The translations under genes and the position numbers were made by a program. From the IMG/VR virus record IMGVR_UViG_3300045988_105524: a DNA stretch of 64,000 bases; one strand, 5' to 3'. Shown here piece by piece: positions 1 through 64,000 of this stretch. Every line of letters starts with the position of its first letter. The first letter of the stretch is position 1. Under the pieces are notes generated by a model. The model was not told where the DNA came from, ran no database searches, and saw nothing but the letters and a program-made list of their open reading frames with translations. Source of the stretch: a virus.

Positions 1-148
1 GATATTATAACTATATTTGTTACTCTATAAAAATATATAATAACTTAACCCGCGTTTCGCGCGCAATTTTCAACACCTGCAGCGTCGTTGTAAACCATAA
101 CAATTAGCTAGTTTACATATACACTGTTTCTTTGCGCGTACGAAATTC

Positions 149-511
149 TTAATCGATACATACTTTTAGCATAGCGCCATTCATTTCATTGGAGTCGTAG
201 TATTTTTCAAGAATAGAGTACACTTTATAGTTTACAAGCTTATGAAAATTACATTTGTATATTCTACTTGACTTTACAATCTTTTTGTCTAAATCGATAA
301 GTACGTCTAACTCTACTTCAGCAATGTCGTCCTCTTCTAAGTATAGCGAATCATTGTCTTTTTCTTCACTGTAGTAACTATACATGACATTAGAGCATTT
401 GAATATCCCATGTAATGTACTATTATTTATATTTATAATATCTTTTAAATAAAATATTTCTCCAAATGTTGCTTCATCTTCGAGTAAGATGTTAAAATCT
501 TTGCTAATCAT
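149..511 (-). CDS. small acidic protein, member of tandem paralog family (x-L-x-G-I/F-F-x-C motif)
   Basis: Track ORF 149..613 trimmed to internal Met preceded by GAAGGAG RBS; shares the ..TLHGIFKCS.. motif with ORFs at 3815, 4591, 4905, 5709, 6266, 6690. Confidence 0.5.
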   Translation of the reverse strand: MISKDFNILLEDEATFGEIFYLKDIININNSTLHGIFKCSNVMYSYYSEEKDNDSLYLEEDDIAEVELDVLIDLDKKIVKSSRIYKCNFHKLVNYKVYSILEKYYDSNEMNGAMLKVCID

Positions 512-521
512 TTTTACTCCT

Positions 522-746
522 TCAGTTGTACTTCTTACCATCAATCTCAGTGATGAATCTAACAGGCACAACATTATAATTGTCATAATCTTCAAGACAA
601 ACACATAGCTCATTATTGTGATATGTGAAACTATCTACTTTGAGACTTTCTTTACAGGGAATTAGATAATCTACACCTGCATATTTAATTTCAGCATAAC
701 CTTTATCTGCGTATGCGTTTAATATTTCTTGTAATTTTTCAAACAT
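522..746 (-). CDS. hypothetical protein (74 aa)
   Basis: ORF track; start codon lies immediately downstream of A-repeat copy 1. Confidence 0.4.
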   Translation of the reverse strand: MFEKLQEILNAYADKGYAEIKYAGVDYLIPCKESLKVDSFTYHNNELCVCLEDYDNYNVVPVRFITEIDGKKYN

Positions 747-755
747 TGCATTTCT

Positions 756-780
756 CTCTTTTTATTTAGTTGTACTTCTT
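756..780. repeat. A-repeat (CTCTTTTTATTTAGTTGTACTTCTT) copy 1
   Basis: Exact 25-27 nt sequence recurring 7 times in window. Confidence 0.9.
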
Positions 781-844
781 AATCAGATTTAATCTCTGAC
801 CATAAGTTTTAAATTTAACGGTAAAATATATTACGTAAACATAA

Positions 845-895
845 AAAGCTCTCAGAAGTCAATCTCGTACGTCTGAGATATATCTGAGAGCTATG
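845..895. repeat. B-repeat (palindromic AGCTCTCAGA...TCTGAGAGCT element, T-run after) copy
   Basis: 10-bp outer inverted repeat with conserved internal sequence; family recurs ~10x. Confidence 0.8.
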
Positions 896-917
896 TTTAT
901 CGTAAATTCTTATGTAC

Positions 918-943
918 ACTCTTTTTATTTAGTTGTACTTCTT
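918..943. repeat. A-repeat copy 2
   Basis: Exact match to the 25-nt core. Confidence 0.9.
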
Positions 944-960
944 TACAAAAAAAAAGACGC

Positions 961-1000
961 TCTCTTAAGCTGAGCGCCTTCTTAACTGCGATATGTAAAT
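961..1000 (-). terminator. intrinsic terminator (GGCGCTCAGCTTAAGAGAGCGTC hairpin + T9 on minus strand)
   Basis: GC-rich hairpin followed by T-run read on minus strand. Confidence 0.6.
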
Positions 1001-1161
1001 CTTTAATCAAAATATTTTAGTAAAAGGAACATATTTTTGCAGCGTATAAATTCTACGATACGTAAATCTTGATTCAAAACTTATAGAGAAAAGGAACGTA
1101 TTTTTGTAGAATATAGTTGTATTGTAACACAAAACATCGCGTTTGTAAACAACTTTTAAAA

Positions 1162-1296
1162 TTAAAATTCAGCGTAAGTAAAATCTGACGTCCTTAACAT
1201 AAAGCCAAAAATACCAAATGCATATAATAGTGCAAAACTAACAAGTAGTCTAACACTCAGCGGTACTTTAGACATAAACTCTGTAATCTTTTTCAC
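1162..1296 (-). CDS. small hydrophobic peptide (~45 aa, GTG start)
   Basis: AAGGAG RBS 6 nt upstream of GTG; single predicted TM helix; not in ORF track (<60 aa). Confidence 0.25.
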   Translation of the reverse strand: MKKITEFMSKVPLSVRLLVSFALLYAFGIFGFMLRTSDFTYAEF

Positions 1297-1374
1297 CAAG
1301 TTCTCCTTTAACTTCTGAGAATAATTTTCGTCTTAAGCGGTAATTATTATTAAAAGAGCATAAAAGTTTACGAG

Positions 1375-1420
1375 AGACGATTCTGGTTCGTCTGGAGTAT
1401 ATCTCAGAGCACTTCTGTAA
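1375..1420. repeat. B-repeat copy (GATTCTGG/CCAGAATC variant)
   Basis: Sequence identity to other B copies. Confidence 0.8.
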
Positions 1421-1460
1421 TACTACTCACTGGAATAACATTATACGGATTCTTCTCACA

Positions 1461-1486
1461 CTCTTTTTATTTAGTTGTACTTCTTT
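1461..1486. repeat. A-repeat copy 3
   Basis: Exact match. Confidence 0.9.
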
Positions 1487-1724
1487 AGTCAAAATACACT
1501 TCAATAGGCGTATCAGTTGTAAATGATAAAACTAACTCACCATTTATAATAATTGCAGGCGCGCCAAACATCTGTTCATTAGGCACTTCAAATTTAGTGC
1601 CTGCTTTAATGTAGACAATATCGCCTTTAAGAAATAAACCATTCTCTTCTAGTACTTTTTCTGTGATGCTCTCATCTAAATCATTGATGCTGCAATACAC
1701 CACATCTCTTGCAAATCTAAGCAT
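1485..1724 (-). CDS. hypothetical protein (79 aa)
   Basis: ORF track; AAAGAGAGG RBS; preceded by A-repeat 4 and a B-repeat. Confidence 0.45.
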   Translation of the reverse strand: MLRFARDVVYCSINDLDESITEKVLEENGLFLKGDIVYIKAGTKFEVPNEQMFGAPAIIINGELVLSFTTDTPIEVYFD

Positions 1725-1811
1725 TATATTACCTCTCTTTAATCTTCTGCGTCAGATGCTACTTCTGACAATAAATTTTTAATTAGTGATAGTTTTTACG
1801 ATAAATATATG

Positions 1812-1866
1812 AAAAGCTCTCAGAAGTCAATCTCGTTCGTCTGGAGTATATCTCAGAGCTATATTT
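1812..1866. repeat. B-repeat copy
   Basis: Sequence identity to 845..895 copy. Confidence 0.8.
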
Positions 1867-1877
1867 AGCATCCTTTT

Positions 1878-1903
1878 CTCTTTTTATTTAGTTGTACTTC
1901 TTT
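1878..1903. repeat. A-repeat copy 4
   Basis: Exact match. Confidence 0.9.
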
Positions 1904-1989
1904 TTATATCTCTATTAGTTGAATAAGCCTCTACACCACGTCAAGGTTGAGATAATTAGTAGAGGTAGAGAGCGCAAAGCTCTCTTATT

Positions 1990-2973
1990 TTAAGCCCAAT
2001 CTTTCTTATACTCCTCTGTGTATATATAAGGCCAAGTACGCTTAGAGTATTCAAGCAATTCTGTAAGTCTATTCTCACACTCTTTCTGAATCTTTCTTAA
2101 AATACTACTGTCGTCTGAGCCTGCAAGTTCATCTTTGCTCTTCTGTAGATAATCGTCTGGTGTAGTCCAGTCGAGCACTTCCTTGTTTTCTTCATTAGGC
2201 TGGAATAGAGCGCTACCAAAGTTAGTCTTTGTTTCGTGAATGTAAAAATTACTCTTATTCTTGATATTGAATTTATCAGCCATAAAAGGATAAATCTCAC
2301 AAAGAGCTACATAAGTTCTTAGAGCAAGAATATACTCTTCATTAGGCTGTACTTGTAAGTCAAGTCTCTGGCCTAGGAATCTCATTAGCTCATTAAAATT
2401 CATTGTAGGGTATACAAAATGAAGAACTGTCTTTGGTGTGACTAACCTACAATCCTGATTAGAGATTTCGTGCGTATTCATCATATCACAATAGAGATTC
2501 ATTGCGTCGTCTACTAGCTTTAGGTATCTGTCTTTAAAACCAAGCTTTTCATAACTCTCAGGCATAGCAATATCGCATACATTCTGAGGATTGTCACCTG
2601 TGCACATAGCGCTTGCACTCCACTTATGGCGATACAAGTGAGTAGTTTCCTGATGGTGTATTCCATCAATACAGAGTACGAAGTTAATCATATCTCTAAA
2701 GCCAGGTAAGAAACCGTTATTATGCATAGCTCTATACAGAATCTTCATTTTATCTTCATCTGTTAGATTATAAACATCATATCTTCTATTTTCTACATCT
2801 CCTGTTCTTGACCAAGTTGCAAGCAGCGGTCCTACGCACATTTCAGCAAGTTGCTCTACAGTAGGGTAAGACTTAAATTCTACAGAGATAGGCTCAAGGT
2901 CGTTAGTAATTCTATACTCAGGTACTAGCTTATCCCATTTCTTAACTCTTTTATCTCTTACGTTAAATTCCAT
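1990..2973 (-). CDS. ThyX-like flavin-dependent thymidylate synthase family protein (tentative)
   Basis: 327 aa; ..YRHKWSAS.. resembles the ThyX RHR-x7-S signature; size fits the family. Confidence 0.4.
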   Translation of the reverse strand: MEFNVRDKRVKKWDKLVPEYRITNDLEPISVEFKSYPTVEQLAEMCVGPLLATWSRTGDVENRRYDVYNLTDEDKMKILYRAMHNNGFLPGFRDMINFVLCIDGIHHQETTHLYRHKWSASAMCTGDNPQNVCDIAMPESYEKLGFKDRYLKLVDDAMNLYCDMMNTHEISNQDCRLVTPKTVLHFVYPTMNFNELMRFLGQRLDLQVQPNEEYILALRTYVALCEIYPFMADKFNIKNKSNFYIHETKTNFGSALFQPNEENKEVLDWTTPDDYLQKSKDELAGSDDSSILRKIQKECENRLTELLEYSKRTWPYIYTEEYKKDWA

Positions 2974-2989
2974 TTAAACTTCCTTTCTT

Positions 2990-3157
2990 CTAATTTAAAT
3001 ATGCTTTGCATTGCATAACAATATTTTCTAGCGGTAAATGCTTATAGCAAATCATTTCTCTACTTAGAGAATCTTGCACTACAAAAATATTATCTTTTTC
3101 TATTATTATTGTATCATCTGGCAGTATGCCTATTAGCTCAATTAATTTTTCTAGCAT
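2990..3157 (-). CDS. small hypothetical protein (55 aa)
   Basis: AAGGAAG RBS; immediately downstream of A-repeat copy 5; not in ORF track. Confidence 0.25.
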   Translation of the reverse strand: MLEKLIELIGILPDDTIIIEKDNIFVVQDSLSREMICYKHLPLENIVMQCKAYLN

Positions 3158-3173
3158 TGTTTATGCGCTTCCT

Positions 3174-3199
3174 TTCTTTTTATTTAGTTGTACTTCTTT
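3174..3199. repeat. A-repeat copy 5 (one mismatch)
   Basis: TTCTTTTTATTTAGTTGTACTTCTTT. Confidence 0.85.
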
Positions 3200-3798
3200 C
3201 ACATCAATTTTGTAATCTCGCTTACCTGCGTATGCAGGCTTTCTGCTAAATCATCGATTAAGATTAAGAAGTTAAACCCTAATGAACTAACTAACAGAAT
3301 GTTAGAATCTTCAGTAGATTGCCAACATCTACGACATTCTTCTAACTGAGAATTTTCATTGATAAATTTTACTAGCTTAACGCTACATTGCGTAAAAATG
3401 TCAGAGTATTTAAAATTACTACTATACGACATCTTTTTACGCCAGCCAATAACGTTAAACCCATTTACAGAATCTTTACCAAACTCCATGTCTGTTTTGA
3501 GTAATAAATCTTTGTATTCACTGTTTAACAAATCAATCTTAGCAGTGTAAAAATTAATCAACTCATCTAGTGGATAACCTCTTTTGTCTTTGTCTATGTA
3601 AATTTTATTTAATGTTGCATCATATCTATTTGATGGTATATTTCCACAGAATATTTCTTCATTCCCATTAAATTCAAAAGCTGCGTACATATAGCAATCT
3701 TCGTTAATAAAGCTTCTATCGTCAGCAATTTGTACTCCGCCAATTGCATTTAGAAATGTGTTAAGTTGTTTAGTAAATTTGTCATTATCGTAAATCAT
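3199..3798 (-). CDS. hypothetical protein (~200 aa)
   Basis: Track ORF 3199..3897 trimmed to internal Met to avoid overlap with 3815..4219. Confidence 0.4.
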   Translation of the reverse strand: MIYDNDKFTKQLNTFLNAIGGVQIADDRSFINEDCYMYAAFEFNGNEEIFCGNIPSNRYDATLNKIYIDKDKRGYPLDELINFYTAKIDLLNSEYKDLLLKTDMEFGKDSVNGFNVIGWRKKMSYSSNFKYSDIFTQCSVKLVKFINENSQLEECRRCWQSTEDSNILLVSSLGFNFLILIDDLAESLHTQVSEITKLM

Positions 3799-3814
3799 AT
3801 TATTTATCTCTCTC

Positions 3815-4219
3815 TTATTTTGCACAAAAATCTTTAAGCACGTATGAAGCCTGTAGAGGCTCACTGAATTTTTCGTGTGAATCAAAGCGTCTTTCAATAT
3901 GCTTTACTATCTTTTCGTGCATTTCATCAATATTTAAGTTTAAGTTAATTATTCTGCAACTAACTAAGTTAAAATGTATTACAGACTTATAATCAAGTCC
4001 TACTTTAGCGCTTATTTTTATGTCTAATATACCTGAAAGCTGCTTTTCTCTACCGTTATCGTCTCTATAAGTACCCTTGTAATGATAACCGCTACATCTA
4101 AATATGCCATTTAACAAATTGTCTTGCACGTCATTTACAGCGATTAATCTAAAATCATTTTCTGGTATATGATTATAGTCACAATATAGCTTAACATCAT
4201 ATTCTCTATATACTTTCAT
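3815..4219 (-). CDS. small acidic protein, tandem paralog family
   Basis: LLNGIFRCSG motif shared with family. Confidence 0.5.
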   Translation of the reverse strand: MKVYREYDVKLYCDYNHIPENDFRLIAVNDVQDNLLNGIFRCSGYHYKGTYRDDNGREKQLSGILDIKISAKVGLDYKSVIHFNLVSCRIINLNLNIDEMHEKIVKHIERRFDSHEKFSEPLQASYVLKDFCAK

Positions 4220-4234
4220 AATTTCTCTTTCTCT

Positions 4235-4600
4235 CTACCAAATTTCAAAATCATACTTAAGTTTAATCTTCTGTTTCTTTTCTTTGAATTTATCTACGTT
4301 TTCTTCGCAATAAGCATTCCAGTTATCGCGCAGTGCGTCTTTAAACTCGCTCATATAATCAAATTTCTCGTTGTCAAGCGCGAACTTATTCTCATTTCTC
4401 GTAATAAACGAAAGAGTAGACTCTGCTCGTACTGCGTTTTCACAACCACATCTTGCGTATCTACCGTTGTCAAATTCCCATACAAGTGGTTTAACTTTAC
4501 AAACAGGACAAACTTTCCATTCTTCAGGTTTTTCTACGGGCTTGTAAAAATCATCACAGTTATAAAATTTTGTACCTTGCTCATATACTTCTATAAGCAT
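4235..4600 (-). CDS. small Zn-ribbon protein (CxxC...CxC)
   Basis: 121 aa with CPVCK...CGCEN cysteine pairs. Confidence 0.45.
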   Translation of the reverse strand: MLIEVYEQGTKFYNCDDFYKPVEKPEEWKVCPVCKVKPLVWEFDNGRYARCGCENAVRAESTLSFITRNENKFALDNEKFDYMSEFKDALRDNWNAYCEENVDKFKEKKQKIKLKYDFEIW

Positions 4601-4914
4601 TCATTGCTCTCCTTTGTTTTAATTTCAACTTTAAACTCTAGATGTTGATAAGTGTCTGAGTTATATCTATCTTCAATACTTTCAAAAAGCTCTTCATCGC
4701 TTGCTTCTAAAAAATGATAGTGTATTAATCTTTTATCTTTTAGATTTAGCACTGCAAACATTTTTACAGTTACTAAGCTATTAGATATTTTAACGCTGTC
4801 ACATACAAAAGTGGCATATATCACATCATTTCTGACGTAATCGACATTGTCAAGATAGTACTTCTCGTCAGGCGCTTCTGTCTGATACAAATAAATATTT
4901 TTCTTCACATACAT
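4591..4914 (-). CDS. small acidic protein, tandem paralog family
   Basis: ATFVCDS motif; same size and charge pattern. Confidence 0.45.
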   Translation of the reverse strand: MYVKKNIYLYQTEAPDEKYYLDNVDYVRNDVIYATFVCDSVKISNSLVTVKMFAVLNLKDKRLIHYHFLEASDEELFESIEDRYNSDTYQHLEFKVEIKTKESNECL

Positions 4915-5303
4915 AGTCTATCCTTAAACTCAACTTCGAGTACTGTAAAATCGCCAGAACGTGAGTAATCTTCTTCAATTACAGAAGCTAGTTCATCGAA
5001 TACTTCGTCACTATCGACAGCAGCTGATATGTCGCTAATGTTTAGCTTATAAACAGAATAATCAACAAGTTCAGGAGTGTCTTCAAAATCAATTTCTGCT
5101 TTAAGGGTTATGTCTACACCATAACCTGCTACTTCTATGTCGCACTCTTCAAGATAATACTCTTGTGTTCGTAAGTTTTCACATCTAAATAACGCTGTGA
5201 GTATTTTGTTGCTGGTGTCATAATCACAAATTTCTATTAATTTAAACGTGTCTTCAGTGTCACAATCAATGATGTAAATTTCTCTTTCAATGTTTAATTT
5301 CAC
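4905..5303 (-). CDS. small acidic protein, tandem paralog family
   Basis: ILTALFRCEN motif. Confidence 0.5.
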   Translation of the reverse strand: MKLNIEREIYIIDCDTEDTFKLIEICDYDTSNKILTALFRCENLRTQEYYLEECDIEVAGYGVDITLKAEIDFEDTPELVDYSVYKLNISDISAAVDSDEVFDELASVIEEDYSRSGDFTVLEVEFKDRLCM

Positions 5304-5367
5304 TTATTCGACCTCTCTACTTAGAATCTAACAACTCTTAAAGGAGTTTTATATTTCTGCGCTAACT

Positions 5368-5688
5368 TTATGCCGTTTGCAGTACCTCTAGATTTCCCAT
5401 CCCAGAAAACAACACAACCGTTATTTTCTGTAATTTTGAGATGTACTCAAACATCTCAATATTTCTTAGAATTCCTGCTTTTTTACCGTATCTATTCCAA
5501 TCAGGAAGAAATACTTTTGTTTTATAATTTCTATCTTTTGCATACTTATTTGCAAGAGAATCAGCACCTCTAGCGCCGCCGTGAATGATTAGAACTTCTT
5601 TACGTCCTTGTAAGTAAAAGTCTAGTTTATCATAAAGCAGTGAAGCATCGTTAAAAGTTCTCGAACCTACAACTAAAAGTATAAACAA
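5368..5688 (-). CDS. SLOG/DUF2493-like Rossmann-fold protein
   Basis: 106 aa with GGARGADSLA motif typical of the phage SLOG (YspA-like) family. Confidence 0.4.
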   Translation of the reverse strand: MFILLVVGSRTFNDASLLYDKLDFYLQGRKEVLIIHGGARGADSLANKYAKDRNYKTKVFLPDWNRYGKKAGILRNIEMFEYISKLQKITVVLFSGMGNLEVLQTA

Positions 5689-5708
5689 AATATTCTACTC
5701 CTTAACTA

Positions 5709-6110
5709 TTACTTTTCAATTACTTTAACATCACCATAACTAGCGGTATCATCATAAGAGTCAATATCACTTGTGTCATAATAATCTCTATTGCTTTCTT
5801 CTATCATATCATACACGTCTTGTTCTAGCATATCTGTATTTGCACAGCTCATATCACGTATTCTGAATTTAATTAACTTTACTTGTAATATCTTTTGTTT
5901 TGTAAGGTCAATTTTTGCTTGTATATCTACAACAATACTTACCTTAATCTCGACTTCGTCATCTTTGTAATCAGTAAAATACTCAGAATAAAGCTTCTTT
6001 AACTCAAATATTCCAGTTAGTGTGTCATTTTCTACATTTAGTACTTCTACTAAATTAAATTTATCACCGTAGTTTATGTCGCTAAAACTAATATCAAATT
6101 TTCTTGCCAT
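5709..6110 (-). CDS. small acidic protein, tandem paralog family
   Basis: TLTGIFELK motif. Confidence 0.5.
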   Translation of the reverse strand: MARKFDISFSDINYGDKFNLVEVLNVENDTLTGIFELKKLYSEYFTDYKDDEVEIKVSIVVDIQAKIDLTKQKILQVKLIKFRIRDMSCANTDMLEQDVYDMIEESNRDYYDTSDIDSYDDTASYGDVKVIEK

Positions 6111-6140
6111 TGTTTATCTTTCTCCATTTTTATTTATATA

Positions 6141-6260
6141 CGTTTCTCAGATGTATCTCAGACGAACCAGAATCGTCTCTCGTAAACTTTAGCATACTTG
6201 TCGTATAAACTATTATAAAATATAAAAGTCTCTTAGAAATGATTCTGGTATCTCTGGTTA
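6141..6260. repeat. B-repeat copy plus partial inverted copy
   Basis: CTCAGATGTATCTCAGACGAACCAGAATCGTCTCTCGTAAAC and GATTCTGGTATCTCTGG. Confidence 0.7.
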
Positions 6261-6265
6261 ATACT

Positions 6266-6658
6266 TTAAATACAGAAGTCTTTTTCTGTTAAGACTACGT
6301 CAAACACAACACTATTGATTTCACCATATTCATAATATATCTCTAAAGTGTCAGCAATATATTCTTCTGTTTCAGGTGTATCAATGTTTATGTTACGAAT
6401 ATTATAGCTAGCTAACTGATTATTTTTTACATTATTCTTATCAAGCTCAACAGTTGCAAGAACTCTGATTGTTACTGCGCCGATTAAATCAGTTGAATCT
6501 AAATCATCTTCGTAGTACATAGAAAAATCATCAAGTTTGCATTCGAAAACTCCTCTTAGTTCATTATCTTGCAAACTAATAATTTCGACGAGTTCAAAGC
6601 TATTTTCAACGTCTTCTCTGTCAATAAGTTCTAATTCAAACTTTCTCTTTATTTCCAT
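6266..6658 (-). CDS. small acidic protein, tandem paralog family
   Basis: ELRGVFECK motif. Confidence 0.5.
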   Translation of the reverse strand: MEIKRKFELELIDREDVENSFELVEIISLQDNELRGVFECKLDDFSMYYEDDLDSTDLIGAVTIRVLATVELDKNNVKNNQLASYNIRNINIDTPETEEYIADTLEIYYEYGEINSVVFDVVLTEKDFCI

Positions 6659-6689
6659 TTTTATACTCCTTGTAATGTATAATTATACA

Positions 6690-7058
6690 TTACATAAATT
6701 TAAAATCTTTAGTTTCGATTATGACATCAAAGTCAATCTCATCCTTATTAAAATAATCGTTGAATAGATTAAATACTGCATCATAATCTGGTACATTCAA
6801 CTCACTACTACCGATAAAAGCTAGATTGTATTTTATTACTTTTCTTTTCTCTAAATCAATATCGCACTCAAAAATCATTTTAGTAATTCCAGTTAAATAA
6901 GTACCTTCATATTTAAGCATATAATTGTCTACTTTAACATCTTTACAACCAAACGCAGCTTTTAGTATGTTATCTGAATAATCATGTATACCAATAATGT
7001 TATATATTTCATCAGGCTTACTTATTAGCTTGATGTCAACTTCACTATATAATTTCAT
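6690..7058 (-). CDS. small acidic protein, tandem paralog family
   Basis: ILKAAFGCKD motif. Confidence 0.5.
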   Translation of the reverse strand: MKLYSEVDIKLISKPDEIYNIIGIHDYSDNILKAAFGCKDVKVDNYMLKYEGTYLTGITKMIFECDIDLEKRKVIKYNLAFIGSSELNVPDYDAVFNLFNDYFNKDEIDFDVIIETKDFKFM

Positions 7059-7093
7059 TTACACTCCTTAAAAATAAGAGTAGAGCTTTAACT

Positions 7094-7732
7094 CTACCCT
7101 ACCAAATTACAATAGTATTTAACTTTTGCAAATACATCGCGGTGTTCGTATAAATCTACTGAGCATCGAACTCCTGGAAGAGCTCTACAACGAAAACTTA
7201 ACTTTTTATTTAAGTAGTCATACATAATACTATTCATATTTTCAGTGTCTTTAAATTCTATATAGTCTATGTTTGAACCTAAGTAGCGTATCTTGTAAAC
7301 CAAATCAGTAGGTACAGATACGCGGTCATACAGTTCGTATAAAGCACGCTCTCTTTTAATAAGCATTACATCTTCTTTAGTGATGAATCTTAAAAAATGA
7401 TTAGCTCGATTAAATAGCTTTCTACTACCTAAATCAGAATTAAACTGCTTAAGCAGATTACGTGTATGCTTGAGTCTAAACTCATACTGCGTCTTTTTAC
7501 CAATCTGTCTTGATACTACTCTTACTACATCATCAAAGCCGTATGCGTTTAAAAGACTTTCAAGCTGATACTTGATGTCTACGTCTTTATGATATACGAA
7601 CTTGTTTTCTTTTGCTTTAATCTCGTTCTCTAGTTCTTTTAGCTCATTCTGTAGTTGTTGCTGTCTCTCAATAAGCTCATAGATGTTATCATTATTCATA
7701 TTTATCACCTCTTTATGTAAATATTGTAACAT
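7094..7732 (-). CDS. hypothetical protein with N-terminal coiled coil (212 aa)
   Basis: ORF track; promoter and RBS upstream. Confidence 0.5.
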   Translation of the reverse strand: MLQYLHKEVINMNNDNIYELIERQQQLQNELKELENEIKAKENKFVYHKDVDIKYQLESLLNAYGFDDVVRVVSRQIGKKTQYEFRLKHTRNLLKQFNSDLGSRKLFNRANHFLRFITKEDVMLIKRERALYELYDRVSVPTDLVYKIRYLGSNIDYIEFKDTENMNSIMYDYLNKKLSFRCRALPGVRCSVDLYEHRDVFAKVKYYCNLVG

Positions 7733-7753
7733 AGCTTAAAGTAAATGTAAACA
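7723..7753 (-). promoter_or_regulatory. sigma70-like promoter TTTACA-N17-TACAAT
   Basis: Read on minus strand; preceded by hairpin+T-run terminator at ~7755..7790. Confidence 0.6.
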
Positions 7754-7774
7754 ACAAAAAGCAAGTCTCAGATT

Positions 7775-9742
7775 TTACTCTGAGACAAACTTTCTAATAT
7801 TAACGCCTTGTGTTAGTCGATTTTTAGTTATGCTATACTGACTAGTATTAAACATCTGACCGTTTACTTCAAATATTTCATCGTCGTCTACAAGGCGTAC
7901 ATCAACCGCGTCAGGTCTAATTCCTTTTGACATTAATCTTCTTGAATTATCAAAACCATCAAGAGGAATTCTTGCAACTTTCTTATCGTAAACAATAAAT
8001 AATGTTTTTGACTTAGTTTCTTTAGTTAGAGGAATCTTAGCAATAATCTGCTCACCCATTTCTAATTCCTTGAATTTAACTAAACCACCTTCAAATTCGT
8101 GCGCGATATTAGGTTTAATCTTATGCACAAATATTTTAAAACATCTTCCTTTATTAGTGAATAGAAGAATACTATCTCTATTGTCAACAACAAGCTTTTC
8201 ATAGTGGTCTGGCGTTTTAGCTCTACTCTCACCATTTACTCTTCTAATATCCTTGCCAATGAATAGAGTAGATGTACCATCTATCTTAACTTCTTTCTTT
8301 TCTTTCGCTAAAGGCTTAACTTCTTCCCATTCAGTCAAAATCTCTGTTTTTCTTGGGATGCTGTATGTATCTCTAACTCTGTTTAAGTCATCAATCATTA
8401 CGTCAATAGACTTTGTTTTCTTAAGCTTTTTGATAGATTTTTCAAGCTCTGTAATTTCTTTTGTACGATTAAGCACATACTCTTCATTAAAGTTTCTTAG
8501 CTTAATATTAGCGACATACTCAGCTTGAATATCATCAATAGAGAATTCATTCATTAAGCCAGAGATTACTTCATCATCACTCTTACTACTTTTAACAATC
8601 TCTACAGCTTTATCAATATTCAGTAGAATCTGAGCTAAGCCTTTAAGTAAATGTAGCTTATCTTCTTTTTCAGCAATTTCAAAATTTATTTCATCTTGTA
8701 CCCAAGCTTTTCTATGCTCTATCCACTTATCTATAATTTCATACACACCCATTTTAGCAGGTCTGTTGTTATAAACTAGCGTCATATTACAAGAGAATGT
8801 ACTCTGAAGAGGAGTTAGTAAATAAAGCTTATTTATAAGAGCTTTTACGTCTGCACTTCTCTTATGCTCAATAGACACTCTGAAGCCATCAATACCAATT
8901 TCGTCTTTTACGTCAAGAATCTCAGGAAACTGTCCTTTATCATAACATTTTTGAATAGAGTCAATTATACTCTCAGCAGTTGTATTATAAGGAATTTCGT
9001 CTACATTAATAACGTTATTCTCTTTATCGATACTAAGCTTTGCTCTAAGAGTTACTTTACCTGAACCATTCTCAAATATATCTGCAACGTCTTCATCTTT
9101 ATATAGAACATAAGCTCCAGTAGAAAAATCTGGTACAGGCATAATTTCACGAATATTCTTATTTCCATTCAGCACTGCTATACAAGCATCGCATAACTCA
9201 GCTAGATTAAAAGAAGGAAAATCGCAAGCAAAACCAATACCAATACCTGACTGAGGGTTTGCAAGTATATTAGGAAAAGGCATAGAGAGTAAAACAGGTT
9301 CTTTCATCGTACCGTCGTAATTGTCAACCATATTTTCTGGGTGCATATACAGCTTGTCCATCATTTCGTGACAAATTGGTGCAAGTGACATTTCAGTATA
9401 TCTTTCAGCAGCAGGTTCCATTGAAGAAGAGTAAACCTTACCAAAAGAACCTTTACCATTTATAAAAGGTGTTAGTAGTGTTTCATTCTCTCTTGTCATT
9501 CTTACAAGTGAACCATAAAGCGTACTATGAGGGTGTATCTTCATTACCTGACCTGTAATATTAGCGCTTTTTGCTAGCTTATTAAAAAGGTTCATAGTTT
9601 TCATAGTATACAACCCTTTTCTCTGAGATGGCTTAAAACCATCTTCAAGAATAGGCAATGCTCTGTTAGTAATTACTTCTAAGCTCATTATCATCATATT
9701 ATCTCTGATGCTTGAACCTACTTCAGTATTTGTAATTTGCAT
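7775..9742 (-). CDS. type II DNA topoisomerase, GyrA/ParC-like breakage-reunion subunit
   Basis: 655 aa; GyrA N-terminal domain-like sequence; adjacent to GyrB-like gene. Confidence 0.7.
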   Translation of the reverse strand: MQITNTEVGSSIRDNMMIMSLEVITNRALPILEDGFKPSQRKGLYTMKTMNLFNKLAKSANITGQVMKIHPHSTLYGSLVRMTRENETLLTPFINGKGSFGKVYSSSMEPAAERYTEMSLAPICHEMMDKLYMHPENMVDNYDGTMKEPVLLSMPFPNILANPQSGIGIGFACDFPSFNLAELCDACIAVLNGNKNIREIMPVPDFSTGAYVLYKDEDVADIFENGSGKVTLRAKLSIDKENNVINVDEIPYNTTAESIIDSIQKCYDKGQFPEILDVKDEIGIDGFRVSIEHKRSADVKALINKLYLLTPLQSTFSCNMTLVYNNRPAKMGVYEIIDKWIEHRKAWVQDEINFEIAEKEDKLHLLKGLAQILLNIDKAVEIVKSSKSDDEVISGLMNEFSIDDIQAEYVANIKLRNFNEEYVLNRTKEITELEKSIKKLKKTKSIDVMIDDLNRVRDTYSIPRKTEILTEWEEVKPLAKEKKEVKIDGTSTLFIGKDIRRVNGESRAKTPDHYEKLVVDNRDSILLFTNKGRCFKIFVHKIKPNIAHEFEGGLVKFKELEMGEQIIAKIPLTKETKSKTLFIVYDKKVARIPLDGFDNSRRLMSKGIRPDAVDVRLVDDDEIFEVNGQMFNTSQYSITKNRLTQGVNIRKFVSE

Positions 9743-9754
9743 TATTCTCCTCCT

Positions 9755-11800
9755 TTACTCAATATCAATTTCGTATTCATTTGCGTGCTCAGTGATATAA
9801 TCTTTTCTAACGCTTGAGTCATTACCCATAAATAACTCCATAAACATAGATGCAAGCTCTGCGTCTTCCATTGTATATCTTATCAATCTTTGTGAATCTT
9901 CATTTAAGAAAATAGCCATGTCTTTTGCTGAAACTTCACCAAGACCTTTATTACGCATTATCTTTTTAACTTCTTTTTCTTTTATTAATTTCTCTTTTTC
10001 TTCTTTATCAAATGCATATACTTTTGTACCGTCTTTATAGATTATTTCAAACAACGGCGTCTGTAATGCATACACGTGTCCTTCTTCTATAATTTCAGGC
10101 ATAAATGTGTAGAATAAAGTTAGTAAAAGTGAACGTATGTGCATCGCATCTTCGTCAGCATCTGTCGCGAAGATAATCTTATCAAACCTTAGCTTACTTA
10201 AATCACACTTTGTTGTTTTTGTATTTACACCAGTGCCTACTAGCTGAATAATATTTTTAATTAGTTGGCTACTCAACGCGTCAGACGCTTTTGCTTTATA
10301 CACAGACTTAATCTTACCTCTGATAGGCATAAGTGCTTGATATTCAGGGTTTCTTGCTTGCTTTAAACTTGACATTGCAGACAAACCTTCTGCAATATAC
10401 AATTCTCTTTTGCTTGAGTCTTTACTTCTACAGTCAACGTAATTTTCTATTCTATTGCGCATACCGTTAATATCAGACTTAAGCTTTTCTTTCGCTACTT
10501 TCTTGCTATCGGCAATTGATTTTCTAGCTTGCATCATTGTAACAGCTCTTGATGTAATCTTTTCTACGATAGAAGAATTTTCTTTTGTAGAAATAAATTT
10601 CATTAGCTCTGCTTTTACTGCGTCATAGATAGCGTTCTTTACTTCTTTACCTGCAAGCTCTTCTTTTGTCTGTCCAGAGAACAGAGGGTCTGGAATAAAT
10701 ACAGATAACTGTAGATTTAAACCTTCTCTATAATCTTCAGCATTGGGCTTATCTTTACCTTTAATCTCTGAGTTAAATGAATCTGCAAGAGCGTCTTCAA
10801 AAGCTTGTAAATGTACACCCTTGAGACGTGTTTTTATTGTATTTACGTATGTATCTACGTTACTCTCATCAGCATAGCAAAATGCAAGTTCTATATCAAC
10901 AGTACGAATTAAATCTTTGTGTTGAATAGCACCATCAGTCATTACTGCTACATTTTTCTCAAGATATTCATTTGAGGTAGTGAACTCTACAACATCTGCG
11001 CCTTCAGGTAGAGCGTCTCTTAAACCATTTTCAGAGTAATACTCGTACTCAGCATTATTCTTAAAATTATCAATTACTTTAATATGAGACTTAGGTAAAA
11101 GATAACTAACACCTTTAAGTCTATCATTTAAATCATCTACATCTACAGGATAAGGGCTTGAGAAAATATTATCATCAAGCTTAATTCTTATCTTAGTACC
11201 TGTAGGAAAATTAGTCTTATAGTACTCTGCTCTATCGTCTTTTCTTGATTTTAGAGTAGCTTTATTCTTTAAAGGCTTAAACTCATCTTCTTCATTAAAA
11301 TAACCTGGTACAAAATCTTTAAATGACATGTAGTAGATTTTATTGTTTCTATAAACTTCAATATCTACTCTTTCAGATAACGCACAAGCTGCGGATGCTC
11401 CTAAACCATTTTGAGATGTACTCTTACCACCAGATGAATTACTACCTAAATTCTCACCAGAACGAAGAGTTCCAAGAGTAATAATAAAACCATTTACTTC
11501 ATTTCCTAACGCGTCAGTAGCAGTGTCAATAGGTAAACCTCTACCGTTATCAAGCACTGTTACAAAACCATCATTATCGAATGTTACTTCAATTCTATCT
11601 GCAAAATTTCTTATGATTTCGCCAACGCTGTTATCAATAATTTCTCTGATTGACACTGTTTTCTGCAGAGAGTATGGATGCTCAGCATCGCCTGTTTCTC
11701 TACCAAATGTTAAGTTAATCTTTTTCTTAAGATGTTCTACATCTGTTAGAGACGTGATGTTTTCAGCAGAATAATGTTCAGTGACTTTCTTTCTTGCCAT
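9755..11800 (-). CDS. type II DNA topoisomerase, GyrB/ParE-like ATPase-Toprim subunit
   Basis: 681 aa; GHKL ATPase (..ILDNGRGLP..) and Toprim (..YIAEG.., ..IIFATDADEDAMHI..) motifs. Confidence 0.8.
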   Translation of the reverse strand: MARKKVTEHYSAENITSLTDVEHLKKKINLTFGRETGDAEHPYSLQKTVSIREIIDNSVGEIIRNFADRIEVTFDNDGFVTVLDNGRGLPIDTATDALGNEVNGFIITLGTLRSGENLGSNSSGGKSTSQNGLGASAACALSERVDIEVYRNNKIYYMSFKDFVPGYFNEEDEFKPLKNKATLKSRKDDRAEYYKTNFPTGTKIRIKLDDNIFSSPYPVDVDDLNDRLKGVSYLLPKSHIKVIDNFKNNAEYEYYSENGLRDALPEGADVVEFTTSNEYLEKNVAVMTDGAIQHKDLIRTVDIELAFCYADESNVDTYVNTIKTRLKGVHLQAFEDALADSFNSEIKGKDKPNAEDYREGLNLQLSVFIPDPLFSGQTKEELAGKEVKNAIYDAVKAELMKFISTKENSSIVEKITSRAVTMMQARKSIADSKKVAKEKLKSDINGMRNRIENYVDCRSKDSSKRELYIAEGLSAMSSLKQARNPEYQALMPIRGKIKSVYKAKASDALSSQLIKNIIQLVGTGVNTKTTKCDLSKLRFDKIIFATDADEDAMHIRSLLLTLFYTFMPEIIEEGHVYALQTPLFEIIYKDGTKVYAFDKEEKEKLIKEKEVKKIMRNKGLGEVSAKDMAIFLNEDSQRLIRYTMEDAELASMFMELFMGNDSSVRKDYITEHANEYEIDIE

Positions 11801-12945
11801 ATTTTATTTACAATCCTTTCGTTTATTAAATGTGATAGCTTGTTCTTAAAGCTATTGTTCTCTATTTCATCTTCCCATAATTCTATTAGAGTTATACCTA
11901 ATTCTTCTGCAGCTTTTTGTTTCTTCTTAAAATCAGCTGGAGTAGATTTAAGCGCACCTCCATAGAGTATCATTGGGAATTCACCTTCGACTTTGCTATG
12001 AGTAGCATTGCCTTGTACTTCAATACCTAATTGTATATCAGGCAATAGTATATCGATTTCTTGCTTATATTTTGTAACAGGCAGAATTTTTCTATTTGTT
12101 TCTACTGCTAGTTCAAAATTATCTATTATATAATTCAAGACTTTTTGCTCTAATCTTGACTTAGTTGTATTCTTAGCAAAATTAGAATAATCAACCCATT
12201 CAGGTAGATTTACTCCAAAATAATCTTTAAAATCTACTGCATTAGGTTTACGCTTTCTCTTATTCTCGAATTCACTAGCCCAATCATTGGCGTTTTTATA
12301 CTCATCTAATAATTTTAAATTTAAAGACGATTTATGTTGATATAATGTTTGACACACTCTATCGCAGAAATGCTTATTCTTAGGGATAGTGCCTTGCAAC
12401 TTTATTTCTTTACTGCAATATTTGCATTCTATTGTATGAAAATCAGTACAAACTTTCTGAGATGAAGAGGTAGGAGTAAATATATTCCCACAGTAAATAC
12501 ATTCTCTAGGTTTATACGTCATATTTTTACGTGTATGAGTATTTCTACAAGAAGAGGAACAGAACTTAGCATCTCCATAAGATTGAAAACGCTGTCCGCA
12601 TTCTATACAATAATGAATCTTTTTTGTTTTAGCGTGCTTATTCATAGCTCTTTGACACTGTTCAGAACAAAAATCACTTGTTTCTGAAGAGGTTTTGCGT
12701 ACTTTACAATTTAAGCAAAAATTATTCCAATTCTTTTCAGCGTTAAAACATTCTATACATAAATCTTGTTTTTCATAATTATAGCGTTTAAACTCTTTGT
12801 TACATCTACTACAGTTAAATACTTTTTCTTTAGTACTTAATTTACCTGCACAACTTCTTGAGCAAGTTTTACTTAAATATGAAGATAGTCCACGTTTTGC
12901 ATTAAACTCTTTATTACAAACTGGGCAGTTGCGTATTACTTCCAT
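11746..12945 (-). CDS. putative homing endonuclease: multi-Zn-ribbon N-terminus plus PD-(D/E)xK-like C-terminal domain
   Basis: Many CxxC pairs; C-terminal ..LPDIQLGIEVQG..; paralogs at 39161 and 54465. Confidence 0.45.
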   Translation of the reverse strand: MEVIRNCPVCNKEFNAKRGLSSYLSKTCSRSCAGKLSTKEKVFNCSRCNKEFKRYNYEKQDLCIECFNAEKNWNNFCLNCKVRKTSSETSDFCSEQCQRAMNKHAKTKKIHYCIECGQRFQSYGDAKFCSSSCRNTHTRKNMTYKPRECIYCGNIFTPTSSSQKVCTDFHTIECKYCSKEIKLQGTIPKNKHFCDRVCQTLYQHKSSLNLKLLDEYKNANDWASEFENKRKRKPNAVDFKDYFGVNLPEWVDYSNFAKNTTKSRLEQKVLNYIIDNFELAVETNRKILPVTKYKQEIDILLPDIQLGIEVQGNATHSKVEGEFPMILYGGALKSTPADFKKKQKAAEELGITLIELWEDEIENNSFKNKLSHLINERIVNKIWQERKSLNIILLKTSRL

Positions 12946-13011
12946 AGTCTCTCTTTTAATCTCTCTACGTTATTTCTAGCTTATGTATATAAACTATCAT
13001 TAAGAGCATAA

Positions 13012-13068
13012 AAAGCTCTCAGAAATGATTCTCGTACGTCTGAGATATATCTGAGAGCTATATTTTAC
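13012..13068. repeat. B-repeat copy
   Basis: AAAGCTCTCAGAAATGATTCTCGTACGTCTGAGATATATCTGAGAGCTAT. Confidence 0.8.
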
Positions 13069-13844
13069 TTAACGTTCAATTTAGCGTACAACTCTTCTTC
13101 AGTTATAATCTTTATGCCTAATTGCACTGCTTTCTTATACTTACTACTTGAGCTAGGTTCATTACAAACAAGAAAATCAGCTTTGTTTATAGCAACTTCT
13201 TCAGCATTATGCTCTTCTAAAAATTTAACTATATCTTTTCTTGCTTTGCTCATTTTGCCTGTTAGACAAACTTTTATACCTGCACTCTTTTTATTTAGTT
13301 GTACTTCTTTGACGTAGTTAAGCGCATCATCTAACTCAGAATAATCAAAGTTTAGTAGTGTATTAGAAATACCTGAACTGATACCAGGTATCTGAGAAAA
13401 ATCAAATCTTTCATCGATAGCTTTTCTAAAAGAAGAGTAGTTATTAAAATAATCAACTAGCTTTATCGCTGTTTGCTTAGAGATATTTTCTAAACCGCAA
13501 TTAGCAATTAATTTCCATAGCTCTATTTCTTTAGGGATGTTATTTAGAATCTTATCTACTGAAATATCAGAAAAACCGTCAAGCTGCAACCACTCTTCTC
13601 TATGAGCGTAGAGTTTAAAATAATCTGATAAGCAAGTTAACCAACCTAACTTAATCAACTTCTCAATAGTGGAGTTAGAGATGCCTTCAATATCAAGCGC
13701 TTGTTTACCTGCAAATCTTATTAGCTTATTCTTTATCTTAGCAGGACAGTGTTTATTTTCGCATACAAGCTGCTTTACTCCTGTTACGTCAATCTTTAAT
13801 TCAGAACCGCAGTCAGGGCATATTGTTGGAATTTCAATTCTCAT
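13065..13844 (-). CDS. ligA: NAD-dependent DNA ligase, C-terminal half (Zn-finger, HhH, BRCT)
   Basis: Starts with a Cys4 Zn-finger (ICPDCGSEL...CENKHC), HhH segment, C-terminal BRCT-like ..VCLTGKM..; own RBS GAGGTGA. Confidence 0.75.
   Translation of the reverse strand: MRIEIPTICPDCGSELKIDVTGVKQLVCENKHCPAKIKNKLIRFAGKQALDIEGISNSTIEKLIKLGWLTCLSDYFKLYAHREEWLQLDGFSDISVDKILNNIPKEIELWKLIANCGLENISKQTAIKLVDYFNNYSSFRKAIDERFDFSQIPGISSGISNTLLNFDYSELDDALNYVKEVQLNKKSAGIKVCLTGKMSKARKDIVKFLEEHNAEEVAINKADFLVCNEPSSSSKYKKAVQLGIKIITEEELYAKLNVK
13285..13310. repeat. A-repeat copy 6, inside the ligA C-half coding sequence
   Basis: Exact 26-nt match; encodes KEVQLNKKS in frame. Confidence 0.9.
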
Positions 13845-13853
13845 ATTATCACC

Positions 13854-14576
13854 TCAAATTTCTACAGAATTATCATAATATTTCCAATGCAAATTATTTG
13901 TTTTCTTACGCTTACCTGAACAGCATTCGCTTATTTTTGAATTGCGACTATTAGTTTCTTTTGAGGCTTGCGTTATAGAGTCGTATACTATTCCAGTCTC
14001 TACGCATACAACTTTACGCCGTTTTTTGGCGGCTGCAGCTTCAATTCTTTTTTTATGGATAATCTTCATTTCTTCTGGGTGTTCTTTTTGCCATTTTAAG
14101 CAGTCTTTAACTTTTTCTCTCGACCATTCTATATCATTTTTCATTTTAATCACCATAGCTTTGTTAGCATTCGGAGAAATGATTTTTATTCCACATATTC
14201 GTTTATTATACTCAGGTTTTAGACTCCTGATATAATTTTCTTCTATATTTTTAGCTTCGCTAATAGTACAAGTAGCTCTAGATAATTCTGTATGCGTAAA
14301 ACACCCGTTTCCATATTTCTCAATGTCTTGATTAAACTCTTTATTAAACTTATACCCCTTGCCATTTCCCCATCTAGCTTTAATAGATTTTTGTGTTGTA
14401 GCTCCAACATATCGTTTATTGTTTACTGTGCAAGTGTGCATATAAAATATAACATTATATTTATTAGTGTCTTCATCAGATTTTAATATAGGTTTTTCAT
14501 TGTGCATGTCCTTTAAATGCCGATTTAACGAAGAGCGACAAGAAAAACACTTATTGCATATTAAACATCTTTCCAT
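13854..14576 (-). CDS. GIY-YIG homing endonuclease inserted within the DNA ligase gene
   Basis: N-terminal C2H2-like finger, ..YVGATTQ..R..GNG.. GIY-YIG-like core, basic C-terminus; ATG overlaps the ligase N-half stop (TAATG). Confidence 0.6.
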   Translation of the reverse strand: MERCLICNKCFSCRSSLNRHLKDMHNEKPILKSDEDTNKYNVIFYMHTCTVNNKRYVGATTQKSIKARWGNGKGYKFNKEFNQDIEKYGNGCFTHTELSRATCTISEAKNIEENYIRSLKPEYNKRICGIKIISPNANKAMVIKMKNDIEWSREKVKDCLKWQKEHPEEMKIIHKKRIEAAAAKKRRKVVCVETGIVYDSITQASKETNSRNSKISECCSGKRKKTNNLHWKYYDNSVEI

Positions 14577-15607
14577 TAGTTATTCCTTTCTGCTTTTACT
14601 ACTTGCGGTATTATACAATTTGATTTTCTTATCCAAATCTTTTGCCCAACGTACGGTTCGCCAAGAATTTTTTCTACTATATCAAGATTATGCATACTAG
14701 CTCTCTGAACATTTGTACCATCAATAACAACAGGCTTAAACTTCGCTACAGGAGTAAGATTACCTGTCTTACCTTGTGTCCATATAATGTCTAGCAACTC
14801 TGTTTCATATAGCTCATCATAAAATTTAAAAGCTAAAGCAGCGTTAGGACTATGCTCTGTTTTACCTAAGCTTTCATATTCTTCTATATTGTTAATCTTG
14901 TAAACTAGACCGTCAATAGGTAAATCAACACATTGTTCTCTTAGTGCCTCTGTATCAAAATCAAATCTATAAGGCACTACTTCAAAATCTCTACCTAAAT
15001 CATAAAGCTTTTCTGATAGTAGAGAATAAGACTTATCTGAAGAGATTAAATCAAAAGCAATAAATGATAAATTTCTCTGCTCTGCAACTTTAAGTCTCAT
15101 ACTACCCGCAGCATAATTTCTTACATTGGAAGAACCTACGTAATCAGAATATTTACAGATAACTTCACCTTCGACTGTAATATCATAAGGTAGAGACTTA
15201 GGAATATTGTCAATCATCATAGCGTTATGCGTAACATCTTCACCTATTCTGCCATTTCCTCTAGTCTCTGCTCTGAATAGCTTACCATTTTTATAAGTTA
15301 ATCTACAAGTTAAACCATCAAGCTTAGCCATAGCGATAATATCTTTATTCTTAAAAAATTTCTTTACTTCTTCAATATCTTTTGTTTTATTTAAAGATAG
15401 CATAGGAGTAGAATGCTCTACTTTATTCAATGTATTAGAGTGAATATTCTGAGTAGGAGAATCTTTATCAGGAGTATGCGTCTTTTCATATTCTACTACT
15501 TGAAAATATAAATCATCCCATTCTTTATCTGAAAGTGCAGGTGCTCCAGAATCATATAACTCTGTGTGCTTATTTAATTCTTTTATTGCTTCTTTATAAT
15601 TGAACAT
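14576..15607 (-). CDS. ligA: NAD-dependent DNA ligase, N-terminal half (Ia, adenylation KxDG, OB fold)
   Basis: ..AMAKLDGLT.. KxDG motif, ..ALAFKF.. motif V, complete OB-fold-like C-terminus; ends exactly at the OB/Zn boundary. Confidence 0.8.
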   Translation of the reverse strand: MFNYKEAIKELNKHTELYDSGAPALSDKEWDDLYFQVVEYEKTHTPDKDSPTQNIHSNTLNKVEHSTPMLSLNKTKDIEEVKKFFKNKDIIAMAKLDGLTCRLTYKNGKLFRAETRGNGRIGEDVTHNAMMIDNIPKSLPYDITVEGEVICKYSDYVGSSNVRNYAAGSMRLKVAEQRNLSFIAFDLISSDKSYSLLSEKLYDLGRDFEVVPYRFDFDTEALREQCVDLPIDGLVYKINNIEEYESLGKTEHSPNAALAFKFYDELYETELLDIIWTQGKTGNLTPVAKFKPVVIDGTNVQRASMHNLDIVEKILGEPYVGQKIWIRKSNCIIPQVVKAERNN

Positions 15608-15618
15608 ACTATACCTCT

Positions 15619-16188
15619 TTACAAATATCTCTGAGTATTACTTACGTAAACAAAACAACCTGTTAACGGTTTACAATTTGTCAATAGCTTAACGCATTTA
15701 AAATACTTTCGTACGTGCTCTATCTCTTCTTTAGGAATGTAAAGTAATGCGTCATTAAAATCTTTTGATAAGCATTCATACTGATGATTTCTCTGTTCTC
15801 TGTTTGCGTAGCAATTCCAACCTAAAGATAAAATAGCCACAGCGAGTGAATCTTTATCAACATTTACTGAATTTACACCATAATGTGCTTGTTGATAAGA
15901 GGTGAATTTTACAAACAAATCTTGCATATAACGACTTGAATCATTAATTGCATTATACTCAATGTCAAATTTATTAAATAGATTACCTTGAACTGAACAA
16001 GCAGTGCCGATGTTAGTAACGCTTTTAATGTCATTCTTCAAACAAAAGTCTATGACAAATTCATAATTACATAGACCTTCAAGAAGATTAAGATAACAAT
16101 ATTCAAGCTGAGTAAAGTAATCTTCATCGAATTTATCTTCAACAGCGCGTAAATTATTTAAGTTTTCGTGTAGTATATTTTCTAACAT
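15619..16188 (-). CDS. hypothetical protein (189 aa)
   Basis: ORF track; AAGGAG RBS and consensus promoter upstream. Confidence 0.5.
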   Translation of the reverse strand: MLENILHENLNNLRAVEDKFDEDYFTQLEYCYLNLLEGLCNYEFVIDFCLKNDIKSVTNIGTACSVQGNLFNKFDIEYNAINDSSRYMQDLFVKFTSYQQAHYGVNSVNVDKDSLAVAILSLGWNCYANREQRNHQYECLSKDFNDALLYIPKEEIEHVRKYFKCVKLLTNCKPLTGCFVYVSNTQRYL

Positions 16189-16212
16189 ATCAAATCTCCT
16201 TATAATAGAGAT

Positions 16213-16243
16213 ATTTTAACACATCATACAAAATATGTAAACA
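16213..16243 (-). promoter_or_regulatory. sigma70-like promoter TTTACA-N17-TAAAAT
   Basis: Minus-strand read; follows the T9 run that ends the ncRNA. Confidence 0.55.
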
Positions 16244-16261
16244 TAAAAAAAAATGCTACAC

Positions 16262-16518
16262 ATGAGATGGCCAGTCTCACCGTAACATTCCTTTGTTTCT
16301 AGCATTCCGCCGAACAGGTTAATTTATCTTGTTTCCCTAACGCCTAGGTACTGCTTTGCTTTTGATAGAGGAGGGAGTCGAACCCTCAAGTGGTAATTTT
16401 GCAACCGTACGGCTTGCGGGCCGTACACCTTTTCTCTCCGCAATGGCAAGCTCCATCTACTTGCAAAGTTTACTTGAGAGTCTCACTCAAGAACGTGGCG
16501 GGCACTGTACCGCGTGTA
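16262..16518 (-). ncRNA. structured ~255-nt ncRNA with tRNA-like T-arm (GAGGG-TTCGACT-CCCTC); candidate Y-RNA-like / tRNA-like RNA
   Basis: Non-coding, GC-enriched; perfect 7-bp hairpin GTACGGC/GCCGTAC; T-arm consensus; own TTTACA-N17-TATAAT promoter; ends in hairpin + T9. Confidence 0.55.
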
Positions 16519-16523
16519 ATTGT

Positions 16524-16554
16524 ATTATATCAAAAGACTCATAATTTGTAAACA
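16524..16554 (-). promoter_or_regulatory. sigma70-like promoter TTTACA-N17-TATAAT driving the ncRNA
   Basis: Perfect -35/-10 with 17-nt spacer on minus strand. Confidence 0.65.
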
Positions 16555-16565
16555 CTTTTTATAAA

Positions 16566-18755
16566 TTAAATGCAAACATAATATGTATTTACTTTTATGC
16601 CATTAAGCTTAGCAAATTCTAGAATTGTTTTCATCTCTTCAGAGTCAGATTTTAATCTTCTGTTATACATACCCGATGCTTGTAGAATCTCGTTGTCTCT
16701 AACTTCAATAGTAATCAAAGGTGTATCTAAATCGTCATTAGCTCTTAAGAAGAAAATAAATGTTTCTTTTCTAAGTACTCTGTTAATATATGATGATACA
16801 CAGTGTTTCAAAGCTTCACCTTCTTGAACAATGGCTATAAGAGTAGGAGGTGCAATAATACTAAAGTTCTCGCCTACATAACTTTTGTATGTATATGTTT
16901 TTAGTACTTTTGCATACTCTTCTTCTGCTAATTCTTGTTTAATTGCGTTGTATGTTTCTGCTAGTGTATCGTGGAATGCTTTGATACTATTTTCTTCAAT
17001 ACTATGCTTGATGTCATTTGTAAAATCTTTTATCTTTCTATCTTTGTATACAGAGAAATACATATTTAGCATATCACATAAATACCAGTCTTTAACATCA
17101 TTTTCGTATACGCTGTAGTAAACATCTCTTGTATCATTATTACGGAAAAGAATAAGATTGAACAATTCAATGTATCTCTTTAATTCACTTTCAACTGACT
17201 TGAATGTTGTGTTAAAGCTGAGCAATTCAATTATTCTATTATCAACAATTTTAATTTGCTTTATAAACTCGTCTAGAGCTTTCTCGCGATTTTCAATGTA
17301 GTCTAACTGCGCGTTAATATCTCCAAAAGCACGCGTTAGTAAGAAATAAAATTCCAAAAATAACTCACCGACAATCTTAAGCTCTTCTGTAGAAAATCTC
17401 GAAATAATATTGAAAACGCCTGTGCCTGTGTCGCACATATGCATTAGACGAATTCCTGTTACTGCTTTAAGAGAGTCTATTTCAAAAAGCATATTTACTC
17501 TTGGCACTGTATCAAAGAATGATGATTTTAACTCTCTAACAAGTGAATTATTTTTGTATATGTCGAATATCTTTATTAGATAATTTGCTCTATCTACATC
17601 AGACCAATCATTGAGTCGCTTTAGAGCTGGAATCTTACCGTAAACTGAGAATAAACCCTCAAGCTTATCACTGTACAGCAAATCTATTAAATCATTAACA
17701 ATAATCTGTCTAGGTCTACGAATATTATAATCATAGTAACTTGTATTTCTCTGATAAAACGACTTAAAATCATTGAGATTACGCAGCAAGTACTCAAAAT
17801 TCTTTATTCTATTAGAGAAACCGCTGCAGTCAGGAATATCTTCAAAGTGAGTAGGTATACAAGCTTGCATACTCTTCATACCAGCTTTTGTAGTTTTAAC
17901 GCCATTTACGAAAAACTTAAAATAACCAGTTTTAGGAATAATTATCTTTATACGGTTTTCTCTCTTTGTATCTACAAGATGTAGTGTAGCCTCTTCAGAC
18001 TTTTCATTATAAGTAACAGTATTATACTCATACTCTACTGAGTTATCAATTTGTATATTAGCATACTTATATATAAAGCTGAAAATATTCTTTTCACGAT
18101 TTGAGTCAGAGATACTGTTAAATAATTCAATCTGCTCTTTACTCATATCCAGCAGCTTATACATTTCATCATTATTAATGAATTTATCATACGTTTGCGT
18201 ACTTAACTGTACTGCAGGCTTGACTACATCAATAAAAGGTCTCTCTATAAGCATAGAATTCTTTGCGTCTAAATCAGTAATTATGATAGCATCAAATTCT
18301 TCTTCGCCTTTAGTATGATATGCTGTAAGATTATTTGAAACGTAGCAATTAGGCAAAATAGTATAAACATAATTATCTATTTTTACAGAATAATACTGCA
18401 CTTTCTCAACAGCGTCACTGATTAAATAAAACTTATCATTAAATCTTACACGAATACTGTCATAATATTCACGATGAATATATAAATCGTACATTAAAGC
18501 AACTTTATCTTCTTTTAAAAGATTATCTTTAATGTAAGACTTAGCAACCTCTTGTATTGCGTCACTTAAGAAACTTACTGGATAAGTTAACTTAGTCGTG
18601 TATTCTTCATTTGTAGAGTGATTTATAATTTTAACTAATTCTCTATTTTTAACATACTGAGGTTCGAATACGTCTACTTTTTCGTATAGCTTATTCAAAA
18701 GCTCTTCAGCATTCTGAGACTTTAGCCAAGTTTTAGTGCCTATCTGTACTTTCAT
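16566..18755 (-). CDS. large hypothetical protein (729 aa), possibly with PcfJ-like C-terminal domain
   Basis: ORF track; C-terminal ..LKHCVSSY..FIFFLR.. reminiscent of PcfJ-like proteins (weak). Confidence 0.4.
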   Translation of the reverse strand: MKVQIGTKTWLKSQNAEELLNKLYEKVDVFEPQYVKNRELVKIINHSTNEEYTTKLTYPVSFLSDAIQEVAKSYIKDNLLKEDKVALMYDLYIHREYYDSIRVRFNDKFYLISDAVEKVQYYSVKIDNYVYTILPNCYVSNNLTAYHTKGEEEFDAIIITDLDAKNSMLIERPFIDVVKPAVQLSTQTYDKFINNDEMYKLLDMSKEQIELFNSISDSNREKNIFSFIYKYANIQIDNSVEYEYNTVTYNEKSEEATLHLVDTKRENRIKIIIPKTGYFKFFVNGVKTTKAGMKSMQACIPTHFEDIPDCSGFSNRIKNFEYLLRNLNDFKSFYQRNTSYYDYNIRRPRQIIVNDLIDLLYSDKLEGLFSVYGKIPALKRLNDWSDVDRANYLIKIFDIYKNNSLVRELKSSFFDTVPRVNMLFEIDSLKAVTGIRLMHMCDTGTGVFNIISRFSTEELKIVGELFLEFYFLLTRAFGDINAQLDYIENREKALDEFIKQIKIVDNRIIELLSFNTTFKSVESELKRYIELFNLILFRNNDTRDVYYSVYENDVKDWYLCDMLNMYFSVYKDRKIKDFTNDIKHSIEENSIKAFHDTLAETYNAIKQELAEEEYAKVLKTYTYKSYVGENFSIIAPPTLIAIVQEGEALKHCVSSYINRVLRKETFIFFLRANDDLDTPLITIEVRDNEILQASGMYNRRLKSDSEEMKTILEFAKLNGIKVNTYYVCI

Positions 18756-19306
18756 ATATCTCTCCTCTTATACAATTCTGCTTTAATATCATTTATTATA
18801 TCAGGCAAAGCTACTGGTGTAAGATTATGTGCGTCTAAGCCTATGTGATAAACATACGGATAATCATTATAAAACTTCACATCCTGATGAATATGACCGA
18901 ATAGACATATTGCGCTATGCTTTAGTTTAAAACGCGAAATATCGTCTCGTATTATTGAAGGATAATGACTAAGGTAAAATTGCTGTTTATCAATCTTTAT
19001 TAAATGAGCATATCCTAGCACTGTAGTGTTTGGCGCTTTAGCGTATATCTTTGCTCTATCTGAAGTGTCGTGATTACCTAGCACAATAAACTTCTGTCCT
19101 TTAAGCTTATTGAATAATTCAATACTCTCTTTATTATCGCCAAGCATAACATCGCCAAGAATATAGACTGTATCAGAATCGTTCACTGTCTTATTCCAGT
19201 TTTTGATTATAGCTTCATTCATCTCACCGATAGACTTAAAACCTCTTGCGCCGTATATAAAGTCTTTATCGTGATTAAAATGTAAATCGCTTGTAAAGTA
19301 AATCAA
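18752..19306 (-). CDS. calcineurin-like metallophosphoesterase (YfcE/MJ0936-like)
   Basis: DLHFNH, GDVMLGD, GNHD, GHIH motifs; TTG start with GGAG RBS. Confidence 0.7.
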   Translation of the reverse strand: MIYFTSDLHFNHDKDFIYGARGFKSIGEMNEAIIKNWNKTVNDSDTVYILGDVMLGDNKESIELFNKLKGQKFIVLGNHDTSDRAKIYAKAPNTTVLGYAHLIKIDKQQFYLSHYPSIIRDDISRFKLKHSAICLFGHIHQDVKFYNDYPYVYHIGLDAHNLTPVALPDIINDIKAELYKRRDI

Positions 19307-19309
19307 TCG

Positions 19310-19648
19310 TTATACTCCATATTTGTTAAAATCTGTTTCGAATACAAACTGCTTGTCACCCCAAGAAATATCTACGAGTGCGTACTTACTTATTTCTTTA
19401 CCGTTTAATTCGAATACCACTTCATCAACATCTTTAAATAAGTCAGCACTATCAAAAATAAAATCTGAGATAAATACATGGTTTTCGTTTGTATGAAGAA
19501 TTAGTTTTCTACCAGACTTACTTATATCATATACTGTTGCATATCTAGTTTTATCCCAGTGCTCACAATGAGCTAATTCAATAGTAGCATTTATTTTATC
19601 TTTGCTGAGATAATCTACAAAGTTTTCTTTAAAATAATTAATATTCAT
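19310..19648 (-). CDS. hypothetical protein, paralog of 55920..56234
   Basis: Shares ..LILH..FSD..LF.DV..VVFE.NGK.I..L.D..W.. with 55920..56234; both adjacent to phosphoesterases. Confidence 0.5.
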   Translation of the reverse strand: MNINYFKENFVDYLSKDKINATIELAHCEHWDKTRYATVYDISKSGRKLILHTNENHVFISDFIFDSADLFKDVDEVVFELNGKEISKYALVDISWGDKQFVFETDFNKYGV

Positions 19649-19659
19649 AGATTCTCCTT

Positions 19660-19887
19660 TTAAATAGGTAATGGCAGACTACACTCAATGTAGTCATGTA
19701 AACTCTTACATTTTTTAAAAGAGTATTCGTCACCGTCTACAGCAACATACTCATAGACATCTGTTAATTTCTTATCTATAAGAAGATTTAGTAGTACTGC
19801 TGGGTCTAAGCACTCACCTTCAAATACCTTTTCGTCATCGAGGAAAAGGATTGTATAGTCTTCATCATAAAATATTCTTGCTACCAT
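19660..19887 (-). CDS. hypothetical protein (75 aa)
   Basis: ORF track. Confidence 0.4.
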   Translation of the reverse strand: MVARIFYDEDYTILFLDDEKVFEGECLDPAVLLNLLIDKKLTDVYEYVAVDGDEYSFKKCKSLHDYIECSLPLPI

Positions 19888-19897
19888 TTAATCTCCT

Positions 19898-20098
19898 TTA
19901 AATCTCTTCGTCTTTAGTATACATAACGTGTCTTATATTCACTGTATATAAGCAATTGCCTTCGTTTCTTACAAGAATCATTGGCATATTCTTAAAACCT
20001 ACACTGCTATTAACTGCTGAATAGTAGAGCGCAATATCATTTTCGTTATTTGTTCTAACTATTTTACCATCTGTCATATAAAAACTTAATACTCTCAT
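19898..20098 (-). CDS. hypothetical protein (66 aa)
   Basis: ORF track; consensus promoter at ~20130..20162. Confidence 0.4.
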   Translation of the reverse strand: MRVLSFYMTDGKIVRTNNENDIALYYSAVNSSVGFKNMPMILVRNEGNCLYTVNIRHVMYTKDEEI

Positions 20099-20162
20099 AA
20101 AAATACCTCTCTATGCTTTTTGATATAAATATCTTAACATAAAGAGGCAAAATTGTAAACAA

Positions 20163-20708
20163 TTACTTATAGCAGTGCTCTATTTCTATAATAAAAGCAT
20201 ATTCTTTTTTACTTAAATCTAAGTATACATTTTCAAATAGCTTTACTTTGTCTAGAGTGTCAAAGTCAACAGCGTCTTTCATTACAAAACAAATGCTAGA
20301 CTTATAATCACTGATGTAAAGAATTCCATTATACTTACAAAAATCTTTAAACGAAATATCAGATATAAAATCGTTTAGACTATCATTCAAAGCTTCTCGT
20401 TGTGCATATGTAAAAAGTGTATTATTAGTAATATTATTACAATGAATTTCAAAGAGTAAATAGTCATCTATCTTCTTAGATTTTTCTAGTTTTCTTGGGC
20501 TTTTGAAGTATATTTTAACTTGCTGTTTAAGAAAATTAAAGTAATCTTCTAAAGAGTGTATACCAGCTGCGTTCAATTCATCTTTTGTTAAAGGCAGTTT
20601 TCTGATTTTCTCTTTTGCAGAGTAGATATTCTTTATGTTACGCAGATATTCGCATGTAGCAGTAAATGTATTACATAGTGCGTTTTTTTGATATGCGTAA
20701 AAAATCAT
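20163..20708 (-). CDS. hypothetical protein, paralog of 21317..22000 C-terminal region
   Basis: Shares ..KLPLT.DEL...I.SLE.YF.. with 21317..22000. Confidence 0.4.
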   Translation of the reverse strand: MIFYAYQKNALCNTFTATCEYLRNIKNIYSAKEKIRKLPLTKDELNAAGIHSLEDYFNFLKQQVKIYFKSPRKLEKSKKIDDYLLFEIHCNNITNNTLFTYAQREALNDSLNDFISDISFKDFCKYNGILYISDYKSSICFVMKDAVDFDTLDKVKLFENVYLDLSKKEYAFIIEIEHCYK

Positions 20709-20925
20709 ACAGCATAAATGGCGTCGCACACAAAAATATCATAGTAACTATACCTGTTACGCAAGTACATATAATATCGAGTATCATAACATCTGGTATA
20801 TCTTTTATATACACAAACTTACAAATAAACGAACCTAGAGGATATGATACAAGCAAAGTAAATATAAAAATAGCAGTAAATATCTCACCATCGTAAGCGT
20901 CTTTAAAACTTATCTTATTCTTCAT
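20671..20925 (-). CDS. small membrane protein (84 aa)
   Basis: Two hydrophobic helices. Confidence 0.35.
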   Translation of the reverse strand: MKNKISFKDAYDGEIFTAIFIFTLLVSYPLGSFICKFVYIKDIPDVMILDIICTCVTGIVTMIFLCATPFMLYDFLRISKKRTM

Positions 20926-21142
20926 CTCTAACTCCTCTTAACATAATATCATCATACGGAATATTACAAACTATATTGTAAGTGATGTTTCCATTCATTT
21001 CTTTGAATGTTGCAATGACTTCTGACTCTTTAAATTCAATTTCTGCTATGAAACCACTTTTTGAATATGTTGAAGCAATTTGTTCAAGTCTTTTTAATAC
21101 AGCGTCTTTCTGCTTTTGGCTAATCATTATTAACTCCTCCAT
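20915..21142 (-). CDS. hypothetical protein (75 aa)
   Basis: ORF track. Confidence 0.4.
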   Translation of the reverse strand: MEELIMISQKQKDAVLKRLEQIASTYSKSGFIAEIEFKESEVIATFKEMNGNITYNIVCNIPYDDIMLRGVRDEE

Positions 21143-21326
21143 AAAGAGACTTTAGTGCTGCTACAAGCTCTTCGTCTTCTATTTGATATAAAGGCAATCT
21201 ATACTCTAGATTTAAGATAAGCTGTCCAAGTCTTAAATCTGGATATTGCTGCCATATTTTCTCTATTTCATTTAAAATCTTTGGAATTCTCTCTGGGTTT
21301 CTCATAATGTTCCTCTTTAGATGCAT
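21120..21326 (-). CDS. hypothetical protein (68 aa)
   Basis: ORF track. Confidence 0.4.
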   Translation of the reverse strand: MHLKRNIMRNPERIPKILNEIEKIWQQYPDLRLGQLILNLEYRLPLYQIEDEELVAALKSLYGGVNND

Positions 21327-22000
21327 ATATTTACTATAACATCAATTTGGTCGTAGTAACTAGCGTATACACCTTCAAATATTTCTTTATCTGGTGAACT
21401 TTCAAATAATGTCCTATGGGCTAAGCGTATCTCTGCGCCTTTAAATAAATATAGTTTTACAGGGCTATCTTTAAATCTTGAATCGTCTTTCCACTGATTG
21501 AGCTTACCTTCACATACATCAAGAATTAGCTGACGAGTAAATTCTGAAAATTGCCTTGATTGCTCTTTTGTAAAAAATACTTTATCGTTTAATTCAAACG
21601 TATAGTTGACACTGTCATCATCAAAAATGTCGTGCGACGTTTTAATGTTTTTACGAACATAATCAAAGTATTCTTCTAGTGAGTTGATGTTTAGCTTTTC
21701 TAGCTCATCATAAGTTAAAGGCATTTTACTTATATTATTTTTCGCTCTTATGACACGCGGTAAAGCGCTAAGATACCTGACGATAACCATAAGCGCATAC
21801 ACGAAAACTGCTAATGCAACAAACAGTATAAAACCCCAGAGAGTGTAAATGAAGAATGAGGCTAGATTGAATGCATCAATCGCGTCATGAATTCTAGCTA
21901 ACTGTCCGAGTGCTATCGACATCACTACGGTTATAAGTACTTGTAACTCAGTATCAAACACTTTCGTGAGTTTAACTTTTCTTTTGATTTTATTATCCAT
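21317..22000 (-). CDS. membrane-anchored hypothetical protein (227 aa)
   Basis: Two TM helices then soluble domain; paralogous to 20163..20729. Confidence 0.45.
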   Translation of the reverse strand: MDNKIKRKVKLTKVFDTELQVLITVVMSIALGQLARIHDAIDAFNLASFFIYTLWGFILFVALAVFVYALMVIVRYLSALPRVIRAKNNISKMPLTYDELEKLNINSLEEYFDYVRKNIKTSHDIFDDDSVNYTFELNDKVFFTKEQSRQFSEFTRQLILDVCEGKLNQWKDDSRFKDSPVKLYLFKGAEIRLAHRTLFESSPDKEIFEGVYASYYDQIDVIVNICI

Positions 22001-22020
22001 TGACGTCCTTTCATGTTGGC

Positions 22021-22140
22021 AGCCAGATTTAACTTCTGACTGCTGTTTTTATCATAGGTGATAGTTTATATTAAATTAGCATAAAAGTTTACGAGAGACG
22101 ATTCTGGAGTTTCTGAGATATATCTGAGAGCTATATTTCG
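22021..22140. repeat. composite C+B intergenic repeat (inverted orientation relative to 32281..32395)
   Basis: Reverse complement of GATAAAAACAGCAGTCAGAAGTTAAATCT (C) and of the B consensus. Confidence 0.8.
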
Positions 22141-22925
22141 TTAAGCTTATTAGAGATGTCGATATTAGCTTCAGTGATAAAATCTACGTACTTCAGTTTC
22201 TCTTCAGTAGTTATGTTCCTTACATTTCTTTTTAAATCAAGTACATCGTGTCTATCAGACTTACGCGCAATTGAGACTAATTCAAAACGTAAATACATTT
22301 GTTCACTATCTACAACCGCTTTATCTGCAACTAACTCAGCAGTGATAAAGAAGTTTTCAAAACCAATAATTGCTTCTGATTTTGCGCAGATAGCAAAATA
22401 ATCACCTCTTATAAGATGACGTAAGCTTCGTACTTTACTCTCACTAAGAATATTATTCAAAGCGTCTTCAGCAAGCTTAGAATTTTTTATTGTCTGTATA
22501 TTTTCTTTCAACTTGTCGTACTGAGTATTAAACTCGTCAATCTTTGTCTTAAGATTCTGAAATGCTTTACTGCGCTTCTCTTCTATATTCTCGCCAAACT
22601 TATTCACACGATTCTTGTCAATCATATCAGCTTTAATAAATCTTGTTTTTACTGTAACGATTGTGTAATCAGATATAAAACAATCTACTTTAACAACATC
22701 TTCAAGCTCTTTTGTAGACGCACATTTTACAATACTCTTATTAAATGCGTCTCGAATAAATGCGCATTCAGCAGATATATCACAGTTAAACGCCACTTCT
22801 TTACTAACTCTAATGCCTTTTAGCTGGCGTCTAATCTCATTAGCATTACCTGAAATAGTATATGTTGAGTCAGAACCAAATGTCTTGATTATAACTTCGT
22901 ACTTTTTAAAAATCTTTGATAACAT
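22131..22925 (-). CDS. hypothetical protein, 'GENIxEKR' paralog family
   Basis: ..NKFGENIEEKRSKA.. motif shared with 23289, 42047, 45788, 46653, 47578. Confidence 0.5.
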   Translation of the reverse strand: MLSKIFKKYEVIIKTFGSDSTYTISGNANEIRRQLKGIRVSKEVAFNCDISAECAFIRDAFNKSIVKCASTKELEDVVKVDCFISDYTIVTVKTRFIKADMIDKNRVNKFGENIEEKRSKAFQNLKTKIDEFNTQYDKLKENIQTIKNSKLAEDALNNILSESKVRSLRHLIRGDYFAICAKSEAIIGFENFFITAELVADKAVVDSEQMYLRFELVSIARKSDRHDVLDLKRNVRNITTEEKLKYVDFITEANIDISNKLNEI

Positions 22926-22953
22926 AACGTAAACCTCTCTTTCGATATTTTCT

Positions 22954-22984
22954 ATTATATCAAAAGATATTTAGTATGTAAACA
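22954..22984 (-). promoter_or_regulatory. sigma70-like promoter TTTACA-N17-TATAAT
   Basis: Perfect consensus on minus strand, directly after hairpin+T10 terminator (22985..23012). Confidence 0.65.
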
Positions 22985-23012
22985 AAAAAAAAATACAGCT
23001 TAATGCTGTATT

Positions 23013-23285
23013 TTATAGCCCATCATAAATATCAAAGAATGATTCGCAAGCTCTTAAGAATCTAGACTCTTCTTCGCTTAACTCTCCAGCTTTCTCATAA
23101 GACGGGCTGCCGTGTCTTGATACATCGACGTATATGTCATACTTTTTTGTTTCGTCGTTGTATTCAATATAGTCGCCTCTATACATAACTGAACGTTGTT
23201 TATGTTTCAATATTTGTACAGTTTCATCAATAGTACAACTTAGAGAACCAGGTTCTACATCAATATGATTAAATGGAATTCGCAT
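23013..23285 (-). CDS. hypothetical protein (90 aa)
   Basis: ORF track. Confidence 0.4.
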   Translation of the reverse strand: MRIPFNHIDVEPGSLSCTIDETVQILKHKQRSVMYRGDYIEYNDETKKYDIYVDVSRHGSPSYEKAGELSEEESRFLRACESFFDIYDGL

Positions 23286-23288
23286 AAT

Positions 23289-24200
23289 TTACTCCTTGCT
23301 ATTTATTGCATCGACTACAGCTTTGTATATAACGCAAGCATTTTTGATAAATTCGATATGCTCATCAGTAATCTCAACATCTAGATAATTAAGTTTTTTT
23401 AATACATCAGTGATGTTATCATAGCAGATTAAGTGCCTGAAGGCATTTCCTGATACGAACCTGCTGTATAAGTCAATTCTTTCGTTTTTATATGTTATGG
23501 CTTCCGTTTTATAGTCAAAATCAAAGTTATTGAACACTATATCGTCTACTACGTCTGACGCACGTCTTTCTGTGTATTCATACTCATCATACACATCAAT
23601 ATCTTTACCAATCTTCGCTTCTACTTCGATAGATGCATCATTGTCAATCTCTATTTTAAAGTTATTGTCAAGAACAAGCTCATTAAAGTCATTGAAATGA
23701 ATATGAGATTTAATGTAATCTGTTCTAACATACTTTTCTACATAATTAGATATATCAGATAAATCAATCTTACAAGCAAGTTCTGCGAATTTATAAGCGT
23801 TTGTACCCTCACTGTTCGCAACAAGTCTTTTATCAGCAATATTCTCGCCTCTATCATTTGCACGCTTACATTTAACGTCTAAGTACGTGTTGTATACGTT
23901 AAACTTTACTTTATAAAGAATGTTATCACGCACGAATTCAACTGAATCGCTGTATTCTTCATCAGTGCAGTACTTACTTACTTCATTAAGTAAGTTAACA
24001 AAATATACTCTAGTGTCTTTAGGGCAAGATAGTTTCTTTAATTTGCTTACAGTTCTCTTAACTGTATCATTTTTAGAATCAAAGAACAAATAGAACACAC
24101 TACCATCTTCAAATGTATTTAAGTTGCGTGTTTCTATCTCTACTCTGTAGTTTTTAACTACTCTCTTTATTACATCATATTCGTATACAAACTGTTTCAT
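23289..24200 (-). CDS. hypothetical protein, 'GENIxEKR' paralog family
   Basis: ..NDRGENIADKRLV.. motif. Confidence 0.5.
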   Translation of the reverse strand: MKQFVYEYDVIKRVVKNYRVEIETRNLNTFEDGSVFYLFFDSKNDTVKRTVSKLKKLSCPKDTRVYFVNLLNEVSKYCTDEEYSDSVEFVRDNILYKVKFNVYNTYLDVKCKRANDRGENIADKRLVANSEGTNAYKFAELACKIDLSDISNYVEKYVRTDYIKSHIHFNDFNELVLDNNFKIEIDNDASIEVEAKIGKDIDVYDEYEYTERRASDVVDDIVFNNFDFDYKTEAITYKNERIDLYSRFVSGNAFRHLICYDNITDVLKKLNYLDVEITDEHIEFIKNACVIYKAVVDAINSKE

Positions 24201-24240
24201 GATTTATACTCCATTTCATATAAGATAATCAATTTATTAC

Positions 24241-24271
24241 ATTATATACTATATGATAACAATTGTAAACA
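24241..24271 (-). promoter_or_regulatory. sigma70-like promoter TTTACA-N17-TATAAT
   Basis: Perfect consensus; preceded by AGAGCTAATTAATTTTAGCTCT hairpin + T9. Confidence 0.65.
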
Positions 24272-24310
24272 AAAAAAAAGAGCTAAAATTAATTAGCTCT
24301 TTAAAAAAGA

Positions 24311-25720
24311 TTAATTCTTTTTGTCTACGTCTTGAATTTCATCATCAAGAACTACCTTAACAGGAGTATGTTTTTCTACTGACTCTTCATCAATCGCAGA
24401 CTGAACTCCAAGCTTAGTGCCTAAAAAACTACCGAGCATTGACTTAATATCAATACCTAGAGCGTCTTTCAAACCACTATCAAGCTGAGTTAGAGACTTA
24501 GTAGTATCTTCGACTAACTTAGCTTGATTACCCTCACCGTAGAGAGTAATAGAGTCAATGTTCTCAAGAGGCTTAACAATATTCGCAGACATCTCTACGT
24601 AAGCCTTTAGTACAGACTCAAGTATAGCAGCCTCTCCGTACTGCTTCATCGCTTCAGCTTTTCTTAATAGCGCATCAGCTTCAGCCTGACCAACCATCTC
24701 AACCTTTGCTGCCTCAGCCTCAGCCTCAAGTTTCTTAGCTTTGGCATTTGCTTCTGCGACAGCTTTAATCGCTTCAGCCTCTTTCTGAGCAGCGTATAGC
24801 TTAGCATCTTCTTCGTTATTTCTTTCTGAAATAAGAACATTTCTACGAATATCGATTTCTCTCTGTGCTTTTACTGCGTTAGCGTCTGCAGTCACACTTT
24901 CTTTTGTTTTTCTCTGCTCTTCTTGTGCTATAGAGTATGCTGCCTCAGCTTCAGCATTCTTCTGATTTTCAAGCTTAAGCAGCTCTGCTTTCTTGATTGC
25001 GAGCTGATTCTGTCTTTCAGCAATAGTTGTTTCTGATTTAACCTGTGCTTCATTTGCTTCAAGATTAGCATTTGCCTGCGCTACGGCAATTTCTTTTTCA
25101 GCGTTTGCTCTTGAGATTTCAGCAGATTTCTGAATAGCTACTGTATTCGCAATACCAAGATTGTCAATAACTCCAATGCCTGCGTCATCAATATTCTGTA
25201 TATTAAATGATACAATCTCTAGACCCATTCTAGCCATATCAGTGATTGCGTTCTCTTGAACCATTTGCGCAAAAGCTTTTCTATCATTCATTATGTTTAC
25301 AAGAGGCATACCACCGATAATCTCTCTTAGATTACCTTCAAGTACGCTAACAATCATTTCGTTAATATATTCTGAACTTCTATTCAAAAAGTTTTCAGCT
25401 GCTTTCTTAATTGACTCTTCGTCATTTGGTATCTTAACTACAGCAACTGAATCAACCATAATATTAATATAATCGGCAGTAGGTATAGTCTTAGATGTTT
25501 TAACATCAACAGACAACATTGCTAGTGAGAGCTTATCAACTCTCTGTAGAAAGGGTATCTTGATTGTAGACTTACCTGAAATATACTTAGGTTTTCGTTT
25601 AAGACCTGAAATGATGTAAACCATATTAGGTGGTGCTTTTACATAACCCATAAGTAGTATAATACCTACAAAAAGTATAATACCGACAAAAATTAACAGC
25701 GCATAAGTAAAATCTTCCAT
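24311..25720 (-). CDS. SPFH/band-7 (flotillin-like) membrane protein
   Basis: N-terminal TM helix, SPFH-like region, long Ala/Glu-rich coiled coil (AEAEAA repeats) as in flotillin/YqiK. Confidence 0.7.
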   Translation of the reverse strand: MEDFTYALLIFVGIILFVGIILLMGYVKAPPNMVYIISGLKRKPKYISGKSTIKIPFLQRVDKLSLAMLSVDVKTSKTIPTADYINIMVDSVAVVKIPNDEESIKKAAENFLNRSSEYINEMIVSVLEGNLREIIGGMPLVNIMNDRKAFAQMVQENAITDMARMGLEIVSFNIQNIDDAGIGVIDNLGIANTVAIQKSAEISRANAEKEIAVAQANANLEANEAQVKSETTIAERQNQLAIKKAELLKLENQKNAEAEAAYSIAQEEQRKTKESVTADANAVKAQREIDIRRNVLISERNNEEDAKLYAAQKEAEAIKAVAEANAKAKKLEAEAEAAKVEMVGQAEADALLRKAEAMKQYGEAAILESVLKAYVEMSANIVKPLENIDSITLYGEGNQAKLVEDTTKSLTQLDSGLKDALGIDIKSMLGSFLGTKLGVQSAIDEESVEKHTPVKVVLDDEIQDVDKKN

Positions 25721-25927
25721 ATTATTCTCCTTTATTCTTCATCTTCTCTAATGTATACGCGTTCAACATATCTTAGATTTATGATAACATTGCTTAGTAC
25801 TGCGAATTTGCTCTCTGCTTGTACACATTGATAAAAATATTTAATGTCTTCTTCGTTGTTGACATGAATAACATCACCAGAGTTATACATCCAAATTGAT
25901 AGTGTCGTCACTGATTACCTCCTTCGA

Positions 25928-26374
25928 CTATAAATGTTGCAGTGTTATTTCTACGACAACATCATTTAATGTGTATATGCTTAATAAGCTAAATAACTTT
26001 TTGTTAATATAGACTTTCATACCATTTCCAATATCATACTTATCGAAATAAGGAATATCTGTTACTATACTACCTACTTCAATATTAGCAATATTTGAGT
26101 CAATAGCAGTATTCAAGCATTTCTTTCTAAGACGCGCAGTATTACTCATATACTTTAATACTTTAATATGCTCTTTTATTGTTGCGTCTTTTGTCGTTTC
26201 TAGTAATTCATCAAAAACTTCATTACAACAGCGTTCATTTAGTTCGCAGTACTTTTCTTCAAGCTCTGCAAGTTTTTTAGATTGAGAATCTATGTTATCT
26301 TGAATAACTTGCATTTCAGCTACTAGTAAATTATTTGCGCATTCTACTTCTTCTAATTTCTTTTTAATATCCAA
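25928..26374 (-). CDS. coiled-coil hypothetical protein (148 aa)
   Basis: ORF track. Confidence 0.45.
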   Translation of the reverse strand: MDIKKKLEEVECANNLLVAEMQVIQDNIDSQSKKLAELEEKYCELNERCCNEVFDELLETTKDATIKEHIKVLKYMSNTARLRKKCLNTAIDSNIANIEVGSIVTDIPYFDKYDIGNGMKVYINKKLFSLLSIYTLNDVVVEITLQHL

Positions 26375-26400
26375 TAGAATCTCCTACTTTCTACTTAACG

Positions 26401-26796
26401 TCATTTATAATTATCATAGTGAATACTGAAGATTACGTTATTCTCGTCTGTTTTTACTATAAGTGCGTGCATGTCATCATCAAAATTAAATGAATATTCA
26501 TAAGTTATACACTCGTCGTCATCGTGTCTATACATTCTATAGAAATATGAGCCTGTGAATAAGTCACCTTCTTTAAGCTCAGTCATGTCGGTATCAATTA
26601 TAATGTCAATGAATTCAAACTGATAGTCAGTAGTTATTGACTCATTATATGCATATCTTACAGCCTTTAAAAACTTCTGCACTTCAGTCGATTTAGCGTT
26701 TAATTCAAGAGTATCAATAATTATATTATAACATTCATCTGGAATTCTGTACGCATACTCTTTAAGTTTCTCAATTCTTTCTTTATACTCTACCAT
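26401..26796 (-). CDS. hypothetical protein (131 aa)
   Basis: ORF track; consensus promoter at 26866..26896. Confidence 0.45.
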   Translation of the reverse strand: MVEYKERIEKLKEYAYRIPDECYNIIIDTLELNAKSTEVQKFLKAVRYAYNESITTDYQFEFIDIIIDTDMTELKEGDLFTGSYFYRMYRHDDDECITYEYSFNFDDDMHALIVKTDENNVIFSIHYDNYK

Positions 26797-26906
26797 AAAA
26801 ACTCCTTAGAAATAATTAAGCTCAATATCAGTAACAGTATTGTTTTCAGTTTTTTCTTTTATTATTATTATATACTACGCTATGTAATATGTAAACAAAA
26901 AAAATG

Positions 26907-27218
26907 CTATAAGTTAGGCGATGCAAAAGTTATAGACGCAACTATACCATCTTCAACTTTAACATCAATAAAAGCGATAAAGTCTTCAACATCGAAAAAT
27001 ATTTCTCTAAACGACTGGTTGCCATATCTATTTTGCAGCATAAAAGGTAAAGGCTTATTTATTTCTATGTCAGTGAAATGATAGTCTCTACAGAGAAAAA
27101 CACTACGTAGTATTTCATCAAGATTATCGTCGTTACCTTCAATATTTTCAAGTACGTACATAAGCATATCACGCACAGCATCATTCTTAGAATTTTCAGC
27201 CATTTCTTTAATTATCAT
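26907..27218 (-). CDS. hypothetical protein (103 aa)
   Basis: ORF track. Confidence 0.4.
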   Translation of the reverse strand: MIIKEMAENSKNDAVRDMLMYVLENIEGNDDNLDEILRSVFLCRDYHFTDIEINKPLPFMLQNRYGNQSFREIFFDVEDFIAFIDVKVEDGIVASITFASPNL

Positions 27219-27253
27219 ATAATTACCTCTTTAATTATGAACTAAGGTATTAA

Positions 27254-27451
27254 TTATTCTTCTTCATAAGAATATACAACGTATCTTGGATTGATTGTGC
27301 AGTACGTGCTATTGTATTGCTTATATACAAATGGCTTTTCGTAAGATTCGCTCTGTATGTGTATATAGTATTCGTGAATGTCTTCTTCGTTTGTAATTCT
27401 AATTGTTTTATATTCAGGCAAGCGGTTTAAGCATAGTACAAGTGTTTTCAT
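27254..27451 (-). CDS. hypothetical protein (65 aa)
   Basis: ORF track. Confidence 0.35.
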   Translation of the reverse strand: MKTLVLCLNRLPEYKTIRITNEEDIHEYYIHIQSESYEKPFVYKQYNSTYCTINPRYVVYSYEEE

Positions 27452-27469
27452 AATTTTTACTCCTTGTTA

Positions 27470-27808
27470 TTACATCAAATTGTATTCATATATTACACGT
27501 GTAACAAAATCATCAATATTGATTTTTGAATAAGTGTAACCTTTATTCCATTTAAAAGGCTTGCCATCATAAAGACGTGGTGTAACTTCAATACAGCCAT
27601 CACAATACTCAAGCACTTCAATTATCTTACGCTTTTCTTTATCAACTTTAGCGAACATACTATATTCTTCATATAAATCGCCAAAACCACTACCAAGCAT
27701 ATATCTTTCATCGTTTATCATAAAATAAACTCTATAGGGATAAGGAATATACTTTGTTATTTTTACTTTGTTGTTTTTCAGTAAATCAATGATTTCTTTA
27801 TTTGTCAT
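27470..27808 (-). CDS. hypothetical protein (112 aa)
   Basis: ORF track; consensus promoter 27836..27866. Confidence 0.45.
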   Translation of the reverse strand: MTNKEIIDLLKNNKVKITKYIPYPYRVYFMINDERYMLGSGFGDLYEEYSMFAKVDKEKRKIIEVLEYCDGCIEVTPRLYDGKPFKWNKGYTYSKINIDDFVTRVIYEYNLM

Positions 27809-27891
27809 AATAATTTCCTCTCTTTATATATTTATTATAACAAATATATAAAGAGATGTAAACAAAAAAAAAATGTACCTCGTGCGGTACA

Positions 27892-28257
27892 TTAATCATT
27901 CATACAACTTCGTATTAACATCTTGAATGTTCTTTCATCTATTATATAAAAATTCTCTTCATCTGGGCCAAAATTAAATACTACAGCAGAATTATCTTTA
28001 TTCATAAACATCTGCTCTTCTCTATTCTTTAATATCCAGTCTTTCTTGATACTAAATGAATTTTGTTTCTTAGTGCAAGTCTTACATTCAAGTAACCAAT
28101 CATCGAGTAAAACGTCACCTTTTACAAAAGGAGTAGCACCAGAGTTAGGCGTACGCTTGCCATTCAGATTTTTTGCTACTGCGTCTTCTTGCTTTTTACT
28201 ATAATAGCGTGTGGGCTGTATTTCATCTTTTTTCTTTACTCTTGCTCCTACTGCCAT
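27892..28257 (-). CDS. hypothetical protein (121 aa)
   Basis: ORF track. Confidence 0.4.
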   Translation of the reverse strand: MAVGARVKKKDEIQPTRYYSKKQEDAVAKNLNGKRTPNSGATPFVKGDVLLDDWLLECKTCTKKQNSFSIKKDWILKNREEQMFMNKDNSAVVFNFGPDEENFYIIDERTFKMLIRSCMND

Positions 28258-28518
28258 TTACTCATCCTCTATTGAAATAAGCATATCAACTAAATATCTC
28301 TGTAAGCTACTACATCTTATTCTACATCGCTGAATATTATCTAGAATTCTATTTCTTGAAATATCACTACGTCTTATACTCTCGAGATAAGAATTATTTC
28401 CTGCTAAAAAATTAGTCAAAGCTGCATAAATACCCCAGTCAAGAGAGGTTATCTCATTTTCAGGATAATATTTATGTAGATAATAAGCAACATCGTGCAC
28501 TAAATTTTTCTTATTCAA
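28258..28518 (-). CDS. hypothetical protein (86 aa)
   Basis: ORF track. Confidence 0.4.
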   Translation of the reverse strand: MNKKNLVHDVAYYLHKYYPENEITSLDWGIYAALTNFLAGNNSYLESIRRSDISRNRILDNIQRCRIRCSSLQRYLVDMLISIEDE

Positions 28519-28885
28519 CGATTATCTCCACTTCAACTCTTGGGTTTTCTTTGTCAGTTTCTACTGTATCTGAAAAACTCTTTACAAACTTGCGGCTGTC
28601 ATCTTCTAAGATGCCTGCAGTAACAAGCGCGTCTTGAATAAATTTCTTAGCAAAAGACACGTTATCAGCATCGCGTCTATTGTTAGGCTCATACCACTTA
28701 TAATTGATATGTACGGGATAGTTGTCTATTCTCGCTAGCGTACCCTCTTCAACAGCCTTATGTATACACTCTAGTATCTGCTGCTCTGTATTCTTTTTCA
28801 TACTACCACCAACAAAACGATTATGTCTGTTAGCACGTGTGTATTCATTGAGATTAGGTAATCTACCGTCGATTGTGAAATGCAT
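28511..28885 (-). CDS. rusA: RusA-family Holliday junction resolvase
   Basis: ..LPNLNEYTRANRHNR.. and ..RRDADN..F.DAL..AGIL.DD.. align with RusA conserved blocks. Confidence 0.7.
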   Translation of the reverse strand: MHFTIDGRLPNLNEYTRANRHNRFVGGSMKKNTEQQILECIHKAVEEGTLARIDNYPVHINYKWYEPNNRRDADNVSFAKKFIQDALVTAGILEDDSRKFVKSFSDTVETDKENPRVEVEIIVE

Positions 28886-28887
28886 AA

Positions 28888-29418
28888 TTATCCCTCACAT
28901 AGCTTTCTCAATAACTCTTCTGCACGCTCTGATGCTTCTCTTTCAATCTGATTCCACTCATCGTCGTTTTTATTATGACGTATTTCTCTACGAGTATAGA
29001 GTAGTGCATCAAGCGCATCAGCTAGTTTTACGAGAGTCATTGCATCTTCAACTTTTTCGCAATTCTCCATAGCTCTATAAAAAGCAGGTACTGTCTGCAT
29101 AGCGTCTCGTTCTAATTTCTTTACAAGAGTCTTTAGCTCAGGGTTCTTTTCTTTAATCATGTAATTAACATCACCTAAGCTAGTTTCTACGCTTTCTACA
29201 TAGTCGTGTACACAAGCATACTTCAATGCTGCAAAAGTAATTTCATCGGGAATGCAAAGTAAATCAGCAAGATAAACTACAATCTGACTTACAAACAACT
29301 GATGCTCTGCATCATTCTGAGTAAACATAAAATCTCTCAACTGCCAGCGGTTTACTCTACTCTGACGGTATAGCTTTAAATCTTCAAGCTTATGTATTAG
29401 TTCTGTAAAGTTATTCAC
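28888..29418 (-). CDS. cca: HD-domain phosphohydrolase segment of CCA-adding enzyme (C-terminal part)
   Basis: ..AEHQL..H..HD.. HD motif; ATGA-overlap coupling with upstream ORF. Confidence 0.55.
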   Translation of the reverse strand: MNNFTELIHKLEDLKLYRQSRVNRWQLRDFMFTQNDAEHQLFVSQIVVYLADLLCIPDEITFAALKYACVHDYVESVETSLGDVNYMIKEKNPELKTLVKKLERDAMQTVPAFYRAMENCEKVEDAMTLVKLADALDALLYTRREIRHNKNDDEWNQIEREASERAEELLRKLCEG

Positions 29419-29726
29419 TTTCTTTCTCCTTTTAATAGCTCTTTATATTCTTTTTCAAGCAGCATGCCAACTTCTGCTGATGGCTTATCAATACTATACT
29501 TTTTCATAATATCTGAGCCTGTAGGCGCTTTTATTTTACTAAATTTATCTGTAAAATCTACGCCTCTAAGAATTGCGTACTGCTTTGTAACTTTTTTGTC
29601 TTTTAGAAACGCTTTGAAAAGCTGCACTTCATCGGTAATTCTTGACAGCTCAATCAACTTTCTCTGCTTAGTAGACTTAATCATCTCAGGAATCACTTCA
29701 GCGTCTTTGTACAAAAATGCGTACAT
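29415..29726 (-). CDS. cca: middle (neck/body) segment of CCA-adding enzyme
   Basis: Lies between the nucleotidyltransferase head and HD ORFs; different frame from the head ORF (14-nt gap). Confidence 0.4.
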   Translation of the reverse strand: MYAFLYKDAEVIPEMIKSTKQRKLIELSRITDEVQLFKAFLKDKKVTKQYAILRGVDFTDKFSKIKAPTGSDIMKKYSIDKPSAEVGMLLEKEYKELLKGERK

Positions 29727-29740
29727 TAAGTCAATGTCTT

Positions 29741-30235
29741 TTACTGGAAAACTCTCAATGAATCTTCGATGAATGTTTTATCATCAATATGCTTAATAAT
29801 CTTTTTCTTAATATCTGATACGCCACCAAAAGAATCAATAATCTCATCAGTAAAGATATTCTTGTAAATAGCATTTACAGTAAAGTCTCTTCTTCTCTGA
29901 GCATCTATAATAGGAAGATAAGGTACAAGCTCACAATCGAAATCAGTATGCTTATCACCAGTCTTAGTTTCTACTCTAGGAATAGATATATCAAGCTCAC
30001 CAAGCTTGTAGATGCCGTACTGCTTGCCAATAAGCTCTACTTCTTTAAAACCAAGCTTTTCAGCGCAGATATTCAGAATATTCTCAAGAGTTTCTTGCTC
30101 GACATCAAATACTTCAATGTCGATATCTTTACAAGCTCTGTTTAAGAATTCGTCTCTTACGCAACCGCCTACGAAATATGCTCTATCAGTATAAGGTTGT
30201 AGTTCTTTCTTAAAAATCTCTAATTCTGTGAACAT
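29741..30235 (-). CDS. cca: tRNA nucleotidyltransferase (CCA-adding) head domain
   Basis: ..GGCVRD...DIDI.. class II nucleotidyltransferase signature, ..RRDFTVNA.. Confidence 0.7.
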   Translation of the reverse strand: MFTELEIFKKELQPYTDRAYFVGGCVRDEFLNRACKDIDIEVFDVEQETLENILNICAEKLGFKEVELIGKQYGIYKLGELDISIPRVETKTGDKHTDFDCELVPYLPIIDAQRRRDFTVNAIYKNIFTDEIIDSFGGVSDIKKKIIKHIDDKTFIEDSLRVFQ

Positions 30236-30237
30236 CT

Positions 30238-30699
30238 TTACTTCTTTCTGTAATCTACAAGTCTCATTCCATCTGTACGCTTGTTTTCAATATGCGGTCT
30301 ATCTTTTAGTAGTTCACGAGTATCGCAGCCGTGCGCTGTTACAATATGATAGCCATTTGGAGTTTTGTATACTTCAATCTCTACAGGCTTAAAAATCTTG
30401 TATAAGTCTTTAAAGAATTCTACAAGCAGACTTTCATCAGTAGAGTCAAAATCGAACAACCACTTTTTAGTTAGTAGCTTACTTGTCATACTAAGAGAAA
30501 TAAGTGTGTTGTTGATGTTCTTCAGTTTTACGTTTTCGTCTGTTAGTAGCTTAACTACTAGAGCTTTCTTTAAAACTTCTTCATCGATAGTGTTGAATGC
30601 TGCATAAAATCTACAAGTCTCACCTTCGACACCTTGCTGTACGAATTCTTCAAATTCTTCTTTTAGTTTTTCAATATCGTCGAACTCTTCATCTGTCAC
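30238..30699 (-). CDS. acidic hypothetical protein (153 aa)
   Basis: ORF track; promoter 30814..30844. Confidence 0.45.
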   Translation of the reverse strand: MTDEEFDDIEKLKEEFEEFVQQGVEGETCRFYAAFNTIDEEVLKKALVVKLLTDENVKLKNINNTLISLSMTSKLLTKKWLFDFDSTDESLLVEFFKDLYKIFKPVEIEVYKTPNGYHIVTAHGCDTRELLKDRPHIENKRTDGMRLVDYRKK

Positions 30700-30813
30700 T
30701 AGCTTAAACTTTTTCTAATCTTGAAGTTCTCTACGTCTTTGTTGTCTTTAGCTCTTGACTGAAAAGATATTTGTCTTAGTGCTGTCATAAGTATACCTCC
30801 ATAATATAAATTC

Positions 30814-30844
30814 ATTATATCATTAGAGTATATAAATGTAAACA
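30814..30844 (-). promoter_or_regulatory. sigma70-like promoter TTTACA-N17-TATAAT
   Basis: Perfect consensus; preceded by TGCACTGCAGTA...TACTGCAGTGCA hairpin + T9. Confidence 0.65.
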
Positions 30845-30887
30845 AAAAAAAAATGCACTGCAGTAAAAATACTACAGTGCACTATAA

Positions 30888-32033
30888 TCACTCATTGTCT
30901 TTAACGTTGTTATTCTCTACGCTATTCTCTTCAGCACGCAATTCATCAAGTACATCTTTATCAAGCAATTCAAGATTTACTTCTTTGTTACCTGCAAGAG
31001 CGTTGTTTATCTTTTTTACGTACTCTTGTGTAAACTCAGGATGAGTATTAAAGAATTCTACAAGCGCAGGCTTACCTCTGAAACTACATTCAGTACCGTC
31101 AACAGTAAGAATCTCTCCTGTTTCTAAATCAACAATCTGGTATGTTACATTAGTCGGTCTATTAATATAACCAGCTTTAATAGCAATATCAATAGCGTCA
31201 GAAGAGGTGTCAATGCCTGTATCATATTTATATGTAATATAACCACCGCCTCTTGAAATATTACTTACTTTATTTTTAAAGATATTGAATACAATCTTAA
31301 AACCGATAGCATCTTCACCGTTAGTTGTCTCAGCGCCACTCTTATTAATAAACTTTCTTGTACCACATCTTATACTCAAAGAAGGATAAAAGCCCATTGC
31401 TGTACCACCAGGTTCACTGAACGAAAGAGCGCCATTAGGAAGAGGTGTAGTTCTTGTCTGATTAATAAGTACAAGAATGTTTTTCTTATAATACACTAAA
31501 TCTTGTACCTGTCTACAGAAGTTATGTAAAGACTTAGCGATATTACCTGCCTGACCTAAATCTTTTTCTATATCAGCATTAAGCTGTCTTGTTGACGCTA
31601 GCGCTGCTACACTATCAATAACAATCATTCCGATGTCTTCAGCTTCTTGCATTTCAAGAACCATATCAAAGATAGCCTCTGCGCCCATTCTTGTAGGACT
31701 TACGTAGATAAGCTTTTCTCTATCAACGTGAGTCATAGCGCACTGAAAATCAATATCAATCGCGTGCTCTACGTCTATGTATACACACATCGAATCTGGG
31801 TTCTCGCGCTGATAAGCTGCGATAGCAGTAAAAGTAAAAGTTGTCTTACCTGCGTGAGGTCTACCTGAGATTTGAATTATACGTCCCTTTGGAAAACCTC
31901 CACCAAGAGAGTAATCTGCAGCTAATGCGCCTGTAGGCATAAAATTAACCTTAGGTATTACGTCGCCTCTGATGCATATCTCTTCGTCATACATCTTGTT
32001 TAGCTTTTTTGCAATAGATAAAATACTTGCCAT
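30888..32033 (-). CDS. RecA/UvsX-like recombinase
   Basis: Walker A ..GRPHAGKTTF.., Walker B ..MIVIDSVAAL.., RecA-fold length (381 aa). Confidence 0.7.
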   Translation of the reverse strand: MASILSIAKKLNKMYDEEICIRGDVIPKVNFMPTGALAADYSLGGGFPKGRIIQISGRPHAGKTTFTFTAIAAYQRENPDSMCVYIDVEHAIDIDFQCAMTHVDREKLIYVSPTRMGAEAIFDMVLEMQEAEDIGMIVIDSVAALASTRQLNADIEKDLGQAGNIAKSLHNFCRQVQDLVYYKKNILVLINQTRTTPLPNGALSFSEPGGTAMGFYPSLSIRCGTRKFINKSGAETTNGEDAIGFKIVFNIFKNKVSNISRGGGYITYKYDTGIDTSSDAIDIAIKAGYINRPTNVTYQIVDLETGEILTVDGTECSFRGKPALVEFFNTHPEFTQEYVKKINNALAGNKEVNLELLDKDVLDELRAEENSVENNNVKDNE

Positions 32034-32068
32034 TAAAAATTCCTTTCTGTTAATGAGAACTCTTGCGC

Positions 32069-32094
32069 TCTCTTTTTATTTAGTTGTACTTCTT
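32069..32094. repeat. A-repeat copy 7 (about 45 nt upstream of the recombinase start)
   Basis: Exact match. Confidence 0.9.
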
Positions 32095-32209
32095 TTTGAC
32101 AGAAAAAAGATAAACTTACTAGCAGTGCAGAAAATTCGACTAACAAGGAAAAATGCAAAAATCGTTAGTTCAGTTTTCTATACACATTTAATAAGTTTAT
32201 CTTAAGTGT

Positions 32210-32240
32210 ATTGTATCATTTAACTGTAAAACTGTAAACA
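32210..32240 (-). promoter_or_regulatory. sigma70-like promoter TTTACA-N17-TACAAT
   Basis: Minus-strand consensus upstream of the recombinase leader. Confidence 0.55.
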
Positions 32241-32280
32241 ATTTGATGTTAAATATTTCATTTTGTATATACGGTAAAAT

Positions 32281-32395
32281 ATAGCTCTGAGATATACTCC
32301 AGACGTACCAGAATCGTCTCTCGTAAACTTTTATGCTCTTTTAATAGTAATTACCGCCTACGATAAAAACAGCAGTCAGAAGTTAAATCTCGATT
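32281..32395. repeat. composite B+C intergenic repeat
   Basis: ATAGCTCTGAGATATACTCCAGACGTACCAGAATCGTCTCTCGTAAAC ... GATAAAAACAGCAGTCAGAAGTTAAATCT. Confidence 0.8.
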
Positions 32396-33066
32396 AATCT
32401 CAAGTACAAGCATTCTGCATTATACAACGAGCTAATTCTATTCAAATGATAATGAGCAAAGTACCATCTTCTGTAGCTTAAGTCACAGAGAATACTATCA
32501 AAGAAATTTGTTAGTTTATTCTTATCGTACATATAAGCTGAAATGTCATTCAATATATAAGATGAAGTACAGTGAGAAATAACATAATCAAAAGTAAAGT
32601 TATTCTCATCTAAAGTCTTAAACGCTCTTTCATACTCTTCGTTACTAGGCAATTCTTCAGACCACCAGTCAACATTAGCAATTCTTCTATGCTTATCAAT
32701 AGAATCAGCACCGCCCATTGCAAAGAATGTCTTATTTTCAATAGTGTACTTATACCCTCTCATTAAATGATAGATTTTATCTTTTAGTACTTCGTGAGTA
32801 GGGTTTCCGTACATCTCAACAATAGGCATTTTATTTAATCTATCGAAATTTTCGTGATTGCCATCTATGAATAGAATATGCTTGTAAGAAACAGAATCAG
32901 CAAAGTGATTAAGGAATTCATTGTCGTCTTTTTCATTATGCCACACGCCACCAAAATCACCAAGAATGATTAAAATGTCTTTATCTGTAACTCTTTTTTC
33001 TTTTGATAATTCTACTAATGGCTCTAAATCAATTGTTCTATGTAAGTCTCCGTATAGATAAATACT
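32383..33066 (-). CDS. PPP-family-like metallophosphoesterase (Ser/Thr phosphatase-like)
   Basis: ..YGDLH.., ..LGDFGG.., ..DGNHE.. motifs; track ORF 32383..33156 trimmed to Met preceding the motifs. Confidence 0.6.
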   Translation of the reverse strand, partial: SIYLYGDLHRTIDLEPLVELSKEKRVTDKDILIILGDFGGVWHNEKDDNEFLNHFADSVSYKHILFIDGNHENFDRLNKMPIVEMYGNPTHEVLKDKIYHLMRGYKYTIENKTFFAMGGADSIDKHRRIANVDWWSEELPSNEEYERAFKTLDENNFTFDYVISHCTSSYILNDISAYMYDKNKLTNFFDSILCDLSYRRWYFAHYHLNRISSLYNAECLYLRLIEI

Positions 33067-33070
33067 CATA

Positions 33071-33439
33071 CTACTTACACATCTCTTCAATCTCTTCAGT
33101 AATGTCGTCAGGGTGTAAGAATGCAAATAGTGGTAAATCATCGAAGCATTCTTCACTTACTTCAAAATAAACCCAGTCAGCATTTTCAAATGAGAATAAA
33201 CCACCTTTGTAACCTTCATACTTAGAGCCGTCAGTTAGCTTATCAATAATTACTAGTAAATCAGCAAGAGTCATATATTTATCACTATCTTTAAAGAAAA
33301 TAGCAGGCTGAAAATAATCACCTCTCCAGCTACCAAACCCTCTGTAATAATTATCATCAAGCTTAGTTGTATCTACATAATTTATTCTTACGTCAGGATA
33401 TTCTCTGCATAATCTCTCTAGAGTTGCAATGTTCATCAT
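33071..33439 (-). CDS. hypothetical protein (122 aa)
   Basis: ORF track. Confidence 0.4.
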   Translation of the reverse strand: MMNIATLERLCREYPDVRINYVDTTKLDDNYYRGFGSWRGDYFQPAIFFKDSDKYMTLADLLVIIDKLTDGSKYEGYKGGLFSFENADWVYFEVSEECFDDLPLFAFLHPDDITEEIEEMCK

Positions 33440-33450
33440 ATTTTCCCTTT

Positions 33451-34188
33451 CTATACGAGCTTAAACTTAAATTCTCTTTTTGCGTCTTTAAAGAATATCA
33501 AAATATCGTTAGCGTACTTCTTATCAGATTTTATTTCAATCTCTTCTGTTTTATACTCACTCATAAAATACGTTGGTAAGTGATTTGATATTCTAATTCT
33601 TACTTCGTCTTTTTCAAATATCATTGCGTTATTGACTGTATACTCAAAACCTGCAAGCGCATTGAATAATTCTGCTTTATTCTTATTAGTCGACGTATCG
33701 ATGTATAAATATACAGAGTCGTTATGTTCAGAAATACATACTTTATTTATCATGTCGGCAGAGAAAGCGTTGATTATTGAAAATACAAACTCTTCTCTTT
33801 CAGTAAGGTTATTATAAATATTCTCGTATGTACTAATTGCTGCGTCAACGTTTGAGATAGTTCTGTCATTCGCAAATAAATCACATTCTTTTTTAATATG
33901 TAATGCTGTATTAGAATTATAATCTGATATAATCTCTTTTGCAGCCAACTGCGCTTGTACATAAACATCAGCGATTTTACGCTTTAGCTCTTTACTGTCT
34001 TGCAGCGCAGTGAATTTTACTGTCTTTAAATCAAAGAATGGGTTTAAAACAAGCGCATACTTATTATTTGAATCTTTCTTAGCGAAGAGTAGTTCTCTGC
34101 CTACTAGCTTATCGAGATTATCATAAACATAAGATGTGCTTTTATTCAGATTATTAGCAAATTCTTTAGTTGATATTTTAAGTTCCAT
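33451..34188 (-). CDS. hypothetical protein (245 aa)
   Basis: ORF track. Confidence 0.45.
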   Translation of the reverse strand: MELKISTKEFANNLNKSTSYVYDNLDKLVGRELLFAKKDSNNKYALVLNPFFDLKTVKFTALQDSKELKRKIADVYVQAQLAAKEIISDYNSNTALHIKKECDLFANDRTISNVDAAISTYENIYNNLTEREEFVFSIINAFSADMINKVCISEHNDSVYLYIDTSTNKNKAELFNALAGFEYTVNNAMIFEKDEVRIRISNHLPTYFMSEYKTEEIEIKSDKKYANDILIFFKDAKREFKFKLV

Positions 34189-34242
34189 ACGTTAAATCTC
34201 CTTTAATAAGAAGATTTTAACACAATAAGGCGCAAAAGTAAA

Positions 34243-35181
34243 CTATTGAGCAAGCTTTTCTTTTACTAGCTTTACTATAAGACTTGGCATTGCTTTATTA
34301 AGAATTCTCTGATTAAAATATGAATCAGGGTTATCTTTAATATAATCATTCTTTACATCTTCTAAGTATGCAGGAATGATAGTGCCAAGGTTTCTTACTG
34401 ATAATTCGACATCTCCTTTAGAGAGCAGATTATCTAGTCTCTGCATAGTGAAATATCTCTCAATGTTATCTTTAAAGTTAATCTCATCACCAGTTAGTAC
34501 AGGCGCTTCTTTCTTTCTGCTCTTAATCTCAGCAAACTGCTCTGTCTTATGCTTTACTCCTAGATAATTGCACACTACTCCATTATCAAAAGCTAGTATT
34601 TGCCCATCAAAAGGTTTATATACTAGACCCTCAATAGGACCACCAAGCCTTGATGTCTCAGGCAGTTCAGTTGTAAGCCACTCTCTAAGAGGTTTAACTT
34701 CTGTAAAGAATGGTACGGTTAATTGACCAAAAATGTGAAGCAGCTCTTCAGCAGTTAGAGTATAAGCTCTGTTATCTTCAAATACGAAAACATCAAACAC
34801 TCTGAATTCTTTTATACCTGCTTTATTTTCAGCGTATTCCATATTCTGAATACCACTACCATATAACTCACCAAAGATGATTACTTTAGTTATGTCGTTT
34901 TCTTTCTTGCTTAGATTTACTGAACCTTCAAGAATTGATTTTGCAATACTCTCAATGTCTTTAAGGTTGTTAGTAGTTGCGAGATAACTACCAAGAGCTT
35001 TATCATCAAGCGTTACTTCTCTATTTCTACTGAAATATCTAGTAGAGTCTTTAGTAAACTCTATCGACATATTACTACCGTGAATCTTCTCAGTAGCATA
35101 AAACTCTTCGTCAAGAACAGCCATGAGTTTTCTCGAACTTGTAATATTACAATGATTTTCGAGTGATGGATATTTTAACAT
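34243..35181 (-). CDS. Rnl2-family ATP-dependent RNA ligase
   Basis: N-terminus MLKYPSLENHCN...EKIHGSNMSI matches T4 Rnl2 (KKYSSLENHYN...EKIHGTNFSL); ..FGELYGSGIQ.. matches motif III region. Confidence 0.75.
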   Translation of the reverse strand: MLKYPSLENHCNITSSRKLMAVLDEEFYATEKIHGSNMSIEFTKDSTRYFSRNREVTLDDKALGSYLATTNNLKDIESIAKSILEGSVNLSKKENDITKVIIFGELYGSGIQNMEYAENKAGIKEFRVFDVFVFEDNRAYTLTAEELLHIFGQLTVPFFTEVKPLREWLTTELPETSRLGGPIEGLVYKPFDGQILAFDNGVVCNYLGVKHKTEQFAEIKSRKKEAPVLTGDEINFKDNIERYFTMQRLDNLLSKGDVELSVRNLGTIIPAYLEDVKNDYIKDNPDSYFNQRILNKAMPSLIVKLVKEKLAQ

Positions 35182-35193
35182 CTTAATCTCTCC

Positions 35194-36063
35194 TTATCTC
35201 CACTTTGAAATATATACGTCTTCTACGTCAAACTCTTGACCGAGTTTATTTTGCAGCGCAGCATGAGTTTCTGGCACTATACGCTTTAAACAGTCTTCTA
35301 TAATCTCATAGTTTCTATTGAATACATTAGCGCTTGCGCCAAATGAAACATTATAGAATATACTAACATTTTCGCCATCTGTACAGTCAAACGGAGTAAA
35401 CATAAACTCATCACTATTTGCGAAATAAGTCAAATAGTACGGAATGATAATATCAGTTAGTCCTGAACTAAATCTGACTACGTATTCAGTAAATGAGCAT
35501 TTATGCTCAGTAGTGTCTAAATAGAATCTCGTGTCATTCGCTGTTATTCTCTTTAAACGCTCAACAATAGCATCAATTCTTTTTCTGTTTAAGCTTTCCA
35601 TTTCATTGAGCTTACGCACAAAATCGTAGAATAGCGGTTTTTCGCAATATTCAAGACTATTGCCGTATACACAAATGCAAGTTTCATCGATATACTTCAA
35701 TAGCTCTACAGTCCAAACGTTAAGAATATAATTACTTAAATCACGCACTTTCTGCTCTAAACTTTTTGCAAACGTATGATTAAACACAACACCATATATA
35801 ATACTGATTTTATTTTCATCTGTAACGTCATTCTGTGTAAAATAAATCTCTTCAGTAGACTTATCAATCGTCAAATAAAACTCTTTCGCATAAGTTGTAT
35901 GACTGATTCTCGTACTGCCTTTATACTCAAACTCAAGTACAGAATTATCAAAAGTTAAATAATAATTCTTTTTACTTAGTACGCGCGCAAACTCATCTGC
36001 ATTTTCTCTGATTAGCTTATCAGTGCGCTTCAATTTTCTAATAAATCTAAAACGATTAAACAT
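35194..36063 (-). CDS. hypothetical protein with internal repeats (DCTD-ENVSI-Y motif x2), paralog of 36063..36737
   Basis: Repeated ..CTDGENVSIFYNV.. / ..VTDENKISIIYGV.. segments. Confidence 0.45.
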   Translation of the reverse strand: MFNRFRFIRKLKRTDKLIRENADEFARVLSKKNYYLTFDNSVLEFEYKGSTRISHTTYAKEFYLTIDKSTEEIYFTQNDVTDENKISIIYGVVFNHTFAKSLEQKVRDLSNYILNVWTVELLKYIDETCICVYGNSLEYCEKPLFYDFVRKLNEMESLNRKRIDAIVERLKRITANDTRFYLDTTEHKCSFTEYVVRFSSGLTDIIIPYYLTYFANSDEFMFTPFDCTDGENVSIFYNVSFGASANVFNRNYEIIEDCLKRIVPETHAALQNKLGQEFDVEDVYISKWR

Positions 36064-36737
36064 TATTTTTCCTTTCCGAGTATACGGTCTTCATAAATAA
36101 AAAACTTGCTGCTTAAATTACTACTCAGTGTGTCTAAGTTAGACTCAATAATTTTTCCAATCTTACTTTCTATCAGTTTGCGATTTATGCTATCTCTGTT
36201 TGCTTTATAGTCATAGAGGACAGTGTATAAAATACTCACATTTTCATTATCTGTACAATCATACGCTGTAAATTCAAGCGTATTTTCTGCAGAATAATAA
36301 GTTAAATACACTGGTGAAACATTATCATATTTTAAACCATAGCATATTTTGTTTTCATCATACTGCTCATTATAAGCAGAAAGCACTAATGAAAAACCGT
36401 TATCAAGATTGTTTATATCTTGTATCAATCTTTCAATACGAGATTGATTTTCTTTATCTGCATTATCAAGCAATTCAATAAATTCTTCGAATTCATCTTT
36501 ACTCTTGTAATATATTGACGAGCCTGCAAAATTAAACTTATAAAGCTTAAACGTTATATCACGTATAGCTTGTCTTAATCGTGTTACTTTTGCGTTTATT
36601 TCTTTTCTTCTTTTATGCTCTCTATCACTATTATAACTATAAATAACAGTATATAGAATGCTTACGTCTTCTGAGTTAGTTTCATCTTTATTCGTAAAAC
36701 AAAATGTACCGTTTTTATAAGTTAAAAACACGGGCAT
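36063..36737 (-). CDS. hypothetical protein with internal repeats, paralog of 35194..36063
   Basis: ..SEDVSILYTVIY.. and ..CTDNENVSILYTVLY.. repeats. Confidence 0.45.
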   Translation of the reverse strand: MPVFLTYKNGTFCFTNKDETNSEDVSILYTVIYSYNSDREHKRRKEINAKVTRLRQAIRDITFKLYKFNFAGSSIYYKSKDEFEEFIELLDNADKENQSRIERLIQDINNLDNGFSLVLSAYNEQYDENKICYGLKYDNVSPVYLTYYSAENTLEFTAYDCTDNENVSILYTVLYDYKANRDSINRKLIESKIGKIIESNLDTLSSNLSSKFFIYEDRILGKEK

Positions 36738-36947
36738 AACGAAACTTCCATAGCAATATTCGACTGCTGTATCTTCAAAACATTCGTCATTCTCGTTTAA
36801 GTCTAAACGCTACTCTTCTTTATCAGTAACAGTTTTGTTTAATGCTGCTATTGTCTTATCAGCTCTTTGTACAACTAGTTCAGGCGCGGTGTCTAACATT
36901 TTTATAAAGTTTCTATATTCAAACATAATTCATACCTCTCAATATTA

Positions 36948-36978
36948 TTATAAATTATATGCATGTATTTGTAAACAA
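36948..36978 (-). promoter_or_regulatory. sigma70-like promoter TTTACA-N17-TATAAT
   Basis: Consensus after hairpin ATGCTGTAATATTTTACTACAGCAT + T9. Confidence 0.6.
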
Positions 36979-37014
36979 AAAAAAATGCTGTAGTAAAATA
37001 TTACAGCATATAAA

Positions 37015-38766
37015 TCACTTAAGCAGACAGCCACAATCAAAATTATCTAAATCAATAACTTCTTCAACGCTGTCGTCTGTGAACTGCTTGATATATGTCT
37101 GATTTCTTACTACGCTCTTATAAATATCAATGTCTTGTATATCTTCGCATACATCGCAAGATACAATATCAGATGTCGTAACGCCCGATAGTAGATAAAT
37201 GTATATTTCATCTTCAGATGAATAAGTGTCTACTAGCACGTTACAGATGTTACGAGACGTATTTACGTCGACTAGCATATCATATATTACGTTATTAGCG
37301 AAGTAATCGACATTCTTAGACAAATCTGAAATCATTAACTTCATATCTTCTGGACAACCACCGCCATAAAACAGTCTAACATCAAATAAGATGTAATCTC
37401 TTACTGATTCGTCTATTGAGATATACTCAGCAGCATAACCGTTTTTATTAGTGTTAGTCATATCACCAGAGTACGCTAAGCTGTATTGATGAGTATAACC
37501 ATTCCAACCAATGTGGCAAGAACGTGTCTTTGCATGTAAGTCTATATCAACGTGCTCCGTATCCCAGTAGACACCAACGCTGTAGCTCTTTCTAGGTAGA
37601 GTAATCTTTGTACAAGCAGGTAAATGACCAAGCATACGCTTTAAAGATGTAGGCATAGCGATATCTACATTCTCTGGTAGCTTGATATTCAAAGACTGAA
37701 TATGCTTACGGATAACATCTTCAAGAGCGTTTACTACTTTTCCTGTTAGTCTCTTAGAGCTTACCTTATCTGTTATAAACTTCTTGCCATTTCTAATAGT
37801 ATAGATAGTAAAATCGTCATTTGTTCTCTGCTTATTCGCATTGAGAATCTGAGTAGCCTTAACTACGTTGATATTATCAACCATATCCAGCTGCTCTTTT
37901 TCTGATAGCTCAAAAAATCTCTCAATCTTAGTGAACTTCTTTGGAACAGCCTTTGTCTTACTCTGTCTAAGGGCTCTATTTATAAGAGTAATTGTTTCTT
38001 TGCTGCAATGTCTCTTGCAAAGCATAAGAATATCTCTGTATCTGTTAGCGTCTCTTACAACATTTTCGAAGTTAGTTGTTAGCTCTCTGTACAAAAGCGC
38101 GTTTACAACATAGCCATTCATAAGATAGTACTTCTTATCAAGCTCTCTTACAAGATTACGATTAATGAAAAGAGTATTACCTGTAACAGTATAATTAATC
38201 ACACGCACAAGAGTATCAAGACCTACAGCATCTGCGCCGATATTAGCGATATACATTACTTCAAGCTCTCTGTTGTTGATGTTTTCAAGCGCAATACCAT
38301 TTGTTTCAATAAACTCGTAAATGCTGATTACGTCATCAGAGTCAAGAGCGATGTTTGTCTGTACTAGTGTCTTAATCTTTTCAATTGCTTCGTCAAGAGT
38401 GATAGTATTAATAAAGTTAATCTTTGCCTTAACTATGCCCTCTATTTCTCCATTGTTCATAGAGAAAACGTTGCCGTCATTACGTAACTCTTCAATATTA
38501 CTGTATGTTGATAGGTAGTGTATAATCTGCAATACTTTTGCTGTAACTTCGTCTAGTGACTCAACGAATTCCTTGCTATCATAAAAAGTAGCAGTAAGCG
38601 CAGCAGCTGGTGTGCCATATTTCTTTGCAAGTTCTGTAGCTATACAGAAATCTATTGACTTAGGTATGACAATAGAAAACTCTTTTAAAAGCTCTGGGTA
38701 GAACTTATCAGTCTTATTATCTACTATTACTGCATTAAACAACTTCATTTGTGTTCTTATATCCAT
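37015..38766 (-). CDS. large hypothetical protein (583 aa)
   Basis: ORF track; no motif recognised. Confidence 0.45.
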   Translation of the reverse strand: MDIRTQMKLFNAVIVDNKTDKFYPELLKEFSIVIPKSIDFCIATELAKKYGTPAAALTATFYDSKEFVESLDEVTAKVLQIIHYLSTYSNIEELRNDGNVFSMNNGEIEGIVKAKINFINTITLDEAIEKIKTLVQTNIALDSDDVISIYEFIETNGIALENINNRELEVMYIANIGADAVGLDTLVRVINYTVTGNTLFINRNLVRELDKKYYLMNGYVVNALLYRELTTNFENVVRDANRYRDILMLCKRHCSKETITLINRALRQSKTKAVPKKFTKIERFFELSEKEQLDMVDNINVVKATQILNANKQRTNDDFTIYTIRNGKKFITDKVSSKRLTGKVVNALEDVIRKHIQSLNIKLPENVDIAMPTSLKRMLGHLPACTKITLPRKSYSVGVYWDTEHVDIDLHAKTRSCHIGWNGYTHQYSLAYSGDMTNTNKNGYAAEYISIDESVRDYILFDVRLFYGGGCPEDMKLMISDLSKNVDYFANNVIYDMLVDVNTSRNICNVLVDTYSSEDEIYIYLLSGVTTSDIVSCDVCEDIQDIDIYKSVVRNQTYIKQFTDDSVEEVIDLDNFDCGCLLK

Positions 38767-38770
38767 TTAT

Positions 38771-38895
38771 TCCTCCGTATAGCTCTCAGATATATCTCAG
38801 ACGTATGAGATTAACTTCTCGTAAACTTTTACGTACTTATAGTATAATTTATCATTAAAGTAAAAACTAACGCTCAGAAGTTAAATCTGAGCTTC
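38771..38895. repeat. composite B+C intergenic repeat
   Basis: ATAGCTCTCAGATATATCTCAGACGTATGAGATTAACTTCTCGTAAAC ... CTCAGAAGTTAAATCTGAG. Confidence 0.8.
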
Positions 38896-38902
38896 TTTTA
38901 AA

Positions 38903-39160
38903 CTAACTAATCTCTCTAATCTTCTTCTGAATCTTAAGACCGCAATAAATAGTAAAGCAAGACGCGCATAGATTAGCAACAATCTTTAGAAAAGAAGGAG
39001 TAGGTAATTCAATCTCATTAACAATACCAGTTAGAGTAATAACTCCAACTACAACCAATATTTTACTGATAATATCACAAATCTTAATATTCATACGTAA
39101 AATCTCCTTTTTAAATGGTAGATTAATTATAACATACGTGTACGACAATGTAAACAACAA
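38903..39160 (-). CDS. small membrane protein (85 aa)
   Basis: Two hydrophobic segments; AAGGAG RBS; promoter 39125..39155. Confidence 0.45.
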   Translation of the reverse strand: MLFTLSYTYVIINLPFKKEILRMNIKICDIISKILVVVGVITLTGIVNEIELPTPSFLKIVANLCASCFTIYCGLKIQKKIREIS

Positions 39161-40027
39161 TTAAAAGCAATATCTCTTTTTAAATCTTTCAAACTCTTTT
39201 TCTACTTTATCTTTCTCACGCTTTACATCTTCTATAATGTACGGTCTATATCCGCAGTTAATTATTTCTCTTAGCTTTATTCTATCTCTATTCTGAACTT
39301 GCTTTAGTTTCTGTGTTTTAGATATTTCAATGTAATGCCAAGGGCCATTCCATAAAATCGCTACTTTTAAATCAGGAATTATTATGTCTGCATCCCAGCC
39401 ATTGAACATACTCACATTGTGTAAAACATTCTCTTTTCCAAAATACTGCTCGCATAATTGACAAAAAGCTATCTCATTCTTACTTCTTAAATTCTGTAAT
39501 GCTACAAGCTTTTTACCTAATTCACTTCTAAGAGTATGTAAACATTCATCTGAGCAAGTTTTTCTAAAGCGCATATTATAAGATAAAGCTTTACCGCACT
39601 GAGTACATCTATTAGTGTTACGTTCATAAGAAATAATATTCTTAGAAATATCGCGTTTATACACTCTATTCAAACCACTTTTACCTATCTTAGCTTTAGT
39701 CTCTTCAGAATGTTGACGAGTATTAGCACAACTACGCGAACAAAATCTTCCTGAACCGTAGAAAACTGTCATAACTCTACCGCACTTTTCACACCGATGC
39801 TTCTCATCAATCCATTTCTGCGCAAGTGTCTTACGTTTTTCTTTTGCTTTTTCTGATTGACGTTTTCTACTTATCGACGCGCCACTAGAAAAAGCAGATT
39901 TTACTTTATTATAAACATCTAGATTACCATACTTATCTAACTGATATGTTTTACAATGCGATTTATGACCGTTGAATTGTTGCGCGTTCATAAATTCTCT
40001 GCCACATACGCATTTATACATTTCCAT
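39161..40027 (-). CDS. putative homing endonuclease: Zn-ribbons plus PD-(D/E)xK-like C-terminal domain
   Basis: ..CEKCGRVMTVFYGSGRFCSRSCANTRQHSEETKAKIG.. homologous to the region upstream of 54465..55202; C-terminal ..WDADIIIPDLKVAILWNG.. Confidence 0.5.
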   Translation of the reverse strand: MEMYKCVCGREFMNAQQFNGHKSHCKTYQLDKYGNLDVYNKVKSAFSSGASISRKRQSEKAKEKRKTLAQKWIDEKHRCEKCGRVMTVFYGSGRFCSRSCANTRQHSEETKAKIGKSGLNRVYKRDISKNIISYERNTNRCTQCGKALSYNMRFRKTCSDECLHTLRSELGKKLVALQNLRSKNEIAFCQLCEQYFGKENVLHNVSMFNGWDADIIIPDLKVAILWNGPWHYIEISKTQKLKQVQNRDRIKLREIINCGYRPYIIEDVKREKDKVEKEFERFKKRYCF

Positions 40028-40083
40028 TAAACTAAATCTCCTTTAATAAAAAAAATAGTAGCCGTAAGCACGACTACTACTCT

Positions 40084-40159
40084 TGGTGCACCATCTTTGA
40101 TTTGAACAAAGGACCTTGCGGTTATGAGCCGCCTGCTCTAACCTACTGAGCTAATGGTA
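40084..40159 (-). tRNA. tRNA-Met (anticodon CAT)
   Basis: Hand-folded cloverleaf; AC loop CTCATAA; CCA encoded. Confidence 0.65.
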
Positions 40160-40163
40160 CAAA

Positions 40164-40251
40164 TGGCGGGAAGAGTGAGACTCGAACTCACGCGACTATT
40201 ACATCCTAGCAGTGTAGCAAACTGCCCTCTTCACCAACTTGAGTATCTTCC
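40164..40251 (-). tRNA. tRNA-Ser (GCT), long variable arm
   Basis: AC loop TTGCTAC; 88 nt; T-arm GTGAG-TTCGAGT-CTCAC. Confidence 0.65.
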
Positions 40252-40256
40252 CGTAT

Positions 40257-40333
40257 CTGGCGCGTCACGAAGGACTTGAACCCTCATCCTACTAATTCGT
40301 AGTTAGGCACTCTATCCAATTGAGCTAGTGACG
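40257..40333 (-). tRNA. tRNA-Arg (ACG)
   Basis: AC loop CTACGAA identical to E. coli tRNA-Arg(ACG) loop. Confidence 0.65.
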
Positions 40334-40342
40334 CAAAAAGTA

Positions 40343-40418
40343 TTGGATGCAGAGGCCGGATTCGAACCGGCGATTTTCAGGTTATGAGCCTAACGAGATG
40401 ACCTCTTCTCTACTCTGC
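40343..40418 (-). tRNA. tRNA with CAT anticodon (Met or Ile2)
   Basis: AC loop CTCATAA; perfect acceptor TGCAGAG/CTCTGCA. Confidence 0.6.
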
Positions 40419-40426
40419 AATGTATC

Positions 40427-40509
40427 TGGCAGCGGGGGTGGGACTTGAACCCACAAGCACTAGGCGCAGGAGTCAAATTCCTGTATGTCTGCCAATTTCA
40501 TCACCCCGC
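40427..40509 (-). tRNA. atypical tRNA: type-II body (12-nt variable arm, Leu-like D-loop) carrying anticodon TTG
   Basis: Acceptor AGCGGGG/CCCCGCT, D-loop AAATTGGCAGA, AC stem CAGGA/TCCTG loop ATTTGAC, G73. Confidence 0.5.
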
Positions 40510-40512
40510 TAA

Positions 40513-40589
40513 GTGGTGAGTCCACAAGGAGTCGAACCTTGGACAAGTAATTTAGAAGGTTATTGCTCTATCCAGCTGAGCTATGAGCC
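40513..40589 (-). pseudogene. degenerate tRNA-like sequence (TCT-type loop, mismatched acceptor and anticodon stems)
   Basis: Good D- and T-arms but acceptor AGGCTCA vs TGGACTC and AC stem do not pair. Confidence 0.4.
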
Positions 40590-40592
40590 TGT

Positions 40593-40670
40593 ATGGAGCA
40601 GAAGACGAGAATTGAACTCGCAGCCTTTACCTTGGCAAGGTAACGTTCTAACCAATATGAACTACTTCTG
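40593..40670 (-). tRNA. tRNA-Gly (GCC)
   Basis: AC stem TTACC/GGTAA loop TTGCCAA; CCA encoded. Confidence 0.7.
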
Positions 40671-40711
40671 CAAATGAAAAGAGAATAGGTAAATTCTCTT
40701 TAATAAATAAT

Positions 40712-40742
40712 ATTATATCACAAAATGTTTAATATGTAAACA
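40712..40742 (-). promoter_or_regulatory. sigma70-like promoter TTTACA-N17-TATAAT driving tRNA cluster A
   Basis: Perfect consensus on minus strand upstream of tRNA-Gly. Confidence 0.6.
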
Positions 40743-40892
40743 TTACTCATAATATTTCTTCAAGCCTTTGTAGTTTTTCTTTATATTGTCTAGTAGCTTT
40801 ATCTTCAATAGCTGCGATATGTTCTTGCGTAGTTAGTGTTAAAATGTTTCCAAAGATTACGCAAACGCAGAGTAACGATGTGATTACAATAT

Positions 40893-40924
40893 GCAGATAT
40901 AATAAACTGTTTTCAGTAGCATGT
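40893..40924 (-). promoter_or_regulatory. promoter-like TTTACA-N17-TATTAT following tRNA-Thr terminator-like hairpin
   Basis: TGCAACTTATGTTGCA hairpin + T10 then near-consensus promoter. Confidence 0.4.
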
Positions 40925-40964
40925 AAACTAAAATAAAAAAAAAATGCAACATAAGTTGCATAAA

Positions 40965-41040
40965 CTGGAGCTGATAGAGGGAATCGAACCCCCAACCTAT
41001 TGACTACAAAACAATTGCTCTGCCAGTTGAGCTATATCAG
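40965..41040 (-). tRNA. tRNA-Thr (TGT)
   Basis: Perfect acceptor GCTGATA/TATCAGC; AC loop TTTGTAG (T31-T39 mismatch). Confidence 0.55.
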
Positions 41041-41087
41041 CATAGAATCGGCTACTCAGAGCTCTAAGTAGCCATAAAGAGAATCTG

Positions 41088-41165
41088 TGCACCCGCTGAA
41101 GACGGGACTTGAACCCGCAATCTTCTGCTATTGCAGACGTTTAACCAATTAAACTGTAATCAGCG
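41088..41165 (-). pseudogene. aberrant tRNA-like element (intact T-arm and acceptor, 4-nt or 8-nt anticodon loop)
   Basis: T-arm GCGGG-TTCAAGT-CCCGT present but the anticodon region folds as TCTGC-AATA-GCAGA. Confidence 0.35.
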
Positions 41166-41176
41166 AAATTCTCTTA

Positions 41177-41253
41177 TTGGTAGGCTATTTAAGATTCGAA
41201 CTTAAGACCTTTCGCGTATCAGACGAATGCTCTAACCACCTGAGCTAATAGCC
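41177..41253 (-). tRNA. tRNA-Ile (GAT)
   Basis: Perfect acceptor AGGCTAT/ATAGCCT; AC loop CTGATAC; CCA encoded. Confidence 0.7.
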
Positions 41254-41259
41254 TATATT

Positions 41260-41336
41260 TTGGTCACAGTGGCAGGATTCAAACCTGCGGCTGCACGAAC
41301 CCAAATCGCGCGCTCTATCAAACTGAGCTACACTGT
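41260..41336 (-). tRNA. tRNA-Pro (TGG)
   Basis: Acceptor CACAGTG/CACTGTG; AC loop TTTGGGT. Confidence 0.65.
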
Positions 41337-41455
41337 GATAAGTTAGCGCTTAGAGGTTTCTGCCTGTCCTCAGTACAGCGAAGTTGATTAAGCTAGCTGA
41401 CTTCCTGTCGATTAAGCGCTGGGAATTCATCGAATTAATCACTTTCGATAAATTT
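41337..41455 (-). other. structured ~115-nt leader between promoter and tRNA cluster B (inverted repeats around AGCGCT cores)
   Basis: TTAGCGCTTAG ... GATTAAGCGCTGG inverted repeat; no ORF. Confidence 0.3.
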
Positions 41456-41461
41456 AAATAA

Positions 41462-41492
41462 ATTATAACATATTACAACCTAATTGTAAACA
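41462..41492 (-). promoter_or_regulatory. sigma70-like promoter TTTACA-N17-TATAAT driving tRNA cluster B
   Basis: Perfect consensus. Confidence 0.6.
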
Positions 41493-41497
41493 TCTTT

Positions 41498-42034
41498 TTA
41501 CAACAAATTAATATCTGAATTTGTAGTAAGAATAGCATCTACTAGCTGTTTATCTCCAAGTAGTCTTTTCATGCATAAAATGCCAGATTTATGAGATTCT
41601 TCTCCACCATTAGAGTAACAGTACTCTGTAAGTACAACAGGTCTAATATTACTCTCAAACAAATCAGTCGCTATCTTTAGCACACAACAGTCTGTATCAA
41701 CTCCAGCAATAAAAATCTTTGTTGGGTATAAACCGTCATTTAACTGACAAAGTCTCTGAATAAAGTTTGGTGAAATGCAAGTATAAAGACTCTTAGGAAA
41801 AACTTCAGTTATATATGGCTGTAGTTCAGATCTAATCGCAATCTCGTCGTTACTTTTTAACTGACACCAACGCATTAGATTTTCGTAAACGCTATTGTCA
41901 TAGTTTATATATTGAGTTGCTATAACTTCATCAAATAAACAAAGTATGCTCTCAATCTTTTTTGTTAAATCATTTGTTCGTTGATGCTCAGTAAAACCAT
42001 TCTGCATATCAACAAGAATTAAAATATTTTTCAT
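41498..42034 (-). CDS. isochorismatase-family cysteine hydrolase (nicotinamidase/PncA-like)
   Basis: ..ILILVDMQNGF.. and ..IAGVDTDCCV.. motifs (Asp-Lys-Cys triad context). Confidence 0.65.
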   Translation of the reverse strand: MKNILILVDMQNGFTEHQRTNDLTKKIESILCLFDEVIATQYINYDNSVYENLMRWCQLKSNDEIAIRSELQPYITEVFPKSLYTCISPNFIQRLCQLNDGLYPTKIFIAGVDTDCCVLKIATDLFESNIRPVVLTEYCYSNGGEESHKSGILCMKRLLGDKQLVDAILTTNSDINLL

Positions 42035-42046
42035 TTATAGTACCTT

Positions 42047-42838
42047 TTAAGCATTCTTTTTCAAAAGAGAAATAATTTCTTCATAAATCTTGACTGTCTC
42101 TTCTGCACGCTCAACTATTTCTTCGTCTATGCCATCATTAATAGGAGGTAATTCTTGTATAGCATTACCATAATATATAATATTTAATACCTTAAATTTA
42201 ACGTCTAACGCTGTCTTATCGAATTTATACTCAGCTTTAAAATCTAGACGCACAAACTTTGAAAGCTCAATAGTAATCTTTTTAGTGTGATTAAAGTCTA
42301 TACGCAATGCTGTATCTCTAAATGGCTCGACTGCAGTATTTTTAAGCAGTTCTTCTTTTAAATGATTACGTGCTGCAACTACAATACTAGAATTATTTGC
42401 TACCTCTCTCGCTTTGCTATATCTATAAAGCAGCAAATCTCCATAAGCTTGACGTAGTCTCTTTTCAAGAATATTTTCGCCCTTATTGTTTACTCTATCT
42501 TTAGGTGGCATACAACTTACTCTTGATGTAATACATTTGAATGTGACTCTATAAAGTGAGTTGTCTGAAATAAAATGAGCTGTATTGTCAACTTGTCTGT
42601 AGTGTACATGCGTGTATATTGTCGAAGCACGATTCATAACATTCATTATGTTTGCAATATTTTCTATATTACGCTCTTTCAAAAATTTCTTTAATTCTTT
42701 CATCAAGATATTTCTATTTTCAGCGTAAAAAGATATTGCAAAAATTGGAGTTTCACTATAATCTTGAGTAACACATTCAAACATTTCAATCTTAACGTCA
42801 AACTGCTTAAATCTTTTCTTCTTGTAATTGAATTCCAT
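42047..42838 (-). CDS. hypothetical protein, 'GENIxEKR' paralog family
   Basis: ..NNKGENILEKRLRQ..; track ORF trimmed at 5' end because its N-terminus overlaps tRNA-Trp; GAAAGGAAG RBS before the trimmed start. Confidence 0.5.
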   Translation of the reverse strand: MEFNYKKKRFKQFDVKIEMFECVTQDYSETPIFAISFYAENRNILMKELKKFLKERNIENIANIMNVMNRASTIYTHVHYRQVDNTAHFISDNSLYRVTFKCITSRVSCMPPKDRVNNKGENILEKRLRQAYGDLLLYRYSKAREVANNSSIVVAARNHLKEELLKNTAVEPFRDTALRIDFNHTKKITIELSKFVRLDFKAEYKFDKTALDVKFKVLNIIYYGNAIQELPPINDGIDEEIVERAEETVKIYEEIISLLKKNA

Positions 42839-42856
42839 TTTACTTCCTTTCAAAAT

Positions 42857-42933
42857 TGGCAGGAGTAGTAGGACTCGAACCCACATCGTACGGTTTTGGA
42901 GACCGACATCATAAGCCATTAGAACATACCCCT
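42857..42933 (-). tRNA. tRNA-Trp (CCA)
   Basis: Acceptor AGGGGTA/TACTCCT; AC loop CTCCAAA; CCA encoded. Confidence 0.55.
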
Positions 42934-42936
42934 ATA

Positions 42937-43012
42937 TGGAGACGGCACTCAGAATCGAACTGAGATAAGCAGATTTGCAGTCTGCCGTCTTGAGCCACTG
43001 GACTATGCCGCC
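42937..43012 (-). tRNA. tRNA-Cys (GCA)
   Basis: AC stem GCAGA/TCTGC loop CTGCAAA; T-arm CTCAG-TTCGATT-CTGAG. Confidence 0.65.
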
Positions 43013-43330
43013 TTATTGTAATAAAATTGAGTCTAAAGATGTATGAAAAATCTTTCTATCTTTATCTATGAAAATGCTCAATGTACTACTAGATATATCG
43101 TCTCTAATCTGACATAGAATATTTTCTTCATCAACTGCATAATACTTTACAGAGTAAGCGTAGCAAGAACATTCAACAAGACGTTCAGATAGAGTATCAC
43201 CAATGTTTAATTCATCTAGTTTAACTCTATCAAGAATATCGATAAAACATTCAAACGCATAAATGTCAAAGGCTTTAGTAAATGCTACGTCTTGCATAAA
43301 CTTATAGAAGAATTTGATGTCGTTATTCAT
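43013..43330 (-). CDS. hypothetical protein (105 aa)
   Basis: ORF track. Confidence 0.4.
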   Translation of the reverse strand: MNNDIKFFYKFMQDVAFTKAFDIYAFECFIDILDRVKLDELNIGDTLSERLVECSCYAYSVKYYAVDEENILCQIRDDISSSTLSIFIDKDRKIFHTSLDSILLQ

Positions 43331-43342
43331 TTGCTTATCTTC

Positions 43343-43858
43343 TTAATATCTTAAATCAATAAAATCAATATCTATTAACTTTTTCGTGTCTTTTTCTGTA
43401 TAAAGTGCTAATTGTGCATTTTTCGTGTCGATTACGTAATTAATTCTGTCTATTCCTTTAATACAGCGTATATTAAAGTTGTCGTTTGAGCAAACTTCAA
43501 TACCACCAAAAGTACTACCAATTCGCATAAAGCCAAATAATTCAGCTTCATGCATCGCACTGAATAACTCAATCAATGCTTTTATATCACATCCCCACTG
43601 AGCTGTTATAAACTTCTGTATGTCTGCATTACGTGCTTTTATTCTTTTGAATAACTGAAACTCAACATCATTATACAGCTTATCGCGAAAACGTACTGCG
43701 TTTACAGCATCTAGCTCAAGTCTAGTTCTTTCTCTTAGCAAGTCTGCATACTCAGTTTCAAACGCGTCAAGACTTGATATAGCGTTTTGTGCTCTATCAT
43801 CTGCTCTTTCGCAATCCGCTTTACAATTTATTAGTAAATCTTTTATTTCATCTGTCAT
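43343..43858 (-). CDS. hypothetical protein (171 aa)
   Basis: ORF track. Confidence 0.45.
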   Translation of the reverse strand: MTDEIKDLLINCKADCERADDRAQNAISSLDAFETEYADLLRERTRLELDAVNAVRFRDKLYNDVEFQLFKRIKARNADIQKFITAQWGCDIKALIELFSAMHEAELFGFMRIGSTFGGIEVCSNDNFNIRCIKGIDRINYVIDTKNAQLALYTEKDTKKLIDIDFIDLRY

Positions 43859-43871
43859 ACTTTACCTCACC

Positions 43872-45065
43872 TTAATTAGCTTTAAAATTATAAATTGGCT
43901 TAATTATACGCTCAATATCTACTGTATCAGCGATTGCAGCCTTAATCTCATCAAGAGGCTTATATGCCATAGGAGATTCATCAAGAGTGCTTCTACCTAC
44001 ACAAGTTGTATATATGCCTTTCATTGATTCTTCAAACTCTTCTACAGTTAGAGTAGCTTTTGCAGCACTTCTAGAAAGAACTCTACCTGCACCGTGAGGA
44101 GCAGAACAGTTCCAATCAGCGTTACCTTTACCGATACCAATAATTGAACCATCTTTCATAGAGATAGGAATGATTACTCTCTCACCCTTTTGAGCAGAGA
44201 TTGCACCTTTACGAATAATCTTATTTTCTACGTCAATGTAATTATGAATAGAGCAGAAATGCTCTAGTATATCCCAATTCATATATGAGATAATCTCATC
44301 AGCCATAGCTTGTCTTGATAAAGAAGCGTACTCAGTAGCTATCTTCATATCGTGTAGATAATCTTCTAAGTCTGTACCCATAACACATCTTAAATCTTTA
44401 GGTATTGTTGGGTATTCTTCTTTTATTCTCTTTATTTCGTCTTGTATTTCATTGTATTTACTAGCTTTTTTCAAATCTTCAATAACTGTATTTATATCTA
44501 CATTATTTTCATTCTTTTCAGCAATGTCTTGATAGTGCTTACAAATCTCTATGCCTAGATGTCTTGAACCTGAGTGTATGACTAAGTAGTTATACCCTTC
44601 TTCATCAATATTTATTTCTATAAAATGATTACCGCCGCCTAAAGAACCTAGAGATAACATAGCGCCATTATAGTCAATAGTATCAAAACACTTTAACTCT
44701 TTTAGTCTTGCGTCATTTGCAAATCTGTGAGCTGTATTTCTCTTACTGAAACCATAAGGAACTTTAGTATTTGATTGTAGCATTTCGTCTAGCTTAGCGA
44801 AATCTATTTTGTCTGTCTTAAACTTATAAACCTCTACACCGCAACCAATATCAACACCTACAAGATTAGGACAAGCTCTGTCAGTAATATGCATAGTAGT
44901 ACCCACAGTACAACCTTTACCTGCGTGAACATCGGGCATAAAGCGAGCATTACTATCTTTAGCAAAAGGCTGATTTAGAAGATTAACTATCTGTGTCTGC
45001 GCTTCTACTTCGCAGTTGTCTGTAAATATTTTTGCTGTACCATACTTTCCGTTTAATTCGAGCAT
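43872..45065 (-). CDS. rtcB: RtcB-family RNA 3'-phosphate ligase
   Basis: ..DVHAGKGC.., ..GGGNHFIE.., ..APHGAGR.. conserved RtcB metal-binding/GMP-histidine motifs; 397 aa. Confidence 0.8.
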   Translation of the reverse strand: MLELNGKYGTAKIFTDNCEVEAQTQIVNLLNQPFAKDSNARFMPDVHAGKGCTVGTTMHITDRACPNLVGVDIGCGVEVYKFKTDKIDFAKLDEMLQSNTKVPYGFSKRNTAHRFANDARLKELKCFDTIDYNGAMLSLGSLGGGNHFIEINIDEEGYNYLVIHSGSRHLGIEICKHYQDIAEKNENNVDINTVIEDLKKASKYNEIQDEIKRIKEEYPTIPKDLRCVMGTDLEDYLHDMKIATEYASLSRQAMADEIISYMNWDILEHFCSIHNYIDVENKIIRKGAISAQKGERVIIPISMKDGSIIGIGKGNADWNCSAPHGAGRVLSRSAAKATLTVEEFEESMKGIYTTCVGRSTLDESPMAYKPLDEIKAAIADTVDIERIIKPIYNFKAN

Positions 45066-45098
45066 AAATGAACTTCTCCTTAAGTAGTTGATATATTT

Positions 45099-45129
45099 AT
45101 TATATCACTTATTCAGAATGATGTAAACA
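45099..45129 (-). promoter_or_regulatory. sigma70-like promoter TTTACA-N17-TATAAT for rtcB
   Basis: Consensus, AAGGAG RBS downstream. Confidence 0.6.
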
Positions 45130-45158
45130 TAAAAAAAAATCAAGCGTAATGCTTGATT

Positions 45159-45743
45159 TTAATCTTCATTGTATATCTTTTTAAATTGCTTTAGTAACTC
45201 TTTATCTTTAATAAGAGTTTGATTATGTTTCTCTTCATTCTCTTTATGTATTTCAGCGCTTCGTTCGTCTATTTGATGAATGAACTTATCAATTTCTTTT
45301 TCTACTATTTCATTTAAAAATTCTTGTTTAGCTTCGTCAGTGTCAAAATACTTTGACATTTTAAATAGCTTACGCAAGCGTTTTAATTCCTCTCTTGCAA
45401 CTTTATTATTGCATCTATCAAGATTAACAAAATCATTAACTAATTCTTTTAAATCAATATCAAAATATGCTTTAATTTTTTGGCATAGTTTGCAATCTTT
45501 CTTAAATCTATATGTGTATATATGGAAAACAACAAACGATAACACATACACTGAGATTATAATAAATTGGATATATTTCAGTAGTAGTCCATCTTTGTCG
45601 CTTAAATCGTTGTATATACCAAAACTCAAAGTAATGCTTAGTATAATTGCTACTTTAATCAAGAATACTGAAAATGCATACATTAAATAATCGTCAGTAT
45701 CAGATATATCAACACAGCTTTGTACGATTGCATATTGCACCAA
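45159..45743 (-). CDS. membrane protein (194 aa, 2-3 TM helices, charged C-terminal tail)
   Basis: ORF track; hydrophobic N-terminal half. Confidence 0.45.
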   Translation of the reverse strand: MVQYAIVQSCVDISDTDDYLMYAFSVFLIKVAIILSITLSFGIYNDLSDKDGLLLKYIQFIIISVYVLSFVVFHIYTYRFKKDCKLCQKIKAYFDIDLKELVNDFVNLDRCNNKVAREELKRLRKLFKMSKYFDTDEAKQEFLNEIVEKEIDKFIHQIDERSAEIHKENEEKHNQTLIKDKELLKQFKKIYNED

Positions 45744-45787
45744 ATACAGTAAAATTATTAAAACACTAATGGCGATGTTACCAACTA

Positions 45788-46660
45788 TTACACTGCACGT
45801 TGCTTCAACTCCTTTGCTACTCTCAGTACTTCTCTAAGTACTTTGCCGTTTCTTTCAGCTATAGCTATTTCCTCTTTAGTAGGTGTAAAATTATTATAGA
45901 TTGCTTCTTCAACACATCTATGAACATAAAGACCAGCATTCGCCGGTTTATACTCTTCTGCTGCATGTAGAATCTTTTCTATTTCTTTGCCCATACTTCT
46001 TGCGTATACTACTTCTTTACCAAATTTAATGTGACTAAATGTTACTTCAACACAATTATTTTCAGTATCAAATAATTCATCGAAGTTAAAGTAAATTTCA
46101 ATATCATCATTTAACTTAATACATTGCTCACTGTATGGGACATCTATTACAAATACATTGTTATACATATAAAAGCTTACTTCTTTACGAAGTAACTCTT
46201 CAAGCTGAGGTTGAATTAGTTCTATAAGACGACGTTCATATTGTCTATGGAATAAGTTTCTAAAGAATCTATAAAGCGTAGCTTGTGTCTGCTTACGTCT
46301 CTTTTCGTAGATATTCTCACCTTTTTCATTCACGCTAAACTCATATGCTTCTTTTTTAAGTCTAGTGCATATCTGCTGGATATTTATAATAAACATCATA
46401 TCTTCAAAAAAATGTATGATGCTCTCATATTTTTCATCATTTACGTCGTTGAGAGCTTGCGTAACCTCGCGCATTATCTCTGGTAATACAGGTCTTGTTA
46501 CACCTTTTGCCTTAAGAGCTTGCTTTAGGCTCTTCATTGCAGTATTTCTATTCTTGTATTTAACAATATTTTCAATGCTACGTTCATTAGTTGATATTCT
46601 GACAGTCTGCAAATCAATCGTGTAGTCTTTTACTCTCTTCTTCCAGTAACCTTTACGCAT
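45788..46660 (-). CDS. hypothetical protein, 'GENIxEKR' paralog family
   Basis: ..NEKGENIYEKRRKQ.. Confidence 0.5.
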   Translation of the reverse strand: MRKGYWKKRVKDYTIDLQTVRISTNERSIENIVKYKNRNTAMKSLKQALKAKGVTRPVLPEIMREVTQALNDVNDEKYESIIHFFEDMMFIINIQQICTRLKKEAYEFSVNEKGENIYEKRRKQTQATLYRFFRNLFHRQYERRLIELIQPQLEELLRKEVSFYMYNNVFVIDVPYSEQCIKLNDDIEIYFNFDELFDTENNCVEVTFSHIKFGKEVVYARSMGKEIEKILHAAEEYKPANAGLYVHRCVEEAIYNNFTPTKEEIAIAERNGKVLREVLRVAKELKQRAV

Positions 46661-47360
46661 TATTTACACTCTCCTTTTCTACTGCGATTCTAACTCTCTT
46701 ACTTATATCTTCTAAGTCGCGCATTAGTTTTGAAAGCTCTTTGAAGCTCTTTTTGTAGCAAGTGCATCTAAAATCGTTGTCGTTTTCTGTATCAACAACT
46801 TTTTCTAAGAATGTGTCAATATCGCCGTTTTTCGACATTACATTAAACATAAAGCTAATTCCTGCTTTTTCAACAAAGACATAAGAAGGTGTAACAATTC
46901 TATTCTGCCCATTAATTCTAATGCCTGATACAATTTTATAAATTATATCTTTTCTCAATAGCTCTGTAATAATTGTTGAGTAAAAGTCTACTTCATTACG
47001 TAGTCTTGTTAATGAATTTTTCTGTGCAAGAACTTGACTCTTTCTCTTCTCTTCAACATCTTCACCTTGCTCGTTAAACTGCGGCTTTTCAACCGATGTT
47101 ACACTGTAACCTGAGATGAATATATAGTAACTATTTTCATCGTGATACTCAGGTACTACAAATGACTTAGCTTTACTGCTGCAGTTAGCAGTAAGTGCTT
47201 TCATAACGTATGTTCTATTACATTTTGAATAACGCAAAAACTGCTTTACGCTCTTGATTACATCATTTTTATTGCCTGTTTCATAAAAATCAGTACTTGG
47301 CGCACAACACTCACCACAGCCCATTATCTCTACGTAAAATTCTCTTTTCAATACGTTCAT
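46653..47360 (-). CDS. hypothetical protein, 'GENIxEKR' paralog family
   Basis: ..NEQGEDVEEKRKSQ..; start trimmed to MNVLKRE.. with AAGGAGA RBS. Confidence 0.5.
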   Translation of the reverse strand: MNVLKREFYVEIMGCGECCAPSTDFYETGNKNDVIKSVKQFLRYSKCNRTYVMKALTANCSSKAKSFVVPEYHDENSYYIFISGYSVTSVEKPQFNEQGEDVEEKRKSQVLAQKNSLTRLRNEVDFYSTIITELLRKDIIYKIVSGIRINGQNRIVTPSYVFVEKAGISFMFNVMSKNGDIDTFLEKVVDTENDNDFRCTCYKKSFKELSKLMRDLEDISKRVRIAVEKESVNNA

Positions 47361-47434
47361 AATATTTATCTCCTTTGTATAGTTAATAATAACATATGCA
47401 AGAGTAAATGTAAACAAAAAAAAAGATGTAATTG

Positions 47435-47567
47435 CTTACATCTTTAAAGTATTTTTGTATAAAAGATATAAAGGGGCTACAATGAGTAAAAGTATTAAGC
47501 AAAACTTAAAGACGAATATGATTATAAGTATAACTAACAACAAAGCTGATGTAGCTATGAGTTCCAT
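47435..47567 (-). CDS. small hydrophobic peptide (43 aa)
   Basis: GGAGAT RBS; MELIATSALLLVILIIIFVFKFCLILLLIVAPLYLLYKNTLKM; between a promoter/terminator pair. Confidence 0.3.
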
Positions 47568-47577
47568 ATTTATCTCC

Positions 47578-48525
47578 TTAATATCTTAGACTGCGACGTA
47601 CTAACAAACCAATAGTAGCTGCATTATATATCTTTAAATTATCTTTTATTATAGCAATTAATTCTTCTGGAGGTTCGTAGTCATTTTCCAATGCGCATTC
47701 TACACAAAGGTCAATAATTTCTGCAATATTACAATCTTCATATTTACTGTCTATCTTTTCTACGACATCAGCGATAGCTTCTAATAACTCACGCTCATCG
47801 CTAAAGAAAATATTATCTCTGTTATTTATTAAGTCATACACATCTTCATTCACTACAGAGATAAAACGGAAGTAATCAGCAAAATCATTATCAATTTTCT
47901 TACCTTTATATGTAATGCTATCAACTTCAACGATGTACTTGCCAATAGCAATTGTCTTTTTTAAATTAACTTTCACATTTACATCTTCATTTATGTTAAA
48001 TACTCTGTTGTCGAAATCGAATGTACCTTCATTTATTGCAAGATGAATCTCTTCGTCTAAAAGCTGAGCAAGTACGTCATAGTCAACTTCAAACAAGTCA
48101 TTGAAAAAGTCTTTCAGTATAACTTTCAACTGCTGCTTTCTGCGCTTATCATAAATATACTCGCCTCTTTCATTACGTCGCTTATCTAGTGATGTTTCTT
48201 TTTTAAGTCTCTTGCATGTCTGCTCTACGTCTACAACGTATGTGCAACCAGTTTCTGGACAGAAAATATTGACAAATTCATAAATTCTGTCTTTCTTGTT
48301 ATTATCTAAGATATAAGCAACTTTACTCATAATCTTGTTATACAACTCTCCTGTAACTTCTTTTTGCTTAAGTGTTTTCTTAAGACTCTGCATAGCAATA
48401 TTCTTGTTACAGTTAGTAGCTACTTCTTCAAACCAGACATCTTCGACTGGCGCAAACATATTAAACATACGAGCTTTTATTGTGCAGTTTTTTACTTGTT
48501 TCTTTCTATACTTTTTATCTAACAT
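47578..48525 (-). CDS. hypothetical protein, 'GENIxEKR' paralog family
   Basis: ..NERGEYIYDKRRKQ.. Confidence 0.5.
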   Translation of the reverse strand: MLDKKYRKKQVKNCTIKARMFNMFAPVEDVWFEEVATNCNKNIAMQSLKKTLKQKEVTGELYNKIMSKVAYILDNNKKDRIYEFVNIFCPETGCTYVVDVEQTCKRLKKETSLDKRRNERGEYIYDKRRKQQLKVILKDFFNDLFEVDYDVLAQLLDEEIHLAINEGTFDFDNRVFNINEDVNVKVNLKKTIAIGKYIVEVDSITYKGKKIDNDFADYFRFISVVNEDVYDLINNRDNIFFSDERELLEAIADVVEKIDSKYEDCNIAEIIDLCVECALENDYEPPEELIAIIKDNLKIYNAATIGLLVRRSLRY

Positions 48526-48632
48526 AATTACCTCTGTTTTACGCTTGATTTAATTTATATAAGTATAGTATCATAAAATTACGTATGTGTAAACATAAAA
48601 AAAAACGTAAAATAAATTTACGTCAAACTATC

Positions 48633-48717
48633 TGGTGCGCCCGACAGGACTTGAACCTGCACGAATTGCTTCAGCGGATTTTAAGTCCGCTACGTCTGCC
48701 GCTTCCGTCACGAGCAC
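48633..48717 (-). tRNA. tRNA-Leu (TAA), type II
   Basis: AC stem GCGGA/TCCGC loop CTTAAAA; D-loop GAAGCGGCAGA; variable arm stem-loop. Confidence 0.6.
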
Positions 48718-48857
48718 TTATTCATACTGCCAATGATTATTAATACTATAGCTAGTACTACTAATAATTTTATTATAAATGTTAAGGATAAAACTACACT
48801 AACTGTAATTAGTAGCATTAGCATAAATGCAAGAAATGCTTTTAAATATTCTGTCAT
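48712..48857 (-). CDS. small hydrophobic peptide (48 aa) embedded between tRNA-Ser and tRNA-Leu
   Basis: AAGAGG RBS 7 nt before ATG; MTEYLKAFLAFMLMLLITVSVVLSLTFIIKLLVVLAIVLIIIGSMNKCS; stop overlaps tRNA-Leu 5' end. Confidence 0.3.
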
Positions 48858-48875
48858 TTAAAACCTCTTTAGATA

Positions 48876-48965
48876 TGGAGGAGAGTGTGAGATTCGAACT
48901 CACGGAGCTTTTACACTCAATTGCTTTCAAGGCAATCATAATAAACCGGACTCTATCAACTCTCC
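48876..48965 (-). tRNA. tRNA-Ser (TGA), type II
   Basis: Perfect acceptor GGAGAGT/ACTCTCC; AC stem ATTGC/GCAAT loop CTTGAAA; 90 nt. Confidence 0.7.
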
Positions 48966-48972
48966 ATAAATG

Positions 48973-49045
48973 TGTCCCGAATAGGACTCGAACCTATCAC
49001 CTCTGGTACTTCACACCAGCACTCTACCAAATGAGTTATCGAGAC
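48973..49045 (-). tRNA. tRNA-Phe (GAA), CCA not encoded
   Basis: AC stem CTGGT/ACCAG loop GTGAAGT. Confidence 0.6.
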
Positions 49046-49291
49046 ATAAAATTTTAGAATAGCAAGGGAGCGTGCTATATTTGTCGTCAACGCTTCTACT
49101 TTAAACTACTTATAGTTCAAACCTGACTACAAGAGAGATTTCCACTCTATCTTAATACTTTCAGTACTTAGTGCCTACAGTATCATATTCTATGCTTGCT
49201 ATTCTAAGGTCTTAGACAAAATCGACCTTTAAAAACCAGTCAACTGAGTAAGTCGTCTGGTGGGCGCTAGCTACACGGTGGTAGTAGCGTT

Positions 49292-49366
49292 TGGTACTCG
49301 CTGTAGGACTTGAACCTACGACCTCTTCCTTGTAAGGGAATTGTTCTCCCAGCTGAACTAAGCGAG
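49292..49366 (-). tRNA. tRNA-Val (TAC)
   Basis: AC loop CTTACAA identical to E. coli tRNA-Val(UAC) loop; CCA encoded. Confidence 0.6.
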
Positions 49367-49372
49367 CGTATT

Positions 49373-49448
49373 TGGGGTGAGTAATGAGAATTGAACTCAA
49401 TTCCTACAGAGTCACAATCTGTCGTGCTGCCATTACACTATACTCACC
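49373..49448 (-). tRNA. tRNA-His (GTG) with encoded G-1
   Basis: AC stem ACAGA/TCTGT loop TTGTGAC; extra 5' G pairs with C73; CCA encoded. Confidence 0.65.
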
Positions 49449-49469
49449 ATAGCAATAAACTATATTGCC

Positions 49470-49500
49470 ATTATATCATAATCTAGACAAAATGTAAACA
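49470..49500 (-). promoter_or_regulatory. sigma70-like promoter TTTACA-N17-TATAAT driving tRNA cluster D
   Basis: Perfect consensus. Confidence 0.6.
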
Positions 49501-49501
49501 T

Positions 49502-50611
49502 CTAACCGGTTATTAGTTTTCTATCTTTTTCTTCTAGCACAAGAGTTTTATGTAATTCTTTTTCTAGCTCTGCAAGTTGCTCTTTGTCTCTTTCTCTTTC
49601 ACGTCTACATTCGTCCTGTATTGCAAGCGCTTCTTTTAATGCCTCTACTGTATCAAGATGCACTGTCTTGATTCTTGAAATATCAATAATGCCTTTCTCG
49701 TTCTCTCTTACTGCTTTTATAATATTACCCTTGAATAGTTTTGCATTATCTTCGAGAGCTTTATTTACAGCATTGTTGATGTCGTTTACCTGCTCTAGTA
49801 GCTTTTCTTGTCTTAAGAGAACAAGCTGATTCGTGATTAAATCAGTCCATACAGGAATAGCTAAATCAATAGCGTTTCTGATTCTATCTTTAAGCATATT
49901 ATTAGCTTCAGCAATTATTCTAATCTTAGGTAGCTGCTGAATAACTGTCATCTTAGACGCGTTCAAGTCAAATACTCTTTTGTCGAGTCTATTGTAAAAA
50001 TTATTTTCATCATTATACTCTTCAAGAAGCATATAATCGTCTAGATTACTATCAACCTTAGTCTGACGAGCATTAAGATTTTCTCTGCTATCAATAAGCT
50101 TTAGCTCACCAGCTTTGATAAAATTATCTACTTCAAGAATATAATTCATTGAGTTTGTATACTGCTCTTCTAGGAGCTTATTATCTGCATCGATGATTTT
50201 TATGCCGTCTTCAAGTCTATTCTTAATCATATTGACTTGTTTCTGCACGTTTTCGTGCTCTCTTATTCTTAGCTCTATGTTATTCTTAACTTTACCAAAC
50301 AGCTTCTTGAAGAAACCTTTGTTGTCAGAGAACATCTTTTCAGGGTTATTCTTATCAAGCACATTGATTAGCTCGATTAAATCTTCACCAATCTCACCGC
50401 TCTCATTATTCTTAACCGATTCTAGCAAGCTTGAACTAACGCTTCCTAGCTTATTCTGCACTGCTACTCCAAAATCACTTACTGTCTCTTTATTAAGACT
50501 ATTACTCATGTCTTGTATCTTAGCTAAATCGAGATTCTTATTCTCAATATCTTGCATTATACTCTCTTTAGTAACAAGCTCAGTTGAATGTTTGTCTAGA
50601 AAATTACTCAT
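49502..50611 (-). CDS. TelA-like toxic anion resistance family protein
   Basis: 369 aa mostly coiled-coil; size and composition match TelA/KlaA family; weak sequence-level call. Confidence 0.45.
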   Translation of the reverse strand: MSNFLDKHSTELVTKESIMQDIENKNLDLAKIQDMSNSLNKETVSDFGVAVQNKLGSVSSSLLESVKNNESGEIGEDLIELINVLDKNNPEKMFSDNKGFFKKLFGKVKNNIELRIREHENVQKQVNMIKNRLEDGIKIIDADNKLLEEQYTNSMNYILEVDNFIKAGELKLIDSRENLNARQTKVDSNLDDYMLLEEYNDENNFYNRLDKRVFDLNASKMTVIQQLPKIRIIAEANNMLKDRIRNAIDLAIPVWTDLITNQLVLLRQEKLLEQVNDINNAVNKALEDNAKLFKGNIIKAVRENEKGIIDISRIKTVHLDTVEALKEALAIQDECRRERERDKEQLAELEKELHKTLVLEEKDRKLITG

Positions 50612-50629
50612 TTTTCTTCTTCCTTTTCT

Positions 50630-51094
50630 TTATGTTAAATTTTTATAACTTTTTAACAATTCTTCATCGAATAATTCTTCTGCTTCTTTATTCTTGTAAT
50701 ACATATTAATTAGCTTTAATTCAAATTTATTGAACAACGCTTTTGTTTCACTGTTTCTAAAATCATTCGTTGCTTTTAGTGTTTTAAATGAATACGAAAA
50801 ATCTAAAGAATATTTAAGAGGTTCAACATATTCTTTGCATATGTACTCATAATCTGCTTGACTTAAACTTGGTAGATATATGTCACTAATAGCGTATAAA
50901 CTGTCATATGAAAGCTTGATTTTGTCTTCATAAATGCAATCCCAGAGGTCACGCATTAAATCATCAGTTATTTTACTTTTACTTTCTTGCTCATCTACTA
51001 CAGCTTCTGCAATTGCAAGAGGAATTCTAATAATTCCAACTATAATCAATGCGACAATCGCGAATGATGTTGCTGCTCCCATTTCTGCTGGCAT
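50630..51094 (-). CDS. single-pass membrane protein, paralog of 51110..51610
   Basis: N-terminal TM helix; shared ..YVEP...S.DFS.SF.T..AT.DF...ETK.LFN.FE..LI.MY.. and C-terminal DEELLKS. Confidence 0.5.
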   Translation of the reverse strand: MPAEMGAATSFAIVALIIVGIIRIPLAIAEAVVDEQESKSKITDDLMRDLWDCIYEDKIKLSYDSLYAISDIYLPSLSQADYEYICKEYVEPLKYSLDFSYSFKTLKATNDFRNSETKALFNKFELKLINMYYKNKEAEELFDEELLKSYKNLT

Positions 51095-51109
51095 AAATTC
51101 TCTCCTATA

Positions 51110-51610
51110 TTAAACTCTTATACTTTTTAGTAATTCTTCATCGTATGCTTTATCGATTGCTTTTTTGTGAGCTTCTTCTGTTTTCTCTAATTCAATATTG
51201 CGATTGTACATTTCAATTAATTCAGTTTCGAATGCATTGAATAGTGGCTTCGTTTCATTAGTTAAAAAATCTATAGTTGCCTCTTTTGTTCTGAATGACT
51301 TTGAAAAATCTATAGAACGTTGTATCGGTTCGACATATTTTCCGTATAAATACTCTTGCTCTATTCGATATAACTCTGGTAAATATGTTTTACGGATAGT
51401 ATATAGACGATTTTTTAATATTATGATTTTGTATTTAACACTCAAATAATACTCTAAATCATCAAGTACTCTTCCTATCTTGCTGTAGGGCGTATATTGT
51501 GCACGCTTTTCCTTGCGCGTCTCATTTAACGCAATTGCTGAAGGAATTACTATTAAAAATATAAATGCAGCTATTAACAAAACTATCGCAAAAACATTCT
51601 TTGCATTCAT
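51110..51610 (-). CDS. single-pass membrane protein, paralog of 50630..51094
   Basis: See paralog. Confidence 0.5.
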   Translation of the reverse strand: MNAKNVFAIVLLIAAFIFLIVIPSAIALNETRKEKRAQYTPYSKIGRVLDDLEYYLSVKYKIIILKNRLYTIRKTYLPELYRIEQEYLYGKYVEPIQRSIDFSKSFRTKEATIDFLTNETKPLFNAFETELIEMYNRNIELEKTEEAHKKAIDKAYDEELLKSIRV

Positions 51611-51621
51611 TTAAATCTCCT

Positions 51622-52254
51622 TTACATACATTTCTTAAATGCATCAATTATATTTTCATCTTGTAGTTTAAGCTCGTTATATTTATCATTCATTACATTT
51701 ACAAATTCTTCGATTTTAACGTATACAACTTCTTCATAGAACTTCATCTTCTTTTCTTGTGTATTAAAGCTCCTCGCTGTAAGTATTAGTTTATTCAAAG
51801 GTTCAATAAATGTTTTAATAAGCATTAAACGCGTATTCTTATCATTGAATAGTGCTAAAACAACTTGACTATTAAACTTATCTGTATTTAATTTGATAAA
51901 TGAAAATACTCTACATATTTTATCAGTATAACTTTTACGCAGATTGAGGCAAGTATATAATATGGCGAATATGGCTGCGTATACTAGCATGAATTTACAC
52001 AACACAACAAGCGCAACGTATAAATGCATAGTCACGTTTATAATTGATAGTAAACTATTAATTATAGTTGTAATCAGCGCAGATGATATGATTGATTTTT
52101 CGTAACCCCAATAACTTATATACATGCCGCCGTGAGACACGGCATCATCGATGTTTTTAGGTATATTGCATTTAAGCACCAGTATGCATAGTGTCATTAA
52201 TATGGAAGTTGTAATATTTGATATTACGAGTATTATTTCAAAAAATGTAGTCAT
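51622..52254 (-). CDS. polytopic membrane protein (210 aa)
   Basis: Multiple hydrophobic helices. Confidence 0.45.
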   Translation of the reverse strand: MTTFFEIILVISNITTSILMTLCILVLKCNIPKNIDDAVSHGGMYISYWGYEKSIISSALITTIINSLLSIINVTMHLYVALVVLCKFMLVYAAIFAILYTCLNLRKSYTDKICRVFSFIKLNTDKFNSQVVLALFNDKNTRLMLIKTFIEPLNKLILTARSFNTQEKKMKFYEEVVYVKIEEFVNVMNDKYNELKLQDENIIDAFKKCM

Positions 52255-52257
52255 TTC

Positions 52258-53085
52258 TTATACTCCTTTGACCATCCTAGATTGACATAGAGCACAATAT
52301 TTCATTTCAATGCTGAGTATAAGCTTCTTAGCTTCTTCATATACAAAGTCGTTTGTAAGTTCTCTAACTATGTGTGAGTCAAATGTGCTGTTTATCCATA
52401 TTGCAAGCTCGCACATAGCGCGATAGTCGTCAACAGGTTCTATATTGAACTCTTTTAGATACGCAAGCTTATTGCATAGTGAAGTAAACATATCATTTGA
52501 AATTATGTGGTAATGAGCAAGACTCTGCAAAAGACTAACAATTTCAAAAGTGTAGTCTAAATTCTGCTCAATGACTGATACAAGCTCATCATACCCTGCT
52601 TCATTTCCTTTGCAATCAATGTATCTAACCTTATTAGCGTCTAGAAAATCTGTAATCTCTGCGCATAGCTCATCTGACTCTTCTTCAGACTGGAATCTGC
52701 CATTTGGATTGTATGGCTTATCTCTCTGTACGAATACGTTTAAGGCGCGCTGCTCTGAACTTACTTTCTTAACTAATGCCTTTAACTCTTCAGCATAGTT
52801 GAAATTATTCTTTTCTGCGTAGAATGCAGAGAGCATCAGAGGGCAGTCAGTAATAATCACATCTACATCACTAATTCTTGACATTCTGAAAAACTGTTTA
52901 CCGAAGATATAAGCCTGATTTTCAAATACTGCTTTTGAACCTTCGTACACCTTATCTTTAGCGAATTCTGTAACTAACTCTACGTTGTAACCCTTTAGCT
53001 TTAGTTTTGAAAATACATAAGCTGCGCCCGTAGACTTACCAGCACCAGGCGCACCGTAGAGATTTAATACTATAGGATGTTTCAT
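52258..53085 (-). CDS. P-loop NTPase / kinase (possible polynucleotide or nucleotide kinase)
   Basis: Walker A ..YGAPGAGKST.., ..VIITD.. Walker-B-like; N-terminal 170 aa kinase-like, C-terminal domain unknown. Confidence 0.45.
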   Translation of the reverse strand: MKHPIVLNLYGAPGAGKSTGAAYVFSKLKLKGYNVELVTEFAKDKVYEGSKAVFENQAYIFGKQFFRMSRISDVDVIITDCPLMLSAFYAEKNNFNYAEELKALVKKVSSEQRALNVFVQRDKPYNPNGRFQSEEESDELCAEITDFLDANKVRYIDCKGNEAGYDELVSVIEQNLDYTFEIVSLLQSLAHYHIISNDMFTSLCNKLAYLKEFNIEPVDDYRAMCELAIWINSTFDSHIVRELTNDFVYEEAKKLILSIEMKYCALCQSRMVKGV

Positions 53086-53114
53086 TATATCTCTCCTTTA
53101 TGTTTTTATTTAAT

Positions 53115-53150
53115 CTTAACATAAAATCAAAACAATGTAAACAAAAACAA
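53115..53150 (-). promoter_or_regulatory. sigma70-like promoter (TGTAAACA motif + A-run) for 52258..53085
   Basis: Same architecture as other promoters; -10 not verified base by base. Confidence 0.4.
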
Positions 53151-53187
53151 AAAAAAATAGATAGAAGATTAGTTCTATCTGTATTAG

Positions 53188-53263
53188 TGGTACGCCCAGC
53201 GGGACTTGAACCCGCAAAAAGTAGTTTCTAAGACTACCGTGTATGCCATTCCACCACAGGCGT
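53188..53263 (-). tRNA. type-I (76-nt, 5-nt variable loop) tRNA with anticodon TAG (reads CUA Leu codons)
   Basis: AC stem GTAGT/ACTAC loop CTTAGAA; T-arm GCGGG-TTCAAGT-CCCGC; A73. Confidence 0.55.
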
Positions 53264-53290
53264 ATATTATATTAAAATGTATATAAAAAT

Positions 53291-53315
53291 GTCTCAGAAG
53301 TTAAATCAGAATCTC
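53291..53315. repeat. C-repeat fragment (CTCAGAAGTTAAATCAGAATCTC)
   Basis: Matches core of C-repeat. Confidence 0.5.
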
Positions 53316-53566
53316 TGAAGAGCATTCAAGAGATAAAATTCTTCAAAATCAGTTAGAGACATATTATACTTGCCATCTGACATACAGATATATTCAACAT
53401 TGATTGAAGCATTAAGCTCAGGAAAAGTAAGATTAGTGTAAACTCTCTTAAAACGTCCTGACATATACTTAAATCTACCTAAGCCGTCACGTTCTATTTC
53501 TACAATAGCTCTATGACTGACGTTAGAATCAAGATATTCTGTTATCTGTTTTACTTCTACTAACAT
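53306..53566 (-). CDS. hypothetical protein (86 aa)
   Basis: ORF track. Confidence 0.4.
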   Translation of the reverse strand: MLVEVKQITEYLDSNVSHRAIVEIERDGLGRFKYMSGRFKRVYTNLTFPELNASINVEYICMSDGKYNMSLTDFEEFYLLNALQRF

Positions 53567-53587
53567 TTTAATATCTCCTTAAAATTT

Positions 53588-53671
53588 TGGTCGGAGGAGT
53601 AGGACTCGAACCTACAAGCCATAAAGCGCCGGATTTACAGTCCGGTGTCTTACCAGTTAGACTATCCCCCG
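53588..53671 (-). tRNA. tRNA-Tyr (GTA), type II
   Basis: AC stem CCGGA/TCCGG loop CTGTAAA; 13-nt variable arm. Confidence 0.7.
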
Positions 53672-53675
53672 TAAA

Positions 53676-53749
53676 TGGTGGACTGAGAGAGAATCGAACT
53701 CTCATTATACGGATGCAAGCCGTACGTTCTCCCGTTGAACTATCAGCCC
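53676..53749 (-). tRNA. tRNA-Ala (TGC)
   Basis: AC stem TACGG/CCGTA loop CTTGCAT; G3-T70 wobble in acceptor as expected for Ala. Confidence 0.7.
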
Positions 53750-53995
53750 ATAAAAATATAAGCGTAAGATATGGCATCGACTAAGTTATCTTCACAATTA
53801 CTAGTTTATGCAACTATCGCTTGATAAGAGCGATAATTCTAATTTTATTAAATCAGCCTCTTTCGAATCTTTTTAGACTTTGAGTTTTATTAGCAAAACC
53901 AAATAGACAAAGTCTGGTATCTATGTTGTTCTACATACAAGTTTATCACGTTCGTATGCAGCATAGGTATTTAATTCTCAACGCTTATATTTATT
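53750..53995. other. ~240-nt tRNA-free spacer inside tRNA cluster E with long inverted repeat (AGACTTTG...CAAAGTCT) and CGCTTGATAAGAGCG hairpin
   Basis: No tRNA fold, no credible ORF; strong secondary-structure potential. Confidence 0.3.
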
Positions 53996-54069
53996 TGGAG
54001 CCAGTGGAGAGAATCGAACTCCCAACCGATGATTACAAAACACCTGTTTTACCATTAAACTACACTGGC
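53996..54069 (-). tRNA. tRNA-Thr (TGT), second copy
   Basis: Perfect acceptor GCCAGTG/CACTGGC; AC loop TTTGTAA. Confidence 0.55.
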
Positions 54070-54076
54070 ATATTTT

Positions 54077-54152
54077 TGGAGCAGGCAAGGGGACTTGAAC
54101 CCCTAATGCTTGTTTGGAAGACAAGCGTGTTAACCAATTACACTATGCCTAC
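54077..54152 (-). tRNA. tRNA-Gly (TCC)
   Basis: AC stem CTTGT/ACAAG loop CTTCCAA. Confidence 0.7.
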
Positions 54153-54157
54153 ATATT

Positions 54158-54235
54158 TGGTGACCCATCGGAGATTCGAACTCACGGACAACCTCGATTA
54201 AAAGTCGAGTGCTCTACCAACTGAGCTAATGGGCC
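54158..54235 (-). tRNA. tRNA-Lys (TTT), T-stem with bulged T
   Basis: D-arm and AC loop CTTTTAA identical to E. coli tRNA-Lys; AC stem CTCGA/TCGAG. Confidence 0.6.
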
Positions 54236-54240
54236 ATATT

Positions 54241-54315
54241 TGGCAGTCCGTAAGGGAATCGAACCCTCAACATCCGGTCGACAGCCGGGTATTTTAACCA
54301 TTAAACTAACGGACT
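54241..54315 (-). tRNA. tRNA-Asp (GTC)
   Basis: Perfect acceptor AGTCCGT/ACGGACT; AC loop CTGTCGA; G73. Confidence 0.65.
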
Positions 54316-54318
54316 ATA

Positions 54319-54393
54319 TGGTGACGCCACTGGGACTCGAACCCAGACTTCAAGGATGAAAACCTTGTGTACTAACCTTTCTACAATGGCGCC
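54319..54393 (-). tRNA. tRNA-Glu (TTC)
   Basis: AC stem CAAGG/CCTTG loop TTTTCAT. Confidence 0.65.
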
Positions 54394-54397
54394 ATAT

Positions 54398-54474
54398 TGG
54401 CGGGTCAGGTAAGACTCGAACTTACGACCTTCCGATTAACAGTCGGATGCTCTAACCAACTGAGCTACTGACCC
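54398..54474 (-). tRNA. tRNA-Asn (GTT)
   Basis: Perfect acceptor GGGTCAG/CTGACCC; AC loop CTGTTAA; G73. Confidence 0.7.
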
Positions 54475-55202
54475 AAATCTTTGAAGCTTAATCGTTTACC
54501 ATCAAGCATTAATGAAAATTTATAACCCTCATTGATATACTCTTTTGCTTTGTCAATCATATTTTGTTTATCTAGTGTAAACTTACTTTTTATTTCTATT
54601 ATTTCATTAGAATCTGGAATATAGAAATCAGGTATCGCTATTCTAACCTTTTGTTTCTGTGTATCAAAATATTTTATTCTTAGATATTCTACTTCATAAT
54701 CTATTTTGTTATTATCAAGATATTCAGCAAAATCAAATTCGTATGAACTTCTTAAAAATACTTTCTTTTGATTCCAAGCTGTATGCCAACCTGATTTATA
54801 CTGTGTGTGCTTTTCTATCTGCTTATGTGAATGCAGTATGTGATTTGAACTAGCTTCACTGTACGTTCTTTTAGGTATATTTAAGTAGTTAAATATTTTC
54901 CCTGTTAAATTGTATGAGTTTGCATAATTAAACATCTTACTAATGTCGTTAGCTGATTTTCCTTTATTCCAATATAAATCATACAATGTATTCCGTACTC
55001 TGTCCCACTCTTCAAAAGCAAGTTCACTACCTAAACATTCTTTGTTAAATGTAAAATATTTAATCAAACTTTGCGATTGATAAAATTTAGACTTACAAGC
55101 TTTTGAACACCAACTTTTACTGTTATTCTCTACGATTTCTTTTCCACAAAATTTACAGGTAGATAATTTTTTATTACATCTCTTCGAAAGAGTGTTTTTC
55201 AA
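54465..55202 (-). CDS. putative homing endonuclease (Zn-ribbon + PD-(D/E)xK-like), expressed part from TTG start; conserved Zn-ribbon continues upstream behind in-frame TAA/TGA stops
   Basis: C-terminal ..IPDFYIPDSNEIIEIK..; upstream in-frame region encodes CICERCGKITVNRYSSGRFCSRSCANARQHSKETKAKIG homologous to 39161..40027 but is separated from any ATG by TAA (at ~55341) and TGA (at ~55432). Confidence 0.45.
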   Translation of the reverse strand: MKNTLSKRCNKKLSTCKFCGKEIVENNSKSWCSKACKSKFYQSQSLIKYFTFNKECLGSELAFEEWDRVRNTLYDLYWNKGKSANDISKMFNYANSYNLTGKIFNYLNIPKRTYSEASSNHILHSHKQIEKHTQYKSGWHTAWNQKKVFLRSSYEFDFAEYLDNNKIDYEVEYLRIKYFDTQKQKVRIAIPDFYIPDSNEIIEIKSKFTLDKQNMIDKAKEYINEGYKFSLMLDGKRLSFKDLGQ

Positions 55203-55767
55203 AGATTCACCTATTTTAGCTTTAGTCTCTTTAGAGTGTTGACGTGCATTAGCGCAACTACGTGAACAGAATCTACCAGAGCTATAGCGGTTAACTGTAA
55301 TTTTTCCGCATCTTTCGCAAATACAAATAATAATACTCCATAAACTATGAGTTAAGTATAAACTTTACCAATCATAGTAGTCATCATACGATAATTCTTC
55401 AAGCAATCTTTCGTCTTCTTCCATTTCGTCGTAGCAGCTTCTACATACTCAGCCTCGACCTTTATATTTGATGCTGTAAGTATAGCAAGAACTACCTTCA
55501 CGAATAGTTCTACTGCACATTGCGCATTTTCTATCAGCTTTTACTCTGACTTGTTTTAAAATGTCAAGCATTGTTTACACCTTTTTTTTTGATAAAAGCA
55601 TAGACGTAAATATAGTTTCAAGCAGAATGTATTTGATGAAGATACGTTCTGACTTGAGCGTATGTTATTCGAATAAGCGATGTTGTTCTACGTGCAAGTT
55701 CATCAAATTCACACGCAGTATCTTGATTCTCAGACGCCTATGCTTAATGTAATTACCATTATGACGT

Positions 55768-55890
55768 TGCGCTAAGCTCATTCCTGGGTAAGCTTAGGTC
55801 ACTCTCGTCAGTTTAAAAACTGACTACCCTCCAGAGCAAATTTACCAGGCAATTACACGGTCGTCAACCGCATTTTGTATATACCATTAT
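55768..55890 (-). ncRNA. solo copy of the IS605/TnpB right-end (omegaRNA-scaffold-like) ~115-nt repeat, directly downstream of a consensus promoter
   Basis: ~90% identical to 58846..58962 which overlaps the 3' end of tnpB; TTTACA-N17-TATAAT at 55886..55916 positions the TSS at the start of the repeat. Confidence 0.45.
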
Positions 55891-55916
55891 ATCACAATTT
55901 TTATTTACTGTAAACC
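55886..55916 (-). promoter_or_regulatory. sigma70-like promoter TTTACA-N17-TATAAT
   Basis: Perfect consensus read on minus strand. Confidence 0.6.
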
Positions 55917-55919
55917 TTA

Positions 55920-56234
55920 TTAAGCGCAAAAGTAAAAAATATTTTCGTCCCAGTCAACATCGATTAATTCAAAATCATTTATCTGTTTACCGTTATGCTC
56001 AAATACTACTTGCTCTACATCATCGAATAATTCAATATCTGAAAATACATACGGCTCTACTTCCTCTTCAGCGCCTGCATGTAGAATTAATGTGTCACCC
56101 TTGACTTCAACTGCGAAAACATTGGCTACTAAACCCTCTTGCCATATCTCTTCATCAGTAAGCGCCATAGTAGGCTCAATCTCTTTTTCTTTTATGTGAT
56201 TCAAGAAATTTTCGTCAAAATAACTGATATGCAT
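55920..56234 (-). CDS. hypothetical protein, paralog of 19310..19648
   Basis: Shared motif pattern; follows the SbcD-like gene. Confidence 0.5.
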   Translation of the reverse strand: MHISYFDENFLNHIKEKEIEPTMALTDEEIWQEGLVANVFAVEVKGDTLILHAGAEEEVEPYVFSDIELFDDVEQVVFEHNGKQINDFELIDVDWDENIFYFCA

Positions 56235-56254
56235 ATTTAGTCCTCCTTTCTTGA

Positions 56255-57238
56255 TTATTCGCTTATTTTCTTAAATAAGTCTACTTTGTCACTGTAGTTG
56301 TCTTGCAACCAAGTCATAAAGTCACTTTCAAATTTTTCATCTGATTCTTCTATATCTTCATTAGGTAATTCTAATGATACAGCAAGCGCCTTTTTCTTTA
56401 ACTCACTGAATTTTTCATCATCTATTTTATTTACATCACCCGTGTATGTTATTTTATAGATGTTGTTTTTTACTTCAATATCACTTATATCATCAGTAGT
56501 GATTTTCTCTGTATACGGAGTATCTATATGCTGACGAGTAATCTTTTTTGTTAGTGTATCAAACCATATAATTCCAGTATCGCATTTCGTTGCTGTAGGG
56601 TTTATAATTGAACCTACAGAGAATGTCTTAGTCTTACCTACTTTATATTCTTTAAACTCATGTACGTGCCCGATAAACGCTAAGTCAAAATGTTTTATAA
56701 ACTCATCAGAAATATCAAAAGCAATATTAACATTAAACTGATTCATATATGTTTCAGTAGTACCGTGCGCTATGAGTACGTTATATTTCTTTTTATCCAG
56801 TCTCTTTAGTACTTGCTCTTCAAATTCTTTTTTCTGCTCAGTGCTAAAAGTCCAAGGCACAAAATGAAATACTACATCATCATACTGAATGTAGTTTGTA
56901 TCAAAATCAATACAAAAATCAGTTAAAGCTGAAACAGAACTAGTGTTATGCTTAGCTTGTTGTAGATTAAAGTCGTGATTACCTAGAATAATTGAAACAT
57001 CACTACAGTTATCAACTAACGTATCGTACATCTCATTAAATTTATTAATCGCGATTATACTTGGGTTAGGTACGTGAAATACATCACCACAGATAATCAC
57101 TACGTCAGCTTTTTTACACTCTTCTACATACTCATCTAGCTTATCATAAAGAATAGCTTCGTATTTATTTAAGCCATCATCAGTATTTCTGTATAACGTT
57201 TGCCCTATATGTAAATCTGATATAACTGCTACTTTCAA
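56255..57238 (-). CDS. SbcD/Mre11-like DNA repair exonuclease (metallophosphoesterase)
   Basis: ..SDLHIG.., ..CGDVFH.., ..GNHD.., ..GHVH.. motifs; 327 aa. Confidence 0.65.
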   Translation of the reverse strand: MKVAVISDLHIGQTLYRNTDDGLNKYEAILYDKLDEYVEECKKADVVIICGDVFHVPNPSIIAINKFNEMYDTLVDNCSDVSIILGNHDFNLQQAKHNTSSVSALTDFCIDFDTNYIQYDDVVFHFVPWTFSTEQKKEFEEQVLKRLDKKKYNVLIAHGTTETYMNQFNVNIAFDISDEFIKHFDLAFIGHVHEFKEYKVGKTKTFSVGSIINPTATKCDTGIIWFDTLTKKITRQHIDTPYTEKITTDDISDIEVKNNIYKITYTGDVNKIDDEKFSELKKKALAVSLELPNEDIEESDEKFESDFMTWLQDNYSDKVDLFKKISE

Positions 57239-58035
57239 TCTTGTTCTCCTCTTATAATGTTATGCTCACGTAATGCTTTCAGCCATTTTATTTTATGACT
57301 TGCTGTCGCGTTATGCCAGAGAGGTTTCTTTATCTTATACTTGCTGAAATCTACTTTTTCAGGTTTACGTACTTCAATCTGAGTATACTTTGATAAATCA
57401 TTGTTTAGAATGCCTGATTCGTATAAGAAACAGCTTTCAAACCTTTCATCTAAAAAGCCTGAACGATGGCTGCGCTTCTTACTCCAGAAATCTCTTAGAA
57501 ATTCAGAATTGTAGAAATCACATAATCTCTTTTCATATAAATCAAAATCAAAGTCTTTATATAAACGTTGTCCACTCATCGTGTGTGTATATTTCCACTC
57601 TTCATCTGAGAACGGCATAAAAATCTTTTCTAACTCAGGTCTTACAGCGTTAGAGCTTTTATAACTCAAAGTAGATGTAACAAAAGCAGAGTTAGGCAGA
57701 TTAAATACATCTTCTATACCTTCAGATAAAATTACATCTTCTTCAGTAAATAAACCCTCTTTATAATACCAAGGTAATAAGATATTCAAACCCATATGAT
57801 ATGAGTCAACAAAATCATTATCAATAACATCTTTCTTAAACTTATCAACTATAATCTGCCCATCTACTATTTCTGCTGGTATGTTTAATTCTTCTGCTAG
57901 TCTTTTCATCTCATCGACTTTATTGCCAATACGAGATTCATTAACTATTGTATACTTACATTTTAACTCAGGTAGATTTTCAAATTGAGCTTCAAGCTGA
58001 ATAACGTCGTTTGCTAAAATAATAATATTATTCAT
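57235..58035 (-). CDS. hypothetical protein (266 aa)
   Basis: ORF track. Confidence 0.45.
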   Translation of the reverse strand: MNNIIILANDVIQLEAQFENLPELKCKYTIVNESRIGNKVDEMKRLAEELNIPAEIVDGQIIVDKFKKDVIDNDFVDSYHMGLNILLPWYYKEGLFTEEDVILSEGIEDVFNLPNSAFVTSTLSYKSSNAVRPELEKIFMPFSDEEWKYTHTMSGQRLYKDFDFDLYEKRLCDFYNSEFLRDFWSKKRSHRSGFLDERFESCFLYESGILNNDLSKYTQIEVRKPEKVDFSKYKIKKPLWHNATASHKIKWLKALREHNIIRGEQD

Positions 58036-58046
58036 ATACTAAACCT

Positions 58047-58481
58047 CTACTGGAATTCTACATCTTCGCCTAAGTTAAATACATCTTCACCATTAGCGAA
58101 TGCAATTACGTCGTCAAATGTTCTTAGACAATTCTTAGCACTACCTGCTAGCATTACATTCATTACTTTTCTTGGTGAATTATCGAAGAGTATAACTGGA
58201 ATATTATTCGCTAGCGCTACGCCAATCTCAACTAAAACTCCTTTATCAGAAAAGCTAATATCAGCGAATAGCGCTTTACATTGAGTTATACCGTCAATAT
58301 CGCCTTTAAAAATCTCTCTAGCTTTTTCTAGTGTGAGTGGACCACCTGAACCTGTGCCTACGTCATATTTCGGCTCAAACAAAGTAAAGCCTTTGTCTTT
58401 AAGTATTTTTGTAATCGTTTCGTAGTTTTCAATCTCTTTGGAACTCCACCATCCACTTCCAAAGTAAAAATCTTTCTTCAT
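58047..58481 (-). CDS. nucleoside 2-deoxyribosyltransferase-like protein
   Basis: 144 aa; N-terminal ..FYFGSGWWS.. and ..LVEIGVA.. resemble the NDT family fold motifs. Confidence 0.45.
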   Translation of the reverse strand: MKKDFYFGSGWWSSKEIENYETITKILKDKGFTLFEPKYDVGTGSGGPLTLEKAREIFKGDIDGITQCKALFADISFSDKGVLVEIGVALANNIPVILFDNSPRKVMNVMLAGSAKNCLRTFDDVIAFANGEDVFNLGEDVEFQ

Positions 58482-58496
58482 AATTAATCTTCCTCT

Positions 58497-58679
58497 CTAT
58501 TCAAAAACAAGCAAATACTGCTCACTACTGCCAAAATCAATGTAGTAAGCATCATTGCCACATTTATATGTTTTCACTTTTCCTATCTGCTTTGAGATTA
58601 AATAGTCTTTAAACTCTTCAAACGAGTTAAATACTTCTGTACGCAGAACTTCCCTATCTGTGACTAGCTGTACTGTCAT
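58497..58679 (-). CDS. hypothetical protein (60 aa)
   Basis: ORF track; ATGA-coupled to upstream small ORF. Confidence 0.4.
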   Translation of the reverse strand: MTVQLVTDREVLRTEVFNSFEEFKDYLISKQIGKVKTYKCGNDAYYIDFGSSEQYLLVFE

Positions 58680-58831
58680 CGTGATAATATCCTATCTATA
58701 AAAGGTTTAAATACTCCAGCAGGTTGCTTTGTGTCTATTCCTATAAGCGTATCACTAACTCTCATATCAGCTAGATAGAAGAATGTTAGGATAATAGCAC
58801 AACCTACTATGATTGCAATTATTTTCTTCAT
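58678..58831 (-). CDS. small secreted/lipoprotein-like peptide (51 aa)
   Basis: AGGAGAG RBS; MKKIIAIIVGCAII signal-like N-terminus; lies immediately after the IS right-end repeat. Confidence 0.35.
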
Positions 58832-58845
58832 GACTCTCCTTATGA

Positions 58846-58962
58846 CGCTGCGCTAAGCGCATTCCTGGGTAAGCTTAGGTCACTCTCGTCAGTTTAAAAA
58901 CTGGCTACCCTCCAGAGCAAATTTACCAGGCGAGAATACGGTCGTCAACCGCATCTTGTATT
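58846..58962 (-). ncRNA. IS605-family right end / putative omegaRNA scaffold region overlapping the 3' end of tnpB
   Basis: Begins inside the last codons of tnpB (…NTRCG*) as is typical for TnpB omegaRNAs; duplicated at 55768..55890. Confidence 0.4.
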
Positions 58963-60051
58963 AACTAATTCATTTATGCCAACAGTCAAAATATTCACTG
59001 CAGCATTTACGTCTCTATCGTGATGCGTACCACAATCAGGACAAACCCATTCTCTAACATCGAGTGAGTTAACAATCTCCTTGTGCTTAGTACCGCATGA
59101 TGAACATAATGTGCTTGTTGGCTTAAATCTGTTTATTTTATGAAATACTTTTCCATACCACTTACATTTATACTCTAACATGCTTGTAAACATTTACCAG
59201 CTAGCGTCTTGAATAGCATAAGCAAGTCTATGATTTTTACTCATACCTTTTACGTTCAAATCTTCAACAGCAATAAAATCATATTTCGTTACAAGTTGCG
59301 TAGTGAGCTTGTTTAGAGCGTCTTTACGTTTATTCGCAATATGAGTCTTATATTTAGCAACTTTCTTCTTATATGCTTGATAATTACTCGCATTCTCATA
59401 ATCAATACTAACTTTCTTCAACTTGTCTCTCATTTTAGAAAGCTTTCTATCCATAGATGCAATCTTATTACGATTACTCTTAGCATAATTAAAGGGAGGA
59501 ATCTTGATTCCGTTACTTAGCGTGATGAACGACTCTAAACCTAAGTCTATACCAGCATTCTCTCCAGTTTGAGTCTTTTGCGTTACGTATTTTTCAACTG
59601 TCAAAGAAGCGTAAACTTTTCCCGATGGCTCGATGATGACTGTAGCAGACGTAAGCTTTAAAAATTCAGGCATATGTCGAGTTTTAATTTTAACTAGTCC
59701 AATTTTTGGTATTTTTAAGTTTTTATCTTGAATAGCGACTTTCCCATTATTAGATGGCACTCTAAAGCTAATCTGACTATGTCTAGACTTGAATTTCGGA
59801 TAACCATACTTTTGCTTATACTTACCTTTACAACCTTTAAAGAAGTTAGTAAATGCGCGTTGTAAGTCTATTCTAGATTGTTGCAGCGCTACTGCGCTAG
59901 AATCATTTAACCAATCAAATTCTTCTTTCAGAGTTTTTATCTCAGCTTCCATTTCTTTAGTATTCATTAATTTTGAGCTCGACTTGTACAACTCATTTTG
60001 AATAGAAAGAAGATGATTATAAACAAAACGCGAGCAACCAGCGAATTGCAT
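58945..60051 (-). pseudogene. tnpB: IS605-family tnpB (OrfB) interrupted by a single in-frame TAA (59194..59196)
   Basis: Track ORFs 59194..60051 and 58945..59193 are in the same frame separated by one TAA; the C-terminal piece carries CxxC...CxxC Zn-finger and RuvC-III ..DRDVNAAVNI.. Confidence 0.6.
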
Positions 60052-60124
60052 AATTTGTTGTAGTTGTCTTTTATTCGGCTTAATTCTTATTCTGTATTTA
60101 GCTTTTACTAGTTGCGGCGCGGTA

Positions 60125-60243
60125 TCACCTCCTTATATAGTTTTAAATACTGAGTAGTTAGCATCACATAATATGCTTTTAGCAATCGATGTTTCTGCTC
60201 TATTCGCAGCATAAATATTGAAAATCACTCTGTTATTTCTCGC
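60125..60243 (-). pseudogene. duplicated C-terminal gene fragment (…RNNRVIFNIYAANRAETSIAKSILCDANYSVFKTI) in frame after the TAA stop of 60244..60501
   Basis: ~85% nt identity to 60500..60615 (C-terminus of 60511..60966); the TAA aligns with a CAA (Gln) codon in the paralog. Confidence 0.5.
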
Positions 60244-60501
60244 TTATACTGCAGTGCCTAATGTATCTGCAACATGTTTTATAAAATCGAATATCTGTAT
60301 TACTGTAGGCATATTATATCCTAGCGTTGCAAAAATAAAGCAAACTAAGAAATATGCTAACATAATATTCAAGCTGTCTTTGAATGTCCAGCCAAATAAC
60401 TTAAGTACTAATGAAATGCAAAGCATAATCATTAGATTAACTGGAGCAGCTAGAATAAATTGTATAAAATTCTGTACAAATGTAAGTAAGTACTCTGTCA
60501 T
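60244..60501 (-). CDS. small membrane protein (85 aa)
   Basis: Two TM helices. Confidence 0.45.
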   Translation of the reverse strand: MTEYLLTFVQNFIQFILAAPVNLMIMLCISLVLKLFGWTFKDSLNIMLAYFLVCFIFATLGYNMPTVIQIFDFIKHVADTLGTAV

Positions 60502-60510
60502 TGTCTCTCC

Positions 60511-60966
60511 TTAAATTGTTTCAAATACTGAGTAGTTAGCGTCGCCTAGAATAGACTTAGCTATTGATGTTTCAGCTCTATTTGCAGCGTATATATTAAA
60601 AATCACTCTATCATTCTTTGCTTGTACTGCTGTGTATGTTAATTCAGCATTTCTTAATGCTATTTCAGTTTCATCAGCTAGCGTACCTTTAATGATTGCG
60701 TGAATGTTCCATAGTCTATCTTTCTTTTTCTTTTCAATGAGATATTTAGCTAAGTATACTCCAGTAAAATTCGTAATGATTGTTACTATAATTACTACTG
60801 GAAAACTATAATCATTAAGTAGCTTTACTACAACTACATTTACTGTAAAAGATAACGTATTCATAAATGCTGCTTGTAGTTTACTGCCTGATACAGTAGA
60901 AATACTTTTCAATGTAGCTACGATTACGTTAATAAATTGCAATGTAATAAATAATACTATACCCAT
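60511..60966 (-). CDS. membrane protein (151 aa) with soluble C-terminal domain
   Basis: N-terminal hydrophobic segments; C-terminal region duplicated at 60125..60243. Confidence 0.45.
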   Translation of the reverse strand: MGIVLFITLQFINVIVATLKSISTVSGSKLQAAFMNTLSFTVNVVVVKLLNDYSFPVVIIVTIITNFTGVYLAKYLIEKKKKDRLWNIHAIIKGTLADETEIALRNAELTYTAVQAKNDRVIFNIYAANRAETSIAKSILGDANYSVFETI

Positions 60967-60990
60967 ATATGCATCTCCTTTCTATACATA

Positions 60991-61050
60991 CAGAGTATAG
61001 CTCTCAGATATATCTCAGAGACTCCAGAATCGTCTCTCGTAAACTTTTAT
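60991..61050. repeat. B-repeat copy
   Basis: TATAGCTCTCAGATATATCTCAGAGACTCCAGAATCGTCTCTCGTAAAC. Confidence 0.8.
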
Positions 61051-61085
61051 GCTACTTTAATATAATATATCATTTAGCAGTAAAA

Positions 61086-61574
61086 TTAATACTGGAGAGT
61101 AAATCTGAGCATAATTTCAAAAGCAATATCTTCTACAGAAACATCTGTAGTATCAATTATAATATTGCATAATTCTTTATAACCTCTGAATTCTTCTTTA
61201 TCGTGCTCTATTCTCTGTATTCTGTCTGGTATTCTTCTTCTTAATTCTTCTTCTGCGCAAGTTAGTCCTACGACAAAACAATCTTCTCTATACTTGCCTA
61301 GATTTTCTACACCAGCTTTATCAAGAGTTAGCATATCACCCTTTTCAAATTGCTGTAGAGTTATCCAGTAATAATTACCATTGAAATAAGTTTCTGTAAT
61401 TATGTTATTATCTTTTACAAACTCATCTACAAATGTATGACCTGTTTCATTCTCAAATCTCTTAGGTCTAGTAGTATAAGATTGTATAAGAGTTAAGCCA
61501 TAGAGTTCAGTTAACTTATCTGCAACAGTTGATTTGCCTGTGCCGCTAGGACCAATCAATACAATTTTCTTCAT
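61086..61574 (-). CDS. gmk: guanylate kinase
   Basis: ..IGPSGTGKST.. P-loop and ..TTRPKR..E..G..Y.FV.. guanylate kinase signature. Confidence 0.75.
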   Translation of the reverse strand: MKKIVLIGPSGTGKSTVADKLTELYGLTLIQSYTTRPKRFENETGHTFVDEFVKDNNIITETYFNGNYYWITLQQFEKGDMLTLDKAGVENLGKYREDCFVVGLTCAEEELRRRIPDRIQRIEHDKEEFRGYKELCNIIIDTTDVSVEDIAFEIMLRFTLQY

Positions 61575-61580
61575 AGTGTT

Positions 61581-61745
61581 TTAGAAATATGCACTTATCT
61601 CTTTTCGTGCATTTTTCTTTGCTCTCTTTCTATCATATTTCTTGCTTTCGTGAAAACCACTCTTAGGCATCACGTAGTCAGTTGAACGTGCTTTATGCAT
61701 TTTTAAAATCTGTTCTTTTGTTATTGTCATCGTTTGCTTTTTCAT
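61581..61745 (-). CDS. small basic protein (54 aa)
   Basis: AAGAGGTG RBS; Lys/Arg-rich; not in ORF track. Confidence 0.3.
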   Translation of the reverse strand: MKKQTMTITKEQILKMHKARSTDYVMPKSGFHESKKYDRKRAKKNARKEISAYF

Positions 61746-61817
61746 ATTACACCTCTTTTATTTCATTATATCAAACAAAATTGTGTAAGTAAACAAGCAA
61801 TAGAAAAAGATGCTGCA

Positions 61818-62261
61818 TTAAGCAGCATCTTCTGATGAAACAGGTCCAGTGTACTTTGAATTATCACTGAAGGCTAATATAAACAAACCAATAACTGGTA
61901 GTAAAACACAACATAACGCTACAAGGCCTGATTTATGTAGAGTCTTAGAAAATAGATAAGTTGTTATAACTGACGATACGGTCGCTATCGTTCCGAAAAT
62001 GAAATATAAAGCTAGACTCTTGAATACAAAAGCTGAAAGCAATACGCCGATTGATGCAAATAATGGAATAAACATCGTATACCAATTATTAAAAGTATGC
62101 ATTGACATTATGTATGTATTATAAAGAGGCACTATGCTCTTCCATCCTGCAACGTTATACAACCTTGAAAATATGCGCCACATACAAATAATATTACATA
62201 TGCTGAATATACCTAGCATCGTGTAAAACGTGGCATCGTTTACTGTATAAGCATTATACAT
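61818..62261 (-). CDS. polytopic membrane protein (147 aa)
   Basis: Four hydrophobic helices. Confidence 0.45.
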   Translation of the reverse strand: MYNAYTVNDATFYTMLGIFSICNIICMWRIFSRLYNVAGWKSIVPLYNTYIMSMHTFNNWYTMFIPLFASIGVLLSAFVFKSLALYFIFGTIATVSSVITTYLFSKTLHKSGLVALCCVLLPVIGLFILAFSDNSKYTGPVSSEDAA

Positions 62262-62277
62262 TTTAAAGTCTCCTTTT

Positions 62278-62616
62278 TTAATGCAGCATCATAGGTAAAA
62301 TTGCTGCTAGTATAGTTGGCATCATTGGTATGTTCTTTTTATAATACACTGCGCTTGCAAAGAATATGATTAATGCTAGAATAATAGAATGTGTAGTAAA
62401 TAACGCATACGCTACAGGTAGTATGTAAACATATTCAACTTTGTAATTTTTTATACAGCATAAAATAAAAATACAAATACTGATGCTACTTATAGATAAA
62501 GGTAGTGTAAATAACATGCTAAGTAAATTAAATAACACTACTCTTACATCAACTTCCTTTTTAGTTAAATCTTCATATACAAGCAATAAAGCTGTTAGTA
62601 TAAATAAATAAATCAT
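62278..62616 (-). CDS. polytopic membrane protein (112 aa)
   Basis: Three hydrophobic helices. Confidence 0.45.
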   Translation of the reverse strand: MIYLFILTALLLVYEDLTKKEVDVRVVLFNLLSMLFTLPLSISSISICIFILCCIKNYKVEYVYILPVAYALFTTHSIILALIIFFASAVYYKKNIPMMPTILAAILPMMLH

Positions 62617-63578
62617 AGTTCAATCTCTACTGGAATCTTTGCCATATAAATGTTACTATCATTCATTACGTTCTTAAACTTAAGTGCGCGTGGGTTGTTA
62701 AAGAAACCTATGTTTGTAAAGTCATACACTCTCCTCTTTGCGTCTATTTTAGTTTTCTCATCAAATGCAGCTATTTTCTCAGCAAGAATCTTTTCATTTT
62801 CTGCGCTGAAATCTAGCTCTGCCCACTCACTATCCTTAGGAAAACATAACCAACCGCCATTAATCTCAGTCTCTAGATGCTGTTCAAATGCTAGCTTATA
62901 TAAAAGCATAGCAGATAAATAACCATCGAAAGTAACAGCGTTTGCTTTAAACTTACCTGTCTTATAGTCTATTACAAACTGTCCTTCTTTTCTTTTGTCT
63001 AATCTGTCAATTATACAACTTACATCAAATGGTAATGTATAATTTGCAGCAGGTATGATTATATTCTGTCTAATCTTTAACTCAGTTTCACATTCGAAAT
63101 CATCGCTGATTGGCGCTTCATATAAATAATCATTCATGTTTTTATAGTTATTACATAAAAGCTCTACGCCTTCTCTTTCTTTAGTGTCAGCTGGTATGAA
63201 ATCTGTATACTGCTTATGTCTCTCAGGTATTTCTAGCTTATAATAATCTTCCATTGTTTTATGGAAATCATTACCTATATCAATATACTTTGTTACTCCG
63301 CTCTGGTCGAATATAGGTCGTAAAACAGACCAAGCAGGGTTTTCAGTATAACTTGATAAAGTTGAAGGTGACAAATAGTTTCCTGAGAATCTATTCATCA
63401 TAAGCTGTAGAATAAAACCACAACTATCTTTTCTTAAATAACGCTCATTGCCTACTAACAACGATTGTCTTGCTTTCTCTACGTCTTCGAAAAAATCTGA
63501 CATATCGATAGTAGTGTTATTTATCTTTGCTACAAATGTCTTTAAGTATTTCTTTCCATTCTTTTCTATTAATTCCAT
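62613..63578 (-). CDS. PD-(D/E)xK family nuclease (RecB/Cas4/lambda-exonuclease-like)
   Basis: ..FVIDYKTGK.. motif III of RecB-like nucleases; 321 aa. Confidence 0.5.
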   Translation of the reverse strand: MELIEKNGKKYLKTFVAKINNTTIDMSDFFEDVEKARQSLLVGNERYLRKDSCGFILQLMMNRFSGNYLSPSTLSSYTENPAWSVLRPIFDQSGVTKYIDIGNDFHKTMEDYYKLEIPERHKQYTDFIPADTKEREGVELLCNNYKNMNDYLYEAPISDDFECETELKIRQNIIIPAANYTLPFDVSCIIDRLDKRKEGQFVIDYKTGKFKANAVTFDGYLSAMLLYKLAFEQHLETEINGGWLCFPKDSEWAELDFSAENEKILAEKIAAFDEKTKIDAKRRVYDFTNIGFFNNPRALKFKNVMNDSNIYMAKIPVEIEL

Positions 63579-63581
63579 GTA

Positions 63582-64000
63582 TTATCTCTTTTCTATGATG
63601 CCAACAAGTTTGCCATTACGTTTCACTGCGTACAACCCTGCGCATAAATCTCTTATTCTGTCATTCACGTCAACTGTCTGTAAATCTAAGCACTTTGTAA
63701 TCTTACGCTTACCGTAGTGCTTAATACAAGTCGTTGCGTCTACAATGCCTAAGTCTATTCTTGCGTATTTCTTCTTCTGAATTGCATTAACTACGTCTTG
63801 CATTTTATTCTGCGTTAAAGGCAACTTAGTGAAATAATTGCCTACAATATCTTTATCTTGAAGATAAATAATCTTCTGCTCTTCTAAGAACTTAATCTGC
63901 TCTTTTGTGCAAGTAACAAACTTCTTATCATTATGCGAAGCATAGTTTCTAATAATTCTACATACCTTGAGCTTTTCTTTATCTGCTTCTGATAAGCTGT
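63582..64000 (-). CDS. partial ORF continuing beyond window end; possible HEPN-like Rx4-6H motif (RIIRNYASH)
   Basis: Open frame from window edge; track ORF 63582..63824 is its C-terminal part (track start is a TTG). Confidence 0.35.
   Translation of the reverse strand, partial: SLSEADKEKLKVCRIIRNYASHNDKKFVTCTKEQIKFLEEQKIIYLQDKDIVGNYFTKLPLTQNKMQDVVNAIQKKKYARIDLGIVDATTCIKHYGKRKITKCLDLQTVDVNDRIRDLCAGLYAVKRNGKLVGIIEKR

What the first reader, a model, noticed from the sequence alone, without database searches (positions are those of the whole stretch)
16262..16554. Promoter-driven ~255-nt structured ncRNA with a tRNA-like T-arm, in a genome that also encodes RtcB
The region lacks any ORF and is GC-enriched relative to its surroundings. 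A perfect TTTACA-N17-TATAAT promoter at 16524..16554 places the TSS at ~16518. The RNA ends in a hairpin plus T9 at ~16262. Inside are a canonical T-arm (GAGGG-TTCGACT-CCCTC), a perfect 7-bp hairpin (GTACGGC-CCGCAA-GCCGTAC) and a CTTGAG/CTCAAG hairpin, but it cannot be folded into a cloverleaf. tRNA-mimicking Y RNAs encoded next to rtcB/rsr are known in bacteria and some phages. Here rtcB (43872..45065) is in the same genome window, but no Ro60/TROVE ORF is evident. It could instead be an unusual tRNA-like regulatory RNA or a processed tRNA precursor decoy.
Basis: partly seen in the sequence, partly recalled or inferred. Interest (0 to 1): 0.65.

Follow-up and report, generated by a model that had tools for sequence, protein, structure and literature searches.

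The report
Phage RNA gene with anticodon-less tRNA mimic
An uncultured large phage of Gram-positive bacteria carries a small, separately transcribed RNA gene whose core folds like a transfer RNA but has no usable anticodon. It matches no described RNA family, and some close relatives of the phage have lost or disrupted it.

Summary
The unit lies on the minus strand. It has a promoter (TTTACA-N17-TGaTATAAT, 16552-16524), a 273-nt non-coding transcript (16517-16245) and a strong terminator. The T9 run is at 16253-16245, not about 16262.

It has a 7-bp acceptor stem, a canonical T arm and a long variable arm. In place of an anticodon arm it has a 7-bp hairpin with a 6-nt loop, and no CCA is encoded. 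A leader-trailer helix extends the acceptor stem, and that helix shows a compensatory base change.

Rfam gives only a sub-threshold tRNA-Sec hit (29 bits). There is no YrlA, Y RNA or tmRNA hit, no GNCGAA motif and no TROVE protein, so Y-RNA membership is not supported.

The RNA occurs only in one narrow clade of roughly 174-kb phages assembled from metagenomes. There it is 93-99% conserved, against 70-80% for the adjacent spacer. It is also dispensable. It is missing in four contigs, an IS605-type element sits in its promoter in one, and one copy lacks the T arm.

My best reading is an accessory, early-expressed, non-decoding tRNA mimic. Its partner and processing are unknown. I class it as a new variant of a known kind, of moderate interest.

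The parts
16524..16552 (-). Promoter: -35 TTTACA (16552-16547), 17-nt spacer, extended -10 TGaTATAAT (16532-16524)
   Evidence: 11/12 match with TG; same class occurs 14 times on the minus strand and 0 times on the plus strand. The hexamers are largely conserved in relatives; some have TATAGT or TATATT at -10.
16245..16517 (-). Inferred primary transcript, 273 nt. The start is inferred from the -10 box and the end from the T9 run.
   Evidence: 93-99% identical among relatives, against 70-80% for the adjacent spacer in comparisons with the window's copy.
16473..16491 (-). Leader hairpin H2: CUUGAG-UGAGACU-CUCAAG (RNA positions 27-45)
   Evidence: Invariant in all copies, so there is no covariation information.
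16497..16501 (-). P1 5' strand CCGCC (positions 17-21), candidate long-range partner of GGCGG. A local hairpin GCGG/CCGC (5-8/17-20) is an alternative.
   Evidence: RNAalifold. The isolated leader instead prefers the local hairpin. Invariant.
16463..16468 (-). H3 5' strand CUUUGC (positions 50-55). This leader strand belongs to the helix that extends the acceptor stem.
   Evidence: Pair 54-160 is G-C, G.U or A-U, and pair 55-159 is C-G or U.G, across copies.
16364..16457 (-). tRNA-like domain, 94 nt. Acceptor stem 16457-16451 with 16370-16364. D region 16450-16427. Anticodon-like hairpin 16426-16407 (7 bp, loop CCGCAA). Variable arm 16406-16392. T arm 16387-16371.
   Evidence: Rfam tRNA-Sec 29.1 bits, E = 0.0011. 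MFE gives the same acceptor, anticodon-like, variable and T arms but a different D-arm pairing, z = -1.9. RNAalifold agrees. ARAGORN finds nothing at default settings.
16363..16363 (-). Discriminator-position A, followed by AAA. No CCA is encoded.
   Evidence: By contrast, 25 of the 26 ARAGORN-called tRNAs of the window encode CCA.
16354..16359 (-). H3 3' strand GCAAAG (positions 159-164)
16336..16348 (-). Trailer hairpin H4: CCUA-GGCGU-UAGG (positions 170-182)
   Evidence: Pair 172-180 is U-A, U.G or C-G, and pair 173-179 is A-U or G.U, across copies.
16307..16335 (-). A-rich single-stranded linker (positions 183-206) plus P1 3' strand GGCGG (207-211)
   Evidence: Only one position (197) varies in all RNA-bearing copies. 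The remnant in the RNA-less alleles differs at 5 of 33 positions, including GGCGG to GACGG.
16245..16294 (-). Intrinsic terminator: imperfect 20-bp hairpin plus U9
   Evidence: dG -17.6 kcal/mol, z = -3.3, 0 of 200 shuffles fold as well. It is kept even in the alleles that lack the rest of the RNA.

Best explanation
This is a stand-alone, early-type phage gene for a 273-nt non-coding RNA. Its core is a tRNA mimic. It has a 7-bp acceptor stem stacked on a canonical 5-bp T arm, a long variable arm and a D region containing GG. It has a closed 7-bp/6-nt hairpin where the anticodon arm should be, and no encoded CCA, so it cannot decode.

A 6-bp leader-trailer helix prolongs the acceptor stem. That helix sits in a conserved platform: two hairpins, an A-rich single strand and possibly a closing CCGCC/GGCGG helix.

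Inferred mechanism: the host sigma-A polymerase makes the RNA right after infection. The tRNA-shaped module then engages proteins that recognise the tRNA elbow and acceptor end. Candidates are RNase P, RNase Z, the CCA-adding enzyme, T-loop modifiers, or a host factor that targets tRNAs. The RNA would act as a non-decoding decoy or scaffold, either intact or after being nicked at the tRNA ends with the pieces held together by the leader-trailer helix.

It is an accessory function, not an essential one.
- Shown: gene boundaries, fold, conservation, absence from known families, dispensability.
- Inferred: expression, partner proteins, processing.
For: - Promoter of the phage's own recurrent, strand-specific class and a strong terminator.
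- No coding signal. The 39-aa ATG ORF at 16456-16337 has no Shine-Dalgarno sequence, and its stop codon TAG becomes TGG in L004, L010 and L222.
- The cloverleaf is recovered by three independent methods.
- The T loop UUCGACU with the G53-C61 closing pair is canonical (direct reading).
- All 322 pair cells in 7 distinct copies form standard pairs, against 39-53% when the partners are slid by 1-3 columns. Two pairs show compensatory changes, in H3 and H4.
- The RNA is 93-99% identical where the adjacent non-coding spacer is 70-80% (comparisons with the window's copy). Leader and trailer are as conserved as the tRNA-like core.
- 25 of the 26 ARAGORN-called tRNAs of the phage encode CCA; this RNA does not.
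- The phage carries RtcB and an Rnl2-like ligase, which points to conflict over tRNA integrity.
- Loss and disruption alleles mark it as accessory.
Against: - There are no expression data. The transcription start and the 3' end are inferred.
- All copies are at least 93% identical, so covariation is thin. 23 of 500 shuffles reach the observed score, and only 2 pairs show double changes.
- The whole-transcript MFE is not unusual (z = -0.75).
- The D arm is ambiguous. The canonical UGCC/GGUG pairing competes with the MFE pairing CUUGCC/GGAGAG, and the L008/L009 change GGUG to GACG breaks one canonical pair.
- P1 competes with a local hairpin.
- Position 8 is C, not U.
- Four contigs lack the RNA altogether, so any function is conditional.
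- No partner protein is identifiable. Both neighbours (a PcfJ-like protein and a 189-aa ORF) are of unknown function, and one lineage keeps the RNA without PcfJ.
Confidence: 0.5

Rival explanations
1. tRNA-punctuated precursor. The tRNA-like domain is mainly a built-in RNase P/RNase Z cleavage signal, following the logic of MALAT1-mascRNA or plant mitochondrial t-elements. Cleavage would release a roughly 60-nt leader RNA and a roughly 118-nt trailer sRNA with its own terminator. Those would be the active products, for example as base-pairing regulators. The excised tRNA-like piece would be a by-product or a second product.
For: - A perfect 7/5 acceptor/T-arm stack, a canonical T loop and single-stranded junctions of 5 nt (5' side) and 4 nt (3' side) are what RNase P and RNase Z need (established knowledge).
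- M. smegmatis YrlA, which has a 7-bp acceptor stem, is cut by RNase P and receives CCA (PMC4201824).
- A leader-trailer helix also promotes MALAT1 3'-end processing (PMC8457004, title and abstract only).
- Leader and trailer are as conserved as the core.
- The trailer has a hairpin, an A-rich single strand and a terminator, like a typical sRNA.
Against: - No convincing target complementarity in the 64-kb window. The longest antisense matches are 10-12 nt, about the number expected by chance.
- Host targets cannot be tested.
- The tRNA-like core is under the same constraint in parts that a mere cleavage signal would not need, such as the variable arm and the anticodon-like hairpin.
Confidence: 0.2
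2. A bacterial-type Y RNA (like Yrn1 or YrlA) that tethers a Ro60/Rsr protein encoded elsewhere in the roughly 174-kb genome or by the host.
For: - tRNA mimicry is the hallmark of bacterial Y RNAs.
- D. radiodurans Yrn1 is modelled with an 'anticodon arm' whose loop has 6 nt, and with the opposite orientation to YrlA (PMC4201824). That resembles the topology seen here.
- rtcB is in the genome.
Against: - No hit to Rfam YrlA (RF02553) or Y_RNA at E <= 10.
- No GNCGAAN0-1G or GGUCCGA-like motif.
- No TROVE ORF in the window, whereas published YrlAs lie within 4 kb of rsr on the same strand.
- The size is 273 nt, against 80-130 nt.
Confidence: 0.05
3. A genuine but aberrant tRNA. After processing and CCA addition it would be aminoacylated by a synthetase that ignores the anticodon (LeuRS, SerRS or AlaRS type). 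It would then serve a non-ribosomal purpose, or decode abnormally through an 8-nt loop (C-CCGCAA-G) as a frameshift suppressor.
For: - Class II shape with A at the discriminator position.
- LeuRS and SerRS do not read the anticodon (established knowledge).
- An invariant G4.U69 wobble pair in the acceptor stem.
Against: - The loop has 6 or 8 nt, never 7, and no U33.
- CCA is not encoded, although 25 of the 26 ARAGORN-called tRNAs of the phage have it.
- The G.U pair is at 4:69, not 3:70.
- The conserved structured leader and trailer and the acceptor-extending helix are unlike tRNA precursors.
- ARAGORN and the Rfam thresholds are not met.
Confidence: 0.07
4. A decaying tRNA pseudogene, or a selfish 'moron' cassette with no function for the phage.
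For: - Repeated loss or disruption: missing in L224-L227, an IS605-type insertion in the promoter in L012, and a 28-nt T-arm deletion in L008.
- A second anticodon-less tRNA-like gene at 41094-41164 suggests tRNA genes decay in this genome.
Against: - Much stronger conservation than the neighbouring spacer.
- Every substitution at a paired position keeps the pair.
- It has its own strong promoter and terminator.
- The non-tRNA flanks are conserved.
- After loss of the cassette the retained linker diverges, which implies the linker was constrained while the RNA was present.
Confidence: 0.08
5. A cis-acting element: a 3' UTR and terminator region of the PcfJ-like gene, a leader for the 189-aa ORF, or a replication-origin primer transcript.
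For: - It lies between two genes in a cluster of replication genes.
- The terminator is shared with the PcfJ-like gene in the RNA-less alleles.
Against: - It has its own promoter downstream of the PcfJ stop codon.
- The 189-aa ORF has its own promoter after the terminator.
- The RNA persists where the PcfJ-like gene is gone (L222), and both flanking genes persist where the RNA is gone.
Confidence: 0.03

Closest known systems
Bacterial Y RNAs (D. radiodurans Yrn1; YrlA, Rfam RF02553)
   Same: A non-coding RNA whose conserved core mimics tRNA (T arm, D-like region). Yrn1 is modelled with a 6-nt 'anticodon loop'. Some are encoded by phages. They work as scaffolds rather than decoders (PMC4201824).
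   Different: No Ro60/Rsr neighbour, no GNCGAA motif and no covariance-model hit. The primary transcript is about twice as long. In YrlA the RNA ends emerge from the anticodon-stem side and the acceptor stem is closed by a loop. Here the anticodon-like arm is closed and the acceptor stem continues into a leader-trailer helix.
mascRNA / menRNA (tRNA-like RNAs cut out of MALAT1 and MEN-beta)
   Same: A tRNA-like cloverleaf with a reduced, non-decoding anticodon arm, embedded in a longer non-coding transcript. Leader-trailer pairing occurs next to the acceptor stem (PMC8457004).
   Different: Those are eukaryotic nuclear RNAs. There is no sequence or model similarity: the Rfam mascRNA-menRNA model gives no hit at the locus. 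Processing of the phage RNA has not been shown.
tmRNA
   Same: A tRNA-like acceptor/T-arm module fused to extra structured RNA. It occurs in some phages (my own knowledge).
   Different: tmRNA has no anticodon arm at all and carries G3.U70, CCA, a tag ORF and pseudoknots. ARAGORN's tmRNA search finds nothing even at lowered thresholds, and the Rfam scan returns no tmRNA hit. The only in-frame 'tag' candidate (GCA AAG ... UAA) accumulates non-synonymous changes that are RNA-compensatory.
tRNA-Sec and tRNAs with unusual cloverleaf shapes (PMC5389517)
   Same: This is the best-scoring Rfam model. It shares a long variable arm, a long (6-7 bp) anticodon stem and a possible 6-bp D stem with a small loop.
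   Different: The score is 29.1 bits against a gathering threshold of 47. The acceptor/T arrangement is 7/5, not 8/5 or 9/4. There is no UCA anticodon and the loop has 6 nt.
Small stable RNAs of unknown function in the phage T4 tRNA gene cluster (recalled from memory, not checked)
   Same: Phage-encoded small stable RNAs associated with tRNA genes and the tRNA processing machinery.
   Different: They lie inside the tRNA cluster, whereas this RNA has its own promoter and terminator about 24 kb from the nearest tRNA cluster. No sequence comparison was made.

Membership tests
Canonical decoding tRNA (Rfam RF00005) | 7-bp acceptor stem directly abutting a 5-bp T stem with a GTPsiC-type 7-nt T loop | tested here: met
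   GAUGGAG/CUCUAUC and GAGGG-UUCGACU-CCCUC.
Canonical decoding tRNA (Rfam RF00005) | 5-bp anticodon stem with a 7-nt loop, U33 and a readable anticodon | tested here: not met
   7-bp stem with the 6-nt loop CCGCAA, or 6 bp with an 8-nt loop. There is no U at the position equivalent to 33.
Canonical decoding tRNA (Rfam RF00005) | Detected by tRNA finders or at the curated threshold | tested here: not met
   ARAGORN at default settings finds nothing. No Rfam gathering-level hit.
Canonical decoding tRNA (Rfam RF00005) | 3' CCA (encoded, as in this phage's own tRNAs, or added later) | tested here: not met
   The discriminator A is followed by AAA. 25 of the 26 ARAGORN-called tRNAs of the window encode CCA. 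Addition after transcription cannot be tested here.
YrlA / bacterial Y RNA | Encoded within about 4 kb of, and on the same strand as, a Ro60/Rsr (TROVE) gene | tested here: not met
   The neighbours are a PcfJ-like gene, a 189-aa ORF, a ligase and a metallophosphoesterase. No ORF of 400 aa or more in the window has a TROVE domain. The remaining roughly 110 kb of the genome was not seen.
YrlA / bacterial Y RNA | GNCGAAN0-1G (Ro-binding) motif near the 5' end | tested here: not met
   The string CGAA does not occur in the 273-nt transcript (sequence printed). Motif definition from PMC4201824.
YrlA / bacterial Y RNA | Match to the YrlA covariance model (gathering score 69 bits) | tested here: not met
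   No hit at E <= 10 in the local scan.
YrlA / bacterial Y RNA | tRNA-like T and D stem-loops | tested here: inconclusive
   The T arm is canonical. The D arm is ambiguous between two pairings.
tmRNA | tRNA-like domain without an anticodon arm, G3.U70, CCA end, tag ORF, pseudoknots | tested here: not met
   ARAGORN -m at 70% threshold finds nothing. No tmRNA family appears among the Rfam hits. Pair 3:70 is U-A or U.G. The candidate reading frame is not conserved as a protein.
tRNA-Sec (RF01852) | 13-bp acceptor/T branch (8/5 or 9/4), UCA anticodon, score of at least 47 bits | tested here: not met
   29.1 bits, 7/5 branch, loop CCGCAA.
mascRNA-type excised tRNA-like RNA | Cloverleaf with a reduced anticodon arm embedded in a longer ncRNA, with leader-trailer pairing | tested here: met
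   This is an architectural resemblance only.
mascRNA-type excised tRNA-like RNA | Excision by RNase P and RNase Z, followed by CCA addition | not testable with these tools
   Needs RNA-end mapping or in vitro cleavage assays.

The most novel reading that the evidence does not exclude
This would be a new class of phage accessory RNA. It would be a non-cleavable, anticodon-less tRNA decoy displayed on a structured platform and made immediately after infection. It would sequester or mis-direct a host protein that recognises the tRNA body. Candidates include a defence nuclease or nucleotidyltransferase that targets the acceptor end or the elbow, or the tRNA-processing machinery itself. That would make it an RNA-based counter-defence, gained and lost according to the host's defence repertoire.
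Probability: 0.2. Interest if true: 0.8.

Novelty: new variant of a known kind. Interest (0 to 1): 0.55.

Why it matters
Phages are known to carry tRNAs and tRNA-repair enzymes to survive host attacks on translation. An RNA that looks like a tRNA but cannot decode would add another way of using tRNA shape.

This one has its own early promoter and a conserved platform, and it is gained or lost between near-identical phages. That pattern suggests a decoy or scaffold rather than an adaptor.

Natural alleles with and without the RNA exist in otherwise near-identical phages, so the question could be tested directly once a host is found. The fold also gives a concrete seed for covariance-model searches of large phage collections for other non-decoding tRNA mimics.

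Tried and rejected
- **Known phages.** blastn in distant mode of the locus against 50,697 phage records gave no match.
- **Pattern scans.** I ran exact and structured patterns against IMG/VR, JGI metagenomes and GTDB genomes. Only the same IMG/VR contig was a true hit. One search also picked up ordinary tRNAs and coding sequence, and the hits were unrelated GC-rich (52-68%) sequence.
- **Covariance-model screen.** Model R1 rejected the 74 GTDB loci and 100 of the 119 new IMG/VR loci.
- **Paralogues.** R1 found none in the window. It hit only type II tRNAs, at 17-18 bits.
- **Synteny in a cultured relative.** Nothing lies next to the PcfJ-like gene of Bacillus phage pW2.
- **tmRNA.** Rejected, and the 'tag' frame is not conserved.
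- **Small protein.** The 39-aa ATG ORF inside the tRNA-like domain has no Shine-Dalgarno sequence, and its stop codon is lost in three relatives.
- **Antisense targets.** Only 10-12-nt matches in the window, at the chance level.
- **Descent from one of the phage's own tRNAs.** Only generic T-arm similarity. The best score was 31 against a null maximum of 27. The anticodon-like stem equals that of tRNA-Ala(UGC), but that 12-mer is within chance expectation.
- **Neighbouring proteins.** The 189-aa ORF has no Pfam or PHROG hit, and PcfJ-like proteins have no known function.
- **Literature.** Three searches found no description of this RNA. The catalogue of 10,006 candidate viral RNAs (PMC10690425) has no supplementary files held here, so I could not check whether it lists this motif.
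Full report
**What is at the locus**

All genes of the window lie on the minus strand. Between a 729-aa PcfJ-like gene (16566-18755) and a 189-aa ORF (15619-16188) there is a 377-nt gap with no meaningful ORF. Its GC content is 47-49%, against about 30% around it.

Reading the minus strand, the gap starts with TTTACA-N17-TGaTATAAT (16552-16524). This is the best promoter match in the local scan. The same motif, TTTACA-N17-TA[TA]AAT, mostly with the TG extension, occurs 14 times in the window. All 14 copies are on the minus strand. They include sites ahead of tRNA clusters (55914, 49498, 41490, 40740) and ahead of rtcB (45127). So this is one of the phage's standard promoters of host sigma-A type.

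Transcription should start near 16517. It should end at an imperfect 20-bp hairpin (16294-16254) followed by U9 (16253-16245). The hairpin has dG -17.6 kcal/mol, z = -3.3, and no shuffle out of 200 folds as well. The next promoter, for the 189-aa ORF, follows at 16241-16213. The unit is therefore a self-contained 273-nt transcript.

**The tRNA-like core**

Rfam at curated thresholds finds 27 tRNAs in the window (ARAGORN finds 26 of them) and nothing at this locus. A permissive local scan gives one notable hit: tRNA-Sec, 29.1 bits (threshold 47), E = 0.0011, end to end over 16457-16364. The alignment is a full cloverleaf:
- **Acceptor stem:** GAUGGAG/CUCUAUC (7 bp, one G.U pair), directly abutting the T stem.
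- **T arm:** GAGGG-UUCGACU-CCCUC, with the canonical G53-C61 closing pair.
- **Variable arm:** long (GGU...ACC).
- **D region:** contains GG.
- **Anticodon position:** the 7-bp hairpin GUACGGC-CCGCAA-GCCGUAC.

Thermodynamic folding of the 94-nt domain alone returns the same acceptor, anticodon-like, variable and T arms as the MFE and centroid structure, with a different D-arm pairing (z = -1.9). With six more nucleotides on each side it adds a further helix (z = -2.6). RNAalifold on the relatives gives the cloverleaf again.

It is not a working tRNA, however. The loop has 6 nt, or 8 if the last pair opens, and never 7. There is no U33. ARAGORN rejects it except at an 80% threshold, and then in a worse register. 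The discriminator A is followed by AAA, whereas 25 of the 26 ARAGORN-called tRNAs of the phage encode CCA.

The D arm is ambiguous. The canonical pairing UGCC/GGUG competes with the MFE alternative CUUGCC/GGAGAG, which resembles tRNA-Sec.

**Relatives and conservation**

No cultured phage has similar DNA. The nearest cultured phages, Geobacillus E3 and the Bacillus Sophritavirus group, share only about 37% identity in the topoisomerase II subunit A-like protein.

Protein-guided retrieval through the two neighbouring genes gave about 17 contigs from metagenome assemblies, including two of about 174 kb. Seven distinct copies of the RNA are 93-99% identical. The non-coding spacer just downstream is only 70-80% identical in comparisons with the window's copy, and the 189-aa ORF is 86% identical at the DNA level. 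Leader, core and trailer are equally conserved.

Every substitution at a predicted paired position keeps the pair. All 322 pair cells form standard pairs, against 39-53% when the partners are slid by 1-3 columns. Specific changes:
- In the helix formed by leader CUUUGC (16468-16463) and trailer GCAAAG (16359-16354), one pair runs G-C, G.U, A-U across copies and its neighbour runs C-G, U.G.
- In the trailer hairpin (16348-16336), one pair runs U-A, U.G, C-G and another runs A-U, G.U.
- Acceptor pair 3:70 runs U-A, U.G.

The statistics are weak because the sequences are so close. 23 of 500 shuffles reach the observed covariation score, and only two pairs show double changes. I treat the leader-trailer helix and the trailer hairpin as supported, and the rest as compatible but untested. 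The long-range CCGCC/GGCGG helix proposed by RNAalifold is invariant and competes with a local 5' hairpin.

**Searches for the family elsewhere**

Structured DNA patterns that fix the loops and the T loop but leave the stems free found only the same phage clade. I ran them on IMG/VR, JGI metagenomes and one genome per GTDB species. Other hits were ordinary tRNAs or GC-rich coding DNA. A covariance model of the core rejected most of them, and I rejected the rest by inspection.

There is no paralogue in the window and nothing at the syntenic site of Bacillus phage pW2. Within what I could search, the RNA is restricted to this clade. These were pattern scans, not exhaustive model searches.

**The gene is dispensable**

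This is the most informative comparative result.
- **Missing.** In four contigs from four samples (L224-L227), the PcfJ stop codon is followed directly by CAAGAUAAAU...terminator. The promoter and RNA positions 1-186 are absent and only the last 87 nt or so remain. The flanking spacer is almost identical to the window's. These contigs represent two different alleles of the 189-aa ORF. In the remnant, the linker that is almost invariant in all RNA-bearing copies differs at 5 of 33 positions, including GGCGG to GACGG. That fits release from constraint once the rest of the RNA is gone, although an insertion history cannot be excluded.
- **IS605-type insertion.** In L012 a tnpB-like ORF of an IS605-type element (MKHNKAFKFRLYPTPEQ...) sits between the -35 and -10 boxes.
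- **Internal deletion.** In L008 a 28-nt deletion removes the T arm and the 3' acceptor strand. A contig from another sample (L009) breaks exactly at that point. It may therefore be a segregating variant or an assembly effect.
- **RNA kept without PcfJ.** L222 and L223 keep the RNA although the PcfJ-like gene is almost entirely gone.

The RNA is thus an accessory gene, independent of PcfJ, that has been lost or disrupted more than once.

**Comparison with known kinds**

As defined in PMC4201824, they are 80-130 nt, lie within about 4 kb of a Ro60/Rsr gene on the same strand, carry a GNCGAAN0-1G motif near the 5' end, and match the YrlA model. All four were tested and none is met (the motif by reading the sequence).

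The topology also differs from YrlA, where the acceptor-like stem is closed and the ends leave through the anticodon stem. It is closer to the model drawn for Deinococcus Yrn1, which even has a 6-nt 'anticodon loop'. So the RNA may work like a Y RNA, as a tRNA-shaped scaffold. It is not a member of that family on present evidence. A Ro60 gene in the unseen 110 kb remains possible.

*tmRNA.* Excluded.

*tRNA-Sec.* Excluded by score, 7/5 geometry and loop.

*MALAT1-mascRNA.* This is the closest architectural analogy: a non-decoding cloverleaf inside a longer non-coding RNA, with leader-trailer pairing at the foot of the acceptor stem (PMC8457004).

**How it most likely works**

*Shown:*
- an autonomous promoter-terminator unit
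- a non-decoding tRNA-shaped core on an extended acceptor helix
- purifying selection on the whole RNA while it is present
- accessory status

*Inferred:* the host polymerase transcribes it early. The perfect acceptor/T-arm stack and T loop are the known determinants for RNase P, RNase Z, the CCA-adding enzyme and T-loop modifiers. The module will therefore be bound, and possibly cut at G16457 and after A16363, by that machinery. M. smegmatis YrlA behaves this way.

The leader and trailer are as conserved as the core and pair with each other. I therefore favour a composite RNA, intact or nicked but held together, that presents a tRNA body without a cleavable or decodable anticodon. It would act as a decoy or tether for a tRNA-recognising protein (confidence about 0.5 for this general reading).

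The phage also carries 26 tRNAs, RtcB and an Rnl2-type ligase. Together with the presence/absence pattern, this makes a role in conflict over tRNAs plausible but unproven.

The main rival (0.2) is that the tRNA shape is only a processing signal that liberates leader and trailer sRNAs. Smaller rivals:
- a chargeable non-decoding tRNA
- a Ro60-dependent Y RNA
- a decaying pseudogene
- a cis element

**Verdict**

This is a real, well-delimited candidate ncRNA gene and a new variant within the known theme of tRNA mimicry. It is not a member of any curated family.

Interest is moderate (0.55). The architecture and the natural knock-out alleles make it attractive. Against that, it is confined to one uncultured clade, the covariation evidence is thin, and neither expression nor a partner is known.

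Noticed in passing
window 41094-41164 (-): A second tRNA-like gene without an anticodon, inside a tRNA cluster. The anticodon stem UCUGC/GCAGA is closed by a 4-nt loop (AAUA). The acceptor stem has only 5 good pairs and no CCA is encoded. It scores 34.4 bits on Rfam tRNA and ARAGORN misses it. The same anticodon-arm/T-arm string occurs in the IMG/VR relative.
   Followed up: partly
window 13065-15607 (-): The NAD-dependent DNA ligase gene is split in three. The adenylation and OB domains lie at 14576-15607. A GIY-YIG/NUMOD homing-endonuclease-like ORF lies at 13854-14576. The zinc-finger and BRCT part lies at 13065-13844. Relatives have one intact 603-620-aa ligase. Whether an intron is involved was not examined.
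   Followed up: partly
L012 5090-5351; L010 379-1795; window 59194-60051 (-): IS200/IS605-type elements are active in this phage clade. A tnpB-like ORF sits inside the RNA promoter in L012, a Y1 transposase plus OrfB lies upstream in L010, and there is an OrfB_IS605 ORF in the window.
   Followed up: partly
window 53188-53263 (-): The tRNA with anticodon UAG (Leu) has only a 5-nt variable loop, which is a class I shape. Bacterial-type tRNA-Leu normally has a long variable arm.
   Followed up: no
window 53676-53749 (-) versus 16407-16426 (-): The anticodon stem of the phage tRNA-Ala(UGC), GUACGG/CCGUA, is the same as the stem of the anticodon-like hairpin of the ncRNA. The loops align as CUUGCAU versus CCCGCAAG, and the ncRNA loop contains GCA, which is complementary to the Ala anticodon. 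A 12-nt match is within chance expectation (about 2 expected).
   Followed up: partly
window 34243-35181 (-) and 43872-45065 (-): The phage has two RNA-repair ligases: an Rnl2-like ligase with the T4 Rnl2 C-terminal domain, and RtcB. It also has several calcineurin-like phosphoesterases (18752-19306, 32383-33156, 56255-57238).
   Followed up: no
window 11746-12945 (-): A 399-aa HNH/homing-endonuclease-like ORF lies between the gyrB-like gene and the ligase C-terminal fragment. In relatives L222 and L224 the gyrB-like gene carries intein domains.
   Followed up: no
L008 about 5405; L009 end (2825): A 28-nt deletion removes the T arm of the ncRNA in L008. An independent contig from another sample ends exactly at the deletion point. 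Both carry GGUG to GACG in the D region. This is either a segregating variant or an assembly-graph effect.
   Followed up: partly

What the first reader, a model, noticed from the sequence alone, without database searches (positions are those of the whole stretch)
55768..60135. IS605-family tnpB with an in-frame TAA, and a second solo copy of its 3' omegaRNA-like end under a consensus phage promoter
The 58945..60051 region encodes a TnpB (RuvC-like plus Zn-finger) whose two track ORFs are in one frame, split by a single TAA at 59194..59196. The 115 nt overlapping its 3' end (58846..58962) is where TnpB omegaRNA scaffolds reside. That sequence recurs at ~90% identity at 55768..55890 with no adjacent tnpB. 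Immediately upstream of the solo copy lies a perfect TTTACA-N17-TATAAT promoter (55886..55916), whose predicted TSS coincides with the repeat start. The two copies diverge precisely after ...GCGTCATAA, the expected IS right end, so each would carry a different ~16-20-nt guide-like 3' extension. A phage that keeps a promoter-driven, tnpB-less omegaRNA-like transcript would be a novel domestication, for example a guide for a trans-acting TnpB, or a regulatory RNA. Alternatively both are decaying IS remnants.
Basis: partly seen in the sequence, partly recalled or inferred. Interest (0 to 1): 0.7.

Follow-up and report, generated by a model that had tools for sequence, protein, structure and literature searches.

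The report
Gene-less TnpB guide-RNA module in phage promoter
A roughly 125-base piece of a phage-borne IS605/TnpB element, carrying only the guide-RNA (omegaRNA) scaffold, sits exactly at the start site of an older phage promoter that heads a tRNA operon; it is probably a selfish guide-only element that needs a TnpB nuclease made elsewhere, and the neighbouring tnpB in this genome is dead.

Summary
Two copies of a 122-nt sequence exist, at 58840-58961 and 55759-55880, and they are 93% identical. One abuts a tnpB gene. The other follows a TTTACA-N17-TATAAT promoter.

The tnpB is a pseudogene with two defects: GTG>GCG at the start codon and TCA>TAA in frame. A 99%-identical intact gene occupies the same locus in sister phages.

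The repeat behaves as this clade's omegaRNA scaffold. A covariance model hits only tnpB 3' ends plus the solo copies. Compensatory changes occur in 21 of 34 pairs. There is an ISDra2-like pseudoknot complementarity.

The promoter was not acquired for the repeat. It is one of 14 phage promoters of one class in the window. Sister phages carry it joined directly to the tRNA-operon leader, so the solo copy is a ~128-nt insertion polymorphism at the start site.

The solo copy occurs with intact, dead or absent neighbouring tnpB. It varies far less than its flanks (5/121 vs 46/182 variable columns). It recombines with the tnpB-linked copy.

The best reading is a PATE-like, guide-only selfish module that homes using TnpB in trans and is probably orphaned in this genome. 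This is a new variant of a known kind, of moderate interest.

The parts
58945..60120 (-). tnpB pseudogene of the IS200/IS605 family (ISDra2-like TnpB). It has two defects: the start codon GTG is mutated to GCG at 60118-60120, and an in-frame TAA lies at 59194-59196 where intact relatives have TCA (Ser).
   Evidence: Pfam domains. Translation. Alignment with the intact 99%-identical P0001. L002 has GTG at the start. PDB hits to ISDra2 TnpB at E about 1e-67.
60128..60134 (-). AAGGAGG ribosome-binding site of tnpB
   Evidence: Read directly from the sequence.
58840..58961 (-). tnpB-linked omegaRNA scaffold and transposon right end ('type 1'). It begins 17 nt before the tnpB stop codon. The candidate pseudoknot motifs are TGACG at 58947-58943 and CGTCA at 58847-58843.
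   Evidence: Covariance-model hit of 149 bits. It is 100% identical over 120 nt to the right end of L048, whose TnpB is only 85% identical. Structure and covariation.
58820..58839 (-). Guide-like 3' flank of the tnpB-linked scaffold (GGAGAGTCATGAAGAAAATA). It is also the RBS and start of the 51-aa gene. Sister phages have an extra ~70 nt here that the window has lost.
55758..55885 (-). The ~128-nt inserted mini-element (the solo copy), defined against empty-site phages. Its boundaries are ambiguous by up to about 9 nt, because ATAAT[G/A]GTA is repeated at both junctions.
   Evidence: Alignments with empty sites in L061, L064, L146, L148 and L149.
55759..55880 (-). Solo omegaRNA-like scaffold. 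All helices and both candidate pseudoknot motifs are retained (TGACG 55866-55862, CGTCA 55766-55762). It is a mosaic: the 5' 30 nt are the solo 'type 2' and the rest is the tnpB-linked 'type 1'. It carries 4 private substitutions; one breaks a pair in the 3' hairpin and one repairs a pair in the central hairpin.
   Evidence: Covariance-model hit of 146 bits. Mosaic table. Pair table.
55738..55757 (-). Guide-like 3' flank of the solo copy (GGTAATTACATTAAGCATAG), which is also the first bases of the native tRNA-operon leader. It is unique in the window.
   Evidence: It matches the element-free alleles of sister phages.
55886..55914 (-). Ancestral phage promoter TTTACA-N17-(TG)ATATAAT that heads the leader and tRNA array. 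Its predicted start site falls at the 5' end of the solo scaffold.
   Evidence: It is one of 14 minus-strand promoters of this class (15 matches against 0.94 expected). It is also present at empty sites.
55560..55757 (-). Conserved non-coding leader between the promoter/solo element and the downstream genes and tRNA array. It is transcribed together with the solo scaffold (inferred).
   Evidence: Alignment A6. In L061, L063 and L059 it runs straight into a tRNA gene.
60129..60256 (-). Segment upstream of tnpB that duplicates the 3' end of the 151-aa gene (60507-60634, 80% identical). No transposon left end could be recognised here.

Best explanation
The solo copy is a protein-less derivative of a phage-borne IS605-family tnpB element. 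It consists of only the ~120-nt omegaRNA scaffold and right end. It lies between the -10 box and the transcribed leader of a pre-existing phage promoter that heads a tRNA operon.

Inferred consequences: the scaffold is transcribed from its first nucleotide, and its 3' extension (the guide) is the first ~16-20 nt of the native leader, which is its own insertion site. When a cognate TnpB is available, the ribonucleoprotein would cut element-free alleles of related phages next to the shared GATATAAT motif. The TnpB could come from 3 kb away, as in sister phages L002 and L151, or from a co-infecting relative. Recombinational repair from the filled allele would then copy the ~128-nt element in, or restore it. 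This is TnpB homing driven by a guide-only element that parasitises TnpB in trans.

In the window's own genome the neighbouring tnpB has lost its start codon and carries a nonsense codon. Both omegaRNAs are therefore probably orphaned, unless another TnpB is encoded in the unseen ~128 kb or supplied by a co-infecting phage.

Shown here: homology, scaffold structure, insertion polymorphism, ancestral promoter, pseudogene status, excess conservation and mosaicism.

Inferred only: transcription, TnpB binding, cleavage and homing.
For: 1. The repeat is the tnpB-associated RNA module. It directly follows tnpB in every relative examined: L002, L046, L048, L050, L054, L057 and L151. A covariance model built from it hits only tnpB 3' ends in 42-51%-identical TnpB loci, plus the solo copies. 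On that alignment 91% of cells pair, against at most 48% when partners are slid, and 21 of 34 pairs show changes on both sides.

2. A 5' (U)GACG motif is complementary to the 3'-terminal CGUC(A) just before the guide. The changes seen in distant members keep the pairing. Position and scaffold length resemble the ISDra2 omegaRNA, which has a 116-nt scaffold and a pseudoknot between -5..-3 and -103..-105 (PMC10097598). The TnpB is a full-length homologue of ISDra2 TnpB.

3. The empty sites L061, L064, L146, L148 and L149 keep the same promoter joined to the leader. L061/L064 encode an identical neighbouring 103-aa protein to the filled L060, L062, L063 and L065, so gain or loss was recent.

4. 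The right flank of the L151 solo copy is identical for more than 50 nt to the L061 empty site after TATAAT, and L151 carries an intact 391-aa tnpB. A natural cutter-target pair therefore exists.

5. Both insertion sites, solo and tnpB locus, share GATATAAT immediately 5' of the guide-matching sequence.

6. Across five phage backgrounds the solo element has 5/121 variable columns. The leader has 46/182 and the upstream 300 nt has 44/306 (Fisher p = 5e-7 and 2e-3).

7. The solo copies in the window and in L151 are mosaics of the two scaffold types, so the tnpB-linked and solo copies exchange sequence.

8. In L046 the same scaffold has its own TTTACA-N17-TATAAT promoter at the same distance, between the tnpB stop codon and the scaffold. 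This scaffold is therefore probably made as a primary transcript.

9. PATEs that encode omegaRNAs needing TnpB in trans are documented in bacteria. TnpA-independent homing between co-resident replicons has also been discussed.
Against: - No transcript, binding or cleavage data exist.
- The window's tnpB is dead, and no other tnpB lies within the 64 kb. In this genome the element may therefore do nothing.
- The window's solo copy has 4 private substitutions in ~95 nt, one of which breaks a conserved pair. That rate is about neutral.
- No left end, and no intact TnpA, was found for this IS lineage. How a right-end-only piece was generated or inserted is therefore unexplained. The 9-nt junction repeat is not typical of IS200/IS605 transposition.
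- Low variability could reflect recent spread by ordinary recombination rather than TnpB-driven homing.
- The covariation alignment was fitted to the model, which inflates pairing counts.
- The candidate pseudoknot core is invariant, so its support is complementarity plus mostly one-sided (wobble-compatible) changes.
Confidence: 0.55

Rival explanations
1. Inert IS debris. A full-length element once inserted after the promoter's -10 box. An internal deletion removed everything but the right end, for example by recombination between the phage -10 box and an IS-internal omegaRNA promoter like the one in L046. The remnant is transcribed only as a passenger of the tRNA-operon leader and has no activity.
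For: - The window's tnpB is a fixed pseudogene.
- The flank next to its right end has suffered a 70-nt deletion.
- The window's solo copy carries 4 private substitutions, including one broken pair.
- Close relatives without the element exist, so it is dispensable.
- These elements are often associated with deletions and duplications.
- The L046 internal promoter TATAATAGTATAAAATGCGG resembles the solo left junction TATAATAGTATATACAAAATGCGG, which offers a deletion route.
Against: - The remnant coincides exactly with the complete conserved scaffold, with no truncation or indels in seven backgrounds.
- It varies 3-6 times less than either flank.
- The changes that do occur are structure-compatible, for example G.U to A-U in L063.
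- It persists in phages that lack the neighbouring tnpB and is repeatedly overwritten by conversion, which implies ongoing turnover rather than decay.
Confidence: 0.25
2. Domesticated function for the phage. One version: a trans-acting guide that lets a TnpB destroy or convert competing phages at the head of their tRNA operon, an RNA-guided analogue of T4 SegB-type marker exclusion. Another version: a structured 5' leader that stabilises or regulates the tRNA-operon transcript independently of TnpB.
For: - Placement at +1 of a strong early-type promoter at the head of a tRNA array.
- Excess conservation.
- A perfect guide-target match between L151 and the L061 class of phages.
- The first ~10 nt after the -10 box are hypervariable, with indels, among empty alleles. 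This would fit escape from cleavage.
- A homing-endonuclease-like gene lies just downstream.
Against: - Presence/absence polymorphism among near-identical phages argues against an essential role.
- The guide is simply the element's own flank, as in any selfish IS; no match to other phage or host targets was found.
- A TnpB-independent stabiliser would not need to keep every helix and the candidate pseudoknot.
- No nuclease-dead or dedicated TnpB partner is adjacent.
Confidence: 0.15
3. The conserved block acts mainly as single-stranded DNA, as the right-end hairpin and cleavage site for a Y1 TnpA transposase. On this view the solo copy is a true PATE/MITE moved by TnpA, with RNA function secondary.
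For: - Hairpins lie about 13 nt from the left junction and about 10 nt from the right junction, a geometry like IS608 ends (the IS608 comparison is from the analyst's own knowledge).
- A clean filled/empty pair exists, L151 against L061.
- A Y1 tnpA fragment lies next to tnpB in L046.
Against: - The two terminal hairpins are unrelated in sequence, unlike the left and right ends of IS200/IS605 elements.
- The only tnpA found is N-terminally truncated: it matches Pfam positions 44-120 of 121.
- The conserved long-range helices and multi-stem fold go beyond what a TnpA site requires.
- No left end was recognisable in any full-length copy.
Confidence: 0.05

Closest known systems
IS200/IS605-family tnpB elements with a 3' omegaRNA (ISDra2 type; tnpB-only IS1341-like arrangement)
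   Same: The TnpB has HTH_OrfB_IS605, OrfB_IS605 (RuvC) and zinc-ribbon TNB domains and is a full-length homologue of ISDra2 TnpB. A ~120-nt structured scaffold sits at the gene's 3' end and right end, with a candidate pseudoknot next to the guide. The guide is the flanking DNA.
   Different: - The lineage was found only in ~155-192-kb phage contigs; the best match in bacterial genomes is 41%.
- The scaffold lies almost entirely downstream of the ORF.
- No recognisable left end and no intact TnpA were found.
- The copies sit inside local duplications and deletions.
- The window's copy is a pseudogene.
PATEs (palindrome-associated transposable elements): protein-less IS200/IS605 derivatives that often encode omegaRNAs used by TnpB in trans (Meers et al. 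preprint 10.1101/2023.03.14.532601)
   Same: It has no coding capacity. It retains the right end and omegaRNA. It would depend on a TnpB encoded elsewhere. It shows precise presence/absence polymorphism.
   Different: PATEs carry both a left and a right end. This element has only the right-end/omegaRNA block, with no left-end homology. It is in a virulent-type large phage, not a bacterial chromosome. It sits exactly at a promoter start site, so it needs neither its own promoter nor 5' processing.
Free-standing homing endonucleases of T4-like phages, such as SegB in the tRNA gene region (as reviewed in PMC13565253)
   Same: The proposed behaviour is the same: cleavage of the element-free allele in a co-infecting relative, followed by copying through recombination. 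The location next to a tRNA gene cluster is also shared.
   Different: Here specificity would come from an RNA guide. The mobile unit encodes no nuclease at all.
TldR and other domesticated TnpB-guide pairs (PMC10705468)
   Same: A TnpB-type guide RNA that is no longer part of an autonomous transposon.
   Different: TldR loci pair a nuclease-dead TnpB with an adjacent guide that targets a host promoter. Here no such partner is adjacent, and the intact relatives keep the RuvC D-E-D residues (invariant D192, E286, D370). The guide matches only its own insertion site.

Membership tests
TnpB (IS200/IS605 RNA-guided nuclease) | HTH/WED, RuvC (OrfB_IS605) and zinc-ribbon TNB domains | tested here: met
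   Pfam PF12323 (3.5e-14), PF01385 (8e-20) and PF07282 (3.7e-26). ISDra2 TnpB structures 8h1j and 8bf8 match at E about 1e-67.
TnpB (IS200/IS605 RNA-guided nuclease) | Uninterrupted ORF with a start codon and the RuvC D-E-D triad on one polypeptide | tested here: not met
   In the window GTG>GCG at 60118-60120 and TCA>TAA at 59194-59196 separate E286 from D370. Intact versions exist in sister phages (P0001 in L002, and L151).
TnpB omegaRNA | Encoded at the 3' end of tnpB and running to the transposon right end, followed by a flank-derived guide | tested here: met
   Met for 58840-58961 and for all relatives. The solo copy is homologous over the whole block.
TnpB omegaRNA | Conserved secondary structure supported by covariation | tested here: met
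   RNAalifold gives 34 pairs. On 20 distinct sequences 91% of cells pair, against at most 48% in slid controls, and 21 pairs change on both sides. Caveat: the alignment was fitted to the model.
TnpB omegaRNA | Pseudoknot between the nucleotides just 5' of the guide and a 5' region of the scaffold, as in ISDra2 and Cas12 guides | tested here: inconclusive
   The complementarity (U)GACG(C) / (G)CGUC(A) is found in 18 of the 19 sequences where both motifs could be located (one of those has a mismatch; L044:8785 has no 5' motif). Changes are wobble-compatible, and one member (L006) has a compensated extension. The core is invariant, so covariation support is weak. The position matches ISDra2.
TnpB omegaRNA | Match to a curated RNA family | tested here: not met
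   Rfam 15 gave only tRNAs at gathering score and nothing credible at E<=10 in either copy. This is weak evidence, because omegaRNAs are poorly represented in Rfam.
TnpB omegaRNA | Binds TnpB and directs TAM-dependent DNA cleavage | not testable with these tools
   Needs biochemistry or an in vivo interference assay.
PATE / MITE of IS200/IS605 | Both a left end and a right end with related subterminal hairpins, and no ORF | tested here: not met
   It has no ORF. Only the right-end block is present, the 5' and 3' hairpins are unrelated in sequence, and there is no similarity to regions upstream of any tnpB.
PATE / MITE of IS200/IS605 | Precise presence/absence polymorphism next to a conserved target motif (TAM) | tested here: met
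   Filled and empty alleles exist in near-identical phages. GATATAAT precedes the guide-matching sequence at both the solo and the tnpB loci. The exact boundary is ambiguous, and a third site (L048) does not clearly share the motif.
Sigma-70-type phage promoter driving the solo copy | Consensus -35/-10 with 17-nt spacing that belongs to the phage rather than to the element | tested here: met
   It scores 11/12 with a TG extension. It is one of 14 same-strand sites (15 found against 0.94 expected). It is retained at empty sites. Actual transcription was not tested.
Domesticated TnpB guide (TldR-like) | A dedicated, usually nuclease-dead, TnpB partner and a guide that targets a gene other than the element's own site | tested here: not met
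   The only tnpB in the window is a pseudogene of a nuclease-competent type. The guides match only their own flanks.

The most novel reading that the evidence does not exclude
The ~128-nt element is an autonomous guide-only gene drive in phages: an omegaRNA that has shed its nuclease, hijacked a strong phage promoter by inserting at its start site, and spreads between co-infecting phages by borrowing TnpB in trans. As a by-product it would give its carrier an RNA-guided weapon against relatives at the head of their tRNA operon. The hypervariable bases just after the -10 box in empty alleles would then be escape mutations. If the true TAM is the shared GATATAAT motif, which resembles the phage's extended -10 element, the element could systematically target start sites.
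Probability: 0.3. Interest if true: 0.8.

Novelty: new variant of a known kind. Interest (0 to 1): 0.5.

Why it matters
If the solo RNA is active, it would be a natural case of a TnpB guide separated from its nuclease and expressed from a captured promoter in a virus. That is a minimal selfish element of about 125 nt, and a plausible step between transposon-bound omegaRNAs and free-standing guide loci. It would also extend RNA-guided homing from bacterial chromosomes and plasmids to competition between co-infecting phages. On the practical side, this clade has a compact scaffold lying almost wholly outside the ORF, and natural filled/empty allele pairs (L151 against L061) make the idea directly testable. 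If the RNA is inactive, the locus is still a clean example of how IS605 remnants settle in phage promoters.

Tried and rejected
- Public phage records: no near match, and only short distant hits to Lak megaphages and Lactobacillus phage transposases. The phage is uncultured and its host is unknown.
- Exact-pattern scans for the scaffold core: nothing in IMG/VR and nothing in representative bacterial/archaeal genomes. Six metagenome loci were found, of which L053 was a chance GC-rich match.
- TnpB profile scan of genomes: at most 41% identity, so no host clue and no bacterial source for this lineage.
- Rfam: no omegaRNA-type match.
- Guide-target search: both guide-like flanks are unique in the window, and the leader sequence is absent from IMG/VR.
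- Left end: no shared sequence upstream of tnpB among relatives beyond ~20 nt at the RBS. The 128 nt upstream in the window is a duplicate of the 151-aa gene's 3' end, not a left end.
- Junction co-variation: the G/A base seemed to co-vary at the two junction repeats, hinting at a target-site duplication. This was rejected because L151 has A on the left and G on the right.
- The idea that the promoter came in with the element was rejected, because empty sites keep it.
- A second intact tnpB in the same genome: none in the window. One look-up of a 46%-identical family (P0083) led to an unrelated contig. The remaining ~128 kb of the genome could not be read.

Full report
**What is in the sequence**

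The window is AT-rich (33% GC). In this region it is transcribed on the minus strand, and it carries 26 tRNA genes. It is identical over the 9 kb compared (window 53000-62000) to a 191.7-kb ENA metagenome contig (L001). No close relative exists in public phage records.

The copies at 58840-58961 and 55759-55880 are 122 nt long, ungapped and 93.4% identical. There are no further copies in the window.

The gene upstream of the first copy is a TnpB. It has Pfam HTH_OrfB_IS605, OrfB_IS605 and Cas12f1-like_TNB domains and matches ISDra2 TnpB structures over its full length at E about 1e-67.

**The tnpB is a pseudogene here**

An in-frame TAA lies at 59194-59196, where a 99%-identical intact homologue (P0001, 391 aa) has Ser (TCA). 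The start codon, GTG in sister contig L002, is GCG in the window (60118-60120), so the first canonical start is 23 codons downstream.

The same split ORFs occur on at least six contigs (P0031, P0017), so this is a fixed lesion and not a sequencing error. Intact copies occupy the same locus in sister phages L002 and L151.

**The repeat is this clade's omegaRNA scaffold and right end**

- It directly follows tnpB in every relative fetched, at several different genomic loci: L002, L046, L048, L050, L054, L057 and L151.
- It is 100% identical over 120 nt between the window and L048, although their TnpB proteins are only 85% identical.
- RNAalifold on ten variants gives a 5' hairpin, a multi-stem domain closed by a long-range helix, and a 3' hairpin.
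- A covariance model built from these variants found matches only at the 3' ends of tnpB genes in IMG/VR phage loci whose TnpBs are 42-51% identical, plus the solo copies.
- On that alignment 91% of cells pair, against at most 48% with slid partners. Twenty-one of 34 pairs change on both sides. The alignment was fitted to the model, which inflates these counts.
- The invariant 5' motif (U)GACG is complementary to the invariant CGUC(A) at the 3' end, just before the flank. Distant members show GACGC/GCGUC, GGCGC/GUGUC and GACGAGA/UUUCGUC.
- The position and the ~120-nt length parallel the ISDra2 omegaRNA, which has a 116-nt functional scaffold and a pseudoknot between -5..-3 and -103..-105 (PMC10097598).
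- Rfam has no matching family.

The solo copy keeps the entire block, including both candidate pseudoknot motifs, and scores 146 bits against 149 for the tnpB-linked copy.

**The promoter is ancestral and the solo copy is an insertion**

TTTACA-N17-(TG)ATATAAT at 55914..55886 is the best promoter match in 9 kb. It is one of 14 same-strand sites of one class in the window (15 matches against 0.94 expected). Several of these sites precede tRNA clusters.

Contigs L060-L065 all encode the same 103-aa upstream neighbour protein. L060, L062, L063 and L065 have the element. L061 and L064 instead read ...TGTGATATAAT|GATAATTACATTAAGCATAGGCG..., which is the promoter joined directly to the leader. L146, L148 and L149 are also empty.

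Relative to the empty sites, the window carries about 128 extra bases (55885-55758) between the -10 box and the leader. The boundaries are ambiguous because ATAAT[G/A]GTA occurs at both junctions.

In empty phages the leader runs about 170 nt into a tRNA gene. In the window an extra ~1.1-kb cassette with a 245-aa gene lies between them.

**Distribution and evolution**

| State of the neighbouring tnpB | Contigs with the solo element |
|---|---|
| Intact | L002, L151, L152 |
| Dead | window |
| Absent at that locus | L060, L062, L063 (85-aa gene directly followed by the 51-aa gene) |

Across five backgrounds the element has 5/121 variable columns. The leader has 46/182 and the upstream 300 nt has 44/306 (p = 5e-7 and 2e-3). 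The element is therefore either selected or younger than its flanks because it has spread.

The window's solo copy is a mosaic. Its first ~30 nt match the common solo 'type 2'. The next ~85 nt match the tnpB-linked 'type 1' at 12 of 12 diagnostic sites. It also has four private changes. The L151 solo copy has a type-1-like 3' hairpin. The two kinds of copy therefore exchange sequence.

The right flank of the L151 solo copy equals the L061 empty site for more than 50 nt after TATAAT. A phage with an intact TnpB and this guide thus has a perfect natural target in a sister phage.

Empty alleles differ by indels in the ~10 nt after the -10 box. This fits escape from cleavage, but it does not prove it.

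Both the solo site and the tnpB site have GATATAAT immediately 5' of the guide-matching sequence. The true TAM could be a TGAT-like or a TATAA-like part of this motif.

**Mechanism proposed**

The best-supported reading is a guide-only, PATE-like derivative of the phage's IS605-family element. It would be expressed from a captured start site and be able to home, or be retained, only with TnpB supplied in trans. In the window's genome it is probably orphaned.

PATEs with omegaRNAs used in trans are already described in bacteria. TnpA-independent homing between co-resident replicons has been discussed.

How a right-end-only piece arose remains open. One route is deletion between the phage -10 box and an IS-internal omegaRNA promoter. 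L046 has exactly such a promoter, TTTACA-N17-TATAAT, followed by AGTATAAAATGCGG, close to the solo junction TATAATAGTATATACAAAATGCGG.

No left end and no intact TnpA were found. The only tnpA seen (L046) lacks its N-terminus.

**Rivals**

- Inert debris (0.25). It fits the dead tnpB and the private substitutions. It does not fit the intact boundaries or the excess conservation.
- Domesticated weapon or leader (0.15). It fits the placement. Dispensability and a guide that matches only its own site weigh against it.
- A TnpA-moved ssDNA element (0.05). It lacks a left end.

**Limits**

Only 64 kb of about 192 kb could be read, so a second tnpB in this genome cannot be excluded. The host is unknown, and the closest bacterial TnpBs are at most 41% identical. 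Nothing here shows transcription or activity.

**Verdict**

- Observation: confirmed.
- Novelty: a new variant of a known kind, namely a protein-less omegaRNA element in a phage, at a promoter start site and without a left end.
- Interest: moderate.

Noticed in passing
window 60129-60256 vs 60507-60634; L002 2811-2881 vs window 60317-60236: The tnpB element sits inside local duplications. The 128 nt upstream of tnpB copy the 3' end of the 151-aa gene (80% identical, including NYSVFKTI* against NYSVFETI*). In sister phages (L002, L054, L057) ~70-75 nt after the right end copy the 3' end of the 85-aa gene. The window has lost that second segment by a deletion between short ATAA repeats. This looks like recombinational insertion and repair rather than clean transposition.
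   Followed up: partly
window, minus strand: 61793, 55914, 49498, 45127, 41490, 40740, 39154, 36975, 30842, 27862, 26895, 24269, 22982, 16552 (-35 start positions): Fourteen promoters share the form (T-rich)-TG-TTTACA-N17-(TG)nTATAAT on the coding strand (15 matches against 0.94 expected by chance). Many have TGATATAAT, which contains the GATATAAT motif found at both IS target sites.
   Followed up: partly
window 54465-55571 (minus): A ~1.1-kb cassette lies between the conserved leader and tRNA-Asn. It holds a 245-aa protein with weak DUF7487 and TnsA-like endonuclease matches, plus small zinc-ribbon-like ORFs. It is absent from L059, L061 and L063, where the leader runs straight into the tRNA. 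It may be a free-standing homing-endonuclease-type insertion next to the tRNA array.
   Followed up: partly
window 55560-55757, with a partial paralogue at 53923-53988: The ~170-nt leader after the promoter is conserved across all relatives. A 62-nt stretch of it recurs at 73% identity between two tRNA genes. There is no Rfam match and its function is unknown; it may be a tRNA-derived remnant.
   Followed up: no
L061 1338-2455; L046 9681-11330 (same 189.8-kb contig, ENA ERZ27248734 k141_380154): One sister phage carries a degenerate, split tnpB of another family between the guanylate-kinase-like gene and the 151-aa gene. At another locus it has an N-terminally truncated Y1 tnpA followed by an intact 388-aa tnpB, in place of the ~900 bp that lie at window 6830-7727. 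That phage lacks the solo element.
   Followed up: partly
Empty sites: L061 6340-6360, L146 4845-4865, L148 3915-3935, L149 830-850: The ~10 nt immediately after the -10 box differ by indels among element-free phages (GATAATTAC, ATAATTAC, ATAAAAATAC, AAATAATACAG), while the surrounding sequence is conserved. This is where a TAM-proximal seed would lie.
   Followed up: partly
window 58948..58920 and 55867..55839 (minus): The invariant TTGACG of the scaffold (the candidate pseudoknot motif) also scores as a -35 box with a TG-extended TAAATT -10 inside both copies. This is probably coincidental.
   Followed up: no
L046 4372-7683 and L048 3569-6049: The phage gyrase B-like gene carries an intein (Intein_splicing or PT-HINT hits) of different size in different relatives. 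This is another sign of heavy mobile-element traffic in this phage group.
   Followed up: no
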